Positions 1 to 64,000 of a stretch of 64,000 nucleotides of DNA are shown here, piece after piece. The DNA comes from an uncultured Chloroflexia bacterium (lineage in GTDB: Bacteria > Chloroflexota > Limnocylindria > Limnocylindrales > CSP1-4). Positions within the stretch are counted from its first letter, which is position 1; each line of letters begins with the position of its first letter. A model generated the notes under the pieces. That model had not been told where the DNA came from. It did not search any database and saw only the letters and a program-made list of their open reading frames with translations. The stretch covers positions 320,001-384,000 of the forward strand of contig CAVVNQ010000003.1 of the NCBI GenBank assembly GCA_963749705.1, in the 5' to 3' direction. The position numbers and the translations under genes were made by a program.

Positions 1-462
1 CATCAGCACCCAGCGCCGCAGGAGCTGCGGGAGGCGTGGCTCGGCGAGCACGGCGATCGCGAGGTTGGTCAGGGGCCCGAGCGTGACCAGGGTGACCTGC
101 CCGGGCCGCCGGCGCGCCTCGGCGACGATCAGATCCGGCGCGTACCGGTCCGACAGAGCCGCGGCGGGCTCGGGCAGCTGCGCGTAGCCGATGCCGTGCG
201 GGCCATGCGTGTCGGGAGCGATGTCCAGCGGCCGCAGCAGTGGCTGCTCGCGACCCAGCGCCACCTCGACGTCGCCGCGGCCGGCGAGCGCCAGCACCTG
301 GCGCGTGTTGCGCTCGACATCGCGCGCGGCGACGTTGCCCGACACGCAGGTCACCGCCACCAGCTCGGCGTCCCGGCTGGCGCAGGCGTACAGGATCGCG
401 AGCGAGTCGTCGATCCCGGTGTCGACGTCTAGGATCAGGGGTGTCCGGTCGCTGCTGGCCAC
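1..462 (-). CDS. Nucleoside hydrolase (IU-NH family), 3' end runs off the window
   Basis: Not in the ORF track. Manual translation from GTG at 462 gives MASSDRTPLILDVDTGIDDSLAILYA...VSGNV...HGPHGIG...VTLGPLTNLA (DxDxGxDD Ca-binding motif). TAGCAT -10 lies just upstream. Confidence 0.92.
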   Translation of the reverse strand, partial: MASSDRTPLILDVDTGIDDSLAILYACASRDAELVAVTCVSGNVAARDVERNTRQVLALAGRGDVEVALGREQPLLRPLDIAPDTHGPHGIGYAQLPEPAAALSDRYAPDLIVAEARRRPGQVTLVTLGPLTNLAIAVLAEPRLPQLLRRWVLM

Positions 463-549
463 GGAGCGATGCTACTCGCCGCACGCCTGGAGGGTCGCCC
501 GCGCCGCGCCGGGTTGACGCGGCCCACGTACTGGACTAGGGTCCGGTTC

Positions 550-1149
550 ATGACGCAGGAGGCAGCCCGCCCGCAACGCCGGCCGGAGCGCGCCGACGCC
601 TCACGCAACCGCACGATGCTGCTCGTGGCCGCCGCTCGGCTGTTCGCGCTCCACGGGGTGGCGGCGGTGTCCATGGACGACGTCGCGGCGGCCGCGGGCG
701 TGGGCAAGGGGACCCTGTACCGCCGGTTCGGCGACAAGTCGGGACTGGCCATGGCGGTCCTCGATGCCCGGGACCGGGCGCTCCGTGAGGCGATCGTCGC
801 GGGACCCCCGCCGCTCGGTCCGGGCGCCGGCCCGAAGACGCGTCTCCGCGCGTTCATCGGCGCGTATGCCGAGTACCTCGAGCGCAACCTGAACCTGCTC
901 ACGCTCGCGGAGACCGCGTCTCCCGGCGCCCGCTACCGGAGCGAGGCGTACGCGACGTGGGGCCGCCACGTGCAGGCACTGCTCGAGGCCGAGGGCACGC
1001 CCGAGCCCGATGTCACGGCGGAGCTCGTGCTGGCACTGCTGGACGCGGACCTCTACGCGTATCTGCGGATCGCGCGCGGCTGGCCGCCCGCGAAGATCGC
1101 GGACTCGATGGTCGGCGCCGCCGACGCGATGGCCCGCCGCCGCCGCTGA
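550..1149 (+). CDS. TetR/AcrR family transcriptional regulator
   Basis: N-terminal HTH (VSMDDVAAAAGVGKGTLYRRFGDK). ATG at 550 with TAGGGT 7 nt upstream; divergent from the nucleoside hydrolase. Confidence 0.92.
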   Translation: MTQEAARPQRRPERADASRNRTMLLVAAARLFALHGVAAVSMDDVAAAAGVGKGTLYRRFGDKSGLAMAVLDARDRALREAIVAGPPPLGPGAGPKTRLRAFIGAYAEYLERNLNLLTLAETASPGARYRSEAYATWGRHVQALLEAEGTPEPDVTAELVLALLDADLYAYLRIARGWPPAKIADSMVGAADAMARRRR

Positions 1150-1154
1150 ACTGG

Positions 1155-2003
1155 TCAGGGCGCCCTGGGGCTCACGAACCGGCAACGGTCGCGGACGGGG
1201 CACAGGTCGTGCTTCGGGTTCTGCGCGTGGCAGATCACGCGGCCGTGGTGGATCAGCAGCACGTGTGCCGGGTACATCTGGTCCGGCACCAGCAGGCCCA
1301 GGAACAGGTCGTGGGCCTGGTCGGCGGTCGCCTTGGCCGGGATCAGCCCGATCCGCTTCGACACCCGCTCCACGTGGCGGTCCACAGCCATCACGGGGGC
1401 GCCGAAGCAGAACGCGAGCACGATCGAGGCCGTCTTCTTGCCGATGCCATCGATCGCGGTGAGCCAGTCGCGCGCCTCGAGGACCGGCATCTCGCCCAGG
1501 AAGTCCAGCCGGTAGTCGCCGCGCTGCTCGCGGATGTGGCGCAGCGTGGCCTGGATCCGGGGCGCCTTCTGCGGCGCGAGGCCGCCGGGCCGGATGACGT
1601 CCACCAGCTCCGGCTGCGGTGCGTGCTCGACCAGCGACCAGTCGGGCGGGGCCGCCGTCGACAGGCCGTCGCCGCCCCAGCCGATCCCGGGACGGTGCTC
1701 CTCCGCGGGCCGATCGCTGGGGTAGCGCGCCCGGAGCGCCTCGAACGCCTTCTCCGCGTTCACGTCGGCGGTGTTCTGGGTCAGGATCGTGAGGATCAGC
1801 TCGCTCGTGGGGTCCAGCCGTGACACCCATTCCTGCGGGCCGTAGGTCTCAGTCAGGCGGTCGATCACGTAGTCGGCCAGCCCCGGTCGGTACCGGCGGA
1901 GATACGACGCCCACGCCTTGACCGGGTCCGTGCGCTTCCTCGGTCGCCGCCCCGTCGCGGTCGCACGACGCCCGGTCGCCGCGGCGGTGCTGCGCGGGCT
2001 CAC
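1155..2003 (-). CDS. nth: Endonuclease III / HhH-GPD DNA glycosylase
   Basis: ELILTILTQNT, HhH GIGKKTASIVL, VDRHVERV and a C-terminal Fe-S-type motif. The GTG start overlaps the glycerate kinase stop (GTGA). Confidence 0.85.
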   Translation of the reverse strand: MSPRSTAAATGRRATATGRRPRKRTDPVKAWASYLRRYRPGLADYVIDRLTETYGPQEWVSRLDPTSELILTILTQNTADVNAEKAFEALRARYPSDRPAEEHRPGIGWGGDGLSTAAPPDWSLVEHAPQPELVDVIRPGGLAPQKAPRIQATLRHIREQRGDYRLDFLGEMPVLEARDWLTAIDGIGKKTASIVLAFCFGAPVMAVDRHVERVSKRIGLIPAKATADQAHDLFLGLLVPDQMYPAHVLLIHHGRVICHAQNPKHDLCPVRDRCRFVSPRAP

Positions 2004-3163
2004 CGGACCCCGCCCGACGCATCGTGTTTGCGAAGGGCGACCATCCCGAGTGACACCAGCCTGGCGATCCGCTCGCCGCAGCGCTCGACCGGCGCCGATC
2101 CGGCGGCCATGGCCGTCTCGACGCTCTGCGGCGCCTCGACGACCGGGACGACGACCGCGCCCACGCTCGCCAGCGCCGCGATGCCGCCCGGGGTGACGCC
2201 GCCCCCGATGACGACGCACGGCGTGCCCGCCGCACGGGCGCGGCGCGACACGCCGAACGCGGTCTTGCCGTATGCGGTCTGCTCGTCGACGCGGCCCTCG
2301 CCGGTGATCACCAGATCGGCCGCCGCGAGCGCGTCGTCGAACCCGGCCTCCTCCATCACCAGGTCGACGCCCGGTTGGAGCTCGAGCGACGCAAACCGGT
2401 CCGTGAGGCACAGCAGCCCGAACCCCACGCCGCCCGCCGCGCCGGCGCCCGGCGTCTCGCGCTCGCGGCGGCCGGTCGCCGCCTCGAGCGCGTCGGCGAA
2501 CCGGGCGAGCCGCGCGTCGAGGACCCGGACCAGGTCGGGATCGGCGCCCTTCTGCGGCCCGTACGTCGCGGCGGCGCCAAGCGGCCCGAGCAGCGGGTTG
2601 GTGACGTCGCACGCGATCCGCAGGCGGGTCTCCGCGAGCCGCGGATCGAGTCCGGCAAGGTCGACGGTCGCCAGGTCATCGTCCACGCGGGCGCCCAGGG
2701 CACGCAGGATCCCCGCGCCGCCATCGCTGGTCGCGCTGCCGCCGATCCCCAGCGCGATGTCGCGGATCCCCGCGTCGAGCACGGCGCGGAGCAGGTCGCC
2801 GGTCCCCTGGCTCGTGGCGCGCGCCGCATCGCGTGCCTCCGGGGCGACCAGGGACAGGCCGGAGGCCGCGGCCATCTCGACGAACGCGACCGTGTCGCCG
2901 TCGCGGACGAGCCATCGGGCGCGGATCGGCCGGCCCAGCGGATCGATCGCGGCCGCCTCGCGCCACGCCCATCCCCCGGACGCGTCGATCGCGACCAGCG
3001 TGCCCTCGCCGCCATCCGCGAGCGGTGCCAGCCGGACGCCGTCATCCGGTCGAGCGCGCCGCCAGCCGCCGGCGACCGCGCTCGCGACCTCGACGCTCGT
3101 CAACGAGCCCTTGAACGAGTCGGGCGCGACGAGGATGTGGAGCGACCGGTCCGGTGACGTCAC
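2000..3163 (-). CDS. glxK: Glycerate kinase (GlxK/GarK family)
   Basis: Motifs APDSFKGSL, PLADGGEGT, GIGGSATSDGG, YGPQKGA, GAGAAGG and TGEGRVDEQT. Confidence 0.93.
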   Translation of the reverse strand: MTSPDRSLHILVAPDSFKGSLTSVEVASAVAGGWRRARPDDGVRLAPLADGGEGTLVAIDASGGWAWREAAAIDPLGRPIRARWLVRDGDTVAFVEMAAASGLSLVAPEARDAARATSQGTGDLLRAVLDAGIRDIALGIGGSATSDGGAGILRALGARVDDDLATVDLAGLDPRLAETRLRIACDVTNPLLGPLGAAATYGPQKGADPDLVRVLDARLARFADALEAATGRRERETPGAGAAGGVGFGLLCLTDRFASLELQPGVDLVMEEAGFDDALAAADLVITGEGRVDEQTAYGKTAFGVSRRARAAGTPCVVIGGGVTPGGIAALASVGAVVVPVVEAPQSVETAMAAGSAPVERCGERIARLVSLGMVALRKHDASGGVR

Positions 3164-3196
3164 CGGCCATCCGTGCGCGAACGCGGCGCGTCCATG

Positions 3197-5113
3197 TCAG
3201 GACCCGTTCTCACCGGCTGTCGGGTGCCGCTTGTCGAGGTACTCGGGGATCCGGATCATCGGCGGCCGCTCGTGATCGGCGAGCTCGATGACCTCCAGCG
3301 ACAGCCGTCCGCGGCCGGACCGCGGCAGCTTCATCGTCGAGCCGAGCTCCGCGAACAGCCGGGCGCGCCGCCGCTCCTCGAGCCGCTTCATGACGGCCTG
3401 GAGGATGACGAACGACATCCGCGACAGGCCCTCCAGCTCCTGGTTCCGGTGCACCCGGCGCTCGAGGTCGACCTGCCCCAGGCTCTCGATGCCGGCTCGC
3501 TCGGCGGCGTCGATCAGGTGGCCGATCTCGACCGCGTAGCCCGTGAAGAACGGCAGCTGCTCGAGCAGCGAGCGCCGGCCGGCGTACTCGCCGCTGAGGG
3601 GCTGGATCATGCCCGACAGCTCGGGGAAGAACAGGTTGATCAACGGCCGCGCGACGAGCTCGGTGACCCGGCCGCCGCCCCCTTCCTTGAGCACGCCACC
3701 CTCGACGATCGGGCGCTGGTAGTAGCCCTTCACGTACTGGAGGCGGGGCTCGACGAGCAGCGGTCCGAGGGTGCCGTAGACCATCCGGTGATGCCAGTTC
3801 CGGACGTCGGTGTCCGCCCACACGATGATGTCGCCCGAGGTCTCGTACAGCGACTTCCACAGCGCCTCGCCCTTGCCCCGGTACGAGCCGTACCGGCTCA
3901 GCACGTCGGGGTGCTGGACGACGCGCGCACCTTCGGCCTCCGCGATCGCGCGGGTGTCGTCGGTGGACGCGGAGTCGATGACGAGCAGCTCGTCCACGAG
4001 CCTGAACCGCTCGTGCATCTCGCGGATGGCGCGGCGCACGATCGGCCCGATCGTGTCGGCCTCGTTGAGCGTCGGCAGCACGAGGCTGACGGTCACGCCG
4101 AGCTTGTCCTTGAGCGCGGTCATGCGTGCCAGGTCGGCGAACTCCGAGTGGTGGAAGTTCGCCTCGGCGAACCACCGCTCGACCCGGGCCGGGATGGCCT
4201 GCGACTCCTCGGCCGCGCGATCCGCGGCGGCCAGCGTCTCCGCGCGCTGGGCAAGCTGCTCGAACGTCTGGCGGCCGATCGGCTCGCGGGTCTTGACGAC
4301 GATCACGGTCGGCTTGGCACGCTGGGCGATCGCCTCCGGCAGCGCGCCGAACAGCGAGCTCCCCGCGTCGCCGGGCGGCGCCGAGGCGCCCATCACCACG
4401 AGATCGGCACGCTCGGCCTCGCGAAGGATCGCGGTCCGGACGTTCTGCGTCTCGCGCAGGATCGGCTCCGAGCGGGCCGTCAGGTGCTGGCGCACGAACG
4501 ACGCAAGCGCATGCTCCGCCTGGGCGCGGACCGCCTCGGTGACGCCCGCGGGCACGACATGCATCACCACGACGGTGGCGTCCAGCCGATGGGCGAGGGC
4601 GTTGGCAAACCGCAGCGCGAGCTCCGCGTGCGGACCGCCGCGAACGGGGACCAGGATCCGCTGGATGTCGCGCGCGCCGCGCTGCTTGACGACGGCGATG
4701 TCGCACGGCGATTCGCGCACGACCTCGTCGATCGTGGGCGAGATGACGGACGCCCCCGGATCGCGCCGCGGCCCGGACTTGCCGCCCCAGCCGAAGATCA
4801 GCAGGTCCGCCTCCTGCTCGGCGGCCGCTTCGACGATCCCGGCCGCCGCGTGCCGGCCGATCCGGACCAGGGGGTGGATCGTGGTGCCCTCGGGGACGTA
4901 GTCGAGCACCTTCTGGAGCAGCCGCCGCGCCTGGCGGGCCCGGGTCGCGCCCTCGCTCAGCGGCATGCCCTCGGGCACCTCGACGATCCCCAGCGCGGCC
5001 AGCTCGCCGGTTCGCGGATCCAGCAGGGTGGCCCCGATCCGGATCAGCTCCTCCGCGGTCAGCGGGTTCGCGACCGGGATCAGGATGCGTGACGGCAGCG
5101 GCTCGCCGCTCAT
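3197..5113 (-). CDS. gpgS: Fusion of two universal-stress-protein domains and glucosyl-3-phosphoglycerate synthase (GT81/GpgS-like)
   Basis: USP domains (RILIPVANP...ADLLIFGW...SPCDIAVVK; RILVPVRGGPH...ADLVVMGAS), then LPTLNEADT, GKGEALW, DTD, GGRVTEL, QPLSGEYAGRR, GYAVEIG and HRNQ. ATGA overlap with the upstream gene. Confidence 0.88.
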   Translation of the reverse strand: MSGEPLPSRILIPVANPLTAEELIRIGATLLDPRTGELAALGIVEVPEGMPLSEGATRARQARRLLQKVLDYVPEGTTIHPLVRIGRHAAAGIVEAAAEQEADLLIFGWGGKSGPRRDPGASVISPTIDEVVRESPCDIAVVKQRGARDIQRILVPVRGGPHAELALRFANALAHRLDATVVVMHVVPAGVTEAVRAQAEHALASFVRQHLTARSEPILRETQNVRTAILREAERADLVVMGASAPPGDAGSSLFGALPEAIAQRAKPTVIVVKTREPIGRQTFEQLAQRAETLAAADRAAEESQAIPARVERWFAEANFHHSEFADLARMTALKDKLGVTVSLVLPTLNEADTIGPIVRRAIREMHERFRLVDELLVIDSASTDDTRAIAEAEGARVVQHPDVLSRYGSYRGKGEALWKSLYETSGDIIVWADTDVRNWHHRMVYGTLGPLLVEPRLQYVKGYYQRPIVEGGVLKEGGGGRVTELVARPLINLFFPELSGMIQPLSGEYAGRRSLLEQLPFFTGYAVEIGHLIDAAERAGIESLGQVDLERRVHRNQELEGLSRMSFVILQAVMKRLEERRRARLFAELGSTMKLPRSGRGRLSLEVIELADHERPPMIRIPEYLDKRHPTAGENGS

Positions 5114-6564
5114 CGCGCGGTGCTCGCGGGTGAGTCGGCGCCGGGATCCGGCTCCCGTCCCGCAGTCCCGCCGGACTCGCCGGCATCGGGCTCGTCCGAC
5201 ACGGCCAGCCAGCGCTCGACGAGGTACGGCTTGAGCAGCTCGAACTCGCGCGCCTGCCGCTCGACGCCCTCCTCGGCGTCGGCCGTCGTGAGGTGGCGGT
5301 TCTCGATGATGAAGCTGCCGACGCGCCCGAAGTAGATCGGGACGAGCGCCGCGACCAGCCGGGCGGTGCCCACGGAGCCCTGGCGGGTCGCGATCACGAG
5401 GTCGTAGATCACCCGGGCCCACAGGTCGTCCGGGAAATGGAAGCCCGCCAGCGCCTCGGCCATCTCGAGCGTGGTCGGGTGGGCGCTGTCGGTCTCGCCG
5501 CCGACGCCAAGCCGCAGCTGCGCCGCGTCCGCGAGGCGTCCGGCCTCCGCGGCCAGCGTGAGCACCATGTCCAGGTTGGCCGGGTCGAGCATCGTCCGCC
5601 AGGTGTCGACCATGCCGAGCGACCCCGCGTGGAACTCGGACAGCAGCCGGATCGAGTTCACCTCGAGCGGCGGCGGGTCGATGATCCGCTCGAAGCCATA
5701 TGCCGGAACGTCATGGCTGCCGCGGATCCCGAGCCACGAACCCGGATGCTGGACCGCCAGGCTCAGGATCGTGCCCACGACCTGCCGGAACATCGGGCCG
5801 AGGTCGGCGCCCGGATCCTTGGGATCGTGGATCTTGGCACCCAGCCGCGTCTGGCATACCGCGTACCCGCCCGACACGGCCGACGTGGTCATCCAGATGT
5901 CGATGCCGAACTTGCTGATGTCCTCGGTCCAGTCGTCGAGCTCGAGGTAGTGGCGGACGAGGTCGCCGCTGACCCCGAAGTCGCCACCGATCGGCTGGCG
6001 GATCCGGTGGCCGTAGAGCGCCCGCGTCAGGGGATAGGTGACGGTGTTGGTGATCGTCCCGTCGTACTTGTAGCGCGAGTACAGCGGGGCGACGAAGTCG
6101 TAGCCGCCCTTGAGGATCGGACCCGCCAGCAGCTCGATCCACTCGGGGACGATGCTGCGCAGGTCGCTGTCGACGACGACCAGGGCCTGGACCTCGAGCG
6201 CCGCCGCGATCTCGAAGATCGTGCGCAGCGCCGCGCCCTTGCCGCCGATGCCGTCGATCTCCGGGTAGGTCAGCGTCACCCGGTCGAGGCGGTTGGTCGG
6301 CCGCACCAGGAGGATCGATTCCACGTAGTCCGGCGGCTCGGTGTCCACGACGACGCGCTGGGTGCCGTCCGGGCTGCCGGCATCCGAGTTCACGAGCACC
6401 GGCTTGAGGTCGGGGAAGTACTGGACCAGCCCGGCGTGGGCCGCCCGCACGACATAGCCGATCGTCGCGGCGTTCTTGAAGCTCGGGATGCCGACCATGA
6501 TGTCGGCGCGGCCGAGCCGGGCGATCTCTTCGCGGATCGCGGGCGTCAGGGTCGTCGCGGGCAC
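5110..6564 (-). CDS. Glucosylglycerate/mannosylglycerate synthase-like GT-A glycosyltransferase (Ggs-like)
   Basis: Motifs VGIPSFKN, GKGAAL, DSDLRSI, PLYSRYKYDGTITN, RQPIGGDFG, FGIDIWMT, KIHDPKDP and LGPMFRQV. Confidence 0.8.
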   Translation of the reverse strand: MPATTLTPAIREEIARLGRADIMVGIPSFKNAATIGYVVRAAHAGLVQYFPDLKPVLVNSDAGSPDGTQRVVVDTEPPDYVESILLVRPTNRLDRVTLTYPEIDGIGGKGAALRTIFEIAAALEVQALVVVDSDLRSIVPEWIELLAGPILKGGYDFVAPLYSRYKYDGTITNTVTYPLTRALYGHRIRQPIGGDFGVSGDLVRHYLELDDWTEDISKFGIDIWMTTSAVSGGYAVCQTRLGAKIHDPKDPGADLGPMFRQVVGTILSLAVQHPGSWLGIRGSHDVPAYGFERIIDPPPLEVNSIRLLSEFHAGSLGMVDTWRTMLDPANLDMVLTLAAEAGRLADAAQLRLGVGGETDSAHPTTLEMAEALAGFHFPDDLWARVIYDLVIATRQGSVGTARLVAALVPIYFGRVGSFIIENRHLTTADAEEGVERQAREFELLKPYLVERWLAVSDEPDAGESGGTAGREPDPGADSPASTAR

Positions 6565-6684
6565 GGGCTCACCCTACCACCGGGCGGAACCGGCCGGCAC
6601 GAACGAACGCGATCCGGGGCATGGCCACGGACTATGATCCTGCCCACCCTGCGACCGTCACCCGAGCCAACCCTCGAGGCGCCC

Positions 6685-8094
6685 ATGTCGGCCCCATCCG
6701 TCCCCGCGGCCGTGCCCACGGCTGCCAGCGCGCGTGACCCGAACCTGCGTCCCGCCGCGCAGGCGTCGTGGGTGCTGTACGACTTCGCGAACACCATCTT
6801 CTCGTTCGCGATCGTGTCCGGCGCGATCGGCCTGTGGCTGACCGACGACGCCCGCTTCGGCGCGGCGACGGGCCAGCTCGTCCTGAGCGTTGCGATCGCG
6901 GTCAGCGTCGGGTTCAACGCGATCGTGTCGCCGGTCCTGGGCGCGCTGTCCGACCGGGGTGGCCGCCGGCTGCCGTTCCTGCTCGCGTTCACTGCCATGT
7001 GCATCGGGCCGACGGCGATCATCGGGCTGAGCGGCCCGCTGGTGGGCGTGCTGCTGTTCGTGCTGGCCAACTTCGGCTACCAGGCCGCGCTCATCTACTA
7101 CGACGCGTCGATCAAGCTGGTGAGCACGCCCCGGACGCGCGGGCGGCTGAGCGGCATCGGCACCGGCGTCGGGTACTGCGGCACGGTCTTCGTCGGTCTC
7201 GCGATCTTCCTGTTCGACGTGCCGGTCGAGGCCCGCTTCCCGCTCTCGGCGGTGCTGTTCGCCCTGTTCGCGATCCCGGTGTTCGTGGTCGTCCGCGAGC
7301 ACCGCGACCCGTCGGTCCCGCGGCTGACGGTCGCCGACGTGCTCGCCTCGTGGCGCCAGCTCGAGACGACGATCGCCCACGCCCGGGACGTGCCGGGGCT
7401 GCCGCGGTTCCTGGTCGGGCGGTTCTTCTACTCGGATGCCGTCAACACCGTGATCGTGGTCATGACCGTCGTGTCGGTCGAGGCCGTCGGTCTGACGGCC
7501 GGGCAGGCGAACCTGATCCTGCTGTCGCTGACGCTGGTCGCGATCGTGATGTCGTTCGTGTGGGGGTGGCTGAGCGACCGAGCCGGTCCCAGGAAGACGC
7601 TGATCACCGTGCTCCTGAGCTGGGCCGTGGGTCTCGTGCTGGGGGCAGTGTCACTGTCGCTCAATGGCACGGATCCGCTCACCGGGGGACCCACCCCGTC
7701 GACGGCCGGTCTCGCGCTGTTCCTGGTCGCGGGGGCGATCCTCGGCTCCGGGCTGGGCGGCGTGCAGGTCGCGGACCGGGTGTTCATGGTCCGGCTGTCG
7801 CCCCCCAACCGGGTGGGCGAGTTCTTCGGCGTCTACGGGCTGGTCGGCAAGGCCTCGCAGGTCATCGGGCAGCTCCTGTACGGCGCGATCGTGTTCCTGC
7901 TGCTCGAGTCGATCGGGGTTGCCGCCTACCAGGTCGCGATCCTGAGCCTGATCGTGACCATGCTCATCGGCCTGTGGCTGGTGTGGCCCGTGAGCGACCG
8001 GTGGATCGGCTCGGGCGAGGTCTCGTCCGACGGCGCCGATGCGCCACCGCCGCGCCTCGCGCCGGACCGCGCGCCGCTCGAGGACCGCCGCTGA
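6685..8094 (+). CDS. MFS transporter (UMF1/Atg22-like)
   Basis: SWVLYDFANT, LGALSDRGGRR and GEFFGVYGL motifs; about 12 hydrophobic segments. Confidence 0.88.
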   Translation: MSAPSVPAAVPTAASARDPNLRPAAQASWVLYDFANTIFSFAIVSGAIGLWLTDDARFGAATGQLVLSVAIAVSVGFNAIVSPVLGALSDRGGRRLPFLLAFTAMCIGPTAIIGLSGPLVGVLLFVLANFGYQAALIYYDASIKLVSTPRTRGRLSGIGTGVGYCGTVFVGLAIFLFDVPVEARFPLSAVLFALFAIPVFVVVREHRDPSVPRLTVADVLASWRQLETTIAHARDVPGLPRFLVGRFFYSDAVNTVIVVMTVVSVEAVGLTAGQANLILLSLTLVAIVMSFVWGWLSDRAGPRKTLITVLLSWAVGLVLGAVSLSLNGTDPLTGGPTPSTAGLALFLVAGAILGSGLGGVQVADRVFMVRLSPPNRVGEFFGVYGLVGKASQVIGQLLYGAIVFLLLESIGVAAYQVAILSLIVTMLIGLWLVWPVSDRWIGSGEVSSDGADAPPPRLAPDRAPLEDRR

Positions 8095-8122
8095 CGATCG
8101 GCGCGGCGAATCCGGGCGGGGA

Positions 8123-9133
8123 TCAGTCCCCGTAGCCCGCCGGGTGCGCCCGCCGCCACGCCCACGCTGACCCGATCATCTCCTCGAGGGTCGACCGTGC
8201 CGGCGCCCAGCCGAGCTCCCGCCGCGCCCGCTCGCTCGAGGCGACCAGGGCTGGCGGATCCCCCGGGCGCCTGGGCCCGATCGTGTGCGGGATGGCGGCG
8301 CGAACGACGGCCTCTGCCGCCCGTATCACCTCGAGCACGGAGAACCCGGTCGACGTGCCGAGGTTCGCGATCAGCGGCGCGCATGGACCGGACCCGGGTC
8401 CGGTCCTCGAGTCCGCGGGCGACGTGGCTTCGAGGGCGGCGAGGTGCGCGTCCGCCAGGTCCGCGACGTGGATGTAGTCGCGGATCGGCGTCCCGTCGGG
8501 CGTGGGGTAGTCGTCCCCGTACAGCGTGAGCCGTGGCCCACCCGCCGCGGCCCGGAGCAGGTTCGGGATCAGGTGCGTCTCCGGCCGGTGGACCTCGCCC
8601 AGTCGCTCGGTTGCGCCGGCGACGTTGAAGTAGCGAAGGATCACGCTGCGCACGCCGTACGCCTGCCCGTACCAGTGCAGCGCCCCCTCGAACGTCCGCT
8701 TGGTCTCGCCGTACGTGTTGATCGGGCGGAGCGGCGCATCCTCGAGGATGGGCGTCGCATCGGGGATGCCGTAGACCGCGGCGGTCGACGAGAACACGAT
8801 CCGGCGTACCCCGACGGCACGGGCGGCCTCGAGCAGCGCGACGCCGCCGGCCACGTTGTCGCGGTAGTACTTCGCGGGATCCGCGACGCTCTCGCCGACC
8901 AGGGAGCGCGCCGCGCAGTGGAGGATGGCATCGATGCCCTCCGACTCCAGCAGCGTCCGCATGGCGGCTTCGTCGGCGTAGGAACCGACGACGGTCCGGG
9001 CGTCGGGGTGAACGCTGGCCGCGTGGCCGGTGGTCAGGTCGTCGAGGACGACGACGCCATGACCCGCGGCGATGATCGTGTCGACGGACACGCCGCCGAC
9101 GTAGCCCGCACCACCGGTGACCAGGACCTTCAT
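8123..9133 (-). CDS. galE: UDP-glucose 4-epimerase
   Basis: MKVLVTGGAGYVG, FSSTAAVYG, YGETK, LRYFNVAGA and RDYIHV motifs. Confidence 0.93.
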   Translation of the reverse strand: MKVLVTGGAGYVGGVSVDTIIAAGHGVVVLDDLTTGHAASVHPDARTVVGSYADEAAMRTLLESEGIDAILHCAARSLVGESVADPAKYYRDNVAGGVALLEAARAVGVRRIVFSSTAAVYGIPDATPILEDAPLRPINTYGETKRTFEGALHWYGQAYGVRSVILRYFNVAGATERLGEVHRPETHLIPNLLRAAAGGPRLTLYGDDYPTPDGTPIRDYIHVADLADAHLAALEATSPADSRTGPGSGPCAPLIANLGTSTGFSVLEVIRAAEAVVRAAIPHTIGPRRPGDPPALVASSERARRELGWAPARSTLEEMIGSAWAWRRAHPAGYGD

Positions 9134-9807
9134 GTGCGATTCCTCCGAAGGAGCCGGTCGAGCAGGGAGCGACGGCGCGCGGGCGGCGGTGGCTCGATCT
9201 CGGGCTCGGTCACGGCCCACGGTCGGAGCGTGCCGAGCGGCTCGACGACGCGGGGCTCGGGCGCATGCGCTGGCTCGGGCTTGGACGGCGACGCAGGTTC
9301 GGGCGGCGGCTCCGGTTCGGGCTCAGGAGCCGGGCGAGCCGGGGGTTCGGGTTCATTCTCACGCACGGGCTCAGCCTCACGCACGGGCTCAGGCTCTGGC
9401 GCGGGTTGGGGAGCCGGCATGGGTTGGGGAGCCGGCACGGGCTCGGATACAGGCTGGCGCGCGGGCGCGGGTTGCGGCGGGGCGGACCTGGCGGGAGCCG
9501 GCGTGCTGGCGGGCACACCGGCAAGGTTGACGACGGATCCTCCCGGGCTGCCGCGGTAGGGAGTGAGCTCCTCGAGCCGGCGCACGAGCCGGTTCGCGGC
9601 GACGTTCTCGGGATCGATCTGCAGCGCCTGCCGGGCACGCCGGTAGGCCTCCGCGTCGTCCGAATGCTCGAGCGCGACGCGGGCGAGCCCGACGACGGCG
9701 ATCGAGTTGCGCGGGTCGGCGGCGATCGCCTGGCGGTACAGCCGCTCCGCCTGGTCCACGAGGCCAAGGGCCAGCGCCCGCTCGGCCTGCAGCAGCAGCT
9801 CGATCAT
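9130..9807 (-). CDS. TPR protein with a Pro/Glu-rich low-complexity tail
   Basis: Two TPR-like repeats (AERLYRQAIAADPRN; ARQALQIDPEN), then PEP/PAP repeats. Stop/start overlaps on both sides. Confidence 0.75.
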   Translation of the reverse strand: MIELLLQAERALALGLVDQAERLYRQAIAADPRNSIAVVGLARVALEHSDDAEAYRRARQALQIDPENVAANRLVRRLEELTPYRGSPGGSVVNLAGVPASTPAPARSAPPQPAPARQPVSEPVPAPQPMPAPQPAPEPEPVREAEPVRENEPEPPARPAPEPEPEPPPEPASPSKPEPAHAPEPRVVEPLGTLRPWAVTEPEIEPPPPARRRSLLDRLLRRNRT

Positions 9808-11183
9808 GCATCACCCATGTCGGCAAGCATGCCCTGTGCGAGCAGCATCAGCGTCGCGCGATCGTTGAGCGCTGGGTCCGCGATCACGTGCTCGACGAGC
9901 GCCTCGAGGATCCCGCCCAGCCTCGGGCCGGGTTGGAGGCCCAGCTCCCGCATCAGTTCGCTGCCGTCGACGGCGAGGGCGTGCCGATCGAGCACGACCC
10001 GGGCGGTGATCTCCGCGTCGATGCGCGCCCGGAACGCGGCAAGGCCGGGGTCGTCCGGGGGCACGCCGCTGCCGATGTCGTCCGCGTGGCGGAGGGCGAA
10101 CAGGGCATCGATGTTGTCGCGGCCGATGCGCTTGATGAACCGGCGGACCGCGTAGTCCGACGCCTCCGGGTCGACCGTGAACATGTGCTGCCGGACGAGG
10201 TGCACCACCTCGTCCATGGCCGCACGCGGCACCCGGAGCTTCCGGAGCAGGCCCTCCGCGAGCCGTGCGCCGACCGCGTCGTGGTGGTGGAAATGTCCGT
10301 CGGCGAGCGTGGCCGGCTTGCCGATGTCGTGGAGCAGTGCCGCGAGCCGGACGATCGGCCGGTCCGCGGGTGCGGCGTCGACGGCCCGCAGCGTGTGGTC
10401 CCAGAGATCCTCGCCGGGGATCTTGTTCTGGGGGATGCCGGGCTGCCTCGCGAGGTCGGGCGAGATGACCGTCAGCAGCCCCGTCTCGAGCAGGAGGCGA
10501 AGGCCGATCGACGGGACGGGGGCGACCAGCATCCGGCCCAGCTCGGCGCCCACGCGCTCGCCTGACAGGTGGGCGACGAGGCCGGCATTGGCCCGGATCG
10601 CCGTCAGCGTCGCGGGCTCCACCTCGAAGCCGAGCGACGCCGCGAGACGGACGGCCCGGACCATTCGCAGCGCATCCTCACGGAACCGTGCGTCGGGATC
10701 GCCGACGGCCCGGAGCATCCGGGCGGCCAGGTCCGATCGCCCTCCGAACGGGTCGACCAGTCGGTTCGGCCCCTCGTCCGCCGGGCCGCGGCCCCAGGCG
10801 AGCGCATTGACGGTGAAGTCGCGCCTGGCGAGGTCCACCTCGATGTCGTCCCCGAACTCCACCCGGTGCGGCCGCCGGAAGTCGGCGTAGTCGTGCTCGG
10901 TACGGAACGTCGTGATCTCGTACACGGCGTCGTCCCGGCGCACCGCGACGGTGCCGAACCGGTTCTCGTACACCGAGCCCGGGAACAGGGCGACGATCCG
11001 ATCCGGACGGGCATCCGTGGCCATGTCCCAGTCGGCGGGCTCGCGCCCCAGCAGCACGTCCCGCAGCGACCCTCCGACGACGTAGGCTGCGTACCCGGCC
11101 GCGTGCAGGTCCTCGATGATCCCGATGACCGCGGGCGGCATGACGCTCGCGAGCCGCTCGCCCGCGTCGTCCGGGGCGGTCAC
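9804..11183 (-). CDS. cca: CCA-adding tRNA nucleotidyltransferase / poly(A) polymerase family with HD domain
   Basis: VGGSLRDVLLG, DWD, DLARRDFTVNA, FREDALRMVRAVR and LLHDIGK motifs. Confidence 0.88.
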   Translation of the reverse strand: MTAPDDAGERLASVMPPAVIGIIEDLHAAGYAAYVVGGSLRDVLLGREPADWDMATDARPDRIVALFPGSVYENRFGTVAVRRDDAVYEITTFRTEHDYADFRRPHRVEFGDDIEVDLARRDFTVNALAWGRGPADEGPNRLVDPFGGRSDLAARMLRAVGDPDARFREDALRMVRAVRLAASLGFEVEPATLTAIRANAGLVAHLSGERVGAELGRMLVAPVPSIGLRLLLETGLLTVISPDLARQPGIPQNKIPGEDLWDHTLRAVDAAPADRPIVRLAALLHDIGKPATLADGHFHHHDAVGARLAEGLLRKLRVPRAAMDEVVHLVRQHMFTVDPEASDYAVRRFIKRIGRDNIDALFALRHADDIGSGVPPDDPGLAAFRARIDAEITARVVLDRHALAVDGSELMRELGLQPGPRLGGILEALVEHVIADPALNDRATLMLLAQGMLADMGDA

Positions 11184-11190
11184 CGGACCC

Positions 11191-11706
11191 TCAGCTTCGG
11201 CCGAGGAAGAGGTACGTCCGCCAGGCCTCGTTCCGATCGTCGTCGAGATACGGCGTGAACAGCGAGTAGAGGTCGCTGCGCGGCTCGAACGGCAGGCGCA
11301 CGAGCTTGAGCCTGGCCTCCTCAGGGGTTCGACCGCCCTTCCGGTGGTTGCAGGCCTTGCATGCCGCAACGAGGTTGTCCCACGAGTGAGCCCCGCCGCG
11401 ATGCCGGGGCATCACGTGATCCAGGGTCAGGTCGTGTGCCTGGCGACCGCAGTACTGGCAGGTGTGCCGGTCGCGCGAGAAGATCTCGCGCCGGGTCAGC
11501 TTGACCCTCGGTCTGGGCCGCCGGATGTGGTGCTGGAGCCGGATGACCGAGGGCGCCTTGTAGACCTCGCGCACCGTCCGGATCTCGGCATGGTTGTACT
11601 CGATGACCTCGGCCTTGAAGCCGAAGAGCAGCCGGAACGCCCGCGGGATGTTGCAGACGTTCAGCGGCTCGTAGTTCTGGTTCAGCACGAGCACGACGCC
11701 GTCCAT
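11191..11706 (-). CDS. HNH endonuclease (McrA/HNH_5 family)
   Basis: VLVLNQNYEPL, RDRHTCQYCG, LDHVMPR and CKACNHRKG motifs. Confidence 0.92.
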   Translation of the reverse strand: MDGVVLVLNQNYEPLNVCNIPRAFRLLFGFKAEVIEYNHAEIRTVREVYKAPSVIRLQHHIRRPRPRVKLTRREIFSRDRHTCQYCGRQAHDLTLDHVMPRHRGGAHSWDNLVAACKACNHRKGGRTPEEARLKLVRLPFEPRSDLYSLFTPYLDDDRNEAWRTYLFLGRS

Positions 11707-11779
11707 CGGCCGAACGATAGCAGGACGGTCGGGAGGGGCAGCGGGGCTCGAAACCGAGGTCTTGGCGGCTGCCTCCTCG

Positions 11780-11983
11780 TCAACCCCGGGGCGGGTTCAT
11801 GGCGCGCTCGACGCGCGCGATCTCGACCTCGATCCGACCCACGTCGGCGCTCGCGGCCGCCCATTCGGGACCGCCCAGCGGAGCGCGGTTCCGGCGTGCC
11901 CGAGCCTCGGCGTGCTGCTCGAGGAGCTGTTCGCGTGTCATCGCCGGGGCGGGGTCGCCGGCCTTGGCGTTGTTGGCCATCAT
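11780..11983 (-). CDS. Small hypothetical helical protein (~67 aa)
   Basis: GGAGGA RBS before ATGATG; product MANNAKAGDPAPAMTREQLLEQHAEARARRNRAPLGGPEWAAASADVGRIEVEIARVERAMNPPRG. Confidence 0.65.
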   Translation of the reverse strand: MMANNAKAGDPAPAMTREQLLEQHAEARARRNRAPLGGPEWAAASADVGRIEVEIARVERAMNPPRG

Positions 11984-12057
11984 TCCTCCGGATTGCTGGC
12001 GGAAGCGTAGCGCGATGCGCGCCGGCGTGGCGCCACGGCCAGCGTCCGCTGCCGCGG

Positions 12058-13323
12058 TCAGCCGGGTGTGGCGACCCGGACCGCCATTCCCGGCGCGACC
12101 GGTCCCTCGCGGAGCACGCGGGCGTACCACCGGGAATCCTCCGGGTGCGCCGTGGGGCTGATCCGACCGATCCGCCGGTCGACGAACCAGTGCGCGATCG
12201 TCTGGCACGGTGCCGCGTGCCCGTGCAGCTCGAGCATCGCCCCGTGCTCGTCGTCGCCGATGACCAACCGATCGCCGCCGTGCAGCAGCGACCAGTCGAT
12301 CCCCAGCAGGGTCAGGTTCTCGCCGTACGCGCCGGGGAAGGCGGCGTGGCCGTCGGCGCGCACGCGCTCGATCGCCTCCTGCGAGTACAGCGACACGGCC
12401 TGATCGGGGCCGCCGTGAACGGGTTCCGGTTCGTTGTGCCCGTCGCCCTCGAGGCCCAGCCGGACAATTCGCGCACCGTCCACCGGTGGCTTGGGCACCC
12501 CGCCGGCATTCACGTTGACCGAGGCGACGATCCCCGTCGTCGACGGTGCGGGGGATCGCCGATCGGCCCACATGATCTCGGTCGTGTACGGCAGGTCGAT
12601 CGACGCATGGCCGGCGGTGGCCGGATCCCGGGCCAGCAGCGCGGCCACCTCGGCCAGGATCGCGGCACGCGCCGCGGGCTCCGCGGCTGCGATGTAGCTG
12701 ACCGAGGCGACCCGGTCCACCACCGCCTGGGGCGTGAGCGCGTGCACGTGCCGGAACATCGCCACGTCGAACGGCGCGAACAGCGCGCACCGGGCCAGCG
12801 CATCACGCCAGGTTCGATGCCACGCCTGCGGCTCGTCCCGGATCAGCCGGTGGGTCAGCTCGCCCAGCTCCTTGACCCAGGGCACCGTCTCGTCGCGGAA
12901 GTTCCAGGCCAGCAGCAGCCGCCCGCCGGGCCGCAGGACCCGGTGGATCTCGGACAGCGCCCGGATCGCGTCGAACCAGTGGAACGCCTGGGCCGCGACG
13001 ACGGCATCGACCGACGACGCCTCCAGCGGGATCGACTCGGCTGTCCCGCCGATGAGCTCCACGCCCGGGGCGACCGCCGCCAGCTTCGCGCGCATCGCCT
13101 CGACCGGCTCGAGCGCCAGCACGCGCGCGCCGCTCGGAACCAGCAGCCGGGTCAGCTTGCCGGTCCCGGCGCCGAGCTCGAGCACGCTGCGGCCGGGCCG
13201 AAGGTCGAGCCGGTCGGCGATCGTCGCGACCGCATCCGCAGGGTATGGGGGTCGCGCGCGCTCGTACGCATCCGCGGCCGCGTCGAACCCCCGCGCGGCG
13301 ATGTCATGCACGGTCTCGGTCAT
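12058..13323 (-). CDS. Class I SAM methyltransferase fused to a MOSC domain
   Basis: YERARPPYP, VLELGAGTGKLT and AQAFHWF, then GGVPK...GLEGD...HGGPDQAV...GAYGENLT...PCQTI...WYARVLREG (YiiM-like MOSC). Confidence 0.85.
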   Translation of the reverse strand: MTETVHDIAARGFDAAADAYERARPPYPADAVATIADRLDLRPGRSVLELGAGTGKLTRLLVPSGARVLALEPVEAMRAKLAAVAPGVELIGGTAESIPLEASSVDAVVAAQAFHWFDAIRALSEIHRVLRPGGRLLLAWNFRDETVPWVKELGELTHRLIRDEPQAWHRTWRDALARCALFAPFDVAMFRHVHALTPQAVVDRVASVSYIAAAEPAARAAILAEVAALLARDPATAGHASIDLPYTTEIMWADRRSPAPSTTGIVASVNVNAGGVPKPPVDGARIVRLGLEGDGHNEPEPVHGGPDQAVSLYSQEAIERVRADGHAAFPGAYGENLTLLGIDWSLLHGGDRLVIGDDEHGAMLELHGHAAPCQTIAHWFVDRRIGRISPTAHPEDSRWYARVLREGPVAPGMAVRVATPG

Positions 13324-13332
13324 CGCCGGATG

Positions 13333-14397
13333 CTAGTCCAGCGCCGCGTAGACCGCCTGGGCGACCCGCTCGATCGGCGAGGGATCGAAGCCCCACACGC
13401 CGGTCAGGTAGACGAACACGAGGTCGTGCTCGGGGTCGATCCACAGGCGGGTGCCCGACCCTCCGCCGTGGCCGAACGCGCGGCGGGAGCCCGGATCATC
13501 CGCGCCCGGCTTGCCCCACGCGAGCGCGTAGTGACGAGATCGTAGGCGGTCAGCGGCGGCTCCGAGCCCGTCCCCCGTCACCTCGCGGGTCATCAGCTGG
13601 AGCTGGGCGCGGGGCAGGATCCGCACCCCATCAAGCTCGCCGCCGCGCAGCATCGCCCGACCGAACCGGAGAAGGTCCGACGCCGAGCTCCACAACCCCC
13701 CGCCGGCCAGCTGCAGGGCGATGAACCGGTCCATCTTCGGATCGGTTGCCGGGTCCAGCACAGGGAGCTCCGGGTCCCACGGCCCGATCCGGATCGGCGC
13801 CATCCGCGCGGCCAGCACGGGACGCGGATCGAACATCGTGGACGTCATGCCGAGCGGGTCGAGCAATCGCCGGTGCAGCGCAACCTCGAACGGGACGCCG
13901 TCCAATCGGGCGACGGCTTCCGCGAGCAGGTTGAACGTGGTGGTGGTGTAGCTGAACGCTGTGCCCGGTGGGGCGGCACGATCGGCCGCGATCGCCTCGC
14001 GGAGCACGTCCTCGACGTCATCGCCGCGTCCGATCATCTGCTCGATGTCGATATCGACCATCCCGCTCGTGTGGCTCATCAGGTGCCACGCCGTCACCGG
14101 TTCGGCATCCGGGATCGCGAGCTCGGGGATCACCGCCTCCAGCGGCGCGCCGAGCGTCAGGCGGCCCTCGGCGACCAGCTGCATGATCGTGGTGGCGACC
14201 ATCGGCTTGGTGATCGAGGCGATGAGGCACACGGCGTCGCTCCCGATCCGGGGCATGCCGGACCGCGACGCCGCCTCGAGCCGAACGACGCCCGTGCCGG
14301 TCGCGACGCCCAGGATCACGAACGGAGCAATGCCGTCGGCAACCTGGTCGCGGGCGAGCACGAAGGCCCGGTCGAGGGCACGGGGATCGAGGTCCAT
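13333..14397 (-). CDS. Serine hydrolase, beta-lactamase/AmpC family
   Basis: SxxK (ASITK), LMSHTSG, FSY and FGHGG...LWIDP motifs. Confidence 0.85.
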   Translation of the reverse strand: MDLDPRALDRAFVLARDQVADGIAPFVILGVATGTGVVRLEAASRSGMPRIGSDAVCLIASITKPMVATTIMQLVAEGRLTLGAPLEAVIPELAIPDAEPVTAWHLMSHTSGMVDIDIEQMIGRGDDVEDVLREAIAADRAAPPGTAFSYTTTTFNLLAEAVARLDGVPFEVALHRRLLDPLGMTSTMFDPRPVLAARMAPIRIGPWDPELPVLDPATDPKMDRFIALQLAGGGLWSSASDLLRFGRAMLRGGELDGVRILPRAQLQLMTREVTGDGLGAAADRLRSRHYALAWGKPGADDPGSRRAFGHGGGSGTRLWIDPEHDLVFVYLTGVWGFDPSPIERVAQAVYAALD

Positions 14398-14520
14398 GGC
14401 ACCCAACCATAGCGGCGTCGAGATCGGCAGGGAAGCCGGCTCGCCGCTCGGTGGCAGGCTCGACCAGGAAAATCGGCTAGCCTGCAGGTGCAGGTTTCCG
14501 AAGCGGAGTAGCATGCCGAC

Positions 14521-15264
14521 GTGACCGACGCCGCTCCCGATCTCGTTGCCGACCGCCTCCCGGCCTCGCCCATGGCCGAGGAGATCCGGCTTCGCCTCGC
14601 GGACGCGTGGGGCGAGATGGGGGCGGCCTGGGGTGTCGCGCCCGCGATCGCGCGGGTCCACGCCTATCTGATGGCGCGCGGCGGGCCGCTGACGGAGCGC
14701 GAGGTGCGCGAGGCGCTCAACCTGAGCCATCGCGCCGCGAGCCTGGCGCTCGCCGAGGCCGAGGCGTGGGGTCTGGTCGAGCGCGTCCCGGAGCTGCGCC
14801 GCGTCGGCAGACGCGGCCCGGCGGGCACTGCCTACATGGCCGTCGGCGACCATTGGCGCTGGTTCGGCCGCGTCGTCGCCGAGCGCAAGGTGCGCGAGGG
14901 CGACCCGATCATCGTGGTCCTCGAGGCCACGCTCGCAGACGCGGGCGTCGCCCTGATGCAGCACCCGGGCGATCGGGACCTCATCCGCCTCCGCGACTGG
15001 CTGTCGACGTTCCTCGTGTTCGTCAGGCTGTTCGACCGCGCAGTCGGCCTCGTGTCGCGCCTCGAGCCCACCGAGCTCGAGCGCGCGCTGCGGCTGCTGG
15101 GCGAGGTGCCCGACGACACGGTGATGCGCCTGGTCAAGCTGCTGGACGGGCTCCCGGACGACGACGTGCTGGGGCTGGTCGAGGCGCTCAGTCGCCTGTC
15201 GCCCACGTCCGCGCGCCGCGCGACCACGCTCATGTCGGGCGTCGTCCGCACCCTCGTTCGCTAG
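14521..15264 (+). CDS. GbsR/MarR-like winged-helix regulator
   Basis: WGEMGAAWGVAPAIARVHAYL...LTEREVREALNLSHRAASLAL...WGLV. Confidence 0.75.
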   Translation: MTDAAPDLVADRLPASPMAEEIRLRLADAWGEMGAAWGVAPAIARVHAYLMARGGPLTEREVREALNLSHRAASLALAEAEAWGLVERVPELRRVGRRGPAGTAYMAVGDHWRWFGRVVAERKVREGDPIIVVLEATLADAGVALMQHPGDRDLIRLRDWLSTFLVFVRLFDRAVGLVSRLEPTELERALRLLGEVPDDTVMRLVKLLDGLPDDDVLGLVEALSRLSPTSARRATTLMSGVVRTLVR

Positions 15265-15387
15265 GGCATTCCCGGTCCTCATGCGATAATCCGGCGGTGA
15301 CGTCGGGCCGAACCTCCTCGAACGGGCGACGACCCCGGGGCAAGCTGGCGGGCCGACCACTCAAGCGTCCTCTCGGAGCCTGACCTC

Positions 15388-16272
15388 ATGACCGAAACCT
15401 CCACCTGGGCCACACGGAAGGGCCTCGCCCAGATGCTCAAGGGCGGCGTCATCATGGACGTCGTCACCCCGGAGCAGGCCAAGATCGCCGAGGATGCCGG
15501 CGCCGTCGCGGTGATGGCGCTGGAGCGCGTCCCGGCTGACATCCGCGCCGCCGGCGGCGTCGCCCGGATGTCGGATCCCGAGATGATCACCGGGATCATG
15601 GACGCGGTCACGATCCCGGTCATGGCCAAGGCCCGGATCGGCCACTTCGTCGAGGCGCAGGTGCTGGAGGCGCTCGGCGTCGACTACATCGACGAGTCCG
15701 AGGTCCTGACGCCGGCCGACGAGACCAACCACATCGACAAGCACGCGTTCAAGGTGCCGTTCGTGTGTGGCTGCCGGAACCTCGGCGAGGCGCTGCGCCG
15801 GATCAACGAGGGCGCGGCGATGATGCGCACCAAGGGCGAGGCCGGAACCGGCAACATCGTCGAGGCGGTTCGGCAGCTGCGCGACGTGCTGGCCGGGATC
15901 CGCCGGCTCCAGGGCATGCGCGAGGACGAGCTGTTCGTCGCCGCCAAGGAGCTCCAGGCGCCATACGAGCTGGTCCGGGAGGTCGCCGCGGCGGGCAAGC
16001 TGCCGGTCGTCAACTTCGTCGCCGGCGGCATCAGCACGCCGTCGGACGCCGCCCTGGTCATGCAGCTCGGCGCGGAGGGCGTGTTCGTGGGCTCCGGGAT
16101 CTTCAAGAGCGAAGATCCGGCGCGGATGGCCAACGCGATCGTCCAGGCGACAACCCATTACCAGGACGCCAAGATCATCGCCGAGGTCTCCAAGGGCCTC
16201 GGAGCGCCGATGCGCGGGCTCGCCATGGAAGCCATTCCGGAGCAGGAGCGGCTCGCGGTCCGCGGTTGGTAG
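15388..16272 (+). CDS. pdxS: PLP synthase lyase subunit
   Basis: [23 protein letters not shown] and [10 protein letters not shown] motifs. Confidence 0.98.
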
Positions 16273-16363
16273 TCCTCGCGTCGAGGATGTGCTTGAGCGC
16301 CGCCGCCGTGGCGCCTGGTCCGCGCGCGTCGACATCCCTGACGCGCGCCTGCCCGGTGACGCC

Positions 16364-17002
16364 ATGAGGATCGGGGTCCTCGCCCTGCAGGGGGCGTTCG
16401 CCGAGCATGTCGCCGTGCTGCGCGCGATCGGCGTCGAGCCGGTCGAGGTGCGCCTGCCCGCGCACGTGCGCGAGATCGACGGCCTGATCATCCCGGGCGG
16501 GGAGAGCACGACCATGCGCCACCTGATCGACCGCTGGGGACTCCGCCAGCCGATCCTCGACCTGGCGGCAAGCGGCGCGCCGCTGTTCGGCACCTGTGCC
16601 GGGATGATCGTGCTCGCGCGCGACATCGACGGCGGCGAGCCGGCCGTGCTGCCGCTGCTGGACGTGAGCGTCCGCCGCAACGCCTTCGGCCGCCAGCTCG
16701 ACTCCTTCGAGGCAGAGCTCGACGTGCCGCTGCTCGGCTCGCACCGGGTCCACGGGGTGTTCATCCGGGCGCCCGTCATCGAGCGCGTCGGGCCCGGCGT
16801 GGACGTCATGGGCCGGCTCGACGACGGCCGGATCGTCGCCGTCCGCGAGCACAACGTGATCGCGACGGCGTTCCATCCCGAGCTGGCCGGCGAGACGCGC
16901 TTCCACCGGCTCCTGTCGACGATGGCCGCCGAGCACGCCGAACCGGGCGAGGGTGCGGGCCGCCGGCCCCACCCCACCCGTCGCTCCACGCAGGCCGGGT
17001 GA
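16364..17002 (+). CDS. pdxT: PLP synthase glutaminase subunit
   Basis: GVLALQGAFAEH, PGGESTT, GTCAG, RNAFGRQ and FHPE motifs. Confidence 0.97.
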   Translation: MRIGVLALQGAFAEHVAVLRAIGVEPVEVRLPAHVREIDGLIIPGGESTTMRHLIDRWGLRQPILDLAASGAPLFGTCAGMIVLARDIDGGEPAVLPLLDVSVRRNAFGRQLDSFEAELDVPLLGSHRVHGVFIRAPVIERVGPGVDVMGRLDDGRIVAVREHNVIATAFHPELAGETRFHRLLSTMAAEHAEPGEGAGRRPHPTRRSTQAG

Positions 17003-17009
17003 CGGCGAC

Positions 17010-18056
17010 ATGGCACGCAGCTCCGGCAAGGTACGCGCCGCGCGGCTGACGGATCTCGCCGCGCTCGGCGAGCTGTCGAGGCTTGCCCAGGCGGATGGCG
17101 ACGGAACGCGCTCGCTGGGCCTGCCCGTGTCCGGGCCCCCGATCGGCATGTTCAGCCTGTTCCGGCTGCCGCTGGGGGCGTTTCGCCCGCACGACGTGCT
17201 GTACGTGTTCGACCGCGACGGCCACATCGCCGGGCTCCTGCGCGTGGAGCGGGAGAGCCACCGCGACGAGTGGACGGTCGTCGAGCTCGACGCGGTCGGC
17301 GGGCTGGACGCGGGCGATGTCCGGTTCCGCCTCGTGCAGCACCTGCTGCGCGACGGCGCGAAGCGGGGTGCGGTCCGGTTCCATGTCGCGTGCGCGGAGG
17401 CCGATGACAACGTGGAGCTGTTCATGCAGGCCGGGTTCGTGCGCTACGGCGACGAGCGCGTCCTGTACCGGGAGCCGGAGCAGCCGCTGCCGAGCCCGTG
17501 GAGCGACGACGAGGCGCGCGCCGCCCGCATCCGGCCGGCCGTGCCGCTCGACGCCCTGCCGCTCGCCCGGCTGTACGCGTCGGTGACGCCGGCACCGATC
17601 CAGCGCCTCGAGGCGCTCCGGCTGGCCGACTGGGAACGCCAGGGCCGCGAGTGGCGGGTGCCCCGAAGCTCGCTGGCGCCGATCCTGCGCTTCGCGGACG
17701 TCGACGCGTTCGTCATCGACGCCCCGGGTGGCGGAGCGGACGGGACGCAGGTCGACGGGTTCGTCCAGGTCGGCGTTGCCAAGGAGGACCAGCCGCACTA
17801 CCTCAAGCTGCTGGCGCGACCGGGCGCGGATGTCGTGCCGCTGCTGCGCTTTGCGCTGGGCGTGATCGCGGCCCGGTCCGAGGCCGAGCACCGCGGCAAC
17901 CAGGGCATCCTGGCGCCTGTGCGAACCTACGAGCTGCCACTCGACCGGCGGCTCGAGGAGGAGGGCTTCGACACCATCGCGACGGTCACGCTCCTGATGA
18001 AGGAGACCCTTGTCCGTGTCGCCGAGCCGCGCCTCGTGCCGGCTGGCATCAGCTAG
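17010..18056 (+). CDS. Hypothetical protein, probable tandem GNAT-like fold
   Basis: Two domains each opening with VRAA/IRPA...D...L; LFMQAGFVRY and LEEEGFDTI resemble GNAT ends. Confidence 0.55.
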   Translation: MARSSGKVRAARLTDLAALGELSRLAQADGDGTRSLGLPVSGPPIGMFSLFRLPLGAFRPHDVLYVFDRDGHIAGLLRVERESHRDEWTVVELDAVGGLDAGDVRFRLVQHLLRDGAKRGAVRFHVACAEADDNVELFMQAGFVRYGDERVLYREPEQPLPSPWSDDEARAARIRPAVPLDALPLARLYASVTPAPIQRLEALRLADWERQGREWRVPRSSLAPILRFADVDAFVIDAPGGGADGTQVDGFVQVGVAKEDQPHYLKLLARPGADVVPLLRFALGVIAARSEAEHRGNQGILAPVRTYELPLDRRLEEEGFDTIATVTLLMKETLVRVAEPRLVPAGIS

Positions 18057-18071
18057 GGGCCGAACGGAGGA

Positions 18072-20186
18072 ATGAGCAGCGTGGGATCCCGGGATGGGCA
18101 GCGCGAGACGATGGATGACCTGGACGTGCTCCTCGCGGCACTGCCGCCGGAGATCGTCGCCGCCATCCACGCCCTGCCCGACCCCGAGACGCTGATCGAG
18201 GTCGTGCTCGACCTGGGCCGCCGGCCGGAGGCGCGCTACCCCAACAGCGAGGTCGCGCTGCTCGAGCGCGAGATCGGGGAAGCCGACATCCAGTACGTCG
18301 TCGAGCACATCGGGACGTTCGGCGACGACAACCGCGCCGGCATCGAGCGGACGCTCCACCGGATCAGCGCCATCCGGAACCGCAACGGCAAGGTCGTCGG
18401 GCTCACCTGCCGCATCGGGCGCGCCGTGTACGGCACGATCGAGATCATCTCCGACTTCGTCCAGAGCGGGAAGTCGATCCTGATCATGGGCCGGCCGGGC
18501 ATCGGCAAGACGACCATGCTCCGCGAGGCGGCCCGCGTGCTCGCGGACGAGCAGGGCAAGCGCGTCGTGGTGGTCGACACCTCGAACGAGATCGCGGGCG
18601 ACGGCGACATCCCGCACCCGGCGATCGGCAAGGCGCGCCGGATGCAGGTCCGGACGCCCAGCCTCCAGCACGAGGTCATGATCGAGGCCGTCGAGAACCA
18701 CATGCCCCAGGTCATCGTCATCGACGAGATCGGGACGGAGCTCGAGGCGCAGGCGGCGCGCACGATCGCCGAGCGCGGCGTCCAGCTGATCGGCACCGCC
18801 CATGGCAACAACCTCGACAACCTGATGCTCAACCCCACGCTGTCGGACCTGATCGGCGGCATCCAGAGCGTGACCCTGGGTGACGAGGAGGCGCGCCGGC
18901 GTCGGACCCAGAAGAGCGTGCTCGAACGCAAGGCGCCGCCGACGTTCGACGTCATCGTCGAGATCCAGGACCGGGAGCGGGTGATGGTCCACGCGGATGT
19001 CGCGGCGACCGTCGATTCGATGCTCCTCGGCGACCTCGTGACACCCGAGCTCCGCTGGCGGGACGAGGAAGGCGTGCATCGCTCGCAGGCGCGACCCAAG
19101 CCGTCCGCCCGCGACTCCGGATCGGGCGATCGGTTCAACGGGCTCACCGGCTCGGGTGCCGGTGCCTGGGGGCGCGAGCCCGGCTGGCGTGGGACGTCGA
19201 CCTACCGCACCGGGGGCTACGCGGGCGAGGACCGGCTGCCCACTCGACCCGGGTTCCGGCCCGGTCAGGCCGGCGGTTGGCGCAGCTCGCGCGGTGGCTC
19301 GGATCGTGGCAGCGACCGTGGCGCGCGCACACCGGAGGGCGATCGACCAGCGTCGCTGAACACCCTGCCGGGCGAGCGGTTCGCGGTGCAGCCCGGGTCG
19401 CCGTTCGTCGCCGGTGACATCGCCGACCGGGGACCGCTGGAGCGCGCCGAGGCCGCGGCGGCCGCCGAGATCCGCGCCCGCGATGCCCGCGAGCTGCAGC
19501 GCCAGAAGGCGTGGCGCGACGAGGCAGCACGCGCGCTCAACGCCCTCCGCGAGGACGAGGGCACCCGTCCAGTCAACGCGGCCGAGCTGGAGGCAGAGGC
19601 GGAGCGCCAGCTCGCGCTGCTCGTCCCCGGCGAGACCGGGCCGGGACCCGACGAGGCCGATGACGACGACGCCGCGTTCGGCGACGGCGCGCTCGAGGTC
19701 GAGGGTGGCACGCTGCCGACCCTGCGCGTGTTCCCGCACGGGATCAGCCGCAAGCGCCTGGAGCAGGCGATCCGAGACCTGCAGCTGCCCGTGATCGTGG
19801 CCCGCGATGTCGACGAGGCCGACGTCGCGATGACCCTGCGCAGCGAGTATCGCCAGAAGCCGCCGGCGATCCGGGAGGCGGAGGATCGGGCGATCCCGGT
19901 CTACGTCCTCAAGTCCAACACGATCGTCCAGATGCAGGCATCGCTGACCTCGATCTTCGCGCTCGAGGTAGACCCGCGCGAGGCCGCCCTGCGCGAGACG
20001 GAGCAGGCGATCGGGATGGTCGTGAAGCAGCAGGAGCCCGTCGAGCTGGCCCCCCAGAACGCGTACATCCGCCGACTGCAGCACCAGATGGCCGAGCGGG
20101 CGAATCTCGTCTCGCGGTCACGCGGGCGCGAGCCGTACCGTCGCGTGCGCCTGTACCCGGACGCGGCCCGCACGACCTGGCGCTAG
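18072..20186 (+). CDS. Ycf45/SpoIIIAA-like AAA+ ATPase with a C-terminal R3H domain
   Basis: [38 protein letters not shown], and C-terminal [10 protein letters not shown]...[12 protein letters not shown]. The start could be 18111. Confidence 0.9.
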
Positions 20187-20410
20187 CGGCGGACCCCACT
20201 CGGCATCTGCTCCGTTAGGAGCGCGCCCGGCTTGCCTGCCAGGGGCCCCACTCACCTGGCGCATCACCTCGGCGGCCCGACACCGGCGTCGACCCGAATT
20301 GTCCCGTTCACGCTCGTGGCCCGCCAGCCTCGCCACGCGCTTGACGTGCCCGGTGAGTCATGGCAGGTCTGGGTGCGGTGACCCGGCCAAGGGCGGCTGT
20401 GTCCGCGGCT

Positions 20411-21613
20411 TCAGTAGCCGACGAAGCCGAGCGCCCACACCGTCCACAGCGCGTACATGTTGACCGCGATCCCGGCCACGATCGCCGCGCGCATGCCCAG
20501 CGTCAGCCCGCGGTTCACCGCGACCCATGCCAGCAGCCACCACAGGATCGGCAGCACGTCGCAGATGAACCGGTACCCGAACTGCGCGAAGCCCGGTGCG
20601 CCGTGGAGCAGGTCCGGGACGAGCACGAGACCCGCAACCAGCCAGGGGACGATGAGCACCTTCGCCCGGGCCCGGTGGAGCCATGCCAGGACCGGCATCG
20701 TGAGCAGCACCGACGCGCCCGTCCAGTTGGGACGGAACCACGGCGGGTCGGACACGATGTCGAACGTCCGGAGCAGCATCGTGTGCAGCCCGCGCGGCAG
20801 GTAGTCGATCGCGAGGATCCCGTGGTCGTACCAGGGCTCGTCGAGGACCGACGTGGGCGGGTTGCCACCCATGATCCGGGCCAGCCCGAAGTCGACCGGA
20901 TTGCCGAATCGGGCCGTGTTGTACAGGACGACGAGCGCACCGATGGGAGCGGCGGCCAGCACGAACCGCGCGATCTGCCGTCGATACAGCCACGCGAACA
21001 GGGGCAGCGCGAGCCCGACCGGGACGCGGCAGGTGACGGCGAACGCCCACAGCAGCCCGGCCGCCGCCGGGCTGCGACCGGCGATCGCGAGGCGAAGGCT
21101 GCCCATCAGGCAGGCCATCGCGAGCGTGTGCTCGACGTTGTGGGGACCCCCGGAGGTCGCCACCCAGGTCAGCTCGGACCCGAACGCGAGCCCGACCGTG
21201 AGCCAGGCCGCCTGCCGCGCGGTCCCGCCGATCTGCCGCACCAGGCCCCACGCCAGCCACACCGCCACGGCGGCCGAGATCGCCGACAGCAGGCTGGTGT
21301 CCACGACGTGCGGCCCGACCAGCGCGACGACCGGGAGGAGGACGATCGCGGGACCCGGCGCGAGCGGGACGTACCAGCCCCCGTCGGGCGCCGGGACGCT
21401 CTCCAGCCAGGGCATCGGGTCGGAGATCGAGAGGCGACCGTGGAGGAGCGCGGCGGCCAGCGGGTTGAACGGGTCGTTGTCGCCCTGGCCGGGACCGAGC
21501 AGCCAGAAGAACAGGGCCGCACCGATCGCGAGCAGCGCCCGCGCCAGTGCCTCGGCCGTGACCTGACGGCCGAGGATGCGGACCTCGTTCCGGGAGAAGC
21601 TGCGGATCGACAT
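20411..21613 (-). CDS. Multi-pass membrane protein, possible GT-C glycosyltransferase
   Basis: About 10 TM segments; YNTARFGNPVDFG and QFGYRF motifs. Confidence 0.55.
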   Translation of the reverse strand: MSIRSFSRNEVRILGRQVTAEALARALLAIGAALFFWLLGPGQGDNDPFNPLAAALLHGRLSISDPMPWLESVPAPDGGWYVPLAPGPAIVLLPVVALVGPHVVDTSLLSAISAAVAVWLAWGLVRQIGGTARQAAWLTVGLAFGSELTWVATSGGPHNVEHTLAMACLMGSLRLAIAGRSPAAAGLLWAFAVTCRVPVGLALPLFAWLYRRQIARFVLAAAPIGALVVLYNTARFGNPVDFGLARIMGGNPPTSVLDEPWYDHGILAIDYLPRGLHTMLLRTFDIVSDPPWFRPNWTGASVLLTMPVLAWLHRARAKVLIVPWLVAGLVLVPDLLHGAPGFAQFGYRFICDVLPILWWLLAWVAVNRGLTLGMRAAIVAGIAVNMYALWTVWALGFVGY

Positions 21614-21682
21614 CGTGGACCAGCGCAGTCTGCCACCGCGATCCGCTTGTGGGCGGCCCCTCCCGCGGCCCGGGGACGGTCG

Positions 21683-23125
21683 TCAGGTCCGGCGGAGGAC
21701 CTCGCGCGCCGCGTGCCAGCCGCTCATCCCGTGCACGCCCCCACCCGGCGGCGTCGAGGACGAGCACAGGAACAGCCCAGGATCCGGCGTCGTGTACGGG
21801 TTCCAGCGGAGGACCGGCCGGAACAGCAGCTGGCGGATGTCCTGGATCCCGCCGTTGATGTCACCGCCGATGTAGTTCGCGTCATACGCCTCCATCGCGG
21901 CCGGGTCACGGGTGGACCGTGCGAGGACCAGATCCCGGAAGCCGGGAGCGAAGCGCTCCACCTGTGTCTCGATCACCTCGGCCATGTCCGCGGTCGAGCC
22001 GTTCGGCACGTGGCAGTACGCCCATGCGACGTGCTTCCCCTCGGGGGCCCGCGACGGATCCGCGATGGTCGGCTGGACGAGCAGCACGAACGGGCGATCG
22101 GTGGTTCGGCCCCGCGAGATCGCGGCCTCTCCCCGGGCCATCTCGTCCAGCGTGCCGCCCAGGTGCACCGTCCCGGCCCGCGCCGTGCGCGCGTCCTGCC
22201 ATGGGATCGGGCCGTCGAGCGCCCAATCAACCTTGAACACGCCCGGCCCGTACCGATACCGCTCGAGCCCGCGTCGATAGCCGCCGGCCAGCCGGTCGCC
22301 GGCGATGGCCAGCACCTGGCGCGGCGTGAGGTCCATGACGATCGTTCGCGCCGGGGGCAGCCCGGCCAGCGACTCGACCCGGTGGCCGGTCACGATCTGG
22401 ACCCCCAGCGATCGGGCTTCGGCCTCGAGCATGTCCACGATCCGCCCGCTGCCGCCTCGAGCCACCGGCCACCCGACGGCGTGCGCGAGCGCCGCGAGCA
22501 CGAGCCCGAACGTACCCGTGAGCGGGCGGTCGAGGCGCAGCATCGAGTGGGCGGCGAGGCCCGCGAACAGCGCTCGCGTTCCGGCGTCGCGAAACGCGAG
22601 CCGGGTGAGCGCCGTGGCCGGCAGCAGGCCGGGCAGCCCGAAGCGGGCCATCAGGATCGGATGGCGCGGCGGCCTGACGACCGGACCGAGCACCGCGGGC
22701 ATCAGCCGCTCCCATTCGCGAACCAGGGGACCCACCAGGCGCCGCCAGGCGGTCGCGTCGCGGGCGGACCAGCCCGACGCATCGAGGGCGTCGAGATCGC
22801 GCTCGAGGAGGACGCTCCGGCCCGGCGTGAGCGCGTGCGCCACGGGCGCCTCGGGCTGCACCCACTCGAGGCCGTGGCGGGCCGCGTCCAGGCTGCGCAT
22901 GAACGGTGACGCGAGCGCCAGCGGGTGGACCGCCGAGCACGGGTCGTGGATGAAGCCAGGCAGCGTCAGCTCGGCGGAGCGCGACCCGCCGCCGACCGTG
23001 TCGGCGGCTTCGTACAGGCGGACCGAACGACCGGCCCGGGCCAGCTCGATCGCGGCGGCGAGCCCGTTTGGCCCGCCGCCGATCACGATCGCGTCGAGTG
23101 CGCTCGAGCCGCCTCCGGCAGTCAT
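21683..23125 (-). CDS. FAD-dependent oxidoreductase, phytoene desaturase-like
   Basis: GGGPNGLAAA, HDPCSAVHP and CSSSTPPGGGVHGMSG motifs. Confidence 0.88.
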   Translation of the reverse strand: MTAGGGSSALDAIVIGGGPNGLAAAIELARAGRSVRLYEAADTVGGGSRSAELTLPGFIHDPCSAVHPLALASPFMRSLDAARHGLEWVQPEAPVAHALTPGRSVLLERDLDALDASGWSARDATAWRRLVGPLVREWERLMPAVLGPVVRPPRHPILMARFGLPGLLPATALTRLAFRDAGTRALFAGLAAHSMLRLDRPLTGTFGLVLAALAHAVGWPVARGGSGRIVDMLEAEARSLGVQIVTGHRVESLAGLPPARTIVMDLTPRQVLAIAGDRLAGGYRRGLERYRYGPGVFKVDWALDGPIPWQDARTARAGTVHLGGTLDEMARGEAAISRGRTTDRPFVLLVQPTIADPSRAPEGKHVAWAYCHVPNGSTADMAEVIETQVERFAPGFRDLVLARSTRDPAAMEAYDANYIGGDINGGIQDIRQLLFRPVLRWNPYTTPDPGLFLCSSSTPPGGGVHGMSGWHAAREVLRRT

Positions 23126-23144
23126 GTGCCCATGGTGACGGCGA

Positions 23145-23915
23145 TCAGCCGACCGCGCGCCGCCGACGAACCCACCTGGCCGGTGCCGTGACCGTGCCGA
23201 TCGCCATGTTCACGGCGGCGCTGTGGCGCAGGTTGCGGACGTACCGCCACTGTCGCTTGCGATCGACGCACACCTTGCGCGCGGTCACCTCGGGCACAAC
23301 GACGCCAACGGCGCGCGCCAGGTTCTCCAGCGTCTGCTCCCAGAAGTGGTCGTTGGAGCGGTTGGCGCCGAACATGTAGGTGAGCTCGATGAACGGGTCG
23401 CTGGTGCGCTCCAGCGCCTGCGCCTGGGCGATGGTCGTGTCGCCGTCGCGGAAGGCCGAGAACGTGATCCAGGCCGACAGGGCGTGGCCCTCGGGCGTCA
23501 TGAACGTGAACGACTCGTTGTCGGCATAGATGACCATCACGCCGGTCGACATCTTGACCGGCGATCCGGGCACCGGCGCGATCTCGAGCAGGGCGACCTC
23601 GCCGGGCTTGATCCCGGACAGCGGTGCATAGAACCGCGCGCCCTTGGGCCAGAAGGTCGGGAAGCGCTCCTTCCAGAACGCGACCAGCGCCTCGGGCGTC
23701 ATGTCCACGCCGTCGAGACGGACGCTGAACGTCTTCTGCCACATCTGGCCGAAGCCCTGGACGGGCCCGGCGACACGGCGCCCGGTGACCGTGTCCATGC
23801 CGGTGGTGACGGCCGTCGTCGACAGCCTGGTGACGGGGTGCGCCCAGGCGTCCGTATCGCGACGGGCCGGGTTGGTGGCGGTGTCGGTGGGGGGATTGGT
23901 GGGGGACGCGGACAT
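23145..23915 (-). CDS. Hypothetical protein at the end of the STAS/PP2C operon
   Basis: GGAGG RBS before MSASPTN; contains QGFGQMWQKT and TPEGH...AWITFS; co-oriented directly after the STAS genes. Confidence 0.7.
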   Translation of the reverse strand: MSASPTNPPTDTATNPARRDTDAWAHPVTRLSTTAVTTGMDTVTGRRVAGPVQGFGQMWQKTFSVRLDGVDMTPEALVAFWKERFPTFWPKGARFYAPLSGIKPGEVALLEIAPVPGSPVKMSTGVMVIYADNESFTFMTPEGHALSAWITFSAFRDGDTTIAQAQALERTSDPFIELTYMFGANRSNDHFWEQTLENLARAVGVVVPEVTARKVCVDRKRQWRYVRNLRHSAAVNMAIGTVTAPARWVRRRRAVG

Positions 23916-23937
23916 CTCGTTACCTCCGATCGTCCGG

Positions 23938-24279
23938 TCAGGCCGAGGCGGCCGCGAGCGCGGCGCTCTCGTCGTCGTGGATACCGATCGCCTCGTCAAG
24001 GCGTGTCAGGGCCAGGATCTGGCGGTAGTGGTCGGACAGCCCGATCGCGTGCAGCCGCTGTCCCGCGCGCTGCGCCCGGACAAGGAGCGTGACCAGGAGG
24101 CCGATGCCACCGCTGTTCATGTACTCGAGGTCGCCGAAGTCGAGGACGACCGAGCGGACACCGGACCCGGCCCGGCCGTAGGCGTCCATCAGCACCTCCT
24201 CGCTGGCGCCCGTGATCTCGCCGTGGATCCGCAGGATGGTCGCCGACCCCGCGGGCACGATGTCGATGGTGGTGCTCAT
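23938..24279 (-). CDS. STAS anti-sigma-factor antagonist (RsbV/SpoIIAA-like)
   Basis: LDFGDLEYMNSGGIGLLV with the phospho-acceptor Ser; YRQILALTRL. Confidence 0.9.
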   Translation of the reverse strand: MSTTIDIVPAGSATILRIHGEITGASEEVLMDAYGRAGSGVRSVVLDFGDLEYMNSGGIGLLVTLLVRAQRAGQRLHAIGLSDHYRQILALTRLDEAIGIHDDESAALAAASA

Positions 24280-24638
24280 CGAGCCGCCTCCTCAAGCTGG
24301 CCGGCCGCGGGCTCCGGGTCGGCGATGGTCAGGTAGTCCGAGAGCCGGGTGATCCGGAAGATCTCCCGGTAGTGGTCCGAGAGGCCGACCGCGATGACCT
24401 CGCGATGGTCGCGCCGCGCCTCGGCCAGGAGCCGGACGATGAGCGCGATGCCGGTCGAGTTGATGTAGTCCACGGTCCCGAAGTCGAGCACCAGGCGCGT
24501 GGCGCCGGCATCGACCGCCGCCCGATAGGCGCCGCTCAATGTCTCGTCGGCCGCGATGTCCACGTCGCCGCGCATCGCGAGGCGGACCTCCCCCGGGCTT
24601 GCCGCGATGACCTCGATGTCGAGTCGTTGCTTGTCCAT
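24276..24638 (-). CDS. STAS anti-sigma-factor antagonist (second copy)
   Basis: LDFGTVDYINSTGIALIV; YREIFRITRL. Confidence 0.9.
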   Translation of the reverse strand: MDKQRLDIEVIAASPGEVRLAMRGDVDIAADETLSGAYRAAVDAGATRLVLDFGTVDYINSTGIALIVRLLAEARRDHREVIAVGLSDHYREIFRITRLSDYLTIADPEPAAGQLEEAAR

Positions 24639-24653
24639 CGTGGTTCTCCCTCT

Positions 24654-26297
24654 TCAGCGCCCGTCCCGGGCGAGGGTGAGCGTGACCGTCTGCAGCCCAT
24701 CGGCGAAGTGCACGTCCATCCCGTCCACCATGTGGCGGATCAGGAACAGCCCCCAGCCACGCGGCTTCTGACGGCCCTCGAGCTTGGCATCGAGATCAGG
24801 CGCCTCGACATCGGGCACCGGACCGGACAGGGCGCGGTCGGTGACACGCACCCGGATCTCCCTGGCATCCGCGTCCACGCGGACGTCGACCGGGATGTCG
24901 GGGTTGCCCTGTGACCCGTACTCGATCGCGTTCATCACCGTCTCAGCGACCGCGGTCTTGAGCCGTTCCAGACGGCTCTCGGTGAGTCCGAGCGGTGCCA
25001 CGGCCTTGGCCACGCGCGTCATCGCGTCGCGCTCGTTGCCGATCGCACCCTCGATCGTGAACGCGATCAGGGCGTCGTCCGACGCGGTGGGCGCCGGTGC
25101 GTCATCGCGCGTCAGCTCGACCTCGGGGCGCACCTCGGACCAGCCGGCGGTGCCCGCGGAGCGCTGGAGAGCGACCAGCGTGATGTCGTCCTCCTGCTCG
25201 ATGACCGGACCCTGGAACTCCTTTAGCCCGACCAGCAGCCGGTCCAGCAGCTCGGTGCCGGCGTCGTCACCCTCCATCGCCTGGCGCAGACGAGGGAAGC
25301 CGTACATCTCGCGGTCCGGTCCGTGCTGCTCCACGACCCCGTCCGAGTAGAGGAGCATCCCCTCGCCCGGTCCGACGACGCCCTCGGCCTCCTCGTAGGT
25401 GATGTCCGGCATCAACCCCAGCGGCAGCCCGGTCGCCCGGAGCTCCGTGACGCCGCCCTCGGTTCGGACGTAGGGCAGGTTGTGACCGGCATTGGCGAAC
25501 CGGAAGCGGCCGACCGCTGGCTCCAGGACGCCATACAGGCAGGTCACGAACATCTTGGCCGGCATCTCGGGGACCAGCAGCTCGTTCGCACGAGCGAGCA
25601 CCTTGCCGGGGTCGACCAGGCGGGGGGCCTCGGCCCGGAGGATCGAGTGTGTCCGGGCCATGACGAGGGCGGCCGGGACGCCCTTGTCGGTGACGTCGCC
25701 GACGACGACACCGATACGGCCATCGCCGAGGTCGATGAAATCGTAGAAGTCGCCGCCGACGACCCGTGCCGGGCCGTAGTAGGCCGCGATCTGCCACTCC
25801 GGCAGGTTGGGCAGCTGGCGCGGCAGGAACTGCTGCTGGATGAGCTGCGCGACCTTGAGCTCCTGCTCGTAGCGCTCGCGCTCCGCGGCCTCGGCGGCCT
25901 GCTCGCGCACCAGCTGGGCGACGCGGATCGCGGGCGCTGCCTGCGCGGCGAGCGTCGCCAGGAGCCGGCGGTCATCCGTCGAGTAGTCCTGCTCGGAGAG
26001 GCGGGGCCCGAGGTTGAGGGTCCCGATGAGCTCGCCCTGGGTGACCAGCGGCACGACCAGCGCGACGCCGGCGTCGCGCAGCGCCTGGAGCGCCGGCGAC
26101 GCGAGCTCCAGCTTCGACAGATCGACCGGACCGGGCGCCGCCTGCAGGAACGCGAACAGCGGATCGGTCTCGGGGATGTCGATCGCCACGCCGGGCTGGT
26201 CGACCAGGGTCGGTGCCGCGGCGGCGGGCGCCGCCTCGTCGACCGCCTGGGCGTGTCCGCTGCGGAGACGGCGGAATGGACGGGTCAGGGCTGTCAT
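24654..26297 (-). CDS. Partial GAF + SpoIIE/RsbU PP2C phosphatase + RsbW-like HATPase domain
   Basis: VVPLVTQGELIGTLNL...LLATLAAQAA (GAF C-part); VGGDFYD, GDVTDKGVPAA, NAGH, LYSDGV and EDDIT (PP2C); AVAETVMNAIEYG and RGWGLFLI (HATPase_c). Alternative start at 26315. Confidence 0.9.
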   Translation of the reverse strand: MTALTRPFRRLRSGHAQAVDEAAPAAAAPTLVDQPGVAIDIPETDPLFAFLQAAPGPVDLSKLELASPALQALRDAGVALVVPLVTQGELIGTLNLGPRLSEQDYSTDDRRLLATLAAQAAPAIRVAQLVREQAAEAAERERYEQELKVAQLIQQQFLPRQLPNLPEWQIAAYYGPARVVGGDFYDFIDLGDGRIGVVVGDVTDKGVPAALVMARTHSILRAEAPRLVDPGKVLARANELLVPEMPAKMFVTCLYGVLEPAVGRFRFANAGHNLPYVRTEGGVTELRATGLPLGLMPDITYEEAEGVVGPGEGMLLYSDGVVEQHGPDREMYGFPRLRQAMEGDDAGTELLDRLLVGLKEFQGPVIEQEDDITLVALQRSAGTAGWSEVRPEVELTRDDAPAPTASDDALIAFTIEGAIGNERDAMTRVAKAVAPLGLTESRLERLKTAVAETVMNAIEYGSQGNPDIPVDVRVDADAREIRVRVTDRALSGPVPDVEAPDLDAKLEGRQKPRGWGLFLIRHMVDGMDVHFADGLQTVTLTLARDGR

Positions 26298-26395
26298 GGC
26301 CGCATCCTCATGCATGAACGTCCGGACATCGTTACGAACAACCGTGATTGTTCAACATCGTCACGCACCGCCGAGTCGTCAATGGTGAACGTCAC
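26294..26395 (-). CDS. Possible 33-aa coupling micro-ORF (VTFTIDDSAVRDDVEQSRLFVTMSGRSCMRMRP)
   Basis: GTG overlaps the sensor A stop (GTGA) and TGA overlaps the PP2C ATG (ATGA). It spans the operator, so it may be fortuitous. Confidence 0.25.
   Translation of the reverse strand: MTFTIDDSAVRDDVEQSRLFVTMSGRSCMRMRP
26319..26336 (-). promoter_or_regulatory. Heptamer direct-repeat operator, copy 1 (CGTAACG-atgt-CCGGACG)
   Basis: Followed 9 nt later by GAGGAT (-10-like), then 6 nt to the PP2C ATG. Matches copies 2 and 3. Confidence 0.65.
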
Positions 26396-27588
26396 TGCCC
26401 TGCCTCCTGCCGGCTGCGCAGCCACAGCCCCGCGTGGATCGGACGGACCGTCTCGTCGACGGTGGCCAGTGCCTCGCGCTCGATGGACGCCAGCCCGACC
26501 TCGTCCCGCAGACGCTCGGCAAAGGCATCGACGGTGCGCTGCCCGTCGTACCTGGCCCGGTCGAACCGGCGGTCGACCCCAGCCTGGATCCGCCGCCGCA
26601 AGGGCTGGAACAGCGCGAACGCGACCAGCGTGGACCCGGCGACCGCCAGCGTCTCGCCCTGGGTGAACCCCGCGAGCAGCGCCTGCAGGGCGAGCACCAG
26701 ACCTACGAACACCGCCGCCAGGATCCCGGTCACCAGCGCCCAGCCGATCGTGCGGCTGATGAGCCGGTCGATCTCGTACAGCCGGTACCGGAGGACCGCG
26801 ATGCCGATGGCGATGGGGAGGAAGGCGAAGGCGAGCATCAGCAGCGACCATGACCAGGTGTTCTGGAACATGGCGAGAACCAGCACCGACGCGGCGAGCA
26901 GGACGATCCCTGCCACGAACCACTTGAGCTGCTCGCGCTCGGCCCCAGCAGCCCTGCGGAACCGCATCACGACTGCGCCGACGGCGACCGCGAGCAGGAT
27001 CCCCATGGTGACCGTGGCCGCGCCCCCGATCAGCCTCAGAACGCCTTCATCCGAGCCTGTGGGGGTGACGAGGGCGACGGTTGTGATCGCGGCCACCACG
27101 CCCACGATCCGCCACCGAGGTCCTGGTAGCCGCCCATCCGGGAACAGGAGCGGGAGCCACACGGCCAGGAGTGGGTACGCGAGCCCCGAGAGCGTGGGCG
27201 CCAGCGAGTCAAGCAGCCGATATCCGGGAAGGGCTGGCCCAACGATCGTGCTTCGCTCCACGTAGGCTTCCGTGAAGTCCCCGAGAATCAGGCTCACCCC
27301 CCCGACCAGCAGGATCCAGCCGATCGGATTGCGCGGTCGAAGCACCACGAGGATCGCTCCGACGACGGGCAGGCTCAGAGAAGCCGCAACGGACGAGGCG
27401 ATGGCGATGAGGTCCGTCGCGTCCTGCGCGCCAATGGACAGCTGCTCGTGTCCCGGCAGGATGGCCGAGGCGAACATGAACCCCACCATGCCCAGGGCGA
27501 TGAGGAGCAGGGCGACCGCGAGCCAGGTGGTGGGCCGGCGTCGGGCGGGGACGGCAGGTTCGGGGCGGGTGACGCGGGCTGCCGTCAC
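26392..27588 (-). CDS. Membrane sensor paralog A (multi-TM, ends with a GAF N-terminal fragment, no output domain)
   Basis: RPRNPIGW, LFPDGRLPGPRWR, REQLKWF, LRYRLYEIDRLISRT, RRRIQAGVDRRFDR and terminal VRPIHAGLWLR. Confidence 0.85.
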   Translation of the reverse strand: MTAARVTRPEPAVPARRRPTTWLAVALLLIALGMVGFMFASAILPGHEQLSIGAQDATDLIAIASSVAASLSLPVVGAILVVLRPRNPIGWILLVGGVSLILGDFTEAYVERSTIVGPALPGYRLLDSLAPTLSGLAYPLLAVWLPLLFPDGRLPGPRWRIVGVVAAITTVALVTPTGSDEGVLRLIGGAATVTMGILLAVAVGAVVMRFRRAAGAEREQLKWFVAGIVLLAASVLVLAMFQNTWSWSLLMLAFAFLPIAIGIAVLRYRLYEIDRLISRTIGWALVTGILAAVFVGLVLALQALLAGFTQGETLAVAGSTLVAFALFQPLRRRIQAGVDRRFDRARYDGQRTVDAFAERLRDEVGLASIEREALATVDETVRPIHAGLWLRSRQEAGQ

Positions 27589-28802
27589 CGGCCCGCCCCC
27601 TGGCGCTCGCGCAGCCACAGCCCGACCGCGGCCGGACGCACGGCAGCGTCGACCGTGGCCGGGACCTCGGCCCGAATGGTCTCGAGATCGACCTGGTCGC
27701 GCAGCCGCTCGCTGAACGCCCCGACGAGCTGCTGCCCGTCGTACCGGGCCCGGTCGAACCGGCGGTCGACCCCAGCCTGGATCCGCCGCCGCAGGGGCTG
27801 GAACAGCGCGAACGCCGCCAGGGTGGACGCCGCCACCGCGAGCGTCTCGCCCTGGGTGACGCCAGCCAACAGCGCCTGCAGCCCGATCACCAGACCTACG
27901 AACACGGCCGCCAGGATCCCGGTCACCAGCGCCCAGCCGATGGTCCGGCTGATCAGCCGGTCGATGTCGTACAGCCGGTACCGCAGGATCGCGATGCCGA
28001 TGGCGATGGGGATCGCGATCATCCCGAGCATGAAGAGGTAGAAGGCCAGCTCATTGCCCGTCGCTCCGGCGATGGGGAGCACGATCGCCATGTAGCCGGC
28101 GGCCGCCAGGAACCACTTGAGCTGCTGGCGCTCGGGACCGCGGGATCGCCGGTAACGAACGATCACTGCCGCGATCGCCACGAGGATCCCGACGAGGAAG
28201 AAGACGCCCAGCGCCTTGAGGGCATCGGTCACGGGACCGTCGGCGGCAATCGGGTTGGGCAGGATCCCGTCGGTCGTCAGCGCCTCGACCGCGACCTGAC
28301 TGGCGGTACCGATGGCGGCCACCCAGGCGACAGGGCGCCAGTGCGAGCCTGGCAGGTGACCATCCGGGAACAACATGGGGACCCAGATCACGGCCAGCCC
28401 GACTGCAGCGGTGATCGACCAGGAAGCAACCCAGTCGACCAGGCGATAGCCGGGCAGGTCGGCACCCAGCCCGACGCTCCGACCGACATACTCCCAGGAG
28501 AAGACGTAGATGGAGAAGCCGAACCCGATCAGGAGGAACAGCCAGCCGATCGGGTTGGATGGCTGGCGAACGGCGAGGATCGCGCCAACGGCAGGCGACG
28601 TGAGGAGCACGCCCAGCACGACCGGGGCACTGACCGGCCCGAGCGGGTTGGTCTCGCCAGGTCGACCGGCCAGCTGCTCGGTACCTGGCAGGACCGCGAG
28701 GACGAACGCGAAGCACACCATTCCGACGGTGCTCGCCAGCAGGACGCCGGCAGCCCAGACCCCAGGCCGTCGCCACGTTGTCCCGGAGAGACCGCCGGTC
28801 AT
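27585..28802 (-). CDS. Membrane sensor paralog B
   Basis: Same motifs as A, ending VRPAAVGLWLRERQGAGR. Its stop overlaps the GTG of A. Confidence 0.85.
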   Translation of the reverse strand: MTGGLSGTTWRRPGVWAAGVLLASTVGMVCFAFVLAVLPGTEQLAGRPGETNPLGPVSAPVVLGVLLTSPAVGAILAVRQPSNPIGWLFLLIGFGFSIYVFSWEYVGRSVGLGADLPGYRLVDWVASWSITAAVGLAVIWVPMLFPDGHLPGSHWRPVAWVAAIGTASQVAVEALTTDGILPNPIAADGPVTDALKALGVFFLVGILVAIAAVIVRYRRSRGPERQQLKWFLAAAGYMAIVLPIAGATGNELAFYLFMLGMIAIPIAIGIAILRYRLYDIDRLISRTIGWALVTGILAAVFVGLVIGLQALLAGVTQGETLAVAASTLAAFALFQPLRRRIQAGVDRRFDRARYDGQQLVGAFSERLRDQVDLETIRAEVPATVDAAVRPAAVGLWLRERQGAGR

Positions 28803-28864
28803 CGTCGGCTGCGGTTGAGCGGCTGCTTCGGCTGGCGCGCCACAGGCGCCTCGTTCATCGGCAT
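28799..28864 (-). CDS. 21-aa leader micro-ORF (MPMNEAPVARQPKQPLNRSRR)
   Basis: AGGAGG SD 7 nt before the ATG; TGA overlaps the ATG of paralog B (ATGA). Confidence 0.5.
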   Translation of the reverse strand: MPMNEAPVARQPKQPLNRSRR

Positions 28865-28951
28865 CGGTGGACCTCCTGCGCGGATGCCGCGCGCATCGCC
28901 TGGACACCCATGGTCGGCCGCCATCGCAACCCCTGACCTCGCTGGGGGCAC

Positions 28952-28986
28952 GCCCGGGCCCTCATGTTCCTCAGGAGGGCCCGGGC
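28952..28986 (-). terminator. GC-rich hairpin downstream of the secreted-protein gene
   Basis: GCCCGGGCCCTC-N11-GAGGGCCCGGGC, a 12-bp inverted repeat with no U-tract. Confidence 0.45.
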
Positions 28987-29013
28987 CGTTCCCTATCGCG
29001 GGCGAGAGGTGAC

Positions 29014-29433
29014 CTACACGTGAGTGCCGAGAGCCGCCGTGTAGATCTGGACCGCCGCGGGGAACCAGTCGCCGAGATGGTCGACCCCCTTGCCGTCAGC
29101 GGCGTGCTTGTCCATGGCCGGCGTGCCTTCGGCAATGGTGTGGTTACCGATGAAGATCGAGAACTCGTTCGGCATACCCGCCGCCCTCGCCTCGCCGACA
29201 GCCCACGCGAGCTGGCTGTCCGACAGGGGTGGAAGGCCGGTCTCGTCGGCCAGGAGCCCAAACAGCTCAGACAGGCTCCCGATGTAGACCCACGCACGCG
29301 AGTGGGTGCCTGCCGTCACGGTGCCAGTATCCGACCGGCTGGCGATGAAGCACTCGTGTCCGAGCGCGGTTCCGGCGCCGAGGGTGGCGATCAGCGTTCC
29401 GGCGAGGATCGAGCGGGCGAGAATGCGACGCAT
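29014..29433 (-). CDS. Small secreted hypothetical protein (139 aa)
   Basis: GGAGG RBS; signal peptide MRRILARSILAGTLIATLGAGTALG|HECF; C-terminal DGKGVDH. Confidence 0.75.
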   Translation of the reverse strand: MRRILARSILAGTLIATLGAGTALGHECFIASRSDTGTVTAGTHSRAWVYIGSLSELFGLLADETGLPPLSDSQLAWAVGEARAAGMPNEFSIFIGNHTIAEGTPAMDKHAADGKGVDHLGDWFPAAVQIYTAALGTHV

Positions 29434-29496
29434 CGGTGGCCTCCAGCTGCGGCAGCTCCAGGGGGCGGGCTGCGTAGCCAGAGTCAACCGGTCGCG

Positions 29497-29514
29497 CGTC
29501 CCGAAATCGTTACG
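29497..29514 (-). promoter_or_regulatory. Heptamer direct-repeat operator, copy 2 (CGTAACG-attt-CGGGACG)
   Basis: Upstream of the secreted-protein gene; TTGACT 9 nt downstream. Confidence 0.65.
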
Positions 29515-29571
29515 GAGGCCAGGATCTTGGGTTGCGCATCGCGGACCGCTTGAGGCGCTAGACGCGACGAA

Positions 29572-30786
29572 TCATGAGGCGCCTCCGCCGGAATGCCGGA
29601 TCCAGACCGACGCTCCGCTCGGTCCCAGGGACCGGACGATGGCCGCGATGGCACCTTCGGTGACCTCGTTCAGGTCGGTGACGCCCTGGAGATGCGCTGC
29701 AAAGCCGCCGACCGTCTGCTCCGCGTCGTACCGACTGCGGTTGAAGCGACGGTCGACGGCGGCCTGGATCCGCCGGCGTGCCGGCTGGAACAGGGCGGCG
29801 GCCGCCAGCGTCGAGGCGGCGACCGCGAGGCTGCTCTCGCTGGTCACCGGGGCGAGCAACGCCTGGAGGGTAACGATCAGCCCGGCGAACAGCGCCCCGA
29901 TGAGGCCGGTCGTGAGCGCCCAGCCGACAGTTCGGCTGACGATCCGGTCGATGTCCCACAGGTGGTAGCGGAGGATCGCGATCCCGATCGCGATGGGCAG
30001 CAGCGGCAGCATCGCCAGTCCCAGAGCCCAGGCGGCGTCCGAGATCGGCCCGTTGTTCGGGAGCGAGATCACGAACGTCACCACGGCGACGCTCGCGACG
30101 AGGCCAAACCATTTGAGCTGCTGGCGCTCGACAGCCGCCGCCTGCCGGTAGCGCAGGAACACACTGATCACCGCGCCTCCGAAGAAGACCGGCGTGGCGA
30201 GGTTGGAGACCAGGGTGACGATCGCGAGCACGTCGGTCGCTCCCGCGATCCCGAGCGGGTTCCGGATCCAGGGTGTGCTCGACAGTGGTCCGGGCGTGAA
30301 CGCCACGGCCAAGGTCCCAAGGATGCCGACCAGGCCGATCCGGCCGAATGCGCGCCAGCGCGGCCCCAGGAAGCGACCGGTCGGAAACAGCAGCGGAAGG
30401 TAGACCAGGAGCATCCCGATCGCGGGCAGGAAGGTCCAGCTCGACAGCCAGGCGATCGGGACCACCAGCGGCAGCCCCGCCGCGAGGTCATGGTCGTAGT
30501 TCACGTACGTGCCGCCGAAGATCCCGATCGCTGCCGCCAGCCCGGACAGCTCGAGCAGCCAGCCAACCGGATTGCCGACCCGGTACGCCACGAAGCCGCC
30601 GACCAGCGTGAGCGAGAGCACGATCGCCGGGAAGATCACGATGAATACAGGCCCGGTCGGCCCGTATTGGTCGAGCGTCGCGATCCCCAGCGGGATCCCC
30701 ACGGCAGTGAACGCAACGGCCACCGCCGCGATCGCCGAGATGATCGCCAGCCGCACTCGCGAGCGGCGCCGACTCCGGATCATCAT
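29572..30786 (-). CDS. Membrane sensor paralog C
   Basis: GNPVGW, LFPTGRFLGPRWR, PWIRNPLGI, RQQLKWF, LRYHLWDIDRIVSRT; ends LGPSGASVWIRHSGGGAS. Confidence 0.85.
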   Translation of the reverse strand: MMIRSRRRSRVRLAIISAIAAVAVAFTAVGIPLGIATLDQYGPTGPVFIVIFPAIVLSLTLVGGFVAYRVGNPVGWLLELSGLAAAIGIFGGTYVNYDHDLAAGLPLVVPIAWLSSWTFLPAIGMLLVYLPLLFPTGRFLGPRWRAFGRIGLVGILGTLAVAFTPGPLSSTPWIRNPLGIAGATDVLAIVTLVSNLATPVFFGGAVISVFLRYRQAAAVERQQLKWFGLVASVAVVTFVISLPNNGPISDAAWALGLAMLPLLPIAIGIAILRYHLWDIDRIVSRTVGWALTTGLIGALFAGLIVTLQALLAPVTSESSLAVAASTLAAAALFQPARRRIQAAVDRRFNRSRYDAEQTVGGFAAHLQGVTDLNEVTEGAIAAIVRSLGPSGASVWIRHSGGGAS

Positions 30787-30878
30787 CGCGCGCGACCTCG
30801 GATCCAGACCGTGCTGAACGCGGGCTGCACGGCGGGGACCGCACACGTGCCGGTGGCGAGTGCCCGGGCCTGCGTCAT
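30783..30878 (-). CDS. 31-aa micro-ORF carrying the sensor C-terminal motif (MTQARALATGTCAVPAVQPAFSTVWIRGRAR)
   Basis: ATGA overlaps at both ends; VQPxxxxVWIR matches the sensor termini. Confidence 0.55.
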   Translation of the reverse strand: MTQARALATGTCAVPAVQPAFSTVWIRGRAR

Positions 30879-32101
30879 CGCGCGATCCCGCCATGACGCG
30901 TCCAGACGCCCACCGACCGGGGCTGCATCGAGCGCGCCACGACGGCCTCCAGGTGCTCGTTGAGGGCCTCGAGCGCCGCGTCGTCGCGCAGCCCGGCCGC
31001 AAAGCCGTCGAGGACACGCTGGGCATCGACATGCGCCCGATTGAACCGCCGGTCGACCGCCGTCTGTACGCCGCGCCGCAACGGTTGGAACACGGCGAAG
31101 GCGACGAGGGTCGCTGAGGCGACGGCGATCGTGCTCTGCCCCGTCAGCCGGCTCAGCAGCACCTGGATGCCAACGACCGTCACCGCGAACAGGACCGCGA
31201 GGACGGCGCTGATGATCAGGTAGCTGATCGTGCGGCTGACGATCCGGTCGATGTCCCAAAGCCGGTAGCGGAGCACCGCGACGCCGGCCGAGATCGGGAT
31301 CCCCAGGATGCCAGCCGTGACCACGTCCTGGGTGAGCTTGTCACCGCCCGGTGGGAGGACGCCGAGCTTGCCCAGCGGGATGACCCAGAACACCAGACCG
31401 CAGACGGCGACGCTGAAGGCAAGCCACTTGAGCTGCTGACGGCTCTCCCCCGTCGCCCGGCGGAATCGAAGCACGAGGGCGCTGGCGCCGATGAAGATGG
31501 CGACGATGAGCGGCATGTAGGCAATCCAGCGCAGCTCGGGTCGGATGCCGATGTCGATGGCGAAGGGGTTGGACAGATAGGCGGCGTTGTCGAGTGGTCC
31601 CGGCAGCAAGGCGGCACCCAGTGTCGCGAGAGCCACGATCGCGACGTCGAGCCCCATGACCAGCCGCCAACGCGAGCTCAGCAGGCGGCCGTCCGGGAAC
31701 ACCAGCGGCAGGAACACGGTCACCAGCGCGATGGCTGGGATCCAGATCCAGCCGGAGACCCAGGCTGCGACCTCCCCTCCCGCATGGGCGCCCGGCTCGG
31801 CGATGAGGGCCAGCGTCGCGTACTGATCGCAGGCGCCCTCCACGGCCGACAGGATGCCGGCGGCCAGGAACAGCCACCCGATCGGGTTTCCCCGTACGCG
31901 GATCACGACGATGGCCCCAATCGCAACGCAGGTGACCGCGATCGCGATCGGAAATCCGCGGACCGACCACGTGCCTGGGACCTCCACCGACCACGTGTTG
32001 GCGAGCAGGCCGATGGCGATCGCGGACAGCGCGCCCGTGAATACGACGCTGGCCGCAGCGAGCAACCGGGACGGGGCGACGCTCGCCGCCGTGACGGTCA
32101 C
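30875..32101 (-). CDS. Membrane sensor paralog D
   Basis: GNPIGW, VFPDGRLLSSRWR, RQQLKWL, LRYRLWDIDRIVSRT; ends MQPRSVGVWTRHGGIAR. Confidence 0.85.
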   Translation of the reverse strand: MTVTAASVAPSRLLAAASVVFTGALSAIAIGLLANTWSVEVPGTWSVRGFPIAIAVTCVAIGAIVVIRVRGNPIGWLFLAAGILSAVEGACDQYATLALIAEPGAHAGGEVAAWVSGWIWIPAIALVTVFLPLVFPDGRLLSSRWRLVMGLDVAIVALATLGAALLPGPLDNAAYLSNPFAIDIGIRPELRWIAYMPLIVAIFIGASALVLRFRRATGESRQQLKWLAFSVAVCGLVFWVIPLGKLGVLPPGGDKLTQDVVTAGILGIPISAGVAVLRYRLWDIDRIVSRTISYLIISAVLAVLFAVTVVGIQVLLSRLTGQSTIAVASATLVAFAVFQPLRRGVQTAVDRRFNRAHVDAQRVLDGFAAGLRDDAALEALNEHLEAVVARSMQPRSVGVWTRHGGIAR

Positions 32102-32238
32102 GGAGTGCCCTGGCCGGGTCGAAGCCAGAGCGCCACGCCCGGACCTTCAGCCGGCCGGCGCAGCATCTGTGCAGCATCGTCGACCAGCCACGGGACCACG
32201 TGGCGACGGCCGGGCACTTGTTGCGGGGACGCGGTCAT
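32098..32238 (-). CDS. 46-aa micro-ORF with the sensor C-terminal motif (MTASPQQVPGRRHVVPWLVDDAAQMLRRPAEGPGVALWLRPGQGTP)
   Basis: ATG 8 nt after the GAGCAT -10 (leaderless geometry); TGA overlaps the GTG of paralog D; ends VALWLR. Confidence 0.55.
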   Translation of the reverse strand: MTASPQQVPGRRHVVPWLVDDAAQMLRRPAEGPGVALWLRPGQGTP

Positions 32239-32261
32239 GGCACCGGATGCTCGGATGACAC

Positions 32262-32279
32262 CGTTCCCGAAACGTTACG
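32262..32279 (-). promoter_or_regulatory. Heptamer direct-repeat operator, copy 3 (CGTAACG-tttc-GGGAACG)
   Basis: In the divergent promoter region between the sensor array and the SARP regulator; GAGCAT 9 nt downstream. Confidence 0.65.
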
Positions 32280-32310
32280 AGATTCCTCGAAAACAAGCTA
32301 CCGTGACGCG

Positions 32311-35218
32311 ATGTCCAGAGAGGTGACTGTGCCACCCGCCCCTCCCGCCCCGGACACCGGGCTCGAGATCCGCGTGCTCGGGCCGCTCGAGGTCCGGGTG
32401 GCCGGCGCGCCGCTCGTCGTGGATACGCGCAAGGCGCTCGCGATCCTCACCCTGCTCGCCGCCGAAGGTCGGCCATTCGCGCGCGAGGAGCTGGCGGCGA
32501 TGCTGTGGCCCGAGTCGGACGACGAATCGGCGCGCGGCGCGCTGCGACGGACGCTGTCCGTGCTCCGCGGGGCCCTCGGAGACCGCTGGATCCGGGTTGA
32601 TCGGTCCACGGTCGCCCTCGACCCGTCGGGAACCTGGGTCGACCTGTCGGCCGTGGAGGCCGCGGGCCCCGAAGCGTCAGGGCCCGCGCTGCGGGAGGCG
32701 GCCGCCGCCGCCAGGGGTCCCTTCCTCGCGGGGTTCGCACTGCGCGACAGCGCTGCGTTCGACGACTGGCGGGCAACGCGGGCGGTCGCGGCGGAGCGAG
32801 CCGTTGCCGGCGTGCTCGATCGGCTCGCGGCGACCGCGGAGGCGGAGGGGGACATCCCGGCCGCCGTCGCCGCCGCAGCACGCCGTGTAGATCTCGATCC
32901 GCTCGACGAGCCTGCGCAGCAACGCCTGATGCGGCTCCTTGCCCGCTCGGGTGACCGGGCGGGCGCAATCCGTCAGTACCGCTCGTGCGTCGCCGTGCTG
33001 GAGCGGGAGCTCGGCGTCTCCCCGCTGGCGGAGACCACGGAGCTGTACGAGGCGATCCGTGACGATCGACCCTCGGCCGCGACCTCGCCGGACGCGCCTG
33101 ACGCACCGACGGCGGCATCGGCTCGACACGGAGATCGCACCCCACCCGTCCCCATCCGGTTGCCACTGGTCGGGCGCGATCGCGATCTGCGTGCCCTCGC
33201 GGATGCCCACCGCGCAGCGGGCATCGACGGGCGCGTCGCCTACGTCACCGGCGAGGCGGGGATCGGGAAGTCGCGCCTCGCCGAGAGCGTTCGCGCCAGC
33301 GTGAACGCGGCTGGCGGCACGGCGCTCATGGCGCGCTCGTTCGCGTCGGAGGCCGGCATCGCCTACGGGCTCATCGTGGAGCTGCTGCGCGTCGGGCTCG
33401 CACGTCCGGACGCCGTCGACCGGCTGCGGGACCTGCCGGACGCCACCGTCGTGGAGCTCGAGCGCCTCGTGCCCATGCCCGCCGATCTGTCGCGCCGCCG
33501 GCCGGTCCGGGAGGTCCGCGCCGGGACCGATGACGGACCGGCAGCGCGGGTCCGCCTGCTGGAAGCCGTCGCAAGCGCCCTCGTTGCGCTCGTGGCCGGA
33601 CCGGTGCCGGGGCTGATCACGGCGGAGGACCTCCAGTGGGCGGACGATGCGTCGCGCGAGTCGCTCACGTGGCTGGGTCGCCGGCTGGCGGGTCGCCCGC
33701 TCCTGCTCGTCCTCACCTGGCGCCCGGAGGATCTCGATGAGCTTGGCAGCGCCTTCGTGGCCACGATCGAGACCCTCCCGGAGGCCGCGCCGATCGCCCT
33801 TCGCCGACTCGAACGCGAGGACGTCGAGCAGCTCGTGGCGGCGGCATCCGTCGCGGGCCAGTCGCCAATGGCCGTCGACGCCCTGCTCCAGGAGAGCGAG
33901 GGCCTGCCCCTGTACGTGGTCGAGGCGCTTGCGACGGGGACCGGCCTCATCGAGGGACCGGCGCGGAGCGTCCGCACGCTGCTCCGGGAACGGCTCGCCT
34001 CGGTCAGCGAGACGGCCGGGCAGGTGCTGTCTGCGGCCGCGGTCATCGGCCGCTCGTTCGACCTGCCCCTCGTGCGGGGAACGAGCGGTCGCTCCGATGA
34101 CGAGACCGTGACGGCGCTCGAGGAGCTGGTGCGGCGCGGCATTGTCCGCGACGTTCCGGCGGCGCCGGAGGTTGCCTTCGACTTCGTCCACGCCAAGCTT
34201 CGCGACGCCGCCTACGAGGCGACCAGCCTCGCCCGCCGCCGGCTGCTCCATCGCCGGACGGCTGAGCTCCTCAGGCTCGATGTCGCGGGCCGTGACGACC
34301 CCGCCCGAATGGTCCAGGTGGCGACCCACGAGCGTGCGGCGGGCCGCGAGGCGGAGGCTGCGGAGGCGTTCCGCCAGGCCGGGGTGCGCGCCCGGGCGCT
34401 GTTCGCGAATCGCGAGGCAGCCTCGCATCTCGAGACGGCGATCGCGCTGGGACATCCGGACGGAGCCGCGATCCAGATCCTGCTGGGCGAGGTCCGGACC
34501 GCCCTGGGCGACTACACCGGGGCCATCGCCGCGCTCGAGGCCGCTGCCGCGGCGGCCTCGGACGACGACCTTCCGGGGGTCGAGCTTCGGCTCGGGAGGG
34601 TGCACGCGCGCCGGGGCGACCTCGCGACCGCGGCCAGCCACCTTGACGCGGCGGTCGCGACGCTCGAGCTCGGGGAGACGGCTGCCGGCTCCCGGGTCCT
34701 CGTGCGGGCGCTGGTCGAGCGGGCGGTGGTGGCGCATCGTGCGGGTGAGCTCGACCTCGCCCAGCTGGCGGCCGCTCGCGCGCTCGGCATCGCGCAGGCC
34801 GCCAACGACGATCCGGGCGCCGGTGCGGCCCATCGGCTCCTGGGGCTCATCGCCCGCGAGACGGGTGACCTGGACGCCGCCCGCGCGTCCCTCGAGCAGA
34901 GTCTCGACGCTGGCAGCCACCGATCCGGACGCCGGGGCGGCGATCGCGGCCCGCAACGCACTGGCCCTCGTGGAGGCAGCCGCCGGCGACAGGGCGGCCG
35001 CGATGGCGCTTCTCGAGGAAGCCCTCGTCGAATGCCGGCGGACCGGCGAGCGCCACCTTGAAGCCGCGGTTGAGAACAGCCTCGCGGACCAGCTGCACGC
35101 GTTGGGCCGGATCGACGAATCGATGGCCCACCTCAAGCAGGCGGTGGCGATCTTCGCCGAGGTCGGAGGGAATCCCGGTGAGCTTGAGCCGGAGATCTGG
35201 AAGCTCGTCGCCTGGTAG
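32311..35218 (+). pseudogene. SARP/BTAD + STAND AAA ATPase + TPR transcriptional activator, interrupted by a +1 frameshift near 34906
   Basis: IRVLGPLEV, REELAAMLWP, GPFLAG, DPLDEPA, GEAGIGKSRL, EDLQWAD and TPRs. The C-terminus (…EPEIWKLVAW) continues in the +1 frame after AGT CTC G ACG CTG. This could be an assembly error. Confidence 0.8.
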
Positions 35219-35243
35219 GCGCGATCGACGTCGCCGTTGGCGG

Positions 35244-35696
35244 TTACGAGCCCAGGGACCCCCGATCGAACCAGATCCGCTCGCCGCGGAACAGCCGAGT
35301 GGCCGGATCCCATGGGAACAGGATCAGCACACCCAGGCTGACCGGCAGCCCTGAGGCGGGAACCCCGGCCCACGGTCCGAGGTTCGTACCCGTGAGCTCG
35401 GCCGCTTCGAACACGCCCTGCGGCCCGACCACGATGTCGGTCAACCCGAACCGGTTGTCCGGGAACGCGGCGAACAGCTCGGTGTAGAACGCCCGCGCCC
35501 CCTCGTGGCCCTCCCAGCGCTGGCCGGTCGGCACGATCTCGTACACGCAGTTCGGCGCGAGCGTTGCGATCAGCCCGTCGATGTCCCGTCCGTCCTCGGC
35601 GATCGAGTGCCGGATCCACAGGCGCTTGATGGCGCGCAGCTCCAGCGGGTCGAACCGCCGGGCGAGGCGGGACCGGACGCTCCCCTCGGCAGTCAC
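35244..35696 (-). CDS. SnoaL-like ester cyclase / NTF2-fold protein
   Basis: HSIAED, FYTELFAAFPD, LTGTNLGPWAGVPASG and GERIWFD motifs. Confidence 0.8.
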   Translation of the reverse strand: MTAEGSVRSRLARRFDPLELRAIKRLWIRHSIAEDGRDIDGLIATLAPNCVYEIVPTGQRWEGHEGARAFYTELFAAFPDNRFGLTDIVVGPQGVFEAAELTGTNLGPWAGVPASGLPVSLGVLILFPWDPATRLFRGERIWFDRGSLGS

Positions 35697-35990
35697 TCAG
35701 CGATCCTCGCGGACCACGCTCAGCCCGCGCGCGTGGGCAAGCGCGAGCACGTACGACGCCGCGCCGACCGCGGGGTCGCTCTCGCGATCCGGCGGCTCGT
35801 CGCCGTCGTCCGCGCGGTCCGGCGCACCCAGCAGCCGGAGTGTTCCGCCGTCGGCGGCCAGCCGGTCAAGGATCCGCTCCAGGTCCTCATTGCCGACCGC
35901 CACGAACCGCGAGCCGACGTCGACGGTGATCGAGGCGTCGGCGTCAACGAAGATCGTGAGATCAGCGGCGCGGGCGTCTCCGATCCCCAT
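35697..35990 (-). CDS. Hypothetical protein (97 aa)
   Basis: Fills the gap between tldE and the SnoaL gene in the same orientation. Confidence 0.45.
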   Translation of the reverse strand: MGIGDARAADLTIFVDADASITVDVGSRFVAVGNEDLERILDRLAADGGTLRLLGAPDRADDGDEPPDRESDPAVGAASYVLALAHARGLSVVREDR

Positions 35991-35998
35991 CCGGCGAT

Positions 35999-37369
35999 CT
36001 AGCCCTCGGCCGTCGCGCCGGTGAACGAGAACGACGACAGCCGGAGCGAGGGCACGACGCTCCCGCCCAGGAAGCCACGCAGGCACCGGCGCTCGCGTCC
36101 CACGGCCTCCACGTTGGCCAGGGCGTCGAGGTACGACATCGTGTAGCGCAGGTTGCGGACGGCGCCGACGACCTTGCCGTCCTCGACCAGGAACGTCCCG
36201 TCGCGCGTCATCCCGGTGATCACGACGCGCTTGGGGTGGACCGGGTTGGTGTAGTGGAACCGGGTCACCAGCAGGCCCCGCTCGAGCCCGCCCACGAGGT
36301 CGTCGTAGGTGGTGTCCCCCGCGGCCATCACCATGTTGGTGGGGAACGGGCCGTACGGGTTCGGCGCGGGCAGCCCATGACCCGTCGACGCCCGCCCGGC
36401 GCGCGCGGCGGTCTGCTGGTCGAACGCCAGGTCGCGGCAGGCGCCCGCATCGAGCAGCGCGAGCCGCTGCTTGGGCACGCCCTCGGCATCGAACCCGGCC
36501 GGCAGGCCGGCCGGGTCGCGACCGTCGTCGACGATCGTCACCAGCGTCGATGCGACCTGCTTGCCCGCCTCGAAGAACGACCGGTCCTCCTGGACGGCGA
36601 GGGCGGAGAGCCCCAGGTACCCGACCATGTCCAGCAGGTCGACGACGGCGTAGTGGTGCAGCACGACCGGATAGTCGCCGGGTGCGAGCGCCACTGGATT
36701 GGCGCTGGCCGTCGCGCGCTCGGCGGCCTCGCGCCCGATCGCGGCGGCATCGATGACCGTCGCGTCGACCGAGCACTGCTCCGCGTATCCGGTGCCGTTG
36801 TCGGGGCCCATGGTCACCGTGAGCAGCTGCGAGCTGGTCCGACGCTCCGCGGCCCGGATCCCGTGCGAGTTGGCGACCGCGATCGCCTCCACGTCGGTCG
36901 AGAACGAGCCGTACGCCGTGACGCCGGCCGCGTCCGCGGCCGCGATGACCGCCCGGGCTCCATCAGCGCGGAGCTCGGGCGTGGCGCCTGCCGTGCCGTC
37001 GGACCAGGCGATCTCGACCGGTGCCACGGTTCCGCCGTCGGGCAGCCCGGCCCAGTCCTCGAGCTCTTCAACATTGGCCGCGATCGCCGTGGCCCGCTCG
37101 ACCAGGGCGCGCAGCCCCTCGGCGTCCGTTCGACCCGTCGAGGCCACCCCCACCCGACGGCCGCTCACGAAGCGCAGGTTGACCAGGACCTCGTCGCTGG
37201 CGACGTTCTGGTGGATCTCCGAGTTGGCAAACCGGGTGAGTGCGGATTCGCCGGACACGACGAGCGCCTCGGCCTCGGTCGCGCCGGCCTTCGAGGCCAG
37301 GTCGACCACGAGCTCCGCGAGCCGCAGTGCCTCGGTCGGATCGCCGCCGATGCCGTGCCTGTCGCTCAT
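35999..37369 (-). CDS. pmbA: TldE/PmbA family protein
   Basis: TRFANSEIHQN, FDAEGVP, STGHG and TGMTRDGTF motifs; ATGA-coupled to tldD. Confidence 0.88.
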   Translation of the reverse strand: MSDRHGIGGDPTEALRLAELVVDLASKAGATEAEALVVSGESALTRFANSEIHQNVASDEVLVNLRFVSGRRVGVASTGRTDAEGLRALVERATAIAANVEELEDWAGLPDGGTVAPVEIAWSDGTAGATPELRADGARAVIAAADAAGVTAYGSFSTDVEAIAVANSHGIRAAERRTSSQLLTVTMGPDNGTGYAEQCSVDATVIDAAAIGREAAERATASANPVALAPGDYPVVLHHYAVVDLLDMVGYLGLSALAVQEDRSFFEAGKQVASTLVTIVDDGRDPAGLPAGFDAEGVPKQRLALLDAGACRDLAFDQQTAARAGRASTGHGLPAPNPYGPFPTNMVMAAGDTTYDDLVGGLERGLLVTRFHYTNPVHPKRVVITGMTRDGTFLVEDGKVVGAVRNLRYTMSYLDALANVEAVGRERRCLRGFLGGSVVPSLRLSSFSFTGATAEG

Positions 37370-38808
37370 CCCATGACCCCGACGCGCACGTTGCGGAACC
37401 GCGCGCCGGAGACGCCGTGGCCGACGTGTCCGGTCTGCGGCGGCTCGCCCTTGCCGCAGTTCGGGGTGGCCCACATTCGCCACGAGCTTGCGTCGCCGAC
37501 CGCGTCCATCGAGCGCCACAGCTCGTAGGTGATCCCGGTATAGGTGCCGTTGCGGTACAGCCGGCCCGGCTTGCCGCCCTTGATCTCGCGGCAGATCTCG
37601 GTCCCGAACTGGAAGTTGAGCCGGCGGTCGTCGATCGACCAGCTGCGGTTGGTCTCGAACATGATCCCGTCGTCGGTGTCCGCGACGATGTCCTCGAAGC
37701 TCATCCCGGGCCTGGGCAACAGGTTGACGTTGGTCATCCGGATCAACGGGATCCGGTTCCAGCCGTCGGCGCGCATCGCGCCACCGGACTGGCGTCCGAT
37801 CCGCGGGGCGGTCTCGCGGGAGCTGAGATAGCCGACGAACATCCCCTCCCTGATCAGGGGCACCTGCTGGGCGACCACACCCTCGTCGTCCCATCCGAAG
37901 CTGCCCAGGCCACCGGGAACGGTGGCGTCGGCGACGATGTCGCACAGCTCGGAGCCGTATCGGAAGCCGTCCAGGAGGTCGGGCGTCAGGAAGCTCGTTC
38001 CGGCGTAGCTCGCCTCGGTGCCGAAGGCTCGATCGAGCTCGGTCGGGTGGCCGCAGCTCTCGTGGACCTGCATGTACAGCTGGCTGGGATGGAGCAGGAT
38101 CGTGCGGGTTCCGGCCGGCAGGGGCGGGGCGCTCAGGAGCTCGACCGCCTCGGCGGCGATGCGCTCGGCGTTCGCCTCCAGGTCCATCGCCCGGACGAAC
38201 TCGTAGCCGGCCGACGCCCACAGGCCGCCATTGTCCGGGTAGCTGCGGCGCTGGTGCTCATCGTCCGCGATGGCGTCGGCCTCGAGGCCGCTGCCGATGT
38301 GGGTGATCACCTGCTCCGTGTAGCTGCCGTCGGAGGCGGCGAACGTCTTCGACTCGCGCTGGGCCGCGTACATGGACTCGGTGAAGGTGATGCCCTTGAC
38401 GCCGTTCATGGCCCGGTCCGCGGCGAGCAGGAGCTCGACCTTCTGATCGAGCGGGACGGCGAACGGATCCTCGACCACCGGCGACTCGAACCTGCCGTTC
38501 GCGGGCGGGCGGTCGTCGAGGCGGACCGGGTTCCGGATGGCAGTCGCGCTGGCCCTGGCGATCCGGACGGCGTCCGCCGCGACCCGGTCGGCTTCGCCGG
38601 TGCTCAGGTGATGGCTTGCGGCGAAGCCCCACGCGCCGTTCACGAGGACCCGGATGCCGAAGCCCTCGGTCTCGCCCGACGACACGCCTTCGACCCGAGC
38701 CGACTTGATGTTGATCGACTCCTCGATCCGTCGCACGACGCGCACATCGGCGTACGTCGCGCCCAGGGCAGTCGCCGTGTCGAGGGCACGGCCGGTGAGA
38801 TCACGCAT
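37366..38808 (-). CDS. tldD: TldD metalloprotease
   Basis: HESCGHPTE (HExxxH), RMTN and CGKGEP motifs. Confidence 0.92.
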   Translation of the reverse strand: MRDLTGRALDTATALGATYADVRVVRRIEESINIKSARVEGVSSGETEGFGIRVLVNGAWGFAASHHLSTGEADRVAADAVRIARASATAIRNPVRLDDRPPANGRFESPVVEDPFAVPLDQKVELLLAADRAMNGVKGITFTESMYAAQRESKTFAASDGSYTEQVITHIGSGLEADAIADDEHQRRSYPDNGGLWASAGYEFVRAMDLEANAERIAAEAVELLSAPPLPAGTRTILLHPSQLYMQVHESCGHPTELDRAFGTEASYAGTSFLTPDLLDGFRYGSELCDIVADATVPGGLGSFGWDDEGVVAQQVPLIREGMFVGYLSSRETAPRIGRQSGGAMRADGWNRIPLIRMTNVNLLPRPGMSFEDIVADTDDGIMFETNRSWSIDDRRLNFQFGTEICREIKGGKPGRLYRNGTYTGITYELWRSMDAVGDASSWRMWATPNCGKGEPPQTGHVGHGVSGARFRNVRVGVMG

Positions 38809-38919
38809 CAGGCGGAGGGTACCGCGTGCATTGGCCACGCGCCGCTAGGGCGTTCGGCGTAGCGGGCGCTCGGTGCCAGGGTCGGTGCCGGCCGGCCGAT
38901 CCCCCGTACACTCGTGCTC

Positions 38920-39615
38920 GTGGATACGCCCGAAACGCCGGCCGAACGAGGCCTGTTCATCACCCTCGAGGGTCCGGACGGATCGGGGAAGTCCAGCCTC
39001 ATGCCGCGGCTCGCGAGGGTGCTCCGTGCGGGCGGCTGCGAGGTCGTCACCACCCGCGAGCCGGGGTCGACGCCGCTGGGCGAGCAGATCCGGCGGCTGG
39101 TGCTCGATACCGAGCCGCGGATCGATCGCACGGGCCTTGCGGATGCGCTCCTGTTCGCCGCCGCGCGAGCACAGCACGTGACCGAGGTGATCGGCCCGGC
39201 GCTCGAACGGGGCGCGGTCGTGGTGTGCGATCGGTACGCCGACTCCTCGCTGGCGTACCAGGGACGCGGGTCGGGGGTCCCGATGGCCGAGCTCGCGGCG
39301 GTGCAGCGGCTCGCGACCGGAGGCCTGGTGCCCGATCTCACGATCCTGCTCGACATTCCGGTCGAGGTCGGCCTGGGCCGCAAGGCGGTCGAGATGACCC
39401 GCTTCGAGGCGTTCCAGGACCTCGAGTATCACGAGCGCGTGCGAGCGGCGTTTCTCGGGTTCGCGGCCGCTGAGCCCGGGCGCTATGCGATCGTCGATGC
39501 GACCGGCGACGAGGCCGCGGTGCTGGCCGGAGCCGTGGCGGCCGTCGGCAGGGTTGCCGACCGCCTTCCATGTCTGGCGGTCGCCGTACGCAGCGTCGAG
39601 ACGGAGCGCGGCTGA
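38920..39615 (+). CDS. tmk: Thymidylate kinase
   Basis: FITLEGPDGSGKS, TREPG and CDRYADSSLAYQG motifs; TACACT 7 nt before GTG at 38920. Confidence 0.95.
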   Translation: MDTPETPAERGLFITLEGPDGSGKSSLMPRLARVLRAGGCEVVTTREPGSTPLGEQIRRLVLDTEPRIDRTGLADALLFAAARAQHVTEVIGPALERGAVVVCDRYADSSLAYQGRGSGVPMAELAAVQRLATGGLVPDLTILLDIPVEVGLGRKAVEMTRFEAFQDLEYHERVRAAFLGFAAAEPGRYAIVDATGDEAAVLAGAVAAVGRVADRLPCLAVAVRSVETERG

Positions 39616-39671
39616 CAGCTTCCTGAGCCGCCGTTCGCGGCGCGCGGGATGCGCAGCGTTGCGCCCGCCGG

Positions 39672-40694
39672 CTACGAGCCGACGCTGCCGGCCGCCTCCG
39701 AGATCGACGCCGTGCCGGCGGCGCTCGCGAGCGCCGCACGGGCGGCACCGATCAGCGCCTCGGCATCGCCGCCATCCTGGGGGAACCTGGCGACGCCGGC
39801 CGATACCGTCACGGGGAGGTCCTCCACGGTCTCCAGCGAGGCGATCCCGTCGAGCACCCGGTGCGCGACGGTGACCCCGGCCGAGCCCGGCGCCACGAGC
39901 ACGAACTCGTCACCACCCGTGCGGGCGATGGTGTCGACCAGCCGGACGTTCGAGGCCAGCACGGCCGCAACCTGGCGCAGGACCTGGTCACCGGCGCGCG
40001 ACCCCGCCGACGTGTTGAGCGCCGTGAACCCGTCGACGTCGAACACCGCCACCGAGACCTCGCTGCCCTGGCGCTGGGCGCGCGCCACCTCGAGCTCCAG
40101 GATGCGGGTCAGCGTCCGGGCGTTGGACAGCCCGGTCAGGGCGTCCGTGTGCGCGACCCGCTCGAACCACTCGGCGCGTTCGGCTGCGAGCGAGGCCGTC
40201 CGGAACGCCGAGATCGCCGACGCGGCGAGGTCCGCGATCGCGACCAGGAGCGTCTCCTCGGACGCCCCGACCTCATGGGACCCGGGCCAGCCGAAGGTGA
40301 GCACGCCCACCCCGTCCTCGACGCCCCCGGTTGCGACGACCAGCGGCAGGTCGACGAACGTCATGGTGTCGCCGCCAGCCATCTCGCCCGTCCGCCCGAG
40401 CGAACCGGTCCGGTCGACCGCCGCCCGACGGATCGGATGCCCGGGATTGCCCGACACCTCCGCGGCAAAGCCGTCGGCGCGATCCTCCGGCATGCCCAGC
40501 GTCAGCAGCAGCTCGAGACCAGCGCCGTCGGTGTCCAGTGTGAACACCGCGGCGGTTGCCGCATGCACGGCAGCCGAACCGGCTTCCGCGATGACCGACA
40601 GCGCAGTGTCCAGGTCCTCGGCGCGAGCGAGCGCCGCGGCGCCAGCAGACAGAACGGTGAGCGGGCCGTCGCCGGCGCCGATGGAGTCCGACAC
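39672..40694 (-). CDS. GAF + GGDEF domain protein
   Basis: DALTGLSN, RLVD I-site and RTGGDEF motifs; start uncertain. Confidence 0.82.
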   Translation of the reverse strand: MSDSIGAGDGPLTVLSAGAAALARAEDLDTALSVIAEAGSAAVHAATAAVFTLDTDGAGLELLLTLGMPEDRADGFAAEVSGNPGHPIRRAAVDRTGSLGRTGEMAGGDTMTFVDLPLVVATGGVEDGVGVLTFGWPGSHEVGASEETLLVAIADLAASAISAFRTASLAAERAEWFERVAHTDALTGLSNARTLTRILELEVARAQRQGSEVSVAVFDVDGFTALNTSAGSRAGDQVLRQVAAVLASNVRLVDTIARTGGDEFVLVAPGSAGVTVAHRVLDGIASLETVEDLPVTVSAGVARFPQDGGDAEALIGAARAALASAAGTASISEAAGSVGS

Positions 40695-40826
40695 GTGTGC
40701 CTCCGCGTGCTGCCGGATCGGGGCGGGCTCCCGGGTCGCTGGGCGGCGCCCTCGCGCCCGATCGAGGCGAGTCGGCATCGTACACCGTCGATCGGGCCCG
40801 GGACCCGTTCCGGGTGCGCGCGAGCG

Positions 40827-40920
40827 CGCCGAGCGCGAGACTGCGACCCCGAGCCGCGCCACCGCGGCGCCGAGCGTGCGCGACTGGGAACCCCGAGCCT
40901 GCGCGACCACGCCGAGCGTC
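40827..40920. repeat. Imperfect ~42-bp direct repeat (2 and a partial copy)
   Basis: CGCCGAGCG..GACTG.GA.CCCCGAGCC at 40827 and 40868, with a partial copy at 40910. Confidence 0.45.
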
Positions 40921-40974
40921 GGGCGAACCGTCGCGGCCTGATCGCGCGTCTCCGGGTGGGCTATCCTCGCGTCG

Positions 40975-41304
40975 ATGAAGCTCGTCGTCGCCATCGTCCA
41001 CAACGAAGATGCCGGCGCCCTCGTGGACGCCCTCCTCGAGCGCGAGTACCGCGCGACGCGGCTTCACTCGTCCGGCGGCTTCCTCAAGCAGTCAAACGCG
41101 ACGGTCATGGTGGGCGTCGAGGAGCCGCAGGTCGAGGAGGTGCTCGCGATCGTGCGCGAGAGCTGCCACGCGCGGACGCAGATCGTGAACCCGATGCCAC
41201 CGATCATGGAGCCCGGCGAGTTCTTCATGCCCTACCCGCTGGAGGTGGAGGTCGGCGGCGCCACGGTGTTCGTGCTTCCCGTGGAGCGCTTCGAGCGCCT
41301 GTGA
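40975..41304 (+). CDS. darA: Cyclic-di-AMP receptor, PII-like (DarA/PstA/YaaQ)
   Basis: MKLVVAIVHNEDA, RATRLHSSGGFLKQSNAT and VEVGGATVFVLPVERF motifs. Confidence 0.9.
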   Translation: MKLVVAIVHNEDAGALVDALLEREYRATRLHSSGGFLKQSNATVMVGVEEPQVEEVLAIVRESCHARTQIVNPMPPIMEPGEFFMPYPLEVEVGGATVFVLPVERFERL

Positions 41305-42233
41305 ACCGGGTGTTCCGCAGGCTCCTGCTGTGGTTCGCGCGCAACGCCTGGATGCGCGAGCGGCTGCCCAGGCTCCCGTTCATGCGCCGCGCGGTCGCAC
41401 GGTTCATGCCCGGCGAGGACATCGACGACGCGCTCGGCGCGGCGTTCGAGCTCCACGTGCTGGGCATCGGGACGCTGTACACGAAGCTGGGCGAGAACCT
41501 GACCGAGATCGAGCAGGCGCAGGGCGTCGCAGATCACTATCGGGAGCTGCTGGGCCGGATCAAGGCCGCCGAGATCGACGGCGAGATCAGCGTCAAGCCC
41601 ACGCAGCTGGGCCTGGATATCGACGAGGACGTCTGCTTCGGGCACCTGCGCGTGCTCGCGGGCGCGGCCGAGGCGCAGGGTTCCTACCTGTGGATCGACA
41701 TGGAGGACAGCAGCTACGTCGACCGGACCATCGACCTCTACCAGCGACTCCGGGCGTCGCATCCGCGAACGGGGATCTGCCTCCAGGCGTACCTCCGGCG
41801 CACCGCCCGGGACGTGGAGCGGCTGCTGCCGCTGAACCCGGCGATCCGCCTGGTCAAGGGGGCCTACGACGAGCCGCGTGACGTCGCCTTCCGCTCGAAG
41901 CGCGAGGTCGACGCCAACTACCTGGCGGTCGCCGTGACCCTGCTCCGCGAGAGCCGGACCCGCGACATCCGGCTGGGCCTCGGCACGCACGACGTTGCCC
42001 TGGTGGAGCAGATCGCCGGCCATGCGGCGGCCGCGGGGGTCCAGAAGGACGGGTTCGAGGTCCAGATGCTGTACGGCATCCGCGCGAAGGAGCAGCGCCG
42101 GCTCGCACGCGCCGGGTTCCGGGTGCAGACGCTGATCGCGTACGGGACCGCGTGGTACCCGTGGTACATGCGCCGGCTCGCCGAGCGGCCGGCGAACGTG
42201 CTGTTCGCGCTGCGCCAGCTGTTGCCGGGCTGA
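41301..42233 (+). CDS. Monofunctional proline dehydrogenase
   Basis: ARFMPGE, SVKPTQLG, IDMEDS, QAYLRRT, RLVKGAY, THD and WYPWYMRRLAERPAN motifs. Confidence 0.93.
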   Translation: MNRVFRRLLLWFARNAWMRERLPRLPFMRRAVARFMPGEDIDDALGAAFELHVLGIGTLYTKLGENLTEIEQAQGVADHYRELLGRIKAAEIDGEISVKPTQLGLDIDEDVCFGHLRVLAGAAEAQGSYLWIDMEDSSYVDRTIDLYQRLRASHPRTGICLQAYLRRTARDVERLLPLNPAIRLVKGAYDEPRDVAFRSKREVDANYLAVAVTLLRESRTRDIRLGLGTHDVALVEQIAGHAAAAGVQKDGFEVQMLYGIRAKEQRRLARAGFRVQTLIAYGTAWYPWYMRRLAERPANVLFALRQLLPG

Positions 42234-42269
42234 GGCCGGCCACCCGCCGGCGCCCGGACCCGCAGCCCG

Positions 42270-42854
42270 ATGTCCGCCCGGATCGACGCGCTCGAGGTCG
42301 CCGCCCCGGACGTCGTGCGCGCCTGGCGGGGCATCGACGAGGGCGCCTTCATCTCCGTCCGTCGCATGGTCCGGCGCGGCGCCGGACCCGGCAGCGCGGC
42401 CGGGATCAGCGCGCAGCTGGCGGCCGTTGCCGCGGGCCTGTCCTCGATGGTCGAGGCGCTGCCCGATGCGGCGTTCACGATGCCCGGCGGCGAGGGCGAC
42501 TGGAACGTGGCCCAGACGCTGGGGCACGCGGCCGACTCGCGGGCAGGTCTCGCGCTCGCCGCCTCGCTGGCCGCGCGCGGGCGGTGGCCGTCCGACGCAC
42601 CCTCGGTCATACCGGGGATCCCGGGTCCCGTCGACGCAACGCGCGAGCAGCTGCTCCGCAGGATCGCGACCAGCCAGCGGATCGTGGAGCGGGCGGTGCG
42701 CGCCGTCGATGGCCACGAGATCGAGCCCTGCGCGCTGGATCACCCGCTGGTTGGCCGTCTGCGCTGCGGCGAGTGGCTGCTGTTCTCGGGCGTCCACGAT
42801 CTCATGCACCTCGAGCAGCTGGAGCGGCTCGAGCTCCGGCTGGCCGCCCGATGA
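42270..42854 (+). CDS. DinB-like protein
   Basis: WNVAQTLGH, HPLVG and HDLMHLEQL metal-binding histidines. Confidence 0.7.
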   Translation: MSARIDALEVAAPDVVRAWRGIDEGAFISVRRMVRRGAGPGSAAGISAQLAAVAAGLSSMVEALPDAAFTMPGGEGDWNVAQTLGHAADSRAGLALAASLAARGRWPSDAPSVIPGIPGPVDATREQLLRRIATSQRIVERAVRAVDGHEIEPCALDHPLVGRLRCGEWLLFSGVHDLMHLEQLERLELRLAAR

Positions 42855-43339
42855 GCCTGCGTCCGGACTTCGTCGACTGCTGGATGTTCCGGGTGCGGGA
42901 TGCCGGCGCGGAGGTCCTGCTCATTCGGCGCTCGCCCGGCCGGATCCTGGCCGGCCTGTGGCAGTGCGTCTCGGGCAAGCTCGAGCCGGGGGAGCGGATC
43001 GCGGCCGGCGCGCTCCGCGAGCTGGCGGAGGAGACGGGCTTCGGACCGGCTGCCATCGAGGCGTTCTATGACCTCGACCTGGTCAACCAGTTCCACGAGC
43101 CGTCGGTCGATGCCGTCGTGATGGCCGCCGTGTTCGCGGTCCGCGTGCGACCCGAGTTCGAGCCGGTCCTGTCGCACGAGCACGATGGCGCCCGCTGGCT
43201 GCCGCTCGAGGCGGCGCACCGGGAGGTCGTGTGGCCGGCCTACCGGACCGCGATCGAGCGGATTCGCGACGACGTGCTCGACCCTGCGCGCGCGCCGTGG
43301 TTCGAGCTGGACGGCAACGGCGCGCGCGTCATCGGCTGA
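42851..43339 (+). CDS. NUDIX hydrolase (NudB-like)
   Basis: WQCVSGKLEPGE...ALRELAEETG and LSHEH motifs. Confidence 0.88.
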   Translation: MSLRPDFVDCWMFRVRDAGAEVLLIRRSPGRILAGLWQCVSGKLEPGERIAAGALRELAEETGFGPAAIEAFYDLDLVNQFHEPSVDAVVMAAVFAVRVRPEFEPVLSHEHDGARWLPLEAAHREVVWPAYRTAIERIRDDVLDPARAPWFELDGNGARVIG

Positions 43340-43386
43340 ACGTTGCCGCTGCGCGCGATCCACTCCGGCTGCTTGCCCGGCGGAAG

Positions 43387-44262
43387 TCAGTAGCGTTCCG
43401 GGACGAAGGTCTGCTCGTCCATCGGTGGCCTGACGTAGCCTCGATCGGGCTCGCGCGGCGGCAGGACGATCGGCTCCGGCGTGAGGTCCTCGTACGGGAT
43501 CAGCGACAGGAGGTGGCTGATCACGTTGAGCCGCGCGCGCTTCTTGTCGTCGCCGTTGACCACGTACCAGGGCGCCTGCTTGATGTCCGTGTGGCGGAAC
43601 ATCTCGTCCTTGGCGACCGAGTACTCGACCCAGCGAGTCCGCGACATCAGGTCCATCGGGCTCAACTTCCAGCGCTTGGTCGGGTCGTCGATGCGGCCCT
43701 GGAACCGCTTCTCCTGCTCGGCGTCGCTGACCGAGAACCAGTACTTGATCAGGATGATCCCCGACCGAACGAGCATCCGCTCGAACTCCGGACAGGATCG
43801 ATAGAACTCCTCGATCTCGGCCGCCGTCGCGAAGCCCATCACCCGCTCGACACCGGCGCGGTTGTACCAGCTGCGGTCGAACAGCACGATCTCCCCGGCC
43901 GCGGGCAGGTGGGGGACGTAGCGCTGGAAATACCACTGCGAGCGCTCCCGCTCGGTGGGCGCCGGCAGCGCGACGACCCGGGCCACGCGCGGATTGAGCG
44001 CCAGTGTCAACGTCTTGATCGCGCCGCCCTTGCCGGCAGCGTCACGTCCCTCGAAGATCACGACCACCTTGAGGCCGCGCGCCTTGACCCATTCCTGGAG
44101 CTTCGCCAGCTCGACCTGGAGCTTGGCCAGCTCCGCGAGGTAGACACGGGCCGGCAGCTTGGGGGTCTTCCGCCGACCATCGCCGGCCGTGTCCTGATCG
44201 CCGGGGATGTTCGATTCCCGCGGCTTGCCGGTCGCGGCCGGCCTGGCCTTGCCCTTCGCCAT
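43387..44262 (-). CDS. ppk2: Polyphosphate kinase 2
   Basis: FEGRDAAGKGG, FDRSWYNRAGVERVMG and WKLSPMD motifs. Confidence 0.96.
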   Translation of the reverse strand: MAKGKARPAATGKPRESNIPGDQDTAGDGRRKTPKLPARVYLAELAKLQVELAKLQEWVKARGLKVVVIFEGRDAAGKGGAIKTLTLALNPRVARVVALPAPTERERSQWYFQRYVPHLPAAGEIVLFDRSWYNRAGVERVMGFATAAEIEEFYRSCPEFERMLVRSGIILIKYWFSVSDAEQEKRFQGRIDDPTKRWKLSPMDLMSRTRWVEYSVAKDEMFRHTDIKQAPWYVVNGDDKKRARLNVISHLLSLIPYEDLTPEPIVLPPREPDRGYVRPPMDEQTFVPERY

Positions 44263-44379
44263 CGCGCTCGCCCTTTCGTCGATCCGCCGTGGGTTCTCCC
44301 CGGATTATGGCCCTGCCCGTCGAACGCTAGACTCTGGGCAGGCGATGGAGGCGGCCCGATTGCTCGAGAGGACGGCGGA

Positions 44380-45546
44380 ATGACCGAGACGTTGGCGAAC
44401 CGGCGGGTCTTCCGCTCAAAGGTCGATGCGATCCGACCCACCTACGGGTTCGACGATGTCTCGCTGGCCCCAGGCACCGACACGGTCGACCCTGCCGACG
44501 TGGTCCTGGCGCAGGAGTTCTGCGGCCTGCCGCTCGAGATCCCGGTCCTGGCCGCCGCCATGGACGCGGTCGTCGACGTCGCCCTGTCCGCCGAGATGGC
44601 CCGGCTGGGTGGTCTGGCCGTGCTCAACCTCGAGGGCGTGCAGACCCGCTACGACGACCCGTCGACGGTGCTCGACCGGATCGTCGATGCGCCCGACGAC
44701 CGCATCCAGGACCTGCTCGCCGAGGCCTACGCGGCGCCGATCCGCGAGGAGCTCATCGCTCGGCGGATCGACGAGCTGCACGCGGCCGGGTCCAAGGCCG
44801 CGGTGTCCGCGACCCCCGGCGTCGCGCGCCGGTTCGGGCCGTTCTGCGCCGAGCACGGCGCCGACCTGTTCCTCGTCCAGTCGCAGGTCTCGTCGGCACG
44901 CCACCTGGCGACCGGCTACGAGCCCCTCGCGCTGGACGACTTCACGCGGTTCATGCCGATCCCGGTCGCCGTGGGCAACACCACCAACGCCGACGCCGCG
45001 TACCAGCTGATGGAGCAGGGTGCGGCAGCCATCTTCGTGGGCGTCGGGCCCGGCGCAGCGTGCACGACGCGCGAGGTGCTGGGGATCGGGATCCCGCAGG
45101 TGAGCGCGATCGCGGACGTGGCGGCGGCGCGAGACCTGTTCCACGCGGAAACCGCGCGCTACGTTCCGGTGGTCGCGGATGGCGGGATGAAACGGGGTGG
45201 TGACGTCGCCAAGGCGCTGGCTGCAGGCGCCGATGTCGTGATGCTCGGCTCGCCGCTCGCACGCGCATCGGAGGCACCGGGCCGAGGCACGAACTGGGGG
45301 ATGGCGGCCCCGTCGCCGGTCCTGCCGCGCGGCACCAGGATCCGGGTGGGAACGGTCGGACCGCTGGACCAGATCCTCAACGGCCCGTCGCACGTGACCG
45401 ACGGCACGCAGAACCTGATGGGTGCGCTCCGGCAGTCGATGGCCGCACTGGGAGCGCGCACGATCGCCGACATGCACGAGGTCGAGATCGTGTACGCGCC
45501 GTCGGTCGCCACCGAGGGCAAGTCCTGGCAGTTGCGCGGGAGGTAG
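44380..45546 (+). CDS. GuaB3-family IMP dehydrogenase-related protein
   Basis: YGFDDVSLAP, GGLAVLNLEG, GVGPGAACTTR and WGMA motifs; no CBS domains. Confidence 0.9.
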   Translation: MTETLANRRVFRSKVDAIRPTYGFDDVSLAPGTDTVDPADVVLAQEFCGLPLEIPVLAAAMDAVVDVALSAEMARLGGLAVLNLEGVQTRYDDPSTVLDRIVDAPDDRIQDLLAEAYAAPIREELIARRIDELHAAGSKAAVSATPGVARRFGPFCAEHGADLFLVQSQVSSARHLATGYEPLALDDFTRFMPIPVAVGNTTNADAAYQLMEQGAAAIFVGVGPGAACTTREVLGIGIPQVSAIADVAAARDLFHAETARYVPVVADGGMKRGGDVAKALAAGADVVMLGSPLARASEAPGRGTNWGMAAPSPVLPRGTRIRVGTVGPLDQILNGPSHVTDGTQNLMGALRQSMAALGARTIADMHEVEIVYAPSVATEGKSWQLRGR

Positions 45547-45577
45547 CGGCGCGGCCGTCGACGCGCCCGGCGTCGGC

Positions 45578-46027
45578 CTACGCGCGGTGCGGACCCGTGG
45601 CCGTGCGCGCGTCCTCGCCCAGGATCCCGCGCTCGGTCAGCGCGGCCGCAAATCCCTCGAGATCTTCCGCGCCGACGTAGACCGCCGGGACGCGGAGGAA
45701 GGACCACCGGACCGGCGTCCGGAAGTCGAGACGCACGCCGCCACGCGGGCTGCCGGCGAACGTGACGTCGCCGTGGCGGATGCTCAACCGCACGCCGATG
45801 GCCGTGATCCAGCGCCACGGACCCTCGATCCGCCAGTGGCTGATGTTGGTCATCTCAGCCCGCAGCTCGAACCGGCCGAACCGGACGACGACGTTGTCCT
45901 CGCCGACCCAGGCCCAGGCTCGCGCGGGCGTCGCGCCGAACACGATCCGCAGCAGCCCCGCCGACCGGTCGCCGATCCGGATCGGGTAGCGCTTGTGCTC
46001 CGATGCGCCAGCCACATCGATCGTCAT
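45578..46027 (-). CDS. Hypothetical protein (PH-like)
   Basis: Preceded by AAGGGG; beta-rich, with VRFGRF and [16 protein letters not shown]. Confidence 0.6.
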
Positions 46028-46157
46028 GGACGGCAACCCCTTTCCTGGTGGTGACGTCGGTCGCGTGAGGTCGATCCGCTGCGGCGGGCGTGGCCCTCGC
46101 GCGCCACCGGCCGGTAGACTCTGCGCACACCATCGCACGTTGACGCGGGAGGGGTCA

Positions 46158-47924
46158 TTGGCCGAGCCGGAGGAGTCATCGCAGCCCGTCGACGAGGATG
46201 CCGGGCGGCGCGGCAAGACGGTCCATGGGGAGCCCGCGAATGCCGGCCACCGGGTGCTCGCGCCGGATGACGCCGAGTTCGAGGCGTACCTGGAGGTCGC
46301 GCTCGACGCCCCCGCCCCGGCCCGCACGCCGGAGGATCGCCCACCACCCACGGCCATCCCCGAGCCGGGCAGCGTGGCCGTCCTCGACTTCGGCAGCCAG
46401 TTCGCCCAGCTGATCGCGCGGCGGGTCCGCGAGCTCCACGTCTACTCGGAGCTGCTGCCCCACGACACCCCCATCGCCGAGCTCGAGCGGCGCGGCGTTC
46501 GCGCGATCATCCTGTCCGGTGGCCCGAACTCGGTCTATGACGACGCGGCGCCGAAGGCGCATGCCTCGATCTGGAGCGGGCGGATCCCCGTCCTCGGCAT
46601 CTGCTACGGCGCCCAGCTGATGGCGCTCGAGCTGGGTGGCGACGTGCTGCCGGCGTCCCGCCGCGAGTACGGGCCGGCGACGGTGCAGCTCACCCGGGAC
46701 GACGGGCTGTTCGACGGCATCGAGCGCGAGCAGGCGGTCTGGATGAGCCACGGCGATTCGATCACCCGGCTGCCCGAAGGGTTCCACGCCACGGCGCAGA
46801 CCGATTCGACGCCCTACGCGGGCCTCGCGGCGCCGGATCGGAACCTGTACGGCATCCAGTTCCACCCGGAGGTCGTCCATACCCCCCGGGGACGCGACGT
46901 CCTGCGCAACTTCGTCACCGGGATCGCCGGCGTCGAGCCGAGCTGGACGCCGGCCAACTTCGCGGACACGACGATCGCCGCGATCCGCGATCGGGTCGAC
47001 CGCCACGCGAGCGAGACCGGCTCCCAGGGCCAGGTCATCTGCGCCCTGTCAGGCGGTGTCGATTCCGCGGTGGCGGCCGCGCTCGTCCATCGGGCGGTCG
47101 GCGACCGGCTGACGTGCATCTACGTCGACCACGGCCTGATGCGCAAGAAGGAGTCGGAGCTCCTGCGGGTGACGTTCGAGGCGAACCTCGGCATGCGCCT
47201 GGTCATGGTCGATGCCCGCGAGCGGTTCCTCGCCCGCCTGGCGGGTGTCACGGATCCGGAGCAGAAGCGACGGATCATCGGCAGCGAGTTCATCCGCGTG
47301 TTCGAGGAGGAGGCCGCCAAGCTGGGTCGGATCGACTTCCTCACCCAGGGCACGCTGTACCCGGACGTGATCGAGTCCACGACCCCCGAGACGAAGACCG
47401 CGCAGAAGATCAAGACCCACCATAACGTCGGCGGCCTGCCGGCCGACCTTCGGTTCCAGCTCATCGAGCCGCTCCGGTACCTGTTCAAGGACGAGGTGCG
47501 GCTGGTGGGCCTCGAGCTCGGCCTGCCGGACGCGATGGTCCATCGCCAGCCGTTCCCGGGCCCCGGCCTCGCGATCCGGATCATCGGAGAGGTCACCGCC
47601 GAACGGCTGGACACGCTGCGGGACGCCGACTGGATCGTGATCGACGAGATCAAGGCAGCGGGGCTGTATCGCAACGTGTGGCAGTCGTTCGCGATCCTGA
47701 CGCCGGTCCGATCGGTCGGCGTCATGGGCGACGGACGGACGTACGCGAACGTCGTCGCGATCCGCGCCGTCACCTCGGAGGACGGCATGACGGCCGACTG
47801 GGCCAAGCTGCCCTACGACGTGCTGGGCAGGATCTCGTCCCGGATCGTCAACGAGGTCCCGGGCGTCAACCGTGTCGTGTACGACATCAGCAGCAAGCCC
47901 CCGGCCACGATCGAGTGGGAGTAA
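46158..47924 (+). CDS. guaA: GMP synthase (glutamine-hydrolysing)
   Basis: [32 protein letters not shown] and KPPATIEWE motifs; TTG start after GGGAGG (start uncertain). Confidence 0.97.
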
Positions 47925-47978
47925 TGGATAGCCTGAACGGGGGATATCGGGACTTCCCCGGTGGGCTACAGTGCGCAC

Positions 47979-48500
47979 ATGGCCGATCAGACGAGCGGTC
48001 CGGTCACCACATGCCAGTGGTGCTCGGCCAAGCTTCCCGCCCCTGACGTCGAGCACTGCCCCTCCTGTGGAGCGGCGCTCACCAGCGCGACGGGAACCGA
48101 GCCCGAGCTTCCCGGTGTGACCGCGCTCGATCCGCAGGCCATCATCGGAGCCCGCTCCGGATCTTCTCGACCACGGAACCGGATCCTGTCGTTCCTCAGC
48201 GGCGACATGGCGCCCGATGAGGGCCGTCCACTGGACCCGTCGTCGGTTGCGCCGCCGTCGGACGCGGTGCGGCGCGAGATGCTCCGCCTCCAGATCGACG
48301 CGGAGCGGGCAGACCTCGAGGCCGAGGCCATCGCGCTCAAGTCGGATGCGCTCGCCCATCGCGGCATTCCGCTCGCGGAGCTCAACGCCCTCGATGCCGC
48401 GGCGCGAGCCGACGCGGACGTGATGGTGCCGGACGCCGGCGCCGACAAGATCGAGGTGCCCGCGGCACCACCCGCGCCGGGAGACACGCCCGGCGCCTGA
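47979..48500 (+). CDS. Zinc-ribbon hypothetical protein
   Basis: CQWC...CPSCG; TACAGT -10 6 nt upstream. Confidence 0.7.
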   Translation: MADQTSGPVTTCQWCSAKLPAPDVEHCPSCGAALTSATGTEPELPGVTALDPQAIIGARSGSSRPRNRILSFLSGDMAPDEGRPLDPSSVAPPSDAVRREMLRLQIDAERADLEAEAIALKSDALAHRGIPLAELNALDAAARADADVMVPDAGADKIEVPAAPPAPGDTPGA

Positions 48501-48528
48501 CAGGGGCGCGCCGGGTATCCTCGGCCGC

Positions 48529-48987
48529 GTGCCAGATCGACTGCCGCATCCGGGTCCGTCGTTCCTGCGCGAGCAGGTCGTGCGCGTCGGCGAGCGACGC
48601 CTCCAGGCCGGGATGGCCAAGCCGGTCGACGGCCCCGACGACTGGTGGCTCGCCGTGCTGTGGGTTGCCGATGACGAAGGCGTCGTGAGCTTCCGTGAGG
48701 TCGGCCCTGTCGCGGGTCCGCCACCCGAACCGCCCCTGCTGCGCCTCGGGCCACTGTTCGCCGGGGCACTGTCGGGGATGATCCGCGAGGAGGACGGACG
48801 GCTCGCCATCAAGCTCGCGCCTCTCGTGCCACCTGACGACGACGCCCGACCATGGCGAGCACCGCTGGCCATCCGGGCCGCTGTTCGCTGGGAGCCCGCG
48901 TTGCTGGTCACGCTCCCGCCCAACCAGCTCGCCGAGCAGGTCCTGGCCGGCTTCCGGCGATCGGTCGAGTCGCTGTCCCGCCCCTGA
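48529..48987 (+). CDS. Hypothetical protein
   Basis: GTG with TATCCT 7 nt upstream; same orientation as its neighbours. Confidence 0.65.
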   Translation: MPDRLPHPGPSFLREQVVRVGERRLQAGMAKPVDGPDDWWLAVLWVADDEGVVSFREVGPVAGPPPEPPLLRLGPLFAGALSGMIREEDGRLAIKLAPLVPPDDDARPWRAPLAIRAAVRWEPALLVTLPPNQLAEQVLAGFRRSVESLSRP

Positions 48988-49065
48988 TCGACGGGCGGCG
49001 CCGGCCGGCGCGACGATGACTCGCCCGTTCGCCGGGAACGCCCGAGTCACATAGACTCATCCGGG

Positions 49066-52000
49066 ATGACAGACCTGTTCGATGAGTTCATGCGCGAGCT
49101 GGAGCGCCGCCGCGCAGAGGCGGAGGGCCGATCGCCGCGGTCGCACGGCGATGACGAGCATCCCTCGGACGGGAACGGGGATGAGGACGCGGACGCCGGC
49201 GACGGCGAGGTAGAGGGCTCCGACGCCGCGGGCGATTCCGACGGCGAGACGTCCGTCGAGTCGGACGACCAACCCAGCCCCGAGCCCATCCCGCTCCGGC
49301 GGCGCCGACGGCGCGCCGGCGGACCGCCACGAACCCCGCGTCCGCCTCGACCCGTCGGCGGTCCGACGGACGGGGCGCGACCTCCCTCGATCGGCGGGAT
49401 CCTGCGTCGGATGGGCGCCGCCCTCGTCATCGCCGTGGTCCTGTTCGTCGTCATCCTGGCCGGTACGACGGTCGACATCTGGACCGATGCCATCTGGTAT
49501 CAGAGCGTCGGCTTCGACGCCGTGTTCTGGACCCGCCTCGGCGCGCAGGTCGGCCTGTTCGCGGCCGCGCTCGCGATCGCGCTCGTGGTCCTGCTCGGCA
49601 ACCTGGTCGTGGCCGGACGCCTGGCGCCGCCGCCCGATCCCGAGCGTCCCGGGCGGCTGCGCGCGATCGCCAGCCGTCTCGGCGAGGCGCAGCGGCAGGC
49701 CGAGCGAAGCGCGAGGGCGGGCGGCCAGCTCCGCGGCCCGTTCGGCGGCCCGCTCGGGGGTGGGCCCGGTGTGCGGGACGAGGGCACGTTCGTGTTCGAG
49801 CCCGAGGATCTGCCCGATATCGTCCCGATCGGGCGCTGGGTGATCGCCGGGTTCGCGGTCCTCCTTGCGCTGGGCGTGGCCGGCACCGTCTCGGGCGCCT
49901 GGGACACGATCCTGCTGTGGGCGAACCGGGTGCCGTTCTCGCCGACGGCATCGGTCACGGACCCCGTGTTCGGCAAGGACATCAGCTTCTTCCTGTTCGA
50001 GCTGCCGTTCTTCCGGCTTGCCCAGACCCTCGTCAACGGGCTATTGCTGGCATCGCTCGCGGTCGCCGGTGCGCGGTACCTGGTCGCCGCGTCACGCGGC
50101 GGCGAGGTGTTCATCACGCGGGTCCGGGTGCACCTTGCCGTGCTGGCGGGGCTGTACCTGCTGTCGGTGGCGTTCGGCTACCAGCTCGACAAGTACGAGC
50201 TGGTGTACAGCGGGTCCGGCGTCTCGATCGGCGTCTCGTTCACGGACGCCAACGCGCGGTTCCTGGCCTATGACGTGCTCACCTTCCTGTCGGGCATCGC
50301 CGGCGCCCTCCTGATCGCCGGAGCGTTCACCCGCTGGCTGTGGCCGCTCGGTCTCATCGTCATCGTGTGGTTCAGCGCCTCGATCGTGCTCGGCCAGCTG
50401 TACCCGGAGGCGATCCAGCGGTTCAGCGTCGATCCCAACACGTTTGCCCAGGAGGAGCAGTACATCGCGAACAACATCGCGATGACGCGGCTTGCCTTCG
50501 GGCTCGACGAATGGACGTCGCAGCCATACACGGGCGACCAGCCGCTCACACAGGCCGCGATCGACAACGAATCCGACACGTTCACGAATGCCCGCCTGTG
50601 GGACTACCGGCCCCTCCAGGCCACGCTCGACCAGCTGCAGACGGTGCGCCAGTACTACGACTTCATCGACGTCGACACCGACCGCTACATGATCAACGGC
50701 AAGCTGCGCCAGGTGATGCTGTCGGCGCGCGAGCTCGCGATCCAGAAGAACCCGGCGGCCACCAGCTGGGTCAACGAGCGGGTCATCTACACCCACGGCG
50801 TGGGCCTGGCCATGGTGCCCGTGAACGAGGTCACGCCCGAAGGTCAGCCGCGCCTGTGGATCCGCGACCTGCCACCGGTGTCGAGCAACGATGCGCCGAC
50901 CGTGACCCAGCCGCGCATCTACTTCGGTGAGGGCGATGACCACTACGTCGTCGTCGGTGCCCGCCAGGCCGAGTTCGACTACCCGCTCGACACGAGCGCG
51001 GGCAGCAGCGACGAGAAGACGACCTGGACCGGCACCACCGGGATCAGGCTCGATTCGACGCTCACCCGGCTGCTGTACGCGCTCCGGTTCCGAGACCTGG
51101 ACCTGCTGATCTCGGACCAGATCCAGGCCGACAGCCAGCTCCTGTTCCACCGCACGCTCAACGACCGGCTGGGGATGATCGCGCCGTTCCTGCGCTTCGA
51201 CAAGGACCCGTACCTGGTCGTGGACGACGACACCGGGCGCCTCGTCTACGTCCAGGACGCCTACACGGTCAGCGACCAATTCCCGCACGCCACGTGGTTC
51301 AACCCCTCGGACCTCGGCGGACCCACCGGCCTCGGTGGTGGCCAGTTCAACTACATCCGCAACAGCGTCAAGATCACGATGGACGCCTACGACGGCACGA
51401 TGCACCTGTACGTGGCGGATCCGAGCGACCCGCTCATCCGCGCCTGGCAGGGGATCTTCCCGAGCCTGTTCACGAGCATGGACCAGCTGCCGTCCGGGAT
51501 CGCCGCGCACCTCCGGGTCCCCGAGGAGCTGTTCAACGTCCAGACGCGGATGTTCGGGCGCTACCACGTGACCCAGCCGCTGGTGTTCTTCTCGAACAAC
51601 GACCGCTGGACCGTGCCCGATGCGCAGACGAACGAGCAGAGCCTCGCGACCGAGGCGTACTACGTGGTGATGCGGCTGCCGGGCGAGGATTCCTCGGAGT
51701 TCCTGCTGATCCAGCCCATGATCGCGGCCAGCCGGCCCAACATGATCAGCTGGGTCGCGGCCCGCAACGACGCACCGAACTACGGGACCGTGCGGGTGTT
51801 CCAGTTCCCGGCCGACACCACCATCTTCGGACCGGCACAGATCGAGGCCCGGATCGACCAGGACTCCACGATCAGCGGGCAGATCACGCTCTGGAACCAG
51901 AGCGGGAGCCGGGTCATCCGCGGCAACCTGATCGTCGTCCCGGTGGGGAACTCGCTGGTCTACCTCCAGCCGGTGTACCTGCAGTCGACCTCGGCCCAGT

Positions 52001-52365
52001 TCCCGGAGTTCCGCAAGATCGTCGTCGGTAGCCCGACCACGATCGTCTGGGGCGACACCCTGAGCGAGGCGCTCAAGCAGCTGCTCGCGGTTCAGGGTGG
52101 CAGCCCGGGCACGACCCCGACGCCGGGGCCGACGCCGACGCCCGGCGCGTCCGCGACCCCGAGGCCGACCCTGCCACCCGGCAGCGAGCTGCCATCCGAT
52201 GTCGACGGTCTCGTTGCCTATGCCAACCAGCACTTCGAGCTGGCCCAGCAGGCGCTGCGCGCCGGTGACTTCGCAACGTACGGCACGGAGATCGGGCACG
52301 TCGAGAACGCGCTCCAGCGGCTGGGCGAGCTGACCGGATCGCCGGGAGCCAGCCAGCAGCCGTGA
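49066..52365 (+). CDS. UPF0182 family membrane protein
   Basis: WYQSVGFD, DPVFGKDISFFLFELP, NARLWD, YTHG, NYIRNSVK and GNLIVVP motifs. Confidence 0.95.
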   Translation: MTDLFDEFMRELERRRAEAEGRSPRSHGDDEHPSDGNGDEDADAGDGEVEGSDAAGDSDGETSVESDDQPSPEPIPLRRRRRRAGGPPRTPRPPRPVGGPTDGARPPSIGGILRRMGAALVIAVVLFVVILAGTTVDIWTDAIWYQSVGFDAVFWTRLGAQVGLFAAALAIALVVLLGNLVVAGRLAPPPDPERPGRLRAIASRLGEAQRQAERSARAGGQLRGPFGGPLGGGPGVRDEGTFVFEPEDLPDIVPIGRWVIAGFAVLLALGVAGTVSGAWDTILLWANRVPFSPTASVTDPVFGKDISFFLFELPFFRLAQTLVNGLLLASLAVAGARYLVAASRGGEVFITRVRVHLAVLAGLYLLSVAFGYQLDKYELVYSGSGVSIGVSFTDANARFLAYDVLTFLSGIAGALLIAGAFTRWLWPLGLIVIVWFSASIVLGQLYPEAIQRFSVDPNTFAQEEQYIANNIAMTRLAFGLDEWTSQPYTGDQPLTQAAIDNESDTFTNARLWDYRPLQATLDQLQTVRQYYDFIDVDTDRYMINGKLRQVMLSARELAIQKNPAATSWVNERVIYTHGVGLAMVPVNEVTPEGQPRLWIRDLPPVSSNDAPTVTQPRIYFGEGDDHYVVVGARQAEFDYPLDTSAGSSDEKTTWTGTTGIRLDSTLTRLLYALRFRDLDLLISDQIQADSQLLFHRTLNDRLGMIAPFLRFDKDPYLVVDDDTGRLVYVQDAYTVSDQFPHATWFNPSDLGGPTGLGGGQFNYIRNSVKITMDAYDGTMHLYVADPSDPLIRAWQGIFPSLFTSMDQLPSGIAAHLRVPEELFNVQTRMFGRYHVTQPLVFFSNNDRWTVPDAQTNEQSLATEAYYVVMRLPGEDSSEFLLIQPMIAASRPNMISWVAARNDAPNYGTVRVFQFPADTTIFGPAQIEARIDQDSTISGQITLWNQSGSRVIRGNLIVVPVGNSLVYLQPVYLQSTSAQFPEFRKIVVGSPTTIVWGDTLSEALKQLLAVQGGSPGTTPTPGPTPTPGASATPRPTLPPGSELPSDVDGLVAYANQHFELAQQALRAGDFATYGTEIGHVENALQRLGELTGSPGASQQP

Positions 52366-53363
52366 TCCGGGGCGCCGCGACGGGGCTGCGAGCGGGGCCA
52401 CCGGCGGCGGCTCGCGCACGATTGCCCTGGCGGACGGCCATCGCGTCGGCGTTCGTCACGACGCTCATCCGGCCTGCCGCCTGGGCCTTCGGGCTGCTCG
52501 GGTTCCTGGCCGGCGGCGGCATCGTCCTGGTCGCGTGGCCGATCCTCGTGCTGCCGACGCCGACCGGGCTGCAGAACGACCTCGGTGGGCCGGCCAACAG
52601 GCTCGTGCTCGGGACGCCGTCGGTCGAGCTGGTGGTGGTCGCCGTCGCTGCCGTCCTGGTGGGCGTGGCGATCGTGATCACCGCGTGTGCCGTCGGTGCG
52701 TGGGCCGAGCGGCAGGGGATCCAGGTCGCGCTCGATGCCGCGACCGCCGAGGGCCTGGCGGTGGAGCCCGGCAACCTCGCCGGTGCTCCCGGCGTCGGTC
52801 GGATCACGGTGATCCGGCTGCTGGCGCTGGCGCCGGTGCTGGTTGCCATCGCCCTCGCGTGGGGCCCGGTATACGACGTCGCGTACCACGAGCTGATCCT
52901 GCCGGAGGACCTCGTCACGCCGCTCCCGCTGCGTGTGGTGCGCCAGGTCCCGGCCCTGCTTGCCGGCGTCGGCGCCGTATGGCTCGTGTCCGATGCTGCC
53001 GGCGCGATCGCCGTGCGCCACCTCGTCCTCAACCGTCGATCGATCGGACGTGCCTGGCTGCTCGGCTGGGCGGACGTCGTGCGCCTCCCGGTTCGGACGC
53101 TGGCCACCGCCGTCGTGGGGCTCGTGACCATGGTGCTGCTGCTCGGCCCGGCGCTCCTGGCGTCGGGAAGCGGCTGGTCGCGCGTCCGGGATCTCATGCT
53201 GGGTAACGCGGACCCGCTCAGCGCACTCGCGGCAGTGGTCATCTGGGTCACGATATGGCTCGCCGGCCTGGCTCTGGTCGGGGTTGCCGTCGCGGCGCGG
53301 GCCGCAGCCTGGACGTTCGCGACGGCTCGCCTCCGTCACGAGGACCCCCGCCCCGGCGTCTGA
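52362..53363 (+). CDS. Hypothetical membrane protein
   Basis: About 7 hydrophobic segments; GTGA-coupled to UPF0182. Confidence 0.65.
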   Translation: MIRGAATGLRAGPPAAARARLPWRTAIASAFVTTLIRPAAWAFGLLGFLAGGGIVLVAWPILVLPTPTGLQNDLGGPANRLVLGTPSVELVVVAVAAVLVGVAIVITACAVGAWAERQGIQVALDAATAEGLAVEPGNLAGAPGVGRITVIRLLALAPVLVAIALAWGPVYDVAYHELILPEDLVTPLPLRVVRQVPALLAGVGAVWLVSDAAGAIAVRHLVLNRRSIGRAWLLGWADVVRLPVRTLATAVVGLVTMVLLLGPALLASGSGWSRVRDLMLGNADPLSALAAVVIWVTIWLAGLALVGVAVAARAAAWTFATARLRHEDPRPGV

Positions 53364-53476
53364 GCGCCGGCGCGCGGGCGCCAGCGCCCGGGAACCCGGG
53401 CGACCCCTGTTACACTGCCGAGCGCCGCGTGCCTTCGGGCACGCTTCGCGCCCGCTGGGAGGCCCCACGCCGCCGC

Positions 53477-54142
53477 ATGGAAGAGATCCTCAACACGATC
53501 GGTGACACGATCGGCGGGTTCCTCGACAACCCGATCGTCCAGCTCACGTTCCAGGCGATCCTCGTCTACTTCGTGATCCTGTGGCTGGCCGCCGCCTACT
53601 GGGCGTTCCGGGACATGCAGCTGCGGACGGACAACCCCGTGATGCCCTACGTGTCCGCGGCGCTGATCGTGCTGTTCACGCCGATCCTGTTCCCGTTCGG
53701 GATCGTCGTGTACCGGATCCTGCGACCCCAGGAGAAGATCGGCGAGATCTACGAGCGCAATCTCGCGGAGGAGGCGCTGCTCGCCGAGGTGGAGTCGATC
53801 CGCACCTGTCCCACCTGCGCGCGCCGCGTCAACGAGGAATGGATCATCTGCCCGACCTGCCGCACGCGTCTCAACCGGGTGTGCGCCAACTGCGGCCGCC
53901 TGGTCGGGCTCGACTGGTCGCTGTGCGCCTGGTGCGGACGCGACTTCGAGCGCGGCGACCTCGCGGCGCTCGAGCCCATCACCGGCGGCCTGGCCGAGCC
54001 CGATCGTCTCGAGGCGACCAGCCGCGCGCCGCTGCGCCCGCCGACGCGGTCCGCCGCGCTTCGGCAGACGCCGCGCTCGGTGGCTCCGCCGCGCTCGGTG
54101 GCGCCGCCAAGCAAGGCGCAGGGGCCGATCTCCGAACCTTGA
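53477..54142 (+). CDS. Membrane protein with double zinc ribbon (DZR)
   Basis: Two TMs, then CPTC...CPTC...CANC...CAWC. Confidence 0.85.
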   Translation: MEEILNTIGDTIGGFLDNPIVQLTFQAILVYFVILWLAAAYWAFRDMQLRTDNPVMPYVSAALIVLFTPILFPFGIVVYRILRPQEKIGEIYERNLAEEALLAEVESIRTCPTCARRVNEEWIICPTCRTRLNRVCANCGRLVGLDWSLCAWCGRDFERGDLAALEPITGGLAEPDRLEATSRAPLRPPTRSAALRQTPRSVAPPRSVAPPSKAQGPISEP

Positions 54143-55137
54143 CGGGCCCGTCGGAGCCGCGCTCCGAACCACCCGAGGAGGCCGCGGCGGCCAGCGGCAG
54201 CTCGACGTTCAGCCTCGAGGGACGCGCGGCACCGGCCCTGTACCTGATCGGCTGGCTCGGGGCGGTCATGGGCCTCGCGATCGTGACCCTGTCATTCCTC
54301 GCGTCCAGCAGCGGCGCCGCGCCGTGGATGTTCCTCGGGGGGCTCGTGGTGCTGGCCGTCGGCCTCGTGTCCGCCGCCGGCTCCCAGGCCGTCGAGCGCG
54401 GACGAGATCAGTCCCGGGCCTATCGCGGGCCGTCACCGGTCCTCGCGTTCGTCGCGGTGATCGCCCTCACCCTGGTCGCGATCGTCGTCGTCCTCGCACC
54501 GCTGACGGCGCTCGGGGTGAGCGCCGATTCGCCGCTGGCCACCACGGTGTCACTGGTGCTCACGACGCTGATGTACGTCGCCGTGGTCCGGATGCTGGTC
54601 GTCGGCCCAGGCGCCCTGACGTGGAGCGAGATGGGGCTTCGCCTGCCGCCCGCCGAGGCCGCGCGCGACCTCTTCGTGGGTGCCCTGATCGCGGTCCCCG
54701 TGCTGGGGATCACGCTCCTTCTGGGGGCACTCCTCGCCGGGTTCCTCGAACCGGCCCCAAGCCCGCTGCCGGCGGCCGGCGATGCCCTCGGGCTCGCCGC
54801 CAACCTGGTGTCGGCCGCGGTGCTGGCGCCGATCGGCGAGGAGCTGTTCTTCCGCGGGTTCGCGACCACCGCATGGGCGCGCGTCTGGGGTGCACGGCAG
54901 GCGATCATCCGGGGTGCGGTGTTCTTCGCCCTCGCCCATGTCGTCACCCTGTTCGACGCATCGTTCGGCACCGGGGCGCAGCGGGCCTTGTTCTCGTTCG
55001 TCGCGCTGCTGCCGGTGGGGGTCGCGCTCGGCTGGGTGTTCCTGTCGCGGCGGTCGGTGTACGCCGCGATCGGCCTCCACGCCGCGTTCAACGCCCTGCA
55101 GGTCATCGCACTGTTCGCCAGCGGCGCTGCCGGCTGA
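54139..55137 (+). CDS. CPBP/CAAX (Abi) intramembrane metalloprotease
   Basis: APIGEELFFRG, FALAH and HAAFN motifs. Confidence 0.88.
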   Translation: MTGPSEPRSEPPEEAAAASGSSTFSLEGRAAPALYLIGWLGAVMGLAIVTLSFLASSSGAAPWMFLGGLVVLAVGLVSAAGSQAVERGRDQSRAYRGPSPVLAFVAVIALTLVAIVVVLAPLTALGVSADSPLATTVSLVLTTLMYVAVVRMLVVGPGALTWSEMGLRLPPAEAARDLFVGALIAVPVLGITLLLGALLAGFLEPAPSPLPAAGDALGLAANLVSAAVLAPIGEELFFRGFATTAWARVWGARQAIIRGAVFFALAHVVTLFDASFGTGAQRALFSFVALLPVGVALGWVFLSRRSVYAAIGLHAAFNALQVIALFASGAAG

Positions 55138-55286
55138 GGTGCCCTGCGGGCCGAGCGCGCGCCGGCTGGGTAGCGGGCTGGCGTCTCCGGGCCACGGCTC
55201 ACGGCTCGGCCTGGCGCGCAGCCGTCCAACTGGCGGCCAAGCCGGCGATGAGCCGGCGGTAAGCACTGCCCGGTAGGCTGCGCCAC

Positions 55287-55345
55287 GTTCCCGGGTCCGG
55301 ATGGCGGGGGAAATCGGCGGGCTTCCGTTGTCCGGATCCGGGGAC
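55287..55345 (+). other. 24-bp RNA stem-loop with G:U pairs at the 5' end of the radC leader
   Basis: 55287-55310 pairs with 55322-55345 without mismatch if G:U is allowed (7 wobbles); TAGGCT at 55274-55279. Confidence 0.55.
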
Positions 55346-55393
55346 TCCGGTGCCTTCGTCCCCCAGTCAAGCACGCCGCCACGGAGGTTGGTC

Positions 55394-56155
55394 GTGACCG
55401 ATGTCGACGCCCGGGTGGCCGCCGCTCCGGTCCATCGATCCACGTCCAGGTCGGTGCGGGATCTGCCCGCCGCCGAGCGTCCGCGTGAGCGGCTCGCCAT
55501 GCGCGGGCCCGGCGGGCTGTCGGCGGCGGAGCTCATCGCGCTCGTCTGGGGGACCGGCTCCGGTGGTCGCAGCGCGGTCGAGCTGGCCGAGGAGGCGCTC
55601 GCACGGCATGCCACCGTCGGTGCGCTCGCCAGGGCGACGGACACGGAGCTCGCCGTGATCCCCGGTATCGGCGCCGCCAAGGCGGCTCGCCTCGCGGCGG
55701 CCTTCGAGCTCGGACGACGCTCGATCGCGGAGCGTCCCGCGGGGCGCTGGACGATCCGATCGCCGCGCGATGTCGCGGATCGCCTGCTGGTGGACATGGG
55801 CAGGCTGGAGCGTGAGGAGCTCCGGGTGCTGAGCCTCAACGCGAAGAACGCCGTCCAGCGGGTGTCCACGGTCTACGTCGGCAACGTCTCGGCGTCGCTG
55901 GTGCGCGTCGGCGAGCTGTTCCGGGACGCCGTGCGGCTCGATGCGTCGGGCGTGATCCTGGTTCACAACCATCCAAGCGGTGACCCCACGCCGTCGCCCG
56001 ACGACCTGCACCTCACCGCCGAGGCGATCGCGGCCGGCCGCCTGCTCGATGTCGATGTGCTGGACCACGTCGTGATCGGCCAGGACGCGTGGATCTCGCT
56101 GCGGGACCGGGGCGTGACCTTCGATCGGGTCGGACCTGGCTCGCCGCGGGGCTGA
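55394..56155 (+). CDS. radC: RadC family JAB-domain protein
   Basis: RPRERL, HhH GIGAAKA and HNHPSGDPTPSPDD motifs; GGAGG RBS. Confidence 0.93.
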   Translation: MTDVDARVAAAPVHRSTSRSVRDLPAAERPRERLAMRGPGGLSAAELIALVWGTGSGGRSAVELAEEALARHATVGALARATDTELAVIPGIGAAKAARLAAAFELGRRSIAERPAGRWTIRSPRDVADRLLVDMGRLEREELRVLSLNAKNAVQRVSTVYVGNVSASLVRVGELFRDAVRLDASGVILVHNHPSGDPTPSPDDLHLTAEAIAAGRLLDVDVLDHVVIGQDAWISLRDRGVTFDRVGPGSPRG

Positions 56156-56211
56156 GCCCGGTCAGCGACGAGGCGCTCCGGAGCCGCTCGCCGGCCTGCC
56201 CGTCCGCGCGA

Positions 56212-58245
56212 TCAGATCGCGCTGGCGACGCGCAACCCCTCCAGCACGGCCTCCTCGACCGTCCGCGGCGCCAGACAGTCACCGATCCCGTGGATCTCGA
56301 TCGGGTGACCCGCGGCCGACCGCAGGTCCGTGCGTGCGGCGAGCGCGTCGAGGAGGGTCGACTCCGGCAGGTGCCCGTGGGCGAGGACGAGCGCCGCGAC
56401 GTCCTCGACGATCACGGCCTCCTCGGTCAGCGTGTGTTGGAGGAACACGGCTGACCCGTCATACCCGAACGGCCGGGTGAGCGGCAGGATGGTCACGTGG
56501 GCCCGGTTGAGGGCGGCGATCGAGGCGTCGCGAACGTACTGCTGGATCCGGAACCCGGGCGTGTAGCCGTTGACCGCGAGGGTCACGGGGTGGCCCGCTG
56601 CCGCCAGCAGCAGCGCCACGCCGGGCCCGATCCAGTCACAGCGCCAGTCGACCACGACGATCCGGCCCGACGGGACCTCCGTCCCCCGGATCACCTGCCA
56701 CGCGTCGAGCACGAACGGGTCGTTGGCGAGCTCGAGCGGTGGACGGTAGGGCAGCGCACCCGTCGCGACGATCACCGCGTCGGGCGCCGCTTGCTCCACC
56801 ACCCCGGCATCGACGGGCGAGCCGGTGATGATATGAACGCCGGCGCGCTCGGCCTCGCCGCGCAGGTTCGTGACGACGCCGCCGAACTCGGCGCGGCCGG
56901 GCAGCAGCTGGGCGAGCAGCACCTGGCCCCCGACCCAGCGCCCGGCCTCGTGGAGCGTCACGTCGTGACCGCGCGCCGCCGCGACCGCAGCAGCCTTGAG
57001 GCCGGCCGGACCGCCGCCGACGACCATCACCCGTCGCCGTTCGCCGGGCCCGACCGGCACGCGAGCCCCGAACTCCAGCTCCCGCCCGCTCTCCGGGTAC
57101 TGGATGCACGAGATCGGGTAGCCCGCGTGGAAGTGACCGATGCACGCCTGATTGCAGCCCACGCAGGCCCGGATCTCATCGAGCCGGCCGGCAGCAGCCT
57201 TGGCCGGGAGCAACGGGTCCGAGATCAGCGCGCGCGTCATCGCGACCGCATCGGCCTGCCCGAGCTCCAGGATGTGCTCCGCCTCCTGTGGCTGGTTGAC
57301 CCGCCCGGCGACCAGGACCGGCACCCGCACGACGGCCTTTGCCGCCGCCGCGAGCGGCGCCGTGTACGCGTTGGCCATCGTCATCGGCGGCACGATGTGG
57401 TCCGAGCCCGCCAGGGTCGCCGACGTGCCCGCGACCACGCTCACGTAGTCGGGACCACCGTCGCCATCGAGCGCCGCCAGCGCCTCGAGGGTCTCGTCGC
57501 GCTGCAGCCCCTCGGCGGACTGCTCGTCGATCGAGATCCTGAGCCCCACGACGACGCCGTCGTCGACTGCGGCGCGCACCGAGGCGATGACCTCGCGCAG
57601 GAACCGGAGCCGGTTCTCGAGCGAGCCGCCGTACGCATCGGTGCGCAGGTTCACGCGCGGGCTGAGGAACTGCGCCGGCAGGTAGCCGTGGCTGGCGACG
57701 ATCTCCACGCCGTCGAGTCCGGCCGTCCGGAGGCGCGCCGCGGACGCCGCATACCCCGCCACGATCTCCCGGATGAGCGGGACGGGCATCGAACGCGGCA
57801 TCGTGTGGAACCGCTCGCTGGGGACGGACGACGGGGCCAGCGGGACGGGAAGCGTGCCGTCGTCGGAGTCCATGATCTCCCGACCCCCATGGAACACCTG
57901 GCCGATGATCCCCGCGCCCTCCGCGTGGACCACCTCGGCCAGCCGCCGGAAGCCGGGGATGCACGAATCGTCCCAGGCGCCCAGGGCGTGCGACGTGTAC
58001 TCGGCGGTCGGGTGGACGGCCGCCACCTGGACCACGATCAGCCCCACCCCGCCGGCGGCCCGCGCCCGCTGATACGCGATCAGCTGCTCGGACACCAGCC
58101 CCCGCTGGGCCATCACCGTGTCGTGACCCGACGAGAAGATCCGGTTGCGGAGCTGCAGCGAGCCCAGGCGCAGCGGTGAGAACAGCCGCGGGAACGGGGT
58201 GGAGCCGGGCTCGATCGGCCCCGTGGCATCGAGCGGGAGGGTCAT
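56212..58245 (-). CDS. NADH:flavin oxidoreductase (Old Yellow Enzyme + Fe-S + FAD domains)
   Basis: LRNRI, HGYLPAQFLSP, YGGSLENRLRF, CVGCNQACIG and GGGPAG motifs. Confidence 0.92.
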   Translation of the reverse strand: MTLPLDATGPIEPGSTPFPRLFSPLRLGSLQLRNRIFSSGHDTVMAQRGLVSEQLIAYQRARAAGGVGLIVVQVAAVHPTAEYTSHALGAWDDSCIPGFRRLAEVVHAEGAGIIGQVFHGGREIMDSDDGTLPVPLAPSSVPSERFHTMPRSMPVPLIREIVAGYAASAARLRTAGLDGVEIVASHGYLPAQFLSPRVNLRTDAYGGSLENRLRFLREVIASVRAAVDDGVVVGLRISIDEQSAEGLQRDETLEALAALDGDGGPDYVSVVAGTSATLAGSDHIVPPMTMANAYTAPLAAAAKAVVRVPVLVAGRVNQPQEAEHILELGQADAVAMTRALISDPLLPAKAAAGRLDEIRACVGCNQACIGHFHAGYPISCIQYPESGRELEFGARVPVGPGERRRVMVVGGGPAGLKAAAVAAARGHDVTLHEAGRWVGGQVLLAQLLPGRAEFGGVVTNLRGEAERAGVHIITGSPVDAGVVEQAAPDAVIVATGALPYRPPLELANDPFVLDAWQVIRGTEVPSGRIVVVDWRCDWIGPGVALLLAAAGHPVTLAVNGYTPGFRIQQYVRDASIAALNRAHVTILPLTRPFGYDGSAVFLQHTLTEEAVIVEDVAALVLAHGHLPESTLLDALAARTDLRSAAGHPIEIHGIGDCLAPRTVEEAVLEGLRVASAI

Positions 58246-58461
58246 GGCGCGGCGATCCTAGCCGAGGCGGCCGGGCTCCGTGGAGCCCGTTCCCGATCGG
58301 GCGCAGCCCGCTGGGCGTGGACCCGGCCGCGGGTATACTGCTCGGGCTCGCGCGCCGGGTTCGTGCGCGAGTCCAGACCCGCCCCATCCGCGGCCAGCCC
58401 GGCCGCCGCGCTCGCGCCGACACCGGCGCCCAGTCCACGCAGCAAGGATCTGCCCACCAGC

Positions 58462-59520
58462 ATGCTCGACCGTATCCTCGGCCTGTTCTCCCGCGACATC
58501 GGGATCGACCTCGGCACGGCCAACACGCTCGTGCACGTGCGCGATCGCGGGATCGTGATCTCCGAGCCGTCCGTGGTCGCGATCGACGCCAAGACCAAGC
58601 GCGTGCTCGCCATCGGTGCAGAGGCCAAGCGCATGGTCGGCCGCACGCCAGCCTCGATCATCGCGGTCCGCCCGCTGCGCGACGGCGTCATCTCCGACTT
58701 CGACGTCACCGAGCAGATGATCAAGTACTTCGTGAACAAGGTGCACGACCGGGTCGGGCTGATCCCGCGGCCGCGGATGCTGCTGGGCATCCCGTCGGGC
58801 GTGACCGAGGTCGAGAAGCGGGCGGTCCGCGACGCGGCCATGAACGCCGGGGCGCGATGGGCGCGGTTGATCGAGGAGCCGATGGCGGCTGCGATCGGTG
58901 CCGGACTTCCGGTCAGCGAGCCGTCGGGGTCGCTGATCGTCGACATCGGTGGCGGCACGACCGAGGTTGCCGTCATCTCGCTGGGCGGGATCGTCGTCAG
59001 CCGGTCCATCCGGATCGGCGGTGACGAGATGGACCAGGACATCGTGTCGTTCGCGCGCCGCGAGTACAACCTGTTCCTCGGCGAGCGTACCGCCGAGGAC
59101 ATCAAGGTCGCGATCGGGTCCGCGTACCCGGGAGAGTGGGACAGCCAGCGGGTGACGCTTCGCGGGCGCGACCTGCTGACGGGGCTGCCGCGCTCGGTCG
59201 AGGTGGGCGCCGACCAGATCCGCGAGGCGATCGAGGTCTCGGTCGCCCAGATCGTGGACACGATCAAGGACACCATCGAGGAGACGCCACCCGAGCTCGT
59301 GGCGGACATCATGGACCAGGGCGTCGTGCTTGCCGGCGGCGGCGCCCTGCTCGCCGGCCTCGACCGACGTGTCGCCGAGGCAACCCAGATGCCGGTCCAC
59401 GTCGCCGACGACCCGCTGACCTGCGTCGCGCGCGGGACGGGGGTCGTCCTCCAGGAGCTCGCCAGCCCGTCGATGGAGCGCGTGCTCGTCGCCGAGACCT
59501 ACAGCCGACCGCCGCGCTGA
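58462..59520 (+). CDS. mreB: Rod shape-determining protein MreB
   Basis: IGIDLGTANT, EEPMAAAIG, DIGGGTTE and GGGALL motifs. Confidence 0.97.
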   Translation: MLDRILGLFSRDIGIDLGTANTLVHVRDRGIVISEPSVVAIDAKTKRVLAIGAEAKRMVGRTPASIIAVRPLRDGVISDFDVTEQMIKYFVNKVHDRVGLIPRPRMLLGIPSGVTEVEKRAVRDAAMNAGARWARLIEEPMAAAIGAGLPVSEPSGSLIVDIGGGTTEVAVISLGGIVVSRSIRIGGDEMDQDIVSFARREYNLFLGERTAEDIKVAIGSAYPGEWDSQRVTLRGRDLLTGLPRSVEVGADQIREAIEVSVAQIVDTIKDTIEETPPELVADIMDQGVVLAGGGALLAGLDRRVAEATQMPVHVADDPLTCVARGTGVVLQELASPSMERVLVAETYSRPPR

Positions 59521-59530
59521 TCACCGCACT

Positions 59531-59556
59531 GCCCGCCTCGTCGCGACGAGGCGGGC
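59531..59556. other. Perfect 26-bp palindrome between mreB and mreC
   Basis: GCCCGCCTCGTCG|CGACGAGGCGGGC. Confidence 0.6.
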
Positions 59557-59572
59557 CCCCGGAGCTCGCGCC

Positions 59573-60532
59573 ATGACCCCACGCCTCGCCAGTCGCCAGG
59601 CCCGCCGTCGCGGCATCACGTTCACGATCCTGCTCGCCGTGACGCTGCTCATGATGGCCTTCTCGGCCAACCCCTACGTCCAGGACTTCCAGCGCGGGAT
59701 GTCGTTCGCGCTGCGACCGCTCCAGGGTGCCATCGCCGGCGTCGCCGACAGCGTCGCGGGGGTCGCCGGGGCCATCGGCGAGATCGACCAGCTTCGAACC
59801 GACAATGCCGCCCTGCGCGACGAGAACGACCGCCTCACCAACGAGAACGCGCGGCTCGAGCTGGTCAAGCGCGAGAACGACCAGCTGACGGCCCTCCTCC
59901 AGCTCCAGACCGGGTTCGACCATGCGACTGTGGCGACGCGCGTGATCGGTCGCGAGTCGCTCGACACTCGACGCCTGGTGATCCTCGACAAGGGCACCGA
60001 TGACGGGATCGCCCTGGGCGATGCGGTCATCGTCCAGGGCGGGGCACTGGCCGGGCGCGTGACCGATGTCGGCCCCAACTTCTCGAAGGTGACCCTGATC
60101 AGCGATCCCACGTCCACGGTCGTGGGCATGCTGCTCAACTCCGGGGCGGCCGGCGAGGTCGGCGGCCAGCCGGGCGGCGTCCTCGTCATGCGCAACATCG
60201 ATTCGTCGGTGCAGATCTCGACCGAGGAGGAGGTCTTCACCGCCGGGATCGAGCTCGCCGGAGGGATCCGTTCCCCGTACCCGAAGGGGCTCCTGCTGGG
60301 CAGCGTGGTGGACGTGCAGCGCGACGTCAACGATGTCGTCCAGACGGCGTTCCTGGTGCCCGCGGCGAACCTCGACTCGTTCGAGATGGCGCTGATCATC
60401 ACCGACTACCAGGGCGGCCTGCCGCCGGTCGACCAGCAGCCGGTCCCGTGCGGGACCGACGGCGTCGTGCCCGACGGCGAGGTGCCCTGCTACACGCCGT
60501 CGCCGCAACCCGGAAGCTCGGCCGGCTCCTGA
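59573..60532 (+). CDS. mreC: Rod shape-determining protein MreC
   Basis: N-terminal TM, coiled coil, LDKGTDDGI, LAGRV and YPKGLLLG motifs. Confidence 0.92.
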   Translation: MTPRLASRQARRRGITFTILLAVTLLMMAFSANPYVQDFQRGMSFALRPLQGAIAGVADSVAGVAGAIGEIDQLRTDNAALRDENDRLTNENARLELVKRENDQLTALLQLQTGFDHATVATRVIGRESLDTRRLVILDKGTDDGIALGDAVIVQGGALAGRVTDVGPNFSKVTLISDPTSTVVGMLLNSGAAGEVGGQPGGVLVMRNIDSSVQISTEEEVFTAGIELAGGIRSPYPKGLLLGSVVDVQRDVNDVVQTAFLVPAANLDSFEMALIITDYQGGLPPVDQQPVPCGTDGVVPDGEVPCYTPSPQPGSSAGS

Positions 60533-60608
60533 TCCGCCCGCCCGTCGTCCATGGCGTCGCGTGGCGTGGACGTCCGGCGCGGCGTGCCGCCCTGCTAGGC
60601 TGTCGCCG

Positions 60609-61376
60609 ATGAAGGGCCTCGTCCTCGCCGGTGGCACCGCGAGCCGGCTGTTCCCGCTCACGATCGTCACCAACAAGCACCTGCTCCCGATCTATGACCG
60701 GCCGATGATCTACTACCCGCTGGACACGCTGGCCGGCATGGGGATCCGCGAGGTCCTGGTGATCGTCGGCGGCAAGAGCGTCGGGGACATCGTGGAGCTG
60801 CTCGGTGACGGGCGGCACTTCGGCCTGGACCTGACCTACCGCTACCAGCGCGGCGCGCTGGGCATCGCGCACGCGATCGGCCTCGCGCGCGACTTCATCG
60901 GCGACGACTCGTTCTGCGTGGTCCTGGGCGACAACATCCTGCGAGGTCCCTCCCTGGCGGCCACGGCCCAGGCGTTCGACGATGGTCCGTGGGGCGCGGG
61001 CACGCTCCTCTACCGCGTCCCGGATCCGCAGCGGTTCGGCGTCGCGGAGCTGGACGCCGACGGCCGCGTGCTGGGCTTCGAGGAGAAGCCCGATCACCCG
61101 AAGAGCGACCTCATCCCGATCGGCGTGTACTTCCTGCGACCCGACGCGTTCGATGTGATCGAGACGCTGGCGCCATCCGGGCGCGGCGAGTTCGAGATCA
61201 CCGATGTGCTCAACCGCTACATCCCGGCCAGTGGCCTGTTCACGGAGGTGTACGACGGGCAGTGGACGGACGCGGGCACGGTCGCGTCGCTCCTCCACGC
61301 GGCCCAGCTCGCGGGGGCCGACGCCGAGGCCGGCCGCCTCGCGCCGCCGCCGGCGCACCCCAACGACGTCCGATGA
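60609..61376 (+). CDS. rfbA: Glucose-1-phosphate thymidylyltransferase (short RmlA/SpsI type)
   Basis: LAGGTASRLFPLT, KHLLPIYDRPMIYYPL, RGEFEITD and WTDAGT motifs. Confidence 0.92.
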   Translation: MKGLVLAGGTASRLFPLTIVTNKHLLPIYDRPMIYYPLDTLAGMGIREVLVIVGGKSVGDIVELLGDGRHFGLDLTYRYQRGALGIAHAIGLARDFIGDDSFCVVLGDNILRGPSLAATAQAFDDGPWGAGTLLYRVPDPQRFGVAELDADGRVLGFEEKPDHPKSDLIPIGVYFLRPDAFDVIETLAPSGRGEFEITDVLNRYIPASGLFTEVYDGQWTDAGTVASLLHAAQLAGADAEAGRLAPPPAHPNDVR

Positions 61377-62473
61377 CCCGCTCGGCCATCCCCGACGCCG
61401 CCCATCTCCTGGTCACCGGCGGAGCCGGGTTCATCGGCAGCCAGCTCGTGCGTGACGTGCTGGGCCGCCGCGACGGCACCCGGATCACCGTGCTCGACAA
61501 GCTCACCTACGCCGGCAACCGGGCGAACCTCGCGGCCGTCGAGGCCGACCCGGAACAGGCGGCGCGGTTCGCGTTCGTCCACGGCGACATCGCCGATCCG
61601 GCCGTGGTGGCGCCGCTTGCCGCCGCCGCCGACGCCATCGTGAACGTCGCCGCCGAGACCCATGTCGACCGCTCCATCCTGGATCCCGAGGCGTTCCTTC
61701 GGACGGGCGTGATCGGGGTGCACGTCCTGCTGGAGGCCGCCCGTCGCGAGACGGAGCGTGCCCGTGCCGGCGAACGGCCGGCCGCGCCTCGCTTCCTCCA
61801 GGTCAGCACCGACGAGGTCTACGGCTCGATCCCGACCGGCCGCAGCGTCGAGACCGATGCCCTCGCGCCGCGCAGCCCGTACGCGGCGGCGAAAGCGGCC
61901 GGCGAGCTGCTCGTCCGCGCCTACCACGTGACGTATGACGTCGACACCGTCGTGACCCGGGGCTCGAACACGTACGGGCCGTACCAGCACCCGGAGAAGC
62001 TGATCCCGCTGTTCGTCACCAACGCGCTGGCCGGAGAGCCGCTCCCGATGTACGGCGACGGGATGCAGATCCGCGACTGGCTCCACGTTGCGGACCACGC
62101 CGCGGCCATCGACTTCGTGCTCCGCCACGGGGAGCCGGGCGACGTCGTCAACGTCGCCGGCGGCACCGAGCTGCCGAACCGGGACGTCATCGGGCGGCTG
62201 CTGGCGGCGTGCGGCCGCGACTGGTCCCTGGTGCGGACGGTACCCGACCGGCCGGGCCACGATCGCCGGTATGCGATGGACGGCAGCAAGCTCGACGCGC
62301 TCGGCTGGGAGCCACGGGTGCCGTTCGAGCAGGGGCTGCCGGCGACCGTTGCCTGGTACCGCGAGCATCCCGACTGGATCGCGCAGTCGCGGACGGCCGA
62401 CTGGGACGCCTACTACGCCCGCCAGTACGCCGAGCGGCTGGAGCGCGGCGTCGTCGTCGACGAGGTGCGCTGA
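61373..62473 (+). CDS. rfbB: dTDP-glucose 4,6-dehydratase
   Basis: GGAGFIGS, DKLTYAGN, AAETHVDRS, STDEVYG and RPGHDRRY motifs. Confidence 0.95.
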   Translation: MTRSAIPDAAHLLVTGGAGFIGSQLVRDVLGRRDGTRITVLDKLTYAGNRANLAAVEADPEQAARFAFVHGDIADPAVVAPLAAAADAIVNVAAETHVDRSILDPEAFLRTGVIGVHVLLEAARRETERARAGERPAAPRFLQVSTDEVYGSIPTGRSVETDALAPRSPYAAAKAAGELLVRAYHVTYDVDTVVTRGSNTYGPYQHPEKLIPLFVTNALAGEPLPMYGDGMQIRDWLHVADHAAAIDFVLRHGEPGDVVNVAGGTELPNRDVIGRLLAACGRDWSLVRTVPDRPGHDRRYAMDGSKLDALGWEPRVPFEQGLPATVAWYREHPDWIAQSRTADWDAYYARQYAERLERGVVVDEVR

Positions 62474-62476
62474 CCG

Positions 62477-63412
62477 GTGCGGGTGGCCGTCACCGGCGCG
62501 CGCGGCCGGCTCGGCAGCGCGCTCGTCGAGGCCCTGGGCGCGTCGCCGTTCACAGGGGCCATGGGCCCGATCGCCTGGAGCCGGCCGGAGCTGGACCTGG
62601 ACACCCTTGACGTGGCGTCCGCGACCGCGCTCATCGATCGGGATCGCCCCGAGGTCGTGATCCACGCGGCAGCCTGGACCGATGTCGACGGCTGCGCCCG
62701 GGATCCGCAGCTCGCCCGGCGACGCAACGCGACCGCGACGGGGGAGCTTGCGGCTGCCTGCGCCGGGCGCGGGGTCGACCTGATCCTGATCTCGACCAAC
62801 GAGGTCTTCGACGGGTGGCGCGCGGACGGCACCGGGTACGCCCCGGACGACGTGCAGAACCCGATCAACGCGTACGGCGCGAGCAAGGCCGGGGCGGAGC
62901 GGCTCGCTCGCGAGGCGATCGAGGGTGGGGCAGGGGCAACCTCGCGCCTGGCGGTGGTCCGGACCGCGTGGCTCCACGGGCCGCCGGGCGGTGACTTCCC
63001 GGCCAAGATCGCGGCGGCGGCCATCCGGGCCCGCGATGCCGGGCAGCCACTGCGTGTCGTGGGCGACGAGATCGGCAGCCCGACCTACGCACCGGACGTG
63101 GCCGAGGCGCTGTGCGAGCTCCTTGCGGAGGACGCCTATTGCCCCGCTGGACCGGGCAGGGTCGCGGTCCACCACCTGGTCAACGAGGGACGCGCCTCAC
63201 GCGCCGACTGGGCACGGGAGGTGCTGCGCGCCACGGCAATCGATGTCGTCGTGCTCGACATCCCGGCCGCGGATTGGCCCCGCGCCTCCACCCCGCCGCG
63301 GTGGGCCGTGCTCGAGCCCACGTCGCTGCCCTCGGGTGAGCCCATGCGCGACTGGAGAGCGGCGTTCGCAGATGCGGTGCCGGCGCTCAGGCGAGCGCTC
63401 CGAGCGGGCTGA
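62477..63412 (+). CDS. rfbD: dTDP-4-dehydrorhamnose reductase
   Basis: GARGRLG, AAWTDVDG, YGASK and GSPTY motifs. Confidence 0.88.
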   Translation: MRVAVTGARGRLGSALVEALGASPFTGAMGPIAWSRPELDLDTLDVASATALIDRDRPEVVIHAAAWTDVDGCARDPQLARRRNATATGELAAACAGRGVDLILISTNEVFDGWRADGTGYAPDDVQNPINAYGASKAGAERLAREAIEGGAGATSRLAVVRTAWLHGPPGGDFPAKIAAAAIRARDAGQPLRVVGDEIGSPTYAPDVAEALCELLAEDAYCPAGPGRVAVHHLVNEGRASRADWAREVLRATAIDVVVLDIPAADWPRASTPPRWAVLEPTSLPSGEPMRDWRAAFADAVPALRRALRAG

Positions 63413-63535
63413 TCGGGGCGCCAGCCCATCCGTCGATCAGGATGACCCGGGCCGAGTGCCATCCCGTCGATCGGGCTGACCGGGGCGAGTGCCATCCCGT
63501 CGATCAGGCTGACCCGGGCGACCGTCACCCGTCGC
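63407..63535. repeat. ~33-bp imperfect tandem repeat, about 4 copies
   Basis: Unit GGCTGACCGGGGCGAGTGCCATCCCGTCGATCA with degenerate flanking copies and no unique spacers. Confidence 0.75.
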
Positions 63536-63739
63536 GGCGCGCCGGGTGCATCCCACCCGGACCGCCCTCATCCTCACCGGTCCGACGCGCTCCCAACGGT
63601 CACGGGGTCGAAAGGGCCACCCGCGCCCTGACCATCCAGCGATTGGCTGCGAACGCGCGCGCGTCGACGCTGGCAGGGCATTCATCCGTGCCCGGGCCTT
63701 CCCGCCGGGCGCCCCGCCAATTGACCGGAGCCTCGTACC

Positions 63740-64000
63740 TTGCGCAAGCTGGCCCTCGCCCTCGTCGCCGTGTTCCTCGTGGGCATCGGCACCTTCGCCG
63801 CTCCGAACGTCTCGCCCGCCGCCGCGGCCACCGGCCCCAAGGTCGCGATCATCGTTGGCGCCACGCACGACGCGACCGATACGTACCGGAGCTACGCCGA
63901 TCAGATCTACGCGGAGGCGATCGCGTACACGAGCAACGTGGTCAAGGTCTACAGCCCCAGCGCCACCTGGTCGGCGGTCAAGGCGGCCGTCAACGGCGCC
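63740..64000 (+). CDS. Secreted protein, N-terminal part (runs off the window)
   Basis: Not in the ORF track. TTG after GGAG gives MRKLALALVAVFLVGIGTFAAPNVSPAAAATGPKVAIIVGATH...KVYSPSATW, with a signal peptide. Confidence 0.75.
   Translation, partial: MRKLALALVAVFLVGIGTFAAPNVSPAAAATGPKVAIIVGATHDATDTYRSYADQIYAEAIAYTSNVVKVYSPSATWSAVKAAVNGA

Follow-up and report, generated by a model that had tools for sequence, protein, structure and literature searches.

The window analysed here, a 64,000-nucleotide stretch from an uncultured Chloroflexia bacterium (GCA_963749705.1 CAVVNQ010000003.1:320001-384000), carries a gene cluster at 23145..35218. The source genome is that of a soil/freshwater Chloroflexota of the Limnocylindrales, and the locus is best explained as a signalling operon of the partner-switching type. 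GC3 analysis and ORF lists place the sensor, phosphatase, STAS and DUF1990-like genes on the minus strand throughout, in the order sensors D, C, B and A, phosphatase/kinase, two STAS genes and DUF1990-like gene:

32200-35218, plus strand: regulator with BTAD, AAA_16 and TPR domains (Pfam), divergent, AfsR/SARP-like architecture
30875-32101, minus strand: sensor D, polytopic membrane protein of ~408 aa, high-GC3 ORF, C-terminus ...SVGVWTRHGGIAR
29572-30786, minus strand: sensor C, paralogue of ~404 aa, C-terminus ...GASVWIRHSGGGAS
29014-29487, minus strand: small ORF of 157 aa between sensors C and B, signal-peptide-like N-terminus
27585-28802, minus strand: sensor B, paralogue of ~405 aa, start MTGGLS (upstream GTG at 28907 possible), C-terminus ...AVGLWLRERQGAGR
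26392-27588 (or to 27618), minus strand: sensor A, paralogue of ~398 aa, C-terminus ...HAGLWLRSRQEAGQ
26395..26610, minus strand: cytoplasmic tail of sensor A, 72 aa, RRRIQ..VDRRF.R..YD juxtamembrane motif, then GAF-like helix alpha1 and strand beta1
26298..26391, minus strand: 94-nt spacer from sensor A stop to phosphatase start, read from the sequence
24654-26297, minus strand: soluble phosphatase/kinase of 547 aa, half GAF, PP2C and RsbW-like kinase (Pfam)
26253..26297, minus strand: phosphatase N-terminal peptide MTALTRPFRRLxGRS, conserved, possible docking motif
25902..26195, minus strand: phosphatase half-GAF, residues 35-132 (fused-GAF profile and PF01590 matches)
24276-24638, minus strand: STAS protein 1, anti-sigma-factor antagonist type (PF01740, E 1.4e-11; PF13466, E 3.1e-12; TIGR00377)
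23938-24279, minus strand: STAS protein 2 (PF01740, E 2.6e-12; TIGR00377)
23145-23915, minus strand: DUF1990-like gene of 256 aa, end of the operon, conserved

Both STAS proteins recur in 65 of 67 related loci each, the DUF1990-like gene is kept in 63/67, and a relative of the BTAD/AAA_16/TPR regulator lies upstream of the sensor array on the opposite strand in 55/67. The small ORF at 29014-29487 belongs to no Pfam or NCBIfam family, has a relative in only 2/67 related loci and is no conserved part of the system. The 256-aa gene at 23145-23915 likewise gave no Pfam or NCBIfam match; its nearest Atlas clusters carry the name DUF1990 family (score 0.99-0.97), which is a lead only. An earlier sequence-only reading had noted that the cluster lacks a sigma factor. 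None was found among the 39 window ORFs scanned, and we amend that statement by naming the conserved divergent regulator as a candidate output. Candidate targets of the STAS proteins are this regulator and the conserved DUF1990-like protein. Within the regulator gene (32200-35218) the assembly shifts frame near 34905-34917, and homologues align across two frames.

The four paralogous membrane proteins of about 400 aa had been described as devoid of an output domain, and none of sensors A-D indeed gave a Pfam match above threshold; the two scanned against NCBIfam, sensor D included, gave none there either. Identity to sensor A is 55% for sensor B, 43% for sensor C and 41% for sensor D, and the likely start of sensor A is a GTG overlapping the TGA stop of sensor B (GTGA). 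Each sensor stops 7-8 residues past a helix-strand ending in W-L/I/T-R (...GLWLRSRQEAGQ, ...GLWLRERQGAGR, ...SVWIRHSGGGAS and ...GVWTRHGGIAR, each directly before the stop), and the C-terminal sequences thus establish the common end point that had been read for all four. The count of four is correct within the window; however, the genome holds seven such tail-terminated sensors with the same end point, three of them unlinked to the operon and beside housekeeping genes. Mean pairwise identity among the seven is 21-44% in the N-terminal two-thirds, 57-73% over the last membrane helices and the juxtamembrane motif, and only 34-35% in the alpha1-beta1 tail. This tail divergence counts against a fit into one socket, but W63, P57, R65 and R35 are 90-100% conserved in the tail alignment (A1, n=114), where P3, R5, Q9, D13, R14, R15, F16, R18 and W63 are invariant.

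The 547-aa protein downstream opens with an N-terminal peptide and a variable linker. The C-terminal portion of a GAF domain follows, then a long helix, a SpoIIE-type PP2C domain (E 1.1e-47) and an RsbW-like HATPase_c_2 domain (E 1.7e-19), so that Pfam matches exist for every partner-switching component previously read at the locus, the two STAS genes included. The DPLFAFLQ segment thought to open this protein is present but begins at residue 45, after the MTALTRPFRRL motif and a variable linker. GAF profiles match with their C-terminal half only (PF01590 positions 64-133 of 133, GAF_2 91-135 of 136). The protein has its own start ATG at 26297, preceded at 7 nt by GAGGA. This ATG lies 94 nt from the sensor A stop and, as had been read, in another frame. 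The likely promoter placed between them is not supported, since a consensus scan of 23000-32400 returned no sigma-70-like promoter; the spacer at 26298..26391 holds neither a consensus promoter nor a consensus terminator, and the corresponding spacer measures only ~35 nt in most relatives.

Across 101 sequences of the N-terminal peptide MTALTRPFRRLxGRS, P7 and R10 are invariant, with conservation of at least 90% at M1, T2, A3, R6, R9 and R14. The peptide occurs in split forms and has no equivalent in the linkers of the six fused proteins read. Residues 1-190, including this split-specific peptide, recur in more than 100 database clusters at 80-94% identity, which argues for a conserved binding function; the peptide, disordered in the phosphatase model (pLDDT ~30), is a possible docking motif. 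This AlphaFold2 model, built from a 101-row alignment (mean pLDDT 78.7), shows residues 1-35 disordered, followed by two short helices (H46-53, H68-75), a beta-hairpin (E80-86, E89-95) and a 50-residue helix (H107-157). With only a hairpin and helices in the model, the phosphatase N-terminus is predicted not to form a complete GAF fold by itself, in agreement with the sequence-only reading. When it was used as a query against this genome, one half-GAF protein was returned, the other matches being ordinary multi-GAF proteins.

Natural single-chain homologues of 750-930 aa (P0251, P0247, P0352, P0350, P0066, and P0248, which also has HATPase_c_2) combine the counterparts of sensor tail and phosphatase N-terminus in a single domain. 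Their order is RRRIQ..DRRF..YD, alpha1-beta1 (..VSLWLR), a variable linker of 10-40 aa and ..IAPNDP..VPLVSQGELxGxLNLGPRLS..DD..LL. In four of the five fused proteins scanned (P0251, P0066, P0247, P0352), PF01590 spans both parts at profile positions 1-132 or 1-133, and in P0248 it matches at 7-133; fused forms of the kind that the earlier reading had suggested searching for hence exist. A fused-GAF profile made from 24 such proteins (172 positions) matches the extreme C-termini of the sensors at positions 1-66 (A, residues 341-406 in its 408-aa reading), 1-64 (B), 1-63 (C) and 1-62 (D), and the phosphatase at 75-172, with zero overlap. In the P0251 model (mean pLDDT 88.9), alpha1 (H373-388) and beta1 (E393-397) lie within the same domain at pLDDT 94-95, and the loop 398-425, where the split falls, has pLDDT 58-69. 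Gene fission through the GAF domain is well supported by the fused homologues, the profile halves and the AlphaFold2 half model, and the proposal of one GAF fold divided between the last ~50 residues of the sensors and the first ~130 of the phosphatase is supported. Two observations count against the completion reading: the domain is a reduced GAF, with three main strands in the models versus five or six in canonical GAF domains, and in P0020, where a sensor and a split-type phosphatase share a frame and are separated by the complete N-terminal extension, the Pfam GAF match (62-133 only) does not reach the tail.

For synteny, we took the 61 related loci in which the sequence upstream of the phosphatase gene exceeds 3 kb. 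That gene is preceded by 2-8 same-strand sensor genes in 59 of them, so that split point and gene order are conserved across genomes, and 211 of the 229 sensor ORFs at these loci end at most 10 residues past the match. The sensor-to-phosphatase gap ranges from -4 to 1277 nt, 35 nt being commonest (usually 34-38 nt), and all three relative frames of the last sensor and the phosphatase occur (25/19/15). No genuine fusion was found among the 61 loci; L028 and L061 were rejected as fusions, being fragmented over several frames. The half-GAF N-terminus is present in 45 of 201 sampled genomes of the class, with a single enzyme in 43. The expected co-occurrence was found: 44/45 of these genomes also have a sensor match (best E <= 1e-43), versus 4/156 of those lacking the enzyme (E <= 1e-40), although the genomes are related, the counts are not independent and the 1e-40 cut-off was chosen after data inspection.

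Complex prediction for phosphatase residues 1-150 with the 72-aa sensor tail scored 0.54 against 0.01 for the best control, a verdict of weak support: of 157 solved complexes, 116 reached this mark, as did 2 of 215 mismatched pairs, and passing scores at or below 0.60 came from just 18/157 solved complexes and from both of those mismatched pairs. Runs shared at least 74% of contacts, and the partner pLDDT was at least 54. The pairing proposed by the sequence-only reading gained weak support; however, no contacts were returned, and without an interface, sheet completion in the predicted pose cannot be stated. None of the outcomes which that reading had named as speaking against it was found.

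Taken as a whole, we consider it reasonably probable that an ancestral chain was split, that its sensor half was amplified and that the GAF domain, completed in trans, controls a shared phosphatase. The ancestor would have been a single chain with membrane sensor, GAF and PP2C, in which fission fell inside the GAF domain, at the variable loop that follows alpha1 and beta1. The membrane half would have retained alpha1-beta1 as its C-terminal tail and then multiplied (four copies here, seven in the genome, 2-8 per locus in relatives), and the soluble half would have kept the remaining GAF, followed by the long linker helix, PP2C phosphatase and RsbW-like kinase. The half-GAF would be incomplete alone, and we infer that a sensor tail completes it in trans: by inserting alpha1-beta1, the tail would tether the enzyme to that sensor and rebuild the alpha1/alpha5 helix pair. 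The rebuilt domain might then act on the coiled-coil linker and thus on dimerisation and activity of the phosphatase, as in other GAF- or PAS-linked PP2C phosphatases; N-terminal GAF, PAS and receiver domains control PP2C via a coiled-coil linker through which the phosphatase domains dimerise (PMC12143880). The balance between phosphorylating and dephosphorylating the two STAS proteins would depend on the state of each sensor. Because several divergent sensors would share one enzyme or compete for it, different signals would converge on one output, in what resembles a set of receptors that plug into a common output enzyme.

Alternatively, the fission may be real while the halves no longer cooperate by domain completion. 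In that case the half-GAF would survive as a vestige used for dimerisation or as a linker, the tails would bind one another or some other partner, and the conserved gene order would stem from co-regulation or from an indirect connection. Two genomes (G019 and G037, both 91% complete) have a tail-terminated sensor adjoining unrelated genes and no detected half-GAF enzyme, so the tail may have a function of its own. The three unlinked sensors of this genome, the low identity among paralogue tails, the weak complex prediction and the confident partner-free modelling of half-GAF residues 41-90 (pLDDT 84-90) point the same way. Yet close sensors accompany the enzyme in nearly every genome that has it and are rare elsewhere, and they are kept directly upstream in 59/61 loci; the tail end point and W63 are likewise kept, as is the enzyme N-terminus with its split-specific peptide. 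We regard this alternative as rather unlikely.

Still less probable is a pairing of the enzyme with the adjoining sensor A alone, in which the other paralogues would serve other partners or act alone and no plug-in array would exist. Sensor A does lie directly upstream of the phosphatase, the last sensor in relatives is usually at the short distance given above, and the tails diverge among paralogues. However, the genome search with the phosphatase N-terminus returned no second N-truncated GAF protein, all seven sensors share the end point, and array size ranges over 2-8 sensors, with the enzyme single in 43/45 genomes. That the split is an assembly frameshift, a pseudogene, a programmed frameshift or stop-codon read-through is highly improbable and already largely refuted: P0017, P0025, P0008 and P0020 do join sensor and phosphatase in one database chain, and the neighbouring regulator gene of this assembly has a frameshift, but the split recurs in 59/61 loci of different species with variable gaps and in all three frames, which agrees with the earlier view that this is not a simple broken gene; moreover, the phosphatase has its own ATG, GAGGA and a conserved N-terminal Met-Thr-Ala-Leu-Thr, P0017, P0025 and P0008 contain stretches that are out of frame, as indel errors typically leave, and L028 and L061 are fragmented.

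The preferred reading, trans completion of a divided GAF, can be set beside known systems. Fused sensor-GAF-PP2C proteins of other Chloroflexota and of Rubrobacter (such as P0251, P0247, P0352 and P0305), annotated in their sources as 'SpoIIE family protein phosphatase' or 'serine phosphatase RsbU', share the polytopic membrane domain, RRRIQ..DRRF..YD, the GAF-like domain and PP2C, and fused homologues are 49-57% identical to the window parts (alignment A3). They form one chain, whereas here the chain is cut after GAF beta1, the membrane half is amplified and the soluble half has gained the conserved N-terminal peptide; the RsbW-like kinase of the soluble half is also found in the partial fused protein P0248. 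A literature search returned no published report of a natural split GAF. Engineered split reporters from bacterial phytochrome PAS-GAF modules reportedly reassemble from two chains, but these are man-made, cut between or within different elements and without a signalling role.

In the Bacillus subtilis stressosome, the RsbRA-RD paralogues, RsbS and RsbT act on the PP2C RsbU. There, too, a single PP2C, which dephosphorylates a STAS antagonist, is the common target of several paralogous sensors whose input parts diverge and whose output part is conserved. In contrast, stressosome sensors are soluble, build a large scaffold from STAS domains and act via the released kinase RsbT, which activates RsbU (PMC12143880); the sensors here are membrane proteins without STAS and are proposed to act by completing a divided domain. 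Mycobacterium tuberculosis Rv1364c (PAS, PP2C, RsbW-like kinase and STAS in one chain; PDB 3ke6), named as a phosphatase of the general stress response that bears a PAS domain at its N-terminus (PMC12143880), has in common with our locus a PP2C fused to an anti-sigma-type kinase and STAS as substrate. Its PAS is complete and covalently attached and its STAS fused, whereas at our locus two genes encode the GAF between them and each STAS protein is a chain of its own. The PP2C of a fused homologue model superimposes on 3ke6 with a Z score of 26.5 and an rmsd of 2.6 A over 221 residues.

Independent comparative lines support the reading that one GAF domain is encoded in two genes, its α1-β1 at the C-termini of several membrane sensors and its remainder near the N-terminus of a soluble PP2C phosphatase. 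The genes concerned were assigned, together with their strand, by third-position GC analysis and ORF tables in a window of about 70% G+C. All lie on the minus strand in the order sensor D, sensor C, small ORF, sensor B, sensor A, phosphatase, two STAS genes and a 256-aa gene, with these neighbors:

32200-35218, plus strand: divergent BTAD/AAA_16/TPR regulator
30875-32101, minus strand: sensor D
29572-30786, minus strand: sensor C
29014-29487, minus strand: small ORF of 157 aa that belongs to no family and has an N-terminus resembling a signal peptide, placed between sensors C and B
27585-28802, minus strand: sensor B
26392-27588, minus strand: sensor A, with a possible GTG start that overlaps the TGA stop of sensor B
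94 nt: spacer between sensor A and the phosphatase gene
24654-26297, minus strand: soluble phosphatase/kinase of 547 aa
24276-24638 and 23938-24279, minus strand: two STAS genes, directly downstream of the phosphatase gene
23145-23915, minus strand: 256-aa DUF1990-like gene at the operon end
21683-23125, minus strand: CrtI/CrtO-like FAD oxidoreductase, directly downstream of the operon

The GTGA at 27585-27588 (minus strand) holds both the stop of sensor B and the start candidate of sensor A, an overlap that suggests translational coupling of adjacent sensor genes. A likely promoter before the phosphatase gene, as put forward in the sequence-only reading, was not found: a scan of 23000-32400 for the sigma-70 consensus, which Chloroflexota promoters may not fit, returned no promoter-like site, the gap between sensor A and the phosphatase included (0.5 expected by chance). 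The same scan gave one terminator-like site, inside sensor A, with 2.0 expected by chance. Both outcomes are uninformative. Only two of the 67 related loci have a relative of the small ORF, one of them at L017:9310-9807, where it separates the last sensor from the phosphatase gene.

Sensors A-D are indeed paralogous membrane proteins without an output domain. B-D are 41-55% identical to sensor A, none of the four has a Pfam family above threshold or a GAF match at E ≤ 0.1, and sensors A and D, which were also compared with NCBIfam, matched no family there. Many longer sensor homologues carry PF07730 and PF02518 and are TM + GAF + HisKA_3 + HATPase_c sensor histidine kinases; neither HisKA_3 nor HATPase_c occurs in sensors A-D, which end after β1. 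The common end point claimed for them holds in four of four, where the motif RRRIQ..VDRRF.R..YD is followed by a helix, a W-L/I/T-R strand and a stop 7-8 residues after the strand. Identity among the sensors is 21-44% in the N-terminal two-thirds, 57-73% in the last membrane helices and juxtamembrane motif, and 34-35% in the α1-β1 tail. With a tail profile, 11890 of 1.84 billion cluster representatives were matched at E ≤ 0.001 and 8455 at the stricter E ≤ 1e-10, fused forms included, and in 131 of the best 150 matches the protein ends no more than 15 residues past the match. The number of four sensors is right for the locus and too low for the genome (3.6 Mb in 22 contigs, 88% complete), which encodes seven tail-terminated sensors, three of them unlinked to the operon:

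G000 C3:418028-419302, minus strand: unlinked sensor of this genome
G000 C6:126035-127564, minus strand: unlinked sensor of this genome
G000 C2:112417-113874, plus strand: unlinked sensor of this genome

These three adjoin housekeeping genes, namely those for a LytR-like protein, for lipoyl synthase and a 2-oxoacid dehydrogenase E2, and for FtsH.

Pfam and NCBIfam matches confirmed the composition proposed for the enzyme and its neighbors, a half GAF, PP2C, HATPase and two STAS proteins. The phosphatase covers positions 2-191 of 192 of SpoIIE/PP2C PF07228 (E 1.1e-47; 162.9 bits, cut-off 25), with readable GGDFYD, GDVTDKG and EDDITLV motifs, and positions 11-126 of 127 of HATPase_c_2 PF13581 (E 1.7e-19; 70.5 bits, cut-off 27.4). 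Because the PF13581 match passes and those to the NCBIfam SpoIIAB and RsbW equivalog models stay far below their cut-offs, the kinase domain is placed in the RsbW/SpoIIAB-type family and not assigned as an equivalog. Both STAS proteins match PF01740 (E 1.4e-11 and 2.6e-12) and TIGR00377 and have a serine in the ..N-S-T/G-G-I.. loop, which we take to be the phosphorylated position of STAS proteins. As in partner-switching systems, STAS antagonists are thus encoded together with phosphatase and kinase. Such systems also have a sigma factor or another defined target under the control of kinase and antagonist; no sigma-factor family was found among the 39 scanned ORFs of the window, in line with the absence of such a gene from the cluster as first described.

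GAF membership was judged by the Pfam profiles PF01590, PF13185 and PF13492. Residues 63-130 of the phosphatase match the C-terminal GAF half only (PF01590 positions 64-133 of 133, GAF_2 91-135 of 136, GAF_3 70-127 of 129), and neither the phosphatase nor the sensors have a whole-profile GAF match within one chain. The DPLF segment, which had been taken for the start of the protein, is preceded by a conserved N-terminal peptide and a variable linker and begins at residue 45. The N-terminal 190 residues are 80-94% identical in the best 120 database clusters, nearly all of 530-570 aa, and in 101 aligned phosphatases the half-GAF is almost unchanged and the peptide MTALTRPFRRLxGR invariant or nearly so. 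This peptide (26253-26297, minus strand) is predicted to be disordered and has no equivalent in the linkers of the six single-chain homologues read; it may be a candidate extra docking motif that was gained after fission.

Searches for longer relatives, with sensor A and the fused protein P0066 as queries, returned many single-chain proteins of 750-930 aa in which the shared membrane domain is followed by GAF and then SpoIIE; in other relatives, GAF precedes a histidine kinase or cyclase. In order, the fused proteins read ...RRRIQ..DRRFYR.KYD..., helix, ...VSLWLR. A variable linker of ~10-40 residues comes next, and then ..EIAPNDP.. and ...VPLVSQGELxGxLNLGPRLSxQEYSxDD..LL... The stop of the window sensors falls in this variable linker, and the phosphatase counterpart resumes at GVAIDIPETDPLF. 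In the Rosetta-stone check that the sequence-only reading proposed, PF01590 spans both parts in four of five natural fused proteins scanned (P0251, P0066, P0247 and P0352; profile positions 1-132 or 1-133), and it covers positions 7-133 in the fifth, P0248. We furthermore built a fused-GAF profile of 172 positions from 24 natural fused proteins, using natural sequences only. The extreme C-termini of sensors A-D match positions 1-62 to 1-66 and phosphatase residues 35-132 match positions 75-172, without overlap, as expected of one GAF domain laid out across genes.

Some database proteins join sensor and split-type parts in other ways. In P0020, from a single 3.5-kb contig, a sensor appears to be joined in frame to a split-type phosphatase that keeps its whole N-terminal extension; the Pfam GAF match there covers the C-terminal part only, and this result does not fit the fused-GAF pattern. 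Four proteins of 800-1400 aa (P0002, P0008, P0017 and P0025) were rejected as sensor-sensor or sensor-phosphatase fusions, since they contain out-of-frame stretches or read-through of neighboring genes, and they seem to have arisen as artefacts when genes were called on indel-rich assemblies. A search of this genome for half-GAF partners of another type brought up ordinary multi-GAF proteins only.

The GAF fold consists of a central antiparallel sheet of five to six strands, flanked by N- and C-terminal helices. In an AlphaFold2 model of the phosphatase (101-row alignment, mean pLDDT 78.7), residues 1-35 are disordered and followed by helices 46-53 and 68-75, a hairpin of strands 80-86 and 89-95, and a helix at 107-157 that runs into PP2C. 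The model of the phosphatase alone thus shows hairpin and helices and no complete GAF, the outcome on which the split reading depended. The fused P0251 (52-row alignment, mean pLDDT 88.9) was predicted with about ten membrane helices, then α1 (373-388) and β1 (393-397) at pLDDT 94-95. A poorly defined loop (398-425, pLDDT 58-69) lies at the site matching the split, and helices, hairpin and long helix beyond it are as in the split enzyme. With α1, β1, two short helices, the hairpin and a long α5, the GAF-like domain of P0251 appears, in this model, as a reduced GAF with three main strands. The listed matches of a PDB search with the model, e.g., Rv1364c (3ke6, Z 26.5), all span residues 480-767 (linker and PP2C); the search is hence uninformative on the GAF-like and membrane parts.

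Given separate alignments for phosphatase residues 1-150 and the 72-aa tail, complex prediction gave a score of 0.54 and a best control of 0.01. Its verdict was weak support, with no interface reported. The mark applied is passed by 116 of 157 solved complexes, against 2 of 215 mismatched pairs, with only 18 of the 157, plus both passing mismatches, at 0.60 or under. Runs agreed in at least 74% of contacts, with a partner pLDDT of at least 54.

The split point is conserved across genomes. A locus scan with one genome per species gave 67 loci, of which 64 have the enzyme N-terminus and 61 of these more than 3 kb upstream. Two to eight same-strand sensor genes lie just upstream of the enzyme in 59 of the 61 (three sensors in 19 loci, two in 12, five in 11, four in nine, eight in four, six in three and seven in one); the exceptions are a frameshift-ridden assembly and a locus with downstream sensors. 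The stop follows the sensor A match by 10 residues or fewer in 211 of 229 of these sensor ORFs. From the last sensor stop to the enzyme start there are -4 to 1277 nt, most commonly 35 nt, and the relative frame of sensor and enzyme is 0 in 15, 1 in 19 and 2 in 25 loci. L028 and L061, examined as possible fusions, are frameshift-fragmented assemblies. Taken together, the comparisons show that an ancestral membrane sensor-GAF-PP2C chain was cut after β1 of its GAF domain, that this cut is old and maintained, and that the membrane half multiplied and the enzyme stayed single.

Sensors and enzyme also occur together. In 201 genomes of the class, which are related and so not independent, the half-GAF N-terminus was found at E ≤ 1e-10 in 45 genomes from 13 of 43 genera, with a single match in 43 of the 45, and sensor A matched at E ≤ 1e-15 in 84. 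In line with the co-occurrence that had been predicted, the best sensor match reached E ≤ 1e-43 in 44 of the 45 enzyme-positive genomes, the exception being a 70%-complete genome. Some sensor match was present in 40 of 156 enzyme-negative genomes, and in four of 156 (G019, G028, G037 and G196) at E ≤ 1e-40, a cut-off set after the data were seen. Weaker sensor matches include other architectures sharing the membrane domain, e.g., L081. The tallies take in the unpublished genomes G067, G091, G106, G112 and G151; without them they are 41 of 42 and four of 154. In the four enzyme-negative genomes no half-GAF partner was detected, the best half-GAF search match in G028 being a histidine kinase with a complete GAF. 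Sensors of G196 and G028 lie on short contigs or contig ends; in G019 and G037, each 91% complete, the sensors are genuine orphans that adjoin unrelated genes:

L078:1501-2727 (G019): orphan sensor, ends ...SLWLRP*
L080:1501-2835 (G037): orphan sensor, ends ...SLWLRR*

By look, the juxtamembrane motif of these orphans, RFYRxKYD or RFYRRRYD, is closer to the single-chain type.

We regard completion of the GAF domain in trans by interchangeable sensors as a plausible proposal. The sensor α1-β1 would insert into the enzyme half-GAF, tethering the enzyme to the membrane and restoring the α1/α5 pair. The sensor state could then be relayed along the long helix to PP2C, after the coiled-coil linker mechanism that PMC12143880 describes in RsbU and proposes for PP2C phosphatases linked to GAF, PAS or receiver domains. 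Phosphatase and RsbW-like kinase would in turn determine how far the two STAS proteins are phosphorylated. Carriers of the α1-β1 plug number two to eight or more receptors per genome, some of them unlinked to the operon. In its full form the proposal is a divided domain in which many receptors carry this plug and one phosphatase/kinase the socket, receptors compete or alternate, and inputs are added by receptor gene duplication; competition or alternation at domain completion would let the cell integrate several signals on one enzyme. We hold this full form tentatively, at slightly less than an even chance.

The halves might instead no longer cooperate, the tail having a role of its own. Orphan sensors and the modest conservation of the tail speak for this; synteny, co-occurrence and the strongly conserved enzyme N-terminus speak against it, and we consider it unlikely, at somewhat over one chance in five. 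That the adjacent sensor is the only partner seems to us more doubtful still. An artefact, pseudogene or recoding event is scarcely credible and largely refuted, since the split is kept in 59 of 61 loci with varied gaps and in all frames, which rules out a broken gene and makes programmed recoding very unlikely.

Taken singly, the parts of this system (PP2C/SpoIIE, an RsbW-type kinase, STAS antagonists, a GAF-linked membrane sensor) are ordinary. Its closest relatives are the single-chain sensor-GAF-PP2C proteins, Rv1364c is the closest characterised enzyme core, and the stressosome, with its several RsbR paralogues feeding into a single PP2C, is closest in logic. Stressosome (RsbR/RsbS/RsbT) sensors have a C-terminal STAS domain and an RsbT-like kinase alongside, whereas sensors A-D have no STAS or other Pfam domain. 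What sets the present system apart is that the sensory domain is divided between genes, that its donor half is amplified, and that no sigma factor is encoded nearby, among the 39 window ORFs scanned.

Bacterial GAF and PAS sensory domains are treated as indivisible modules, covalently joined to their outputs. A full-text literature search found no precedent for a natural split GAF or GAF gene fission, and titles and abstracts on Limnocylindria signal transduction did not bring up this system. In one lineage, many species retain a divided GAF domain, with only the membrane half multiplied. If the halves reassemble, this would be a new wiring of many inputs to one output, comparable to stressosome and chemoreceptor arrays although different in physical principle, and a natural split-domain complementation with possible uses in synthetic biology. 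A large unannotated family of "output-less" membrane proteins, the 8455 clusters counted with their fused forms, moreover gains a candidate partner.

The neighborhood is conserved as well. STAS genes are present in 65 of 67 loci, a DUF1990-like gene after them in 63, the divergent BTAD regulator in 55 and a CrtI/CrtO-like oxidoreductase downstream in 61; loci without one of these are mostly cut by contig ends. The 256-aa gene has no Pfam or NCBIfam family, its closest Atlas clusters bear the name DUF1990 family (score 0.97-0.99), and its conservation makes it a candidate component or target of the system. By position only, the divergent BTAD regulator and the DUF1990-like protein are candidates for the STAS target. 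The regulator has a frame change at 34905-34917: three homologues align unbroken, to one window frame up to residue ~919-983 and to another thereafter, as a result of either an indel in the assembly or a true frameshift. A Limnocylindrales-type enzyme also occurs in MAGs labelled Streptosporangiaceae and "Candidatus Angelobacter" (L075 and L068), a placement that could reflect mis-binning or gene transfer; the L075 sensors are on the downstream side of the operon, not upstream. The CrtI/CrtO-like oxidoreductase, given its recurrence, may belong to the conserved neighborhood.

Follow-up and report, generated by a model that had tools for sequence, protein, structure and literature searches.

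Two very short open reading frames (micro46 and micro31) in the window, by which is meant the whole stretch of 64,000 nucleotides analysed, are in-frame remnants of full-length sensor genes deleted from a fast-turning-over tandem array, and it is probably translational coupling that keeps them. The array appears to provide alternative membrane modules that would serve one split GAF-PP2C phosphatase, and these modules number from two to six across ten syntenic loci of one genus. Hereafter G000 denotes the genome of the window, and the other G-numbers denote related genomes. From the phosphatase gene to the head of the array, the features are as follows.

24654..26297, minus strand: PP2C (SpoIIE) phosphatase, carrying an HATPase_c_2 domain besides the C-terminal GAF half
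26294..26395, minus strand: third bridge ORF of 33 codons, GTG on the s1 stop and TGA on the conserved PP2C start
26392..27588, minus strand: sensor s1, read from the GTG overlapping the s2 stop
27585..28907, minus strand: sensor s2
29572..30786, minus strand: sensor s3 (404 aa), ATG overlapping the micro31 stop
30783..30878, minus strand: micro31, a chimeric remnant ORF of 31 codons with an ATGA overlap at each end
30875..32101, minus strand: sensor s4, 408-aa membrane module with W-T-R at its end and an hmm match at 7-408
32098..32101, minus strand: GTGA overlap of micro46 and s4, with the micro46 TGA on the s4 GTG
32098..32238, minus strand: micro46, a remnant ORF of 46 codons heading the array, its ATG being the conserved first-gene start

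The conserved start of the PP2C reads MTALTRPFRR, and the third bridge ORF (26294..26395) holds one copy of a CGTAACG motif. The s4 orthologues of G009, G016, G020 and G061 are 83-85% identical.

Both micro-ORFs had been noticed in the initial annotation, and they are present on the minus strand with the peptide ends quoted there. The ATGA/GTGA overlaps that it described were all three found (32098-32101, 30875-30878 and 30783-30786); the TGA of s4 shares ATGA with the ATG of micro31, whose own TGA shares ATGA with the ATG of s3. The ATG-initiated micro31 is the 3' portion of a 158-aa ORF beginning with TTG. The terminal W-x-R pattern said to be common to the micro-ORFs and the sensors is also real. 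In the six-frame set of 52,053 stop-to-stop ORFs of at least 25 aa from the 3.6-Mb genome, seven match P-x-[VL]-W-x-R-x(4-7)-stop, namely five full-length sensors and the two micro-ORFs, with no unrelated ORF, so that chance is ruled out. The same six-frame scan of G000 found no further motif-bearing micro-ORF. The GC3 values of micro46 (0.72) and micro31 (0.81) lie below those of the sensors (0.86-0.89), and Pfam gave no match in either. Aligned with the 3' ends of the window's four sensors, the micro-ORF DNA is uninformative, and the homology becomes clear only via relatives. Contigs from public DNA runs cover both micro-ORFs with no indels listed: record 29 of run X4 spans 30704-30898 with one difference, and records of X1, X2 and X3 span parts of 32117-32394 with none. 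A low-depth difference in these contigs, 30854 T>C, would alter codon 9 of micro31. Seven sequencing runs were listed for this DNA, none of them of RNA. The four runs come from one study and possibly include the source sample, and thus support the assembly only.

Comparison with relatives shows micro31 to consist of about 15 first codons of one sensor gene (V) fused in frame to the 16 last codons of another (Y).

30835..30878, minus strand: 5' part of micro31, corresponding by homology to the initial ~15 codons of sensor V (blastn collinearity)
30783..30830, minus strand: 3' part of micro31, the 16 last codons and stop of sensor Y (blastn)

The 5' part is collinear in blastn with G020 7352-7518 and G061 8029-8201, and sensor V is a 35-aa remnant in G020 and a truncated gene of 281 aa in G061. 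The 3' part matches G020 8758-8948, G061 10172-10422, G085 9644-9691 and G010 7317-7363, and the deletion junction lies at about 30830-30835. G000 is collinear with G020 until 45 nt beyond the s4 stop, past which ~1,239 bp are skipped before the alignment resumes in the final 45 nt of intact Y, ending VQPAFSTVWIRGGAR. Against G061 and G084 the alignment breaks in the same way, with ~1,970 bp and ~1,195 bp missing, respectively; G085 and G010 match the Y tail alone. At this slot relatives carry 1.2-2.0 kb of intact sensor gene. Full-length Y adjoins the s3 orthologue on its upstream side in G020, G061, G084 and G010, and lies upstream of it in G085 with one extra sensor intervening. In blastp, the micro31 tail agrees with the C-termini of Y from G085 and G020 at 14 of 15 residues (E=1e-10), and the 11 residues preceding the final variable stretch, VQPAFSTVWIR, are identical to intact Y, an identity that a recent deletion would explain and that selection on the peptide would explain equally. 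The ATG of micro31, on the s4 stop, was inherited from V, and its TGA, on the s3 ATG, from Y.

Micro46 is likewise identified, by comparison with relatives, as the conserved first start codon of the array joined to about 14 codons from the tail of a lost sensor, the stop of that sensor being the TGA on the s4 GTG. Relatives share the start context of micro46, GCCATGACCGCGTCCC, from which a full-length first sensor is read in G001 (434 aa) and in G065 (406 aa). In G061, G009 and G016 the s4 orthologue is immediately preceded by an orthologous remnant ending ...VALWLR.G.G.. (53, 114 and 101 aa, respectively), with the GTGA junction in all three, and the remnants of G009 and G016 are intermediates that retain N-terminal membrane segments. 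Micro46 is in phase with the orthologous remnants only across its last 44-56 nt (~14 codons); further upstream the phase is lost, a parent gene for its middle part was not found, and its resemblance to intact sensor tails is weak (E=0.02; 2.1 bits). The head ORFs of four genomes are alike in length (46-55 aa); between genomes the sequence of this ORF is wholly different except for the first 4-5 codons.

Full-length sensors or longer intermediates thus fill both slots in relatives, as expected from one reading of the initial annotation, by which the micro-ORFs are scars of deleted sensors. The full sensors for which it had proposed a search are Y at the micro31 slot and the first sensor of G001 and G065 at the micro46 slot. 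Lack of an intact V, Y or first sensor at these positions in every genome, which would have spoken against a scar origin, is contradicted by these relatives. As to the translational coupling that the scars were said to keep, the overlaps at both ends are indeed inherited from the deleted genes, and the coupling itself is what we infer. Addition of six further arrays yielded only one new tail remnant (G015, unchained). Sensors of G018 and of part of G015 are broken over several frames and are indistinguishable from assembly errors. Remnants that occupy one slot in several genomes may go back to a single ancestral deletion.

The remnants of relatives are as a rule in frame and have a 4-nt stop/start overlap at either end (10 of 13), which suggests selection for translational coupling, not for the peptides. 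At ten loci, 25 of the 29 sensor-to-sensor junctions are an unbroken chain of -4/-1 overlaps, 14 of them direct and 11 via remnant ORFs. Predicted pairing with the 16S 3' end averages -7.03 kcal/mol at 48 chain starts versus -3.07 kcal/mol at 8,333 background positions (Mann-Whitney P=4.9e-18); it amounts to -6.6 kcal/mol at the s3 start behind micro31 and is weak (-4.3 kcal/mol) at the s4 start behind micro46. The remnants might instead be neutral debris, that is, scars with no present role that stay open by the rarity of stops and the recency of the deletions, s4 and s3 initiating by themselves. The chance of a stop is by our own estimate ~1.7% per codon in 72% G+C DNA, so that 31-46 codons often stay open, and the Y-derived codons of micro31 are nearly identical to those of intact Y, fitting a young deletion. 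However, among 13 recognisable tail remnants 10 share the frame of the start codon that sits on the upstream stop, whereas random deletion would give one third (binomial P=0.0016); with shared ancestral deletions collapsed, this excess shrinks to roughly seven in frame against three not (P ~0.02, hand arithmetic). Moreover, remnants with different breakpoints at one slot (114 aa in G009, 101 aa in G016, 53 aa in G061 and 46 aa in G000) all end on the same GTGA, and remnants with a destroyed motif keep both overlaps (27 aa in G016 and 35 aa in G020). A role-free origin is rather unlikely, even though several observations agree with it. When frames were randomised, the 11 of 12 bridged spacers gave P=0.039 only: continuity, by bridging or by N-terminal extension, persists in two of the three spacer frames, and against this fairer null the chain test has little force. 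An overlapping start is scored for any TGA that follows A, G or T, a situation that composition alone provides in ~64% of cases, so that overlaps by themselves mean little. Remnant tails decay, and chaining has its exceptions: the best-preserved tail fragment of G010 (5804-5974) is out of frame with its bridging ORF, one spacer in G085 is broken, the G015 tail remnant is devoid of an overlapping start, and 6 of 10 sensor-to-PP2C junctions are unchained.

Upstream of the start of the first cistron lie the following features.

32273..32283, minus strand: conserved motif resembling a promoter or operator, 34 nt ahead of the micro46 ATG
32312..35061, plus strand: divergent gene of a BTAD-AAA-TPR (AfsR/SARP-like) regulator, its ATG 73 nt from that of micro46

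Two more copies of the conserved motif are located in the s3-orf157 spacer and the s1-PP2C spacer. The head ATG may be leaderless. That of micro46 shows no Shine-Dalgarno-like pairing (-3.0 kcal/mol versus a background mean of -3.07), and the same holds for the head ATG in six genomes (+0.7 to -3.8 kcal/mol). An nAnnnT hexamer is present 6-9 nt upstream of the start in all seven aligned relatives, at 8 or 9 nt before ATG in six and at 6 nt before GTG in G061. This hexamer resembles the -10 consensus. The conserved motif, the lack of pairing and the hexamer bear on part of the earlier proposal of a leaderless start behind the third operator copy; a sigma-70 promoter scan of 26200-32400 gave no site. 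Rfam gave no match in 24000-36000 at E<=1, and a terminator scan found one site, elsewhere in the region and not at micro46. Ribosomes would load at the head ATG and pass from cistron to cistron by termination-reinitiation at the NTGA junctions. Because of such a relay, the remnants would persist as open frames, and a deletion would be tolerated mainly where it leaves the upstream start and the downstream stop in one frame. As for the peptides, they are probably by-products.

Comparison with fused homologues shows W-x-R to lie in the first β-strand region of a GAF domain split between the sensors and the downstream PP2C. The PP2C matches positions 64-133 of the 133-position GAF profile only, and PF01590 (profile 1-132) matches the fused homologue P0066 from residue 376 on, starting at a helix and strand equal to the sensor tail. 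In intact sensors W-x-R is found a median of 6 residues before the stop (38 of 39), and the 4-7 residues after it are encoded by the Shine-Dalgarno-like sequence for the next cistron. By their homology with sensor tails, the micro-ORFs are shown to have inherited W-x-R from the deleted sensors, of whose tail they keep only the strand part; the helix is gone from micro31.

It is conceivable, but very unlikely, that translation of the tail micro-ORFs, in G000 as in at least eight related genomes, yields peptides that donate the missing first GAF strand to the PP2C, docking on its incomplete GAF domain as soluble strand donors, decoys or constitutive inputs. The sensor tail does comprise the N-terminal GAF helix and strand, with the other half in the PP2C, and in G020 and the database proteins P0020 and P0017 it is fused in frame to the PP2C, which implies that a membrane-less tail can sit on the phosphatase. 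The similar lengths of the head ORFs in four genomes also agree with such a role, as does the retention of W-x-R in 14 of the 16 listed remnants, the detection of which partly leaned on that similarity. However, over the last 32 aa the 16 remnants score a median of 12.0 bits versus 25.0 for 39 intact sensors (P=3e-7), micro31 scoring 10.6 and micro46 only 2.1; like the lower GC3 of the micro-ORFs, this points to relaxed constraint on the peptides. Purifying selection on the peptide was not found for micro46, its in-phase homology being limited to the last 44-56 nt, and micro31 is down to 16 tail codons, with no orthologous remnant sharing its junction. Three remnants have lost the invariant W or R to another residue and yet retain frame and overlaps, with W-L-C in the head ORF of G016, W-L-P in the 35-aa remnant of G020 and L-V-R in the 27-aa remnant of G016, and G000 has no other such micro-ORFs. 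A complex prediction for micro46 with PP2C residues 7-145 gave 0.27 versus a mark of 0.34, without controls, and counts neither way. The decoy or GAF-completing peptides envisaged in the initial annotation are thus disfavoured by the ~14 in-phase codons of micro46, the decayed tails and the loss of W-x-R from some remnants. Were such peptides real, remnants of dead sensors would be soluble competitors or constitutive inputs setting the baseline of a phosphatase otherwise under interchangeable membrane modules. That the W-x-R codons are a cis signal for termination or reinitiation, via the nascent peptide or the mRNA, is hardly credible: although their distance from the stop places them within ~30 nt of the next start, the segment is internal in fused homologues, at the start of the GAF domain with no stop nearby, and overlaps are kept in remnants lacking W or R, so that of this earlier suggestion there survives the coincidence of the x(4-7) stretch, which follows W-x-R, with the Shine-Dalgarno-like sequence.

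Some known systems resemble the preferred arrangement of coupled deletion remnants in part. Pseudogene fragments of tandem paralogue arrays under birth-and-death evolution share with it the homology to paralogue ends, the intact copies in relatives and the decay. The remnants here differ in being mostly in-frame fusions of the start of a deleted gene to its own or a neighbour's stop, and they consequently stay complete ORFs with stop/start overlaps on both sides. Reinitiation at ATGA/TGATG junctions has been studied in E. coli, where removal of the Shine-Dalgarno motif is reported to have substantially lowered reinitiation in four of five gene pairs tested (Huber et al., 2019; PMC6728339). The 4-nt and 1-nt overlaps and the Shine-Dalgarno-like motifs inside the upstream ORF are alike; the coupled genes there encode functional proteins, whereas the putative links here include remnants of 16-114 codons. 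In Bacillus subtilis comEB-comEC, the upstream ORF is reported to need translation and its product to be dispensable (bioRxiv 10.1101/2020.12.30.424838). As proposed here, what counts is the act of translating the ORF, on which production of the next protein depends, although comEB is a full-length gene in a single pair and the ORFs here are deletion remnants in a chain. Single-polypeptide sensor-GAF-PP2C proteins (P0066 and P0020, for example) have the same membrane module, tail segment and GAF-SpoIIE output, but the protein of the window is split after the first GAF strand, and its single phosphatase gene is preceded by four alternative N-terminal modules together with two remnants. Micro46 resembles a leader peptide or an attenuator uORF in being short and in coming first, behind the promoter region and ahead of any full-length gene; unlike these, it has no conserved peptide, regulatory codon run or terminator/antiterminator structure (no Rfam match). 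Gene remnants kept as coupling bridges were not found among the literature matches listed, which is no proof of their absence.

Two apparent orphan micro-proteins can accordingly be struck from the candidates, their motif and overlaps being inherited from deleted genes. A split sensor-GAF-PP2C system is documented as well, and the variable number of its modules constitutes a natural experiment in modular signal input. Collectively, the remnants suggest that gene loss in a long overlap-coupled operon leaves in-frame mini-ORFs and not arbitrary debris, and such mini-ORFs can mark both the past gene content of an operon and its dependence on a ribosome relay.

On the minus strand of the window (G+C content, 72%), which belongs to a genome of 3.6 Mb on 22 contigs (G000), four full-length membrane sensors (s1–s4), small ORFs and a PP2C gene form an array, divergent from a regulator gene.

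Features of the array in order of transcription, and its divergent neighbour
32238..32098, minus strand, micro46, a micro-ORF, first in order of transcription
32101..30875, minus strand, sensor s4, after micro46
30878..30783, minus strand, micro31, a micro-ORF between s4 and s3
30786..29572, minus strand, sensor s3, after micro31
29487..29014, minus strand, 157-aa ORF unrelated to the sensors, between s3 and s2
28907..27585, minus strand, sensor s2, after the 157-aa ORF
27588..26392, minus strand, sensor s1, after s2
26395..26294, minus strand, 33-codon ORF between s1 and the PP2C gene
26297..24654, minus strand, PP2C gene (C-terminal half of GAF, SpoIIE/PP2C and HATPase_c_2)
from 32312, plus strand, BTAD-AAA-TPR regulator gene, divergent from the array

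Both micro46 and micro31 are present with the peptide ends described in the initial annotation, the junctions being GTGA (micro46/s4) and ATGA (s4/micro31 and micro31/s3). A six-frame search of the whole genome for stop-to-stop ORFs (≥25 aa; 52,053 in total) found the terminal W-x-R pattern in only seven, namely micro46, micro31 and five full sensors, and its sharing is not a matter of chance. Public contigs over both micro-ORF regions, from four DNA runs of one single study and bearing on assembly only, have 0 or 1 differences with no indels listed. Sensor s1 is 36–54% identical to the other sensors of the window, and none of the four matched a Pfam family. The 157-aa ORF, also without a Pfam match, separates s3 from s2 and breaks the chain of overlaps there; a related genome (G009) has it at 94% identity, far above s3 and s4's other neighbours, and it is missing from the remaining eight syntenic loci. 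A G+C-rich palindrome lies 3′ of it in the spacer before s2. A 5-codon ORF, MIRRV (29557–29574, minus strand), starts on the stop of s3 (ATGA) and ends at TAG, and there the chain from the array head ends. The 33-codon ORF is a third micro-ORF, absent from the initial annotation; its GTG overlaps the stop of s1 and its TGA the start of PP2C, which is conserved (MTALTRPFRR). The 'conserved peptide' of this ORF, FVTMSGRS, falls on a DNA motif, and counterparts of the ORF are found in G084 and G010.

The sensor search matched 15 of 41 sampled genomes, every match falling in the genus of the window and none in 16 sampled genomes of another genus (second family); in a second search, s4-like genes at E<=1e-100 were found in 13 of 70 genomes of the genus. 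All nine syntenic loci taken from relatives keep the layout of the window, an array of 2 to 6 full sensors flanked by the regulator gene and the PP2C gene. In G018 (L013) and G015 (L010 9062–11527 and 16793–17906), the pieces of several sensors lie in profile order but in two to four different frames, a pattern that either frameshifted pseudogenes or indel errors in the assembly could explain.

The proposal that the micro-ORFs are scars of deleted sensors is supported by relatives that carry a first sensor, or the sensors V and Y, at these slots. At micro31, G000 is collinear with G020 through the 3′ end of s4 and 45 nt past its stop, then skips about 1,239 bp of G020 to the last 45 nt of intact sensor Y, which ends VQPAFSTVWIRGGAR, and collinearity continues into the s3 orthologue. 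About 1,970 bp (281-aa sensor V plus Y) is missing relative to G061 and about 1,195 bp relative to G084, while G085 and G010 match at the Y tail only. Over its last 15 residues, micro31 shares 93% identity with the C-termini of Y in G085 and G020, and the first ~15 codons match the beginning of V, a gene that overlaps the stop of s4 in G061 and persists as a 35-aa ORF in G020. From these two alignments, micro31 is a chimera of the start of V and the end of Y, with both ATGA overlaps inherited.

The ATG of micro46 and its context are conserved in G016, G020, G001, G065 and G085, and the orthologous ATG is the start codon of a full-length first sensor in G001 (434 aa) and G065 (406 aa), both starting MTASP, like micro46. 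Immediately upstream of the s4 orthologue, G061 (53 aa), G009 (114 aa) and G016 (101 aa) carry remnants (leftover ORFs of deleted sensors) orthologous to the end of micro46, ...GVALWLRPGQGTP. These three and micro46 all end with the same GTGA, and the remnants of G009 and G016 retain N-terminal membrane segments joined to a 35–45-aa tail. In-phase alignment of micro46 with its orthologues is limited to the last 44–56 nt; farther upstream the DNA similarity shifts phase, across indels whose lengths are not divisible by three. Head remnant ORFs are alike in length with unrelated middles (46 aa in G000, 53 in G061 (L006), 55 in G016 (L002), 54 in G020 (L003)); internal remnants measure 16 to 281 aa. 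The alignments with relatives clearly show that micro46 and micro31 are scars.

The micro46 ATG is without Shine-Dalgarno-like pairing (-3.0 kcal/mol), as is the orthologous head ATG of five relatives (+0.7 to -3.8 kcal/mol), and a hexamer nAnnnT lies 8–9 nt upstream of the head ATG (6 nt before GTG in G061), compatible with leaderless or Shine-Dalgarno-independent initiation; a sigma-70 promoter scan and an Rfam search found nothing. A conserved motif 34 nt upstream of this ATG is one of three minus-strand copies of CGTAACG followed by a T-rich, GGAC-like stretch (32273–32283, within 29488–29571 and within 26297–26391), which precede the start codons of micro46, the 157-aa ORF and the PP2C gene, respectively, by ~25–35 nt. 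In G015 (L010) the motif also stands before an internal head ORF that bears a tail. Its copies, putative promoter or binding sites, are probably the 'operator copies' of the initial annotation. The regulator ATG (32312, plus strand) and the micro46 ATG (32238, minus strand) are 73 nt apart (32239–32311), and a conserved ACGGTA element adjoins the regulator's start in 7/7 aligned relatives.

W-x-R lies within the last 20 residues of 38 of 39 full-length sensors at ten loci, at a median of 6 residues from the stop. The GAF match of the phosphatase is limited to profile positions 64–133 of 133. Longer database proteins join the sensor membrane module to GAF and SpoIIE, to GAF and histidine-kinase domains, or to adenylate cyclase; in the fused protein P0066, the PF01590 match spans positions 1–132 and sets in at residue 376, with the helix and strand corresponding to the sensors' tail. 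The partial GAF of the phosphatase and the full GAF of P0066 beginning at this segment together place W-x-R in the region of the first strand of a GAF domain divided in this genome between sensor and phosphatase. In G020 (L003 8856–10796), a tail fragment (...AVRPAGVSVWLRK...) shares an open frame with the PP2C gene, a natural re-fusion of tail to phosphatase, and the same kind of join is found in database proteins P0020 and P0017. The codons for the sensors' final residues form Shine-Dalgarno-like sequence: upstream of 48 overlapping starts, the pairing predicted with the 3′ end of 16S averages -7.03 kcal/mol, versus -3.07 at 8,333 background positions of the same arrays (P=4.9e-18), with -6 or lower at 56% versus 10%. 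A role in termination or reinitiation is unlikely for W-x-R itself. Soluble decoys or GAF-completing peptides are unsupported: over the last 32 residues, sensor-profile scores have a median of 12.0 bits in 16 remnants (2.1 in micro46, 10.6 in micro31) versus 25.0 in 39 intact sensors (P=3e-7), and these scores and low GC3 (0.72 in micro46, 0.81 in micro31, 0.86–0.89 in sensors) fit decay, except in the stretch beside the next start codon. The strand itself might still have a peptide function, with low probability.

Several findings favour the remnants being more than debris. Overlapping starts followed from the head ATG give unbroken chains taking in every remnant, with similar chains at the other six loci.

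Overlap chains (ORF lengths in aa)
G000: 46-408-31-404
G016: 55-411-101-408-27-417-396
G020: 54-393-422-35-408-17-75
G061: 53-408-281-408-411-44

Sensor-to-sensor junctions are chained in 25 of 29 cases (14 directly, 11 through remnant ORFs), and three of the four broken ones hold other genes in between. Of the 13 recognisable tail remnants that follow a sensor or another remnant, ten share a reading frame with a start codon placed on the preceding stop, where deletions of random length would leave one third in frame (binomial P=0.0016). Remnants that have lost the motif (W-L-C and L-V-R in G016, W-L-P in G020) nevertheless keep both overlaps. Against this reading, a single deletion may lie behind several remnants at one slot; collapsed by slot, roughly 7 are in frame versus 3 not (P ~0.02 by our own arithmetic). 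Composition alone gives an 'overlapping start' at ~64% of TGA stops, and about half of 1–2-nt deletions in the spacers leave the chain continuous because the next sensor just gains an N-terminal extension; under this perturbed-frame null, 11 of 12 bridged spacers gives P=0.039. Also against it are exceptions to chaining: a G010 fragment (5804–5974), one G085 spacer, a G015 remnant and 6 of 10 sensor-to-PP2C junctions. With this moderate statistical support, we infer that micro46 and micro31, scars by origin, may be held open as relay ORFs for termination-reinitiation, a mechanism described by Huber et al. (2019; PMC6728339).
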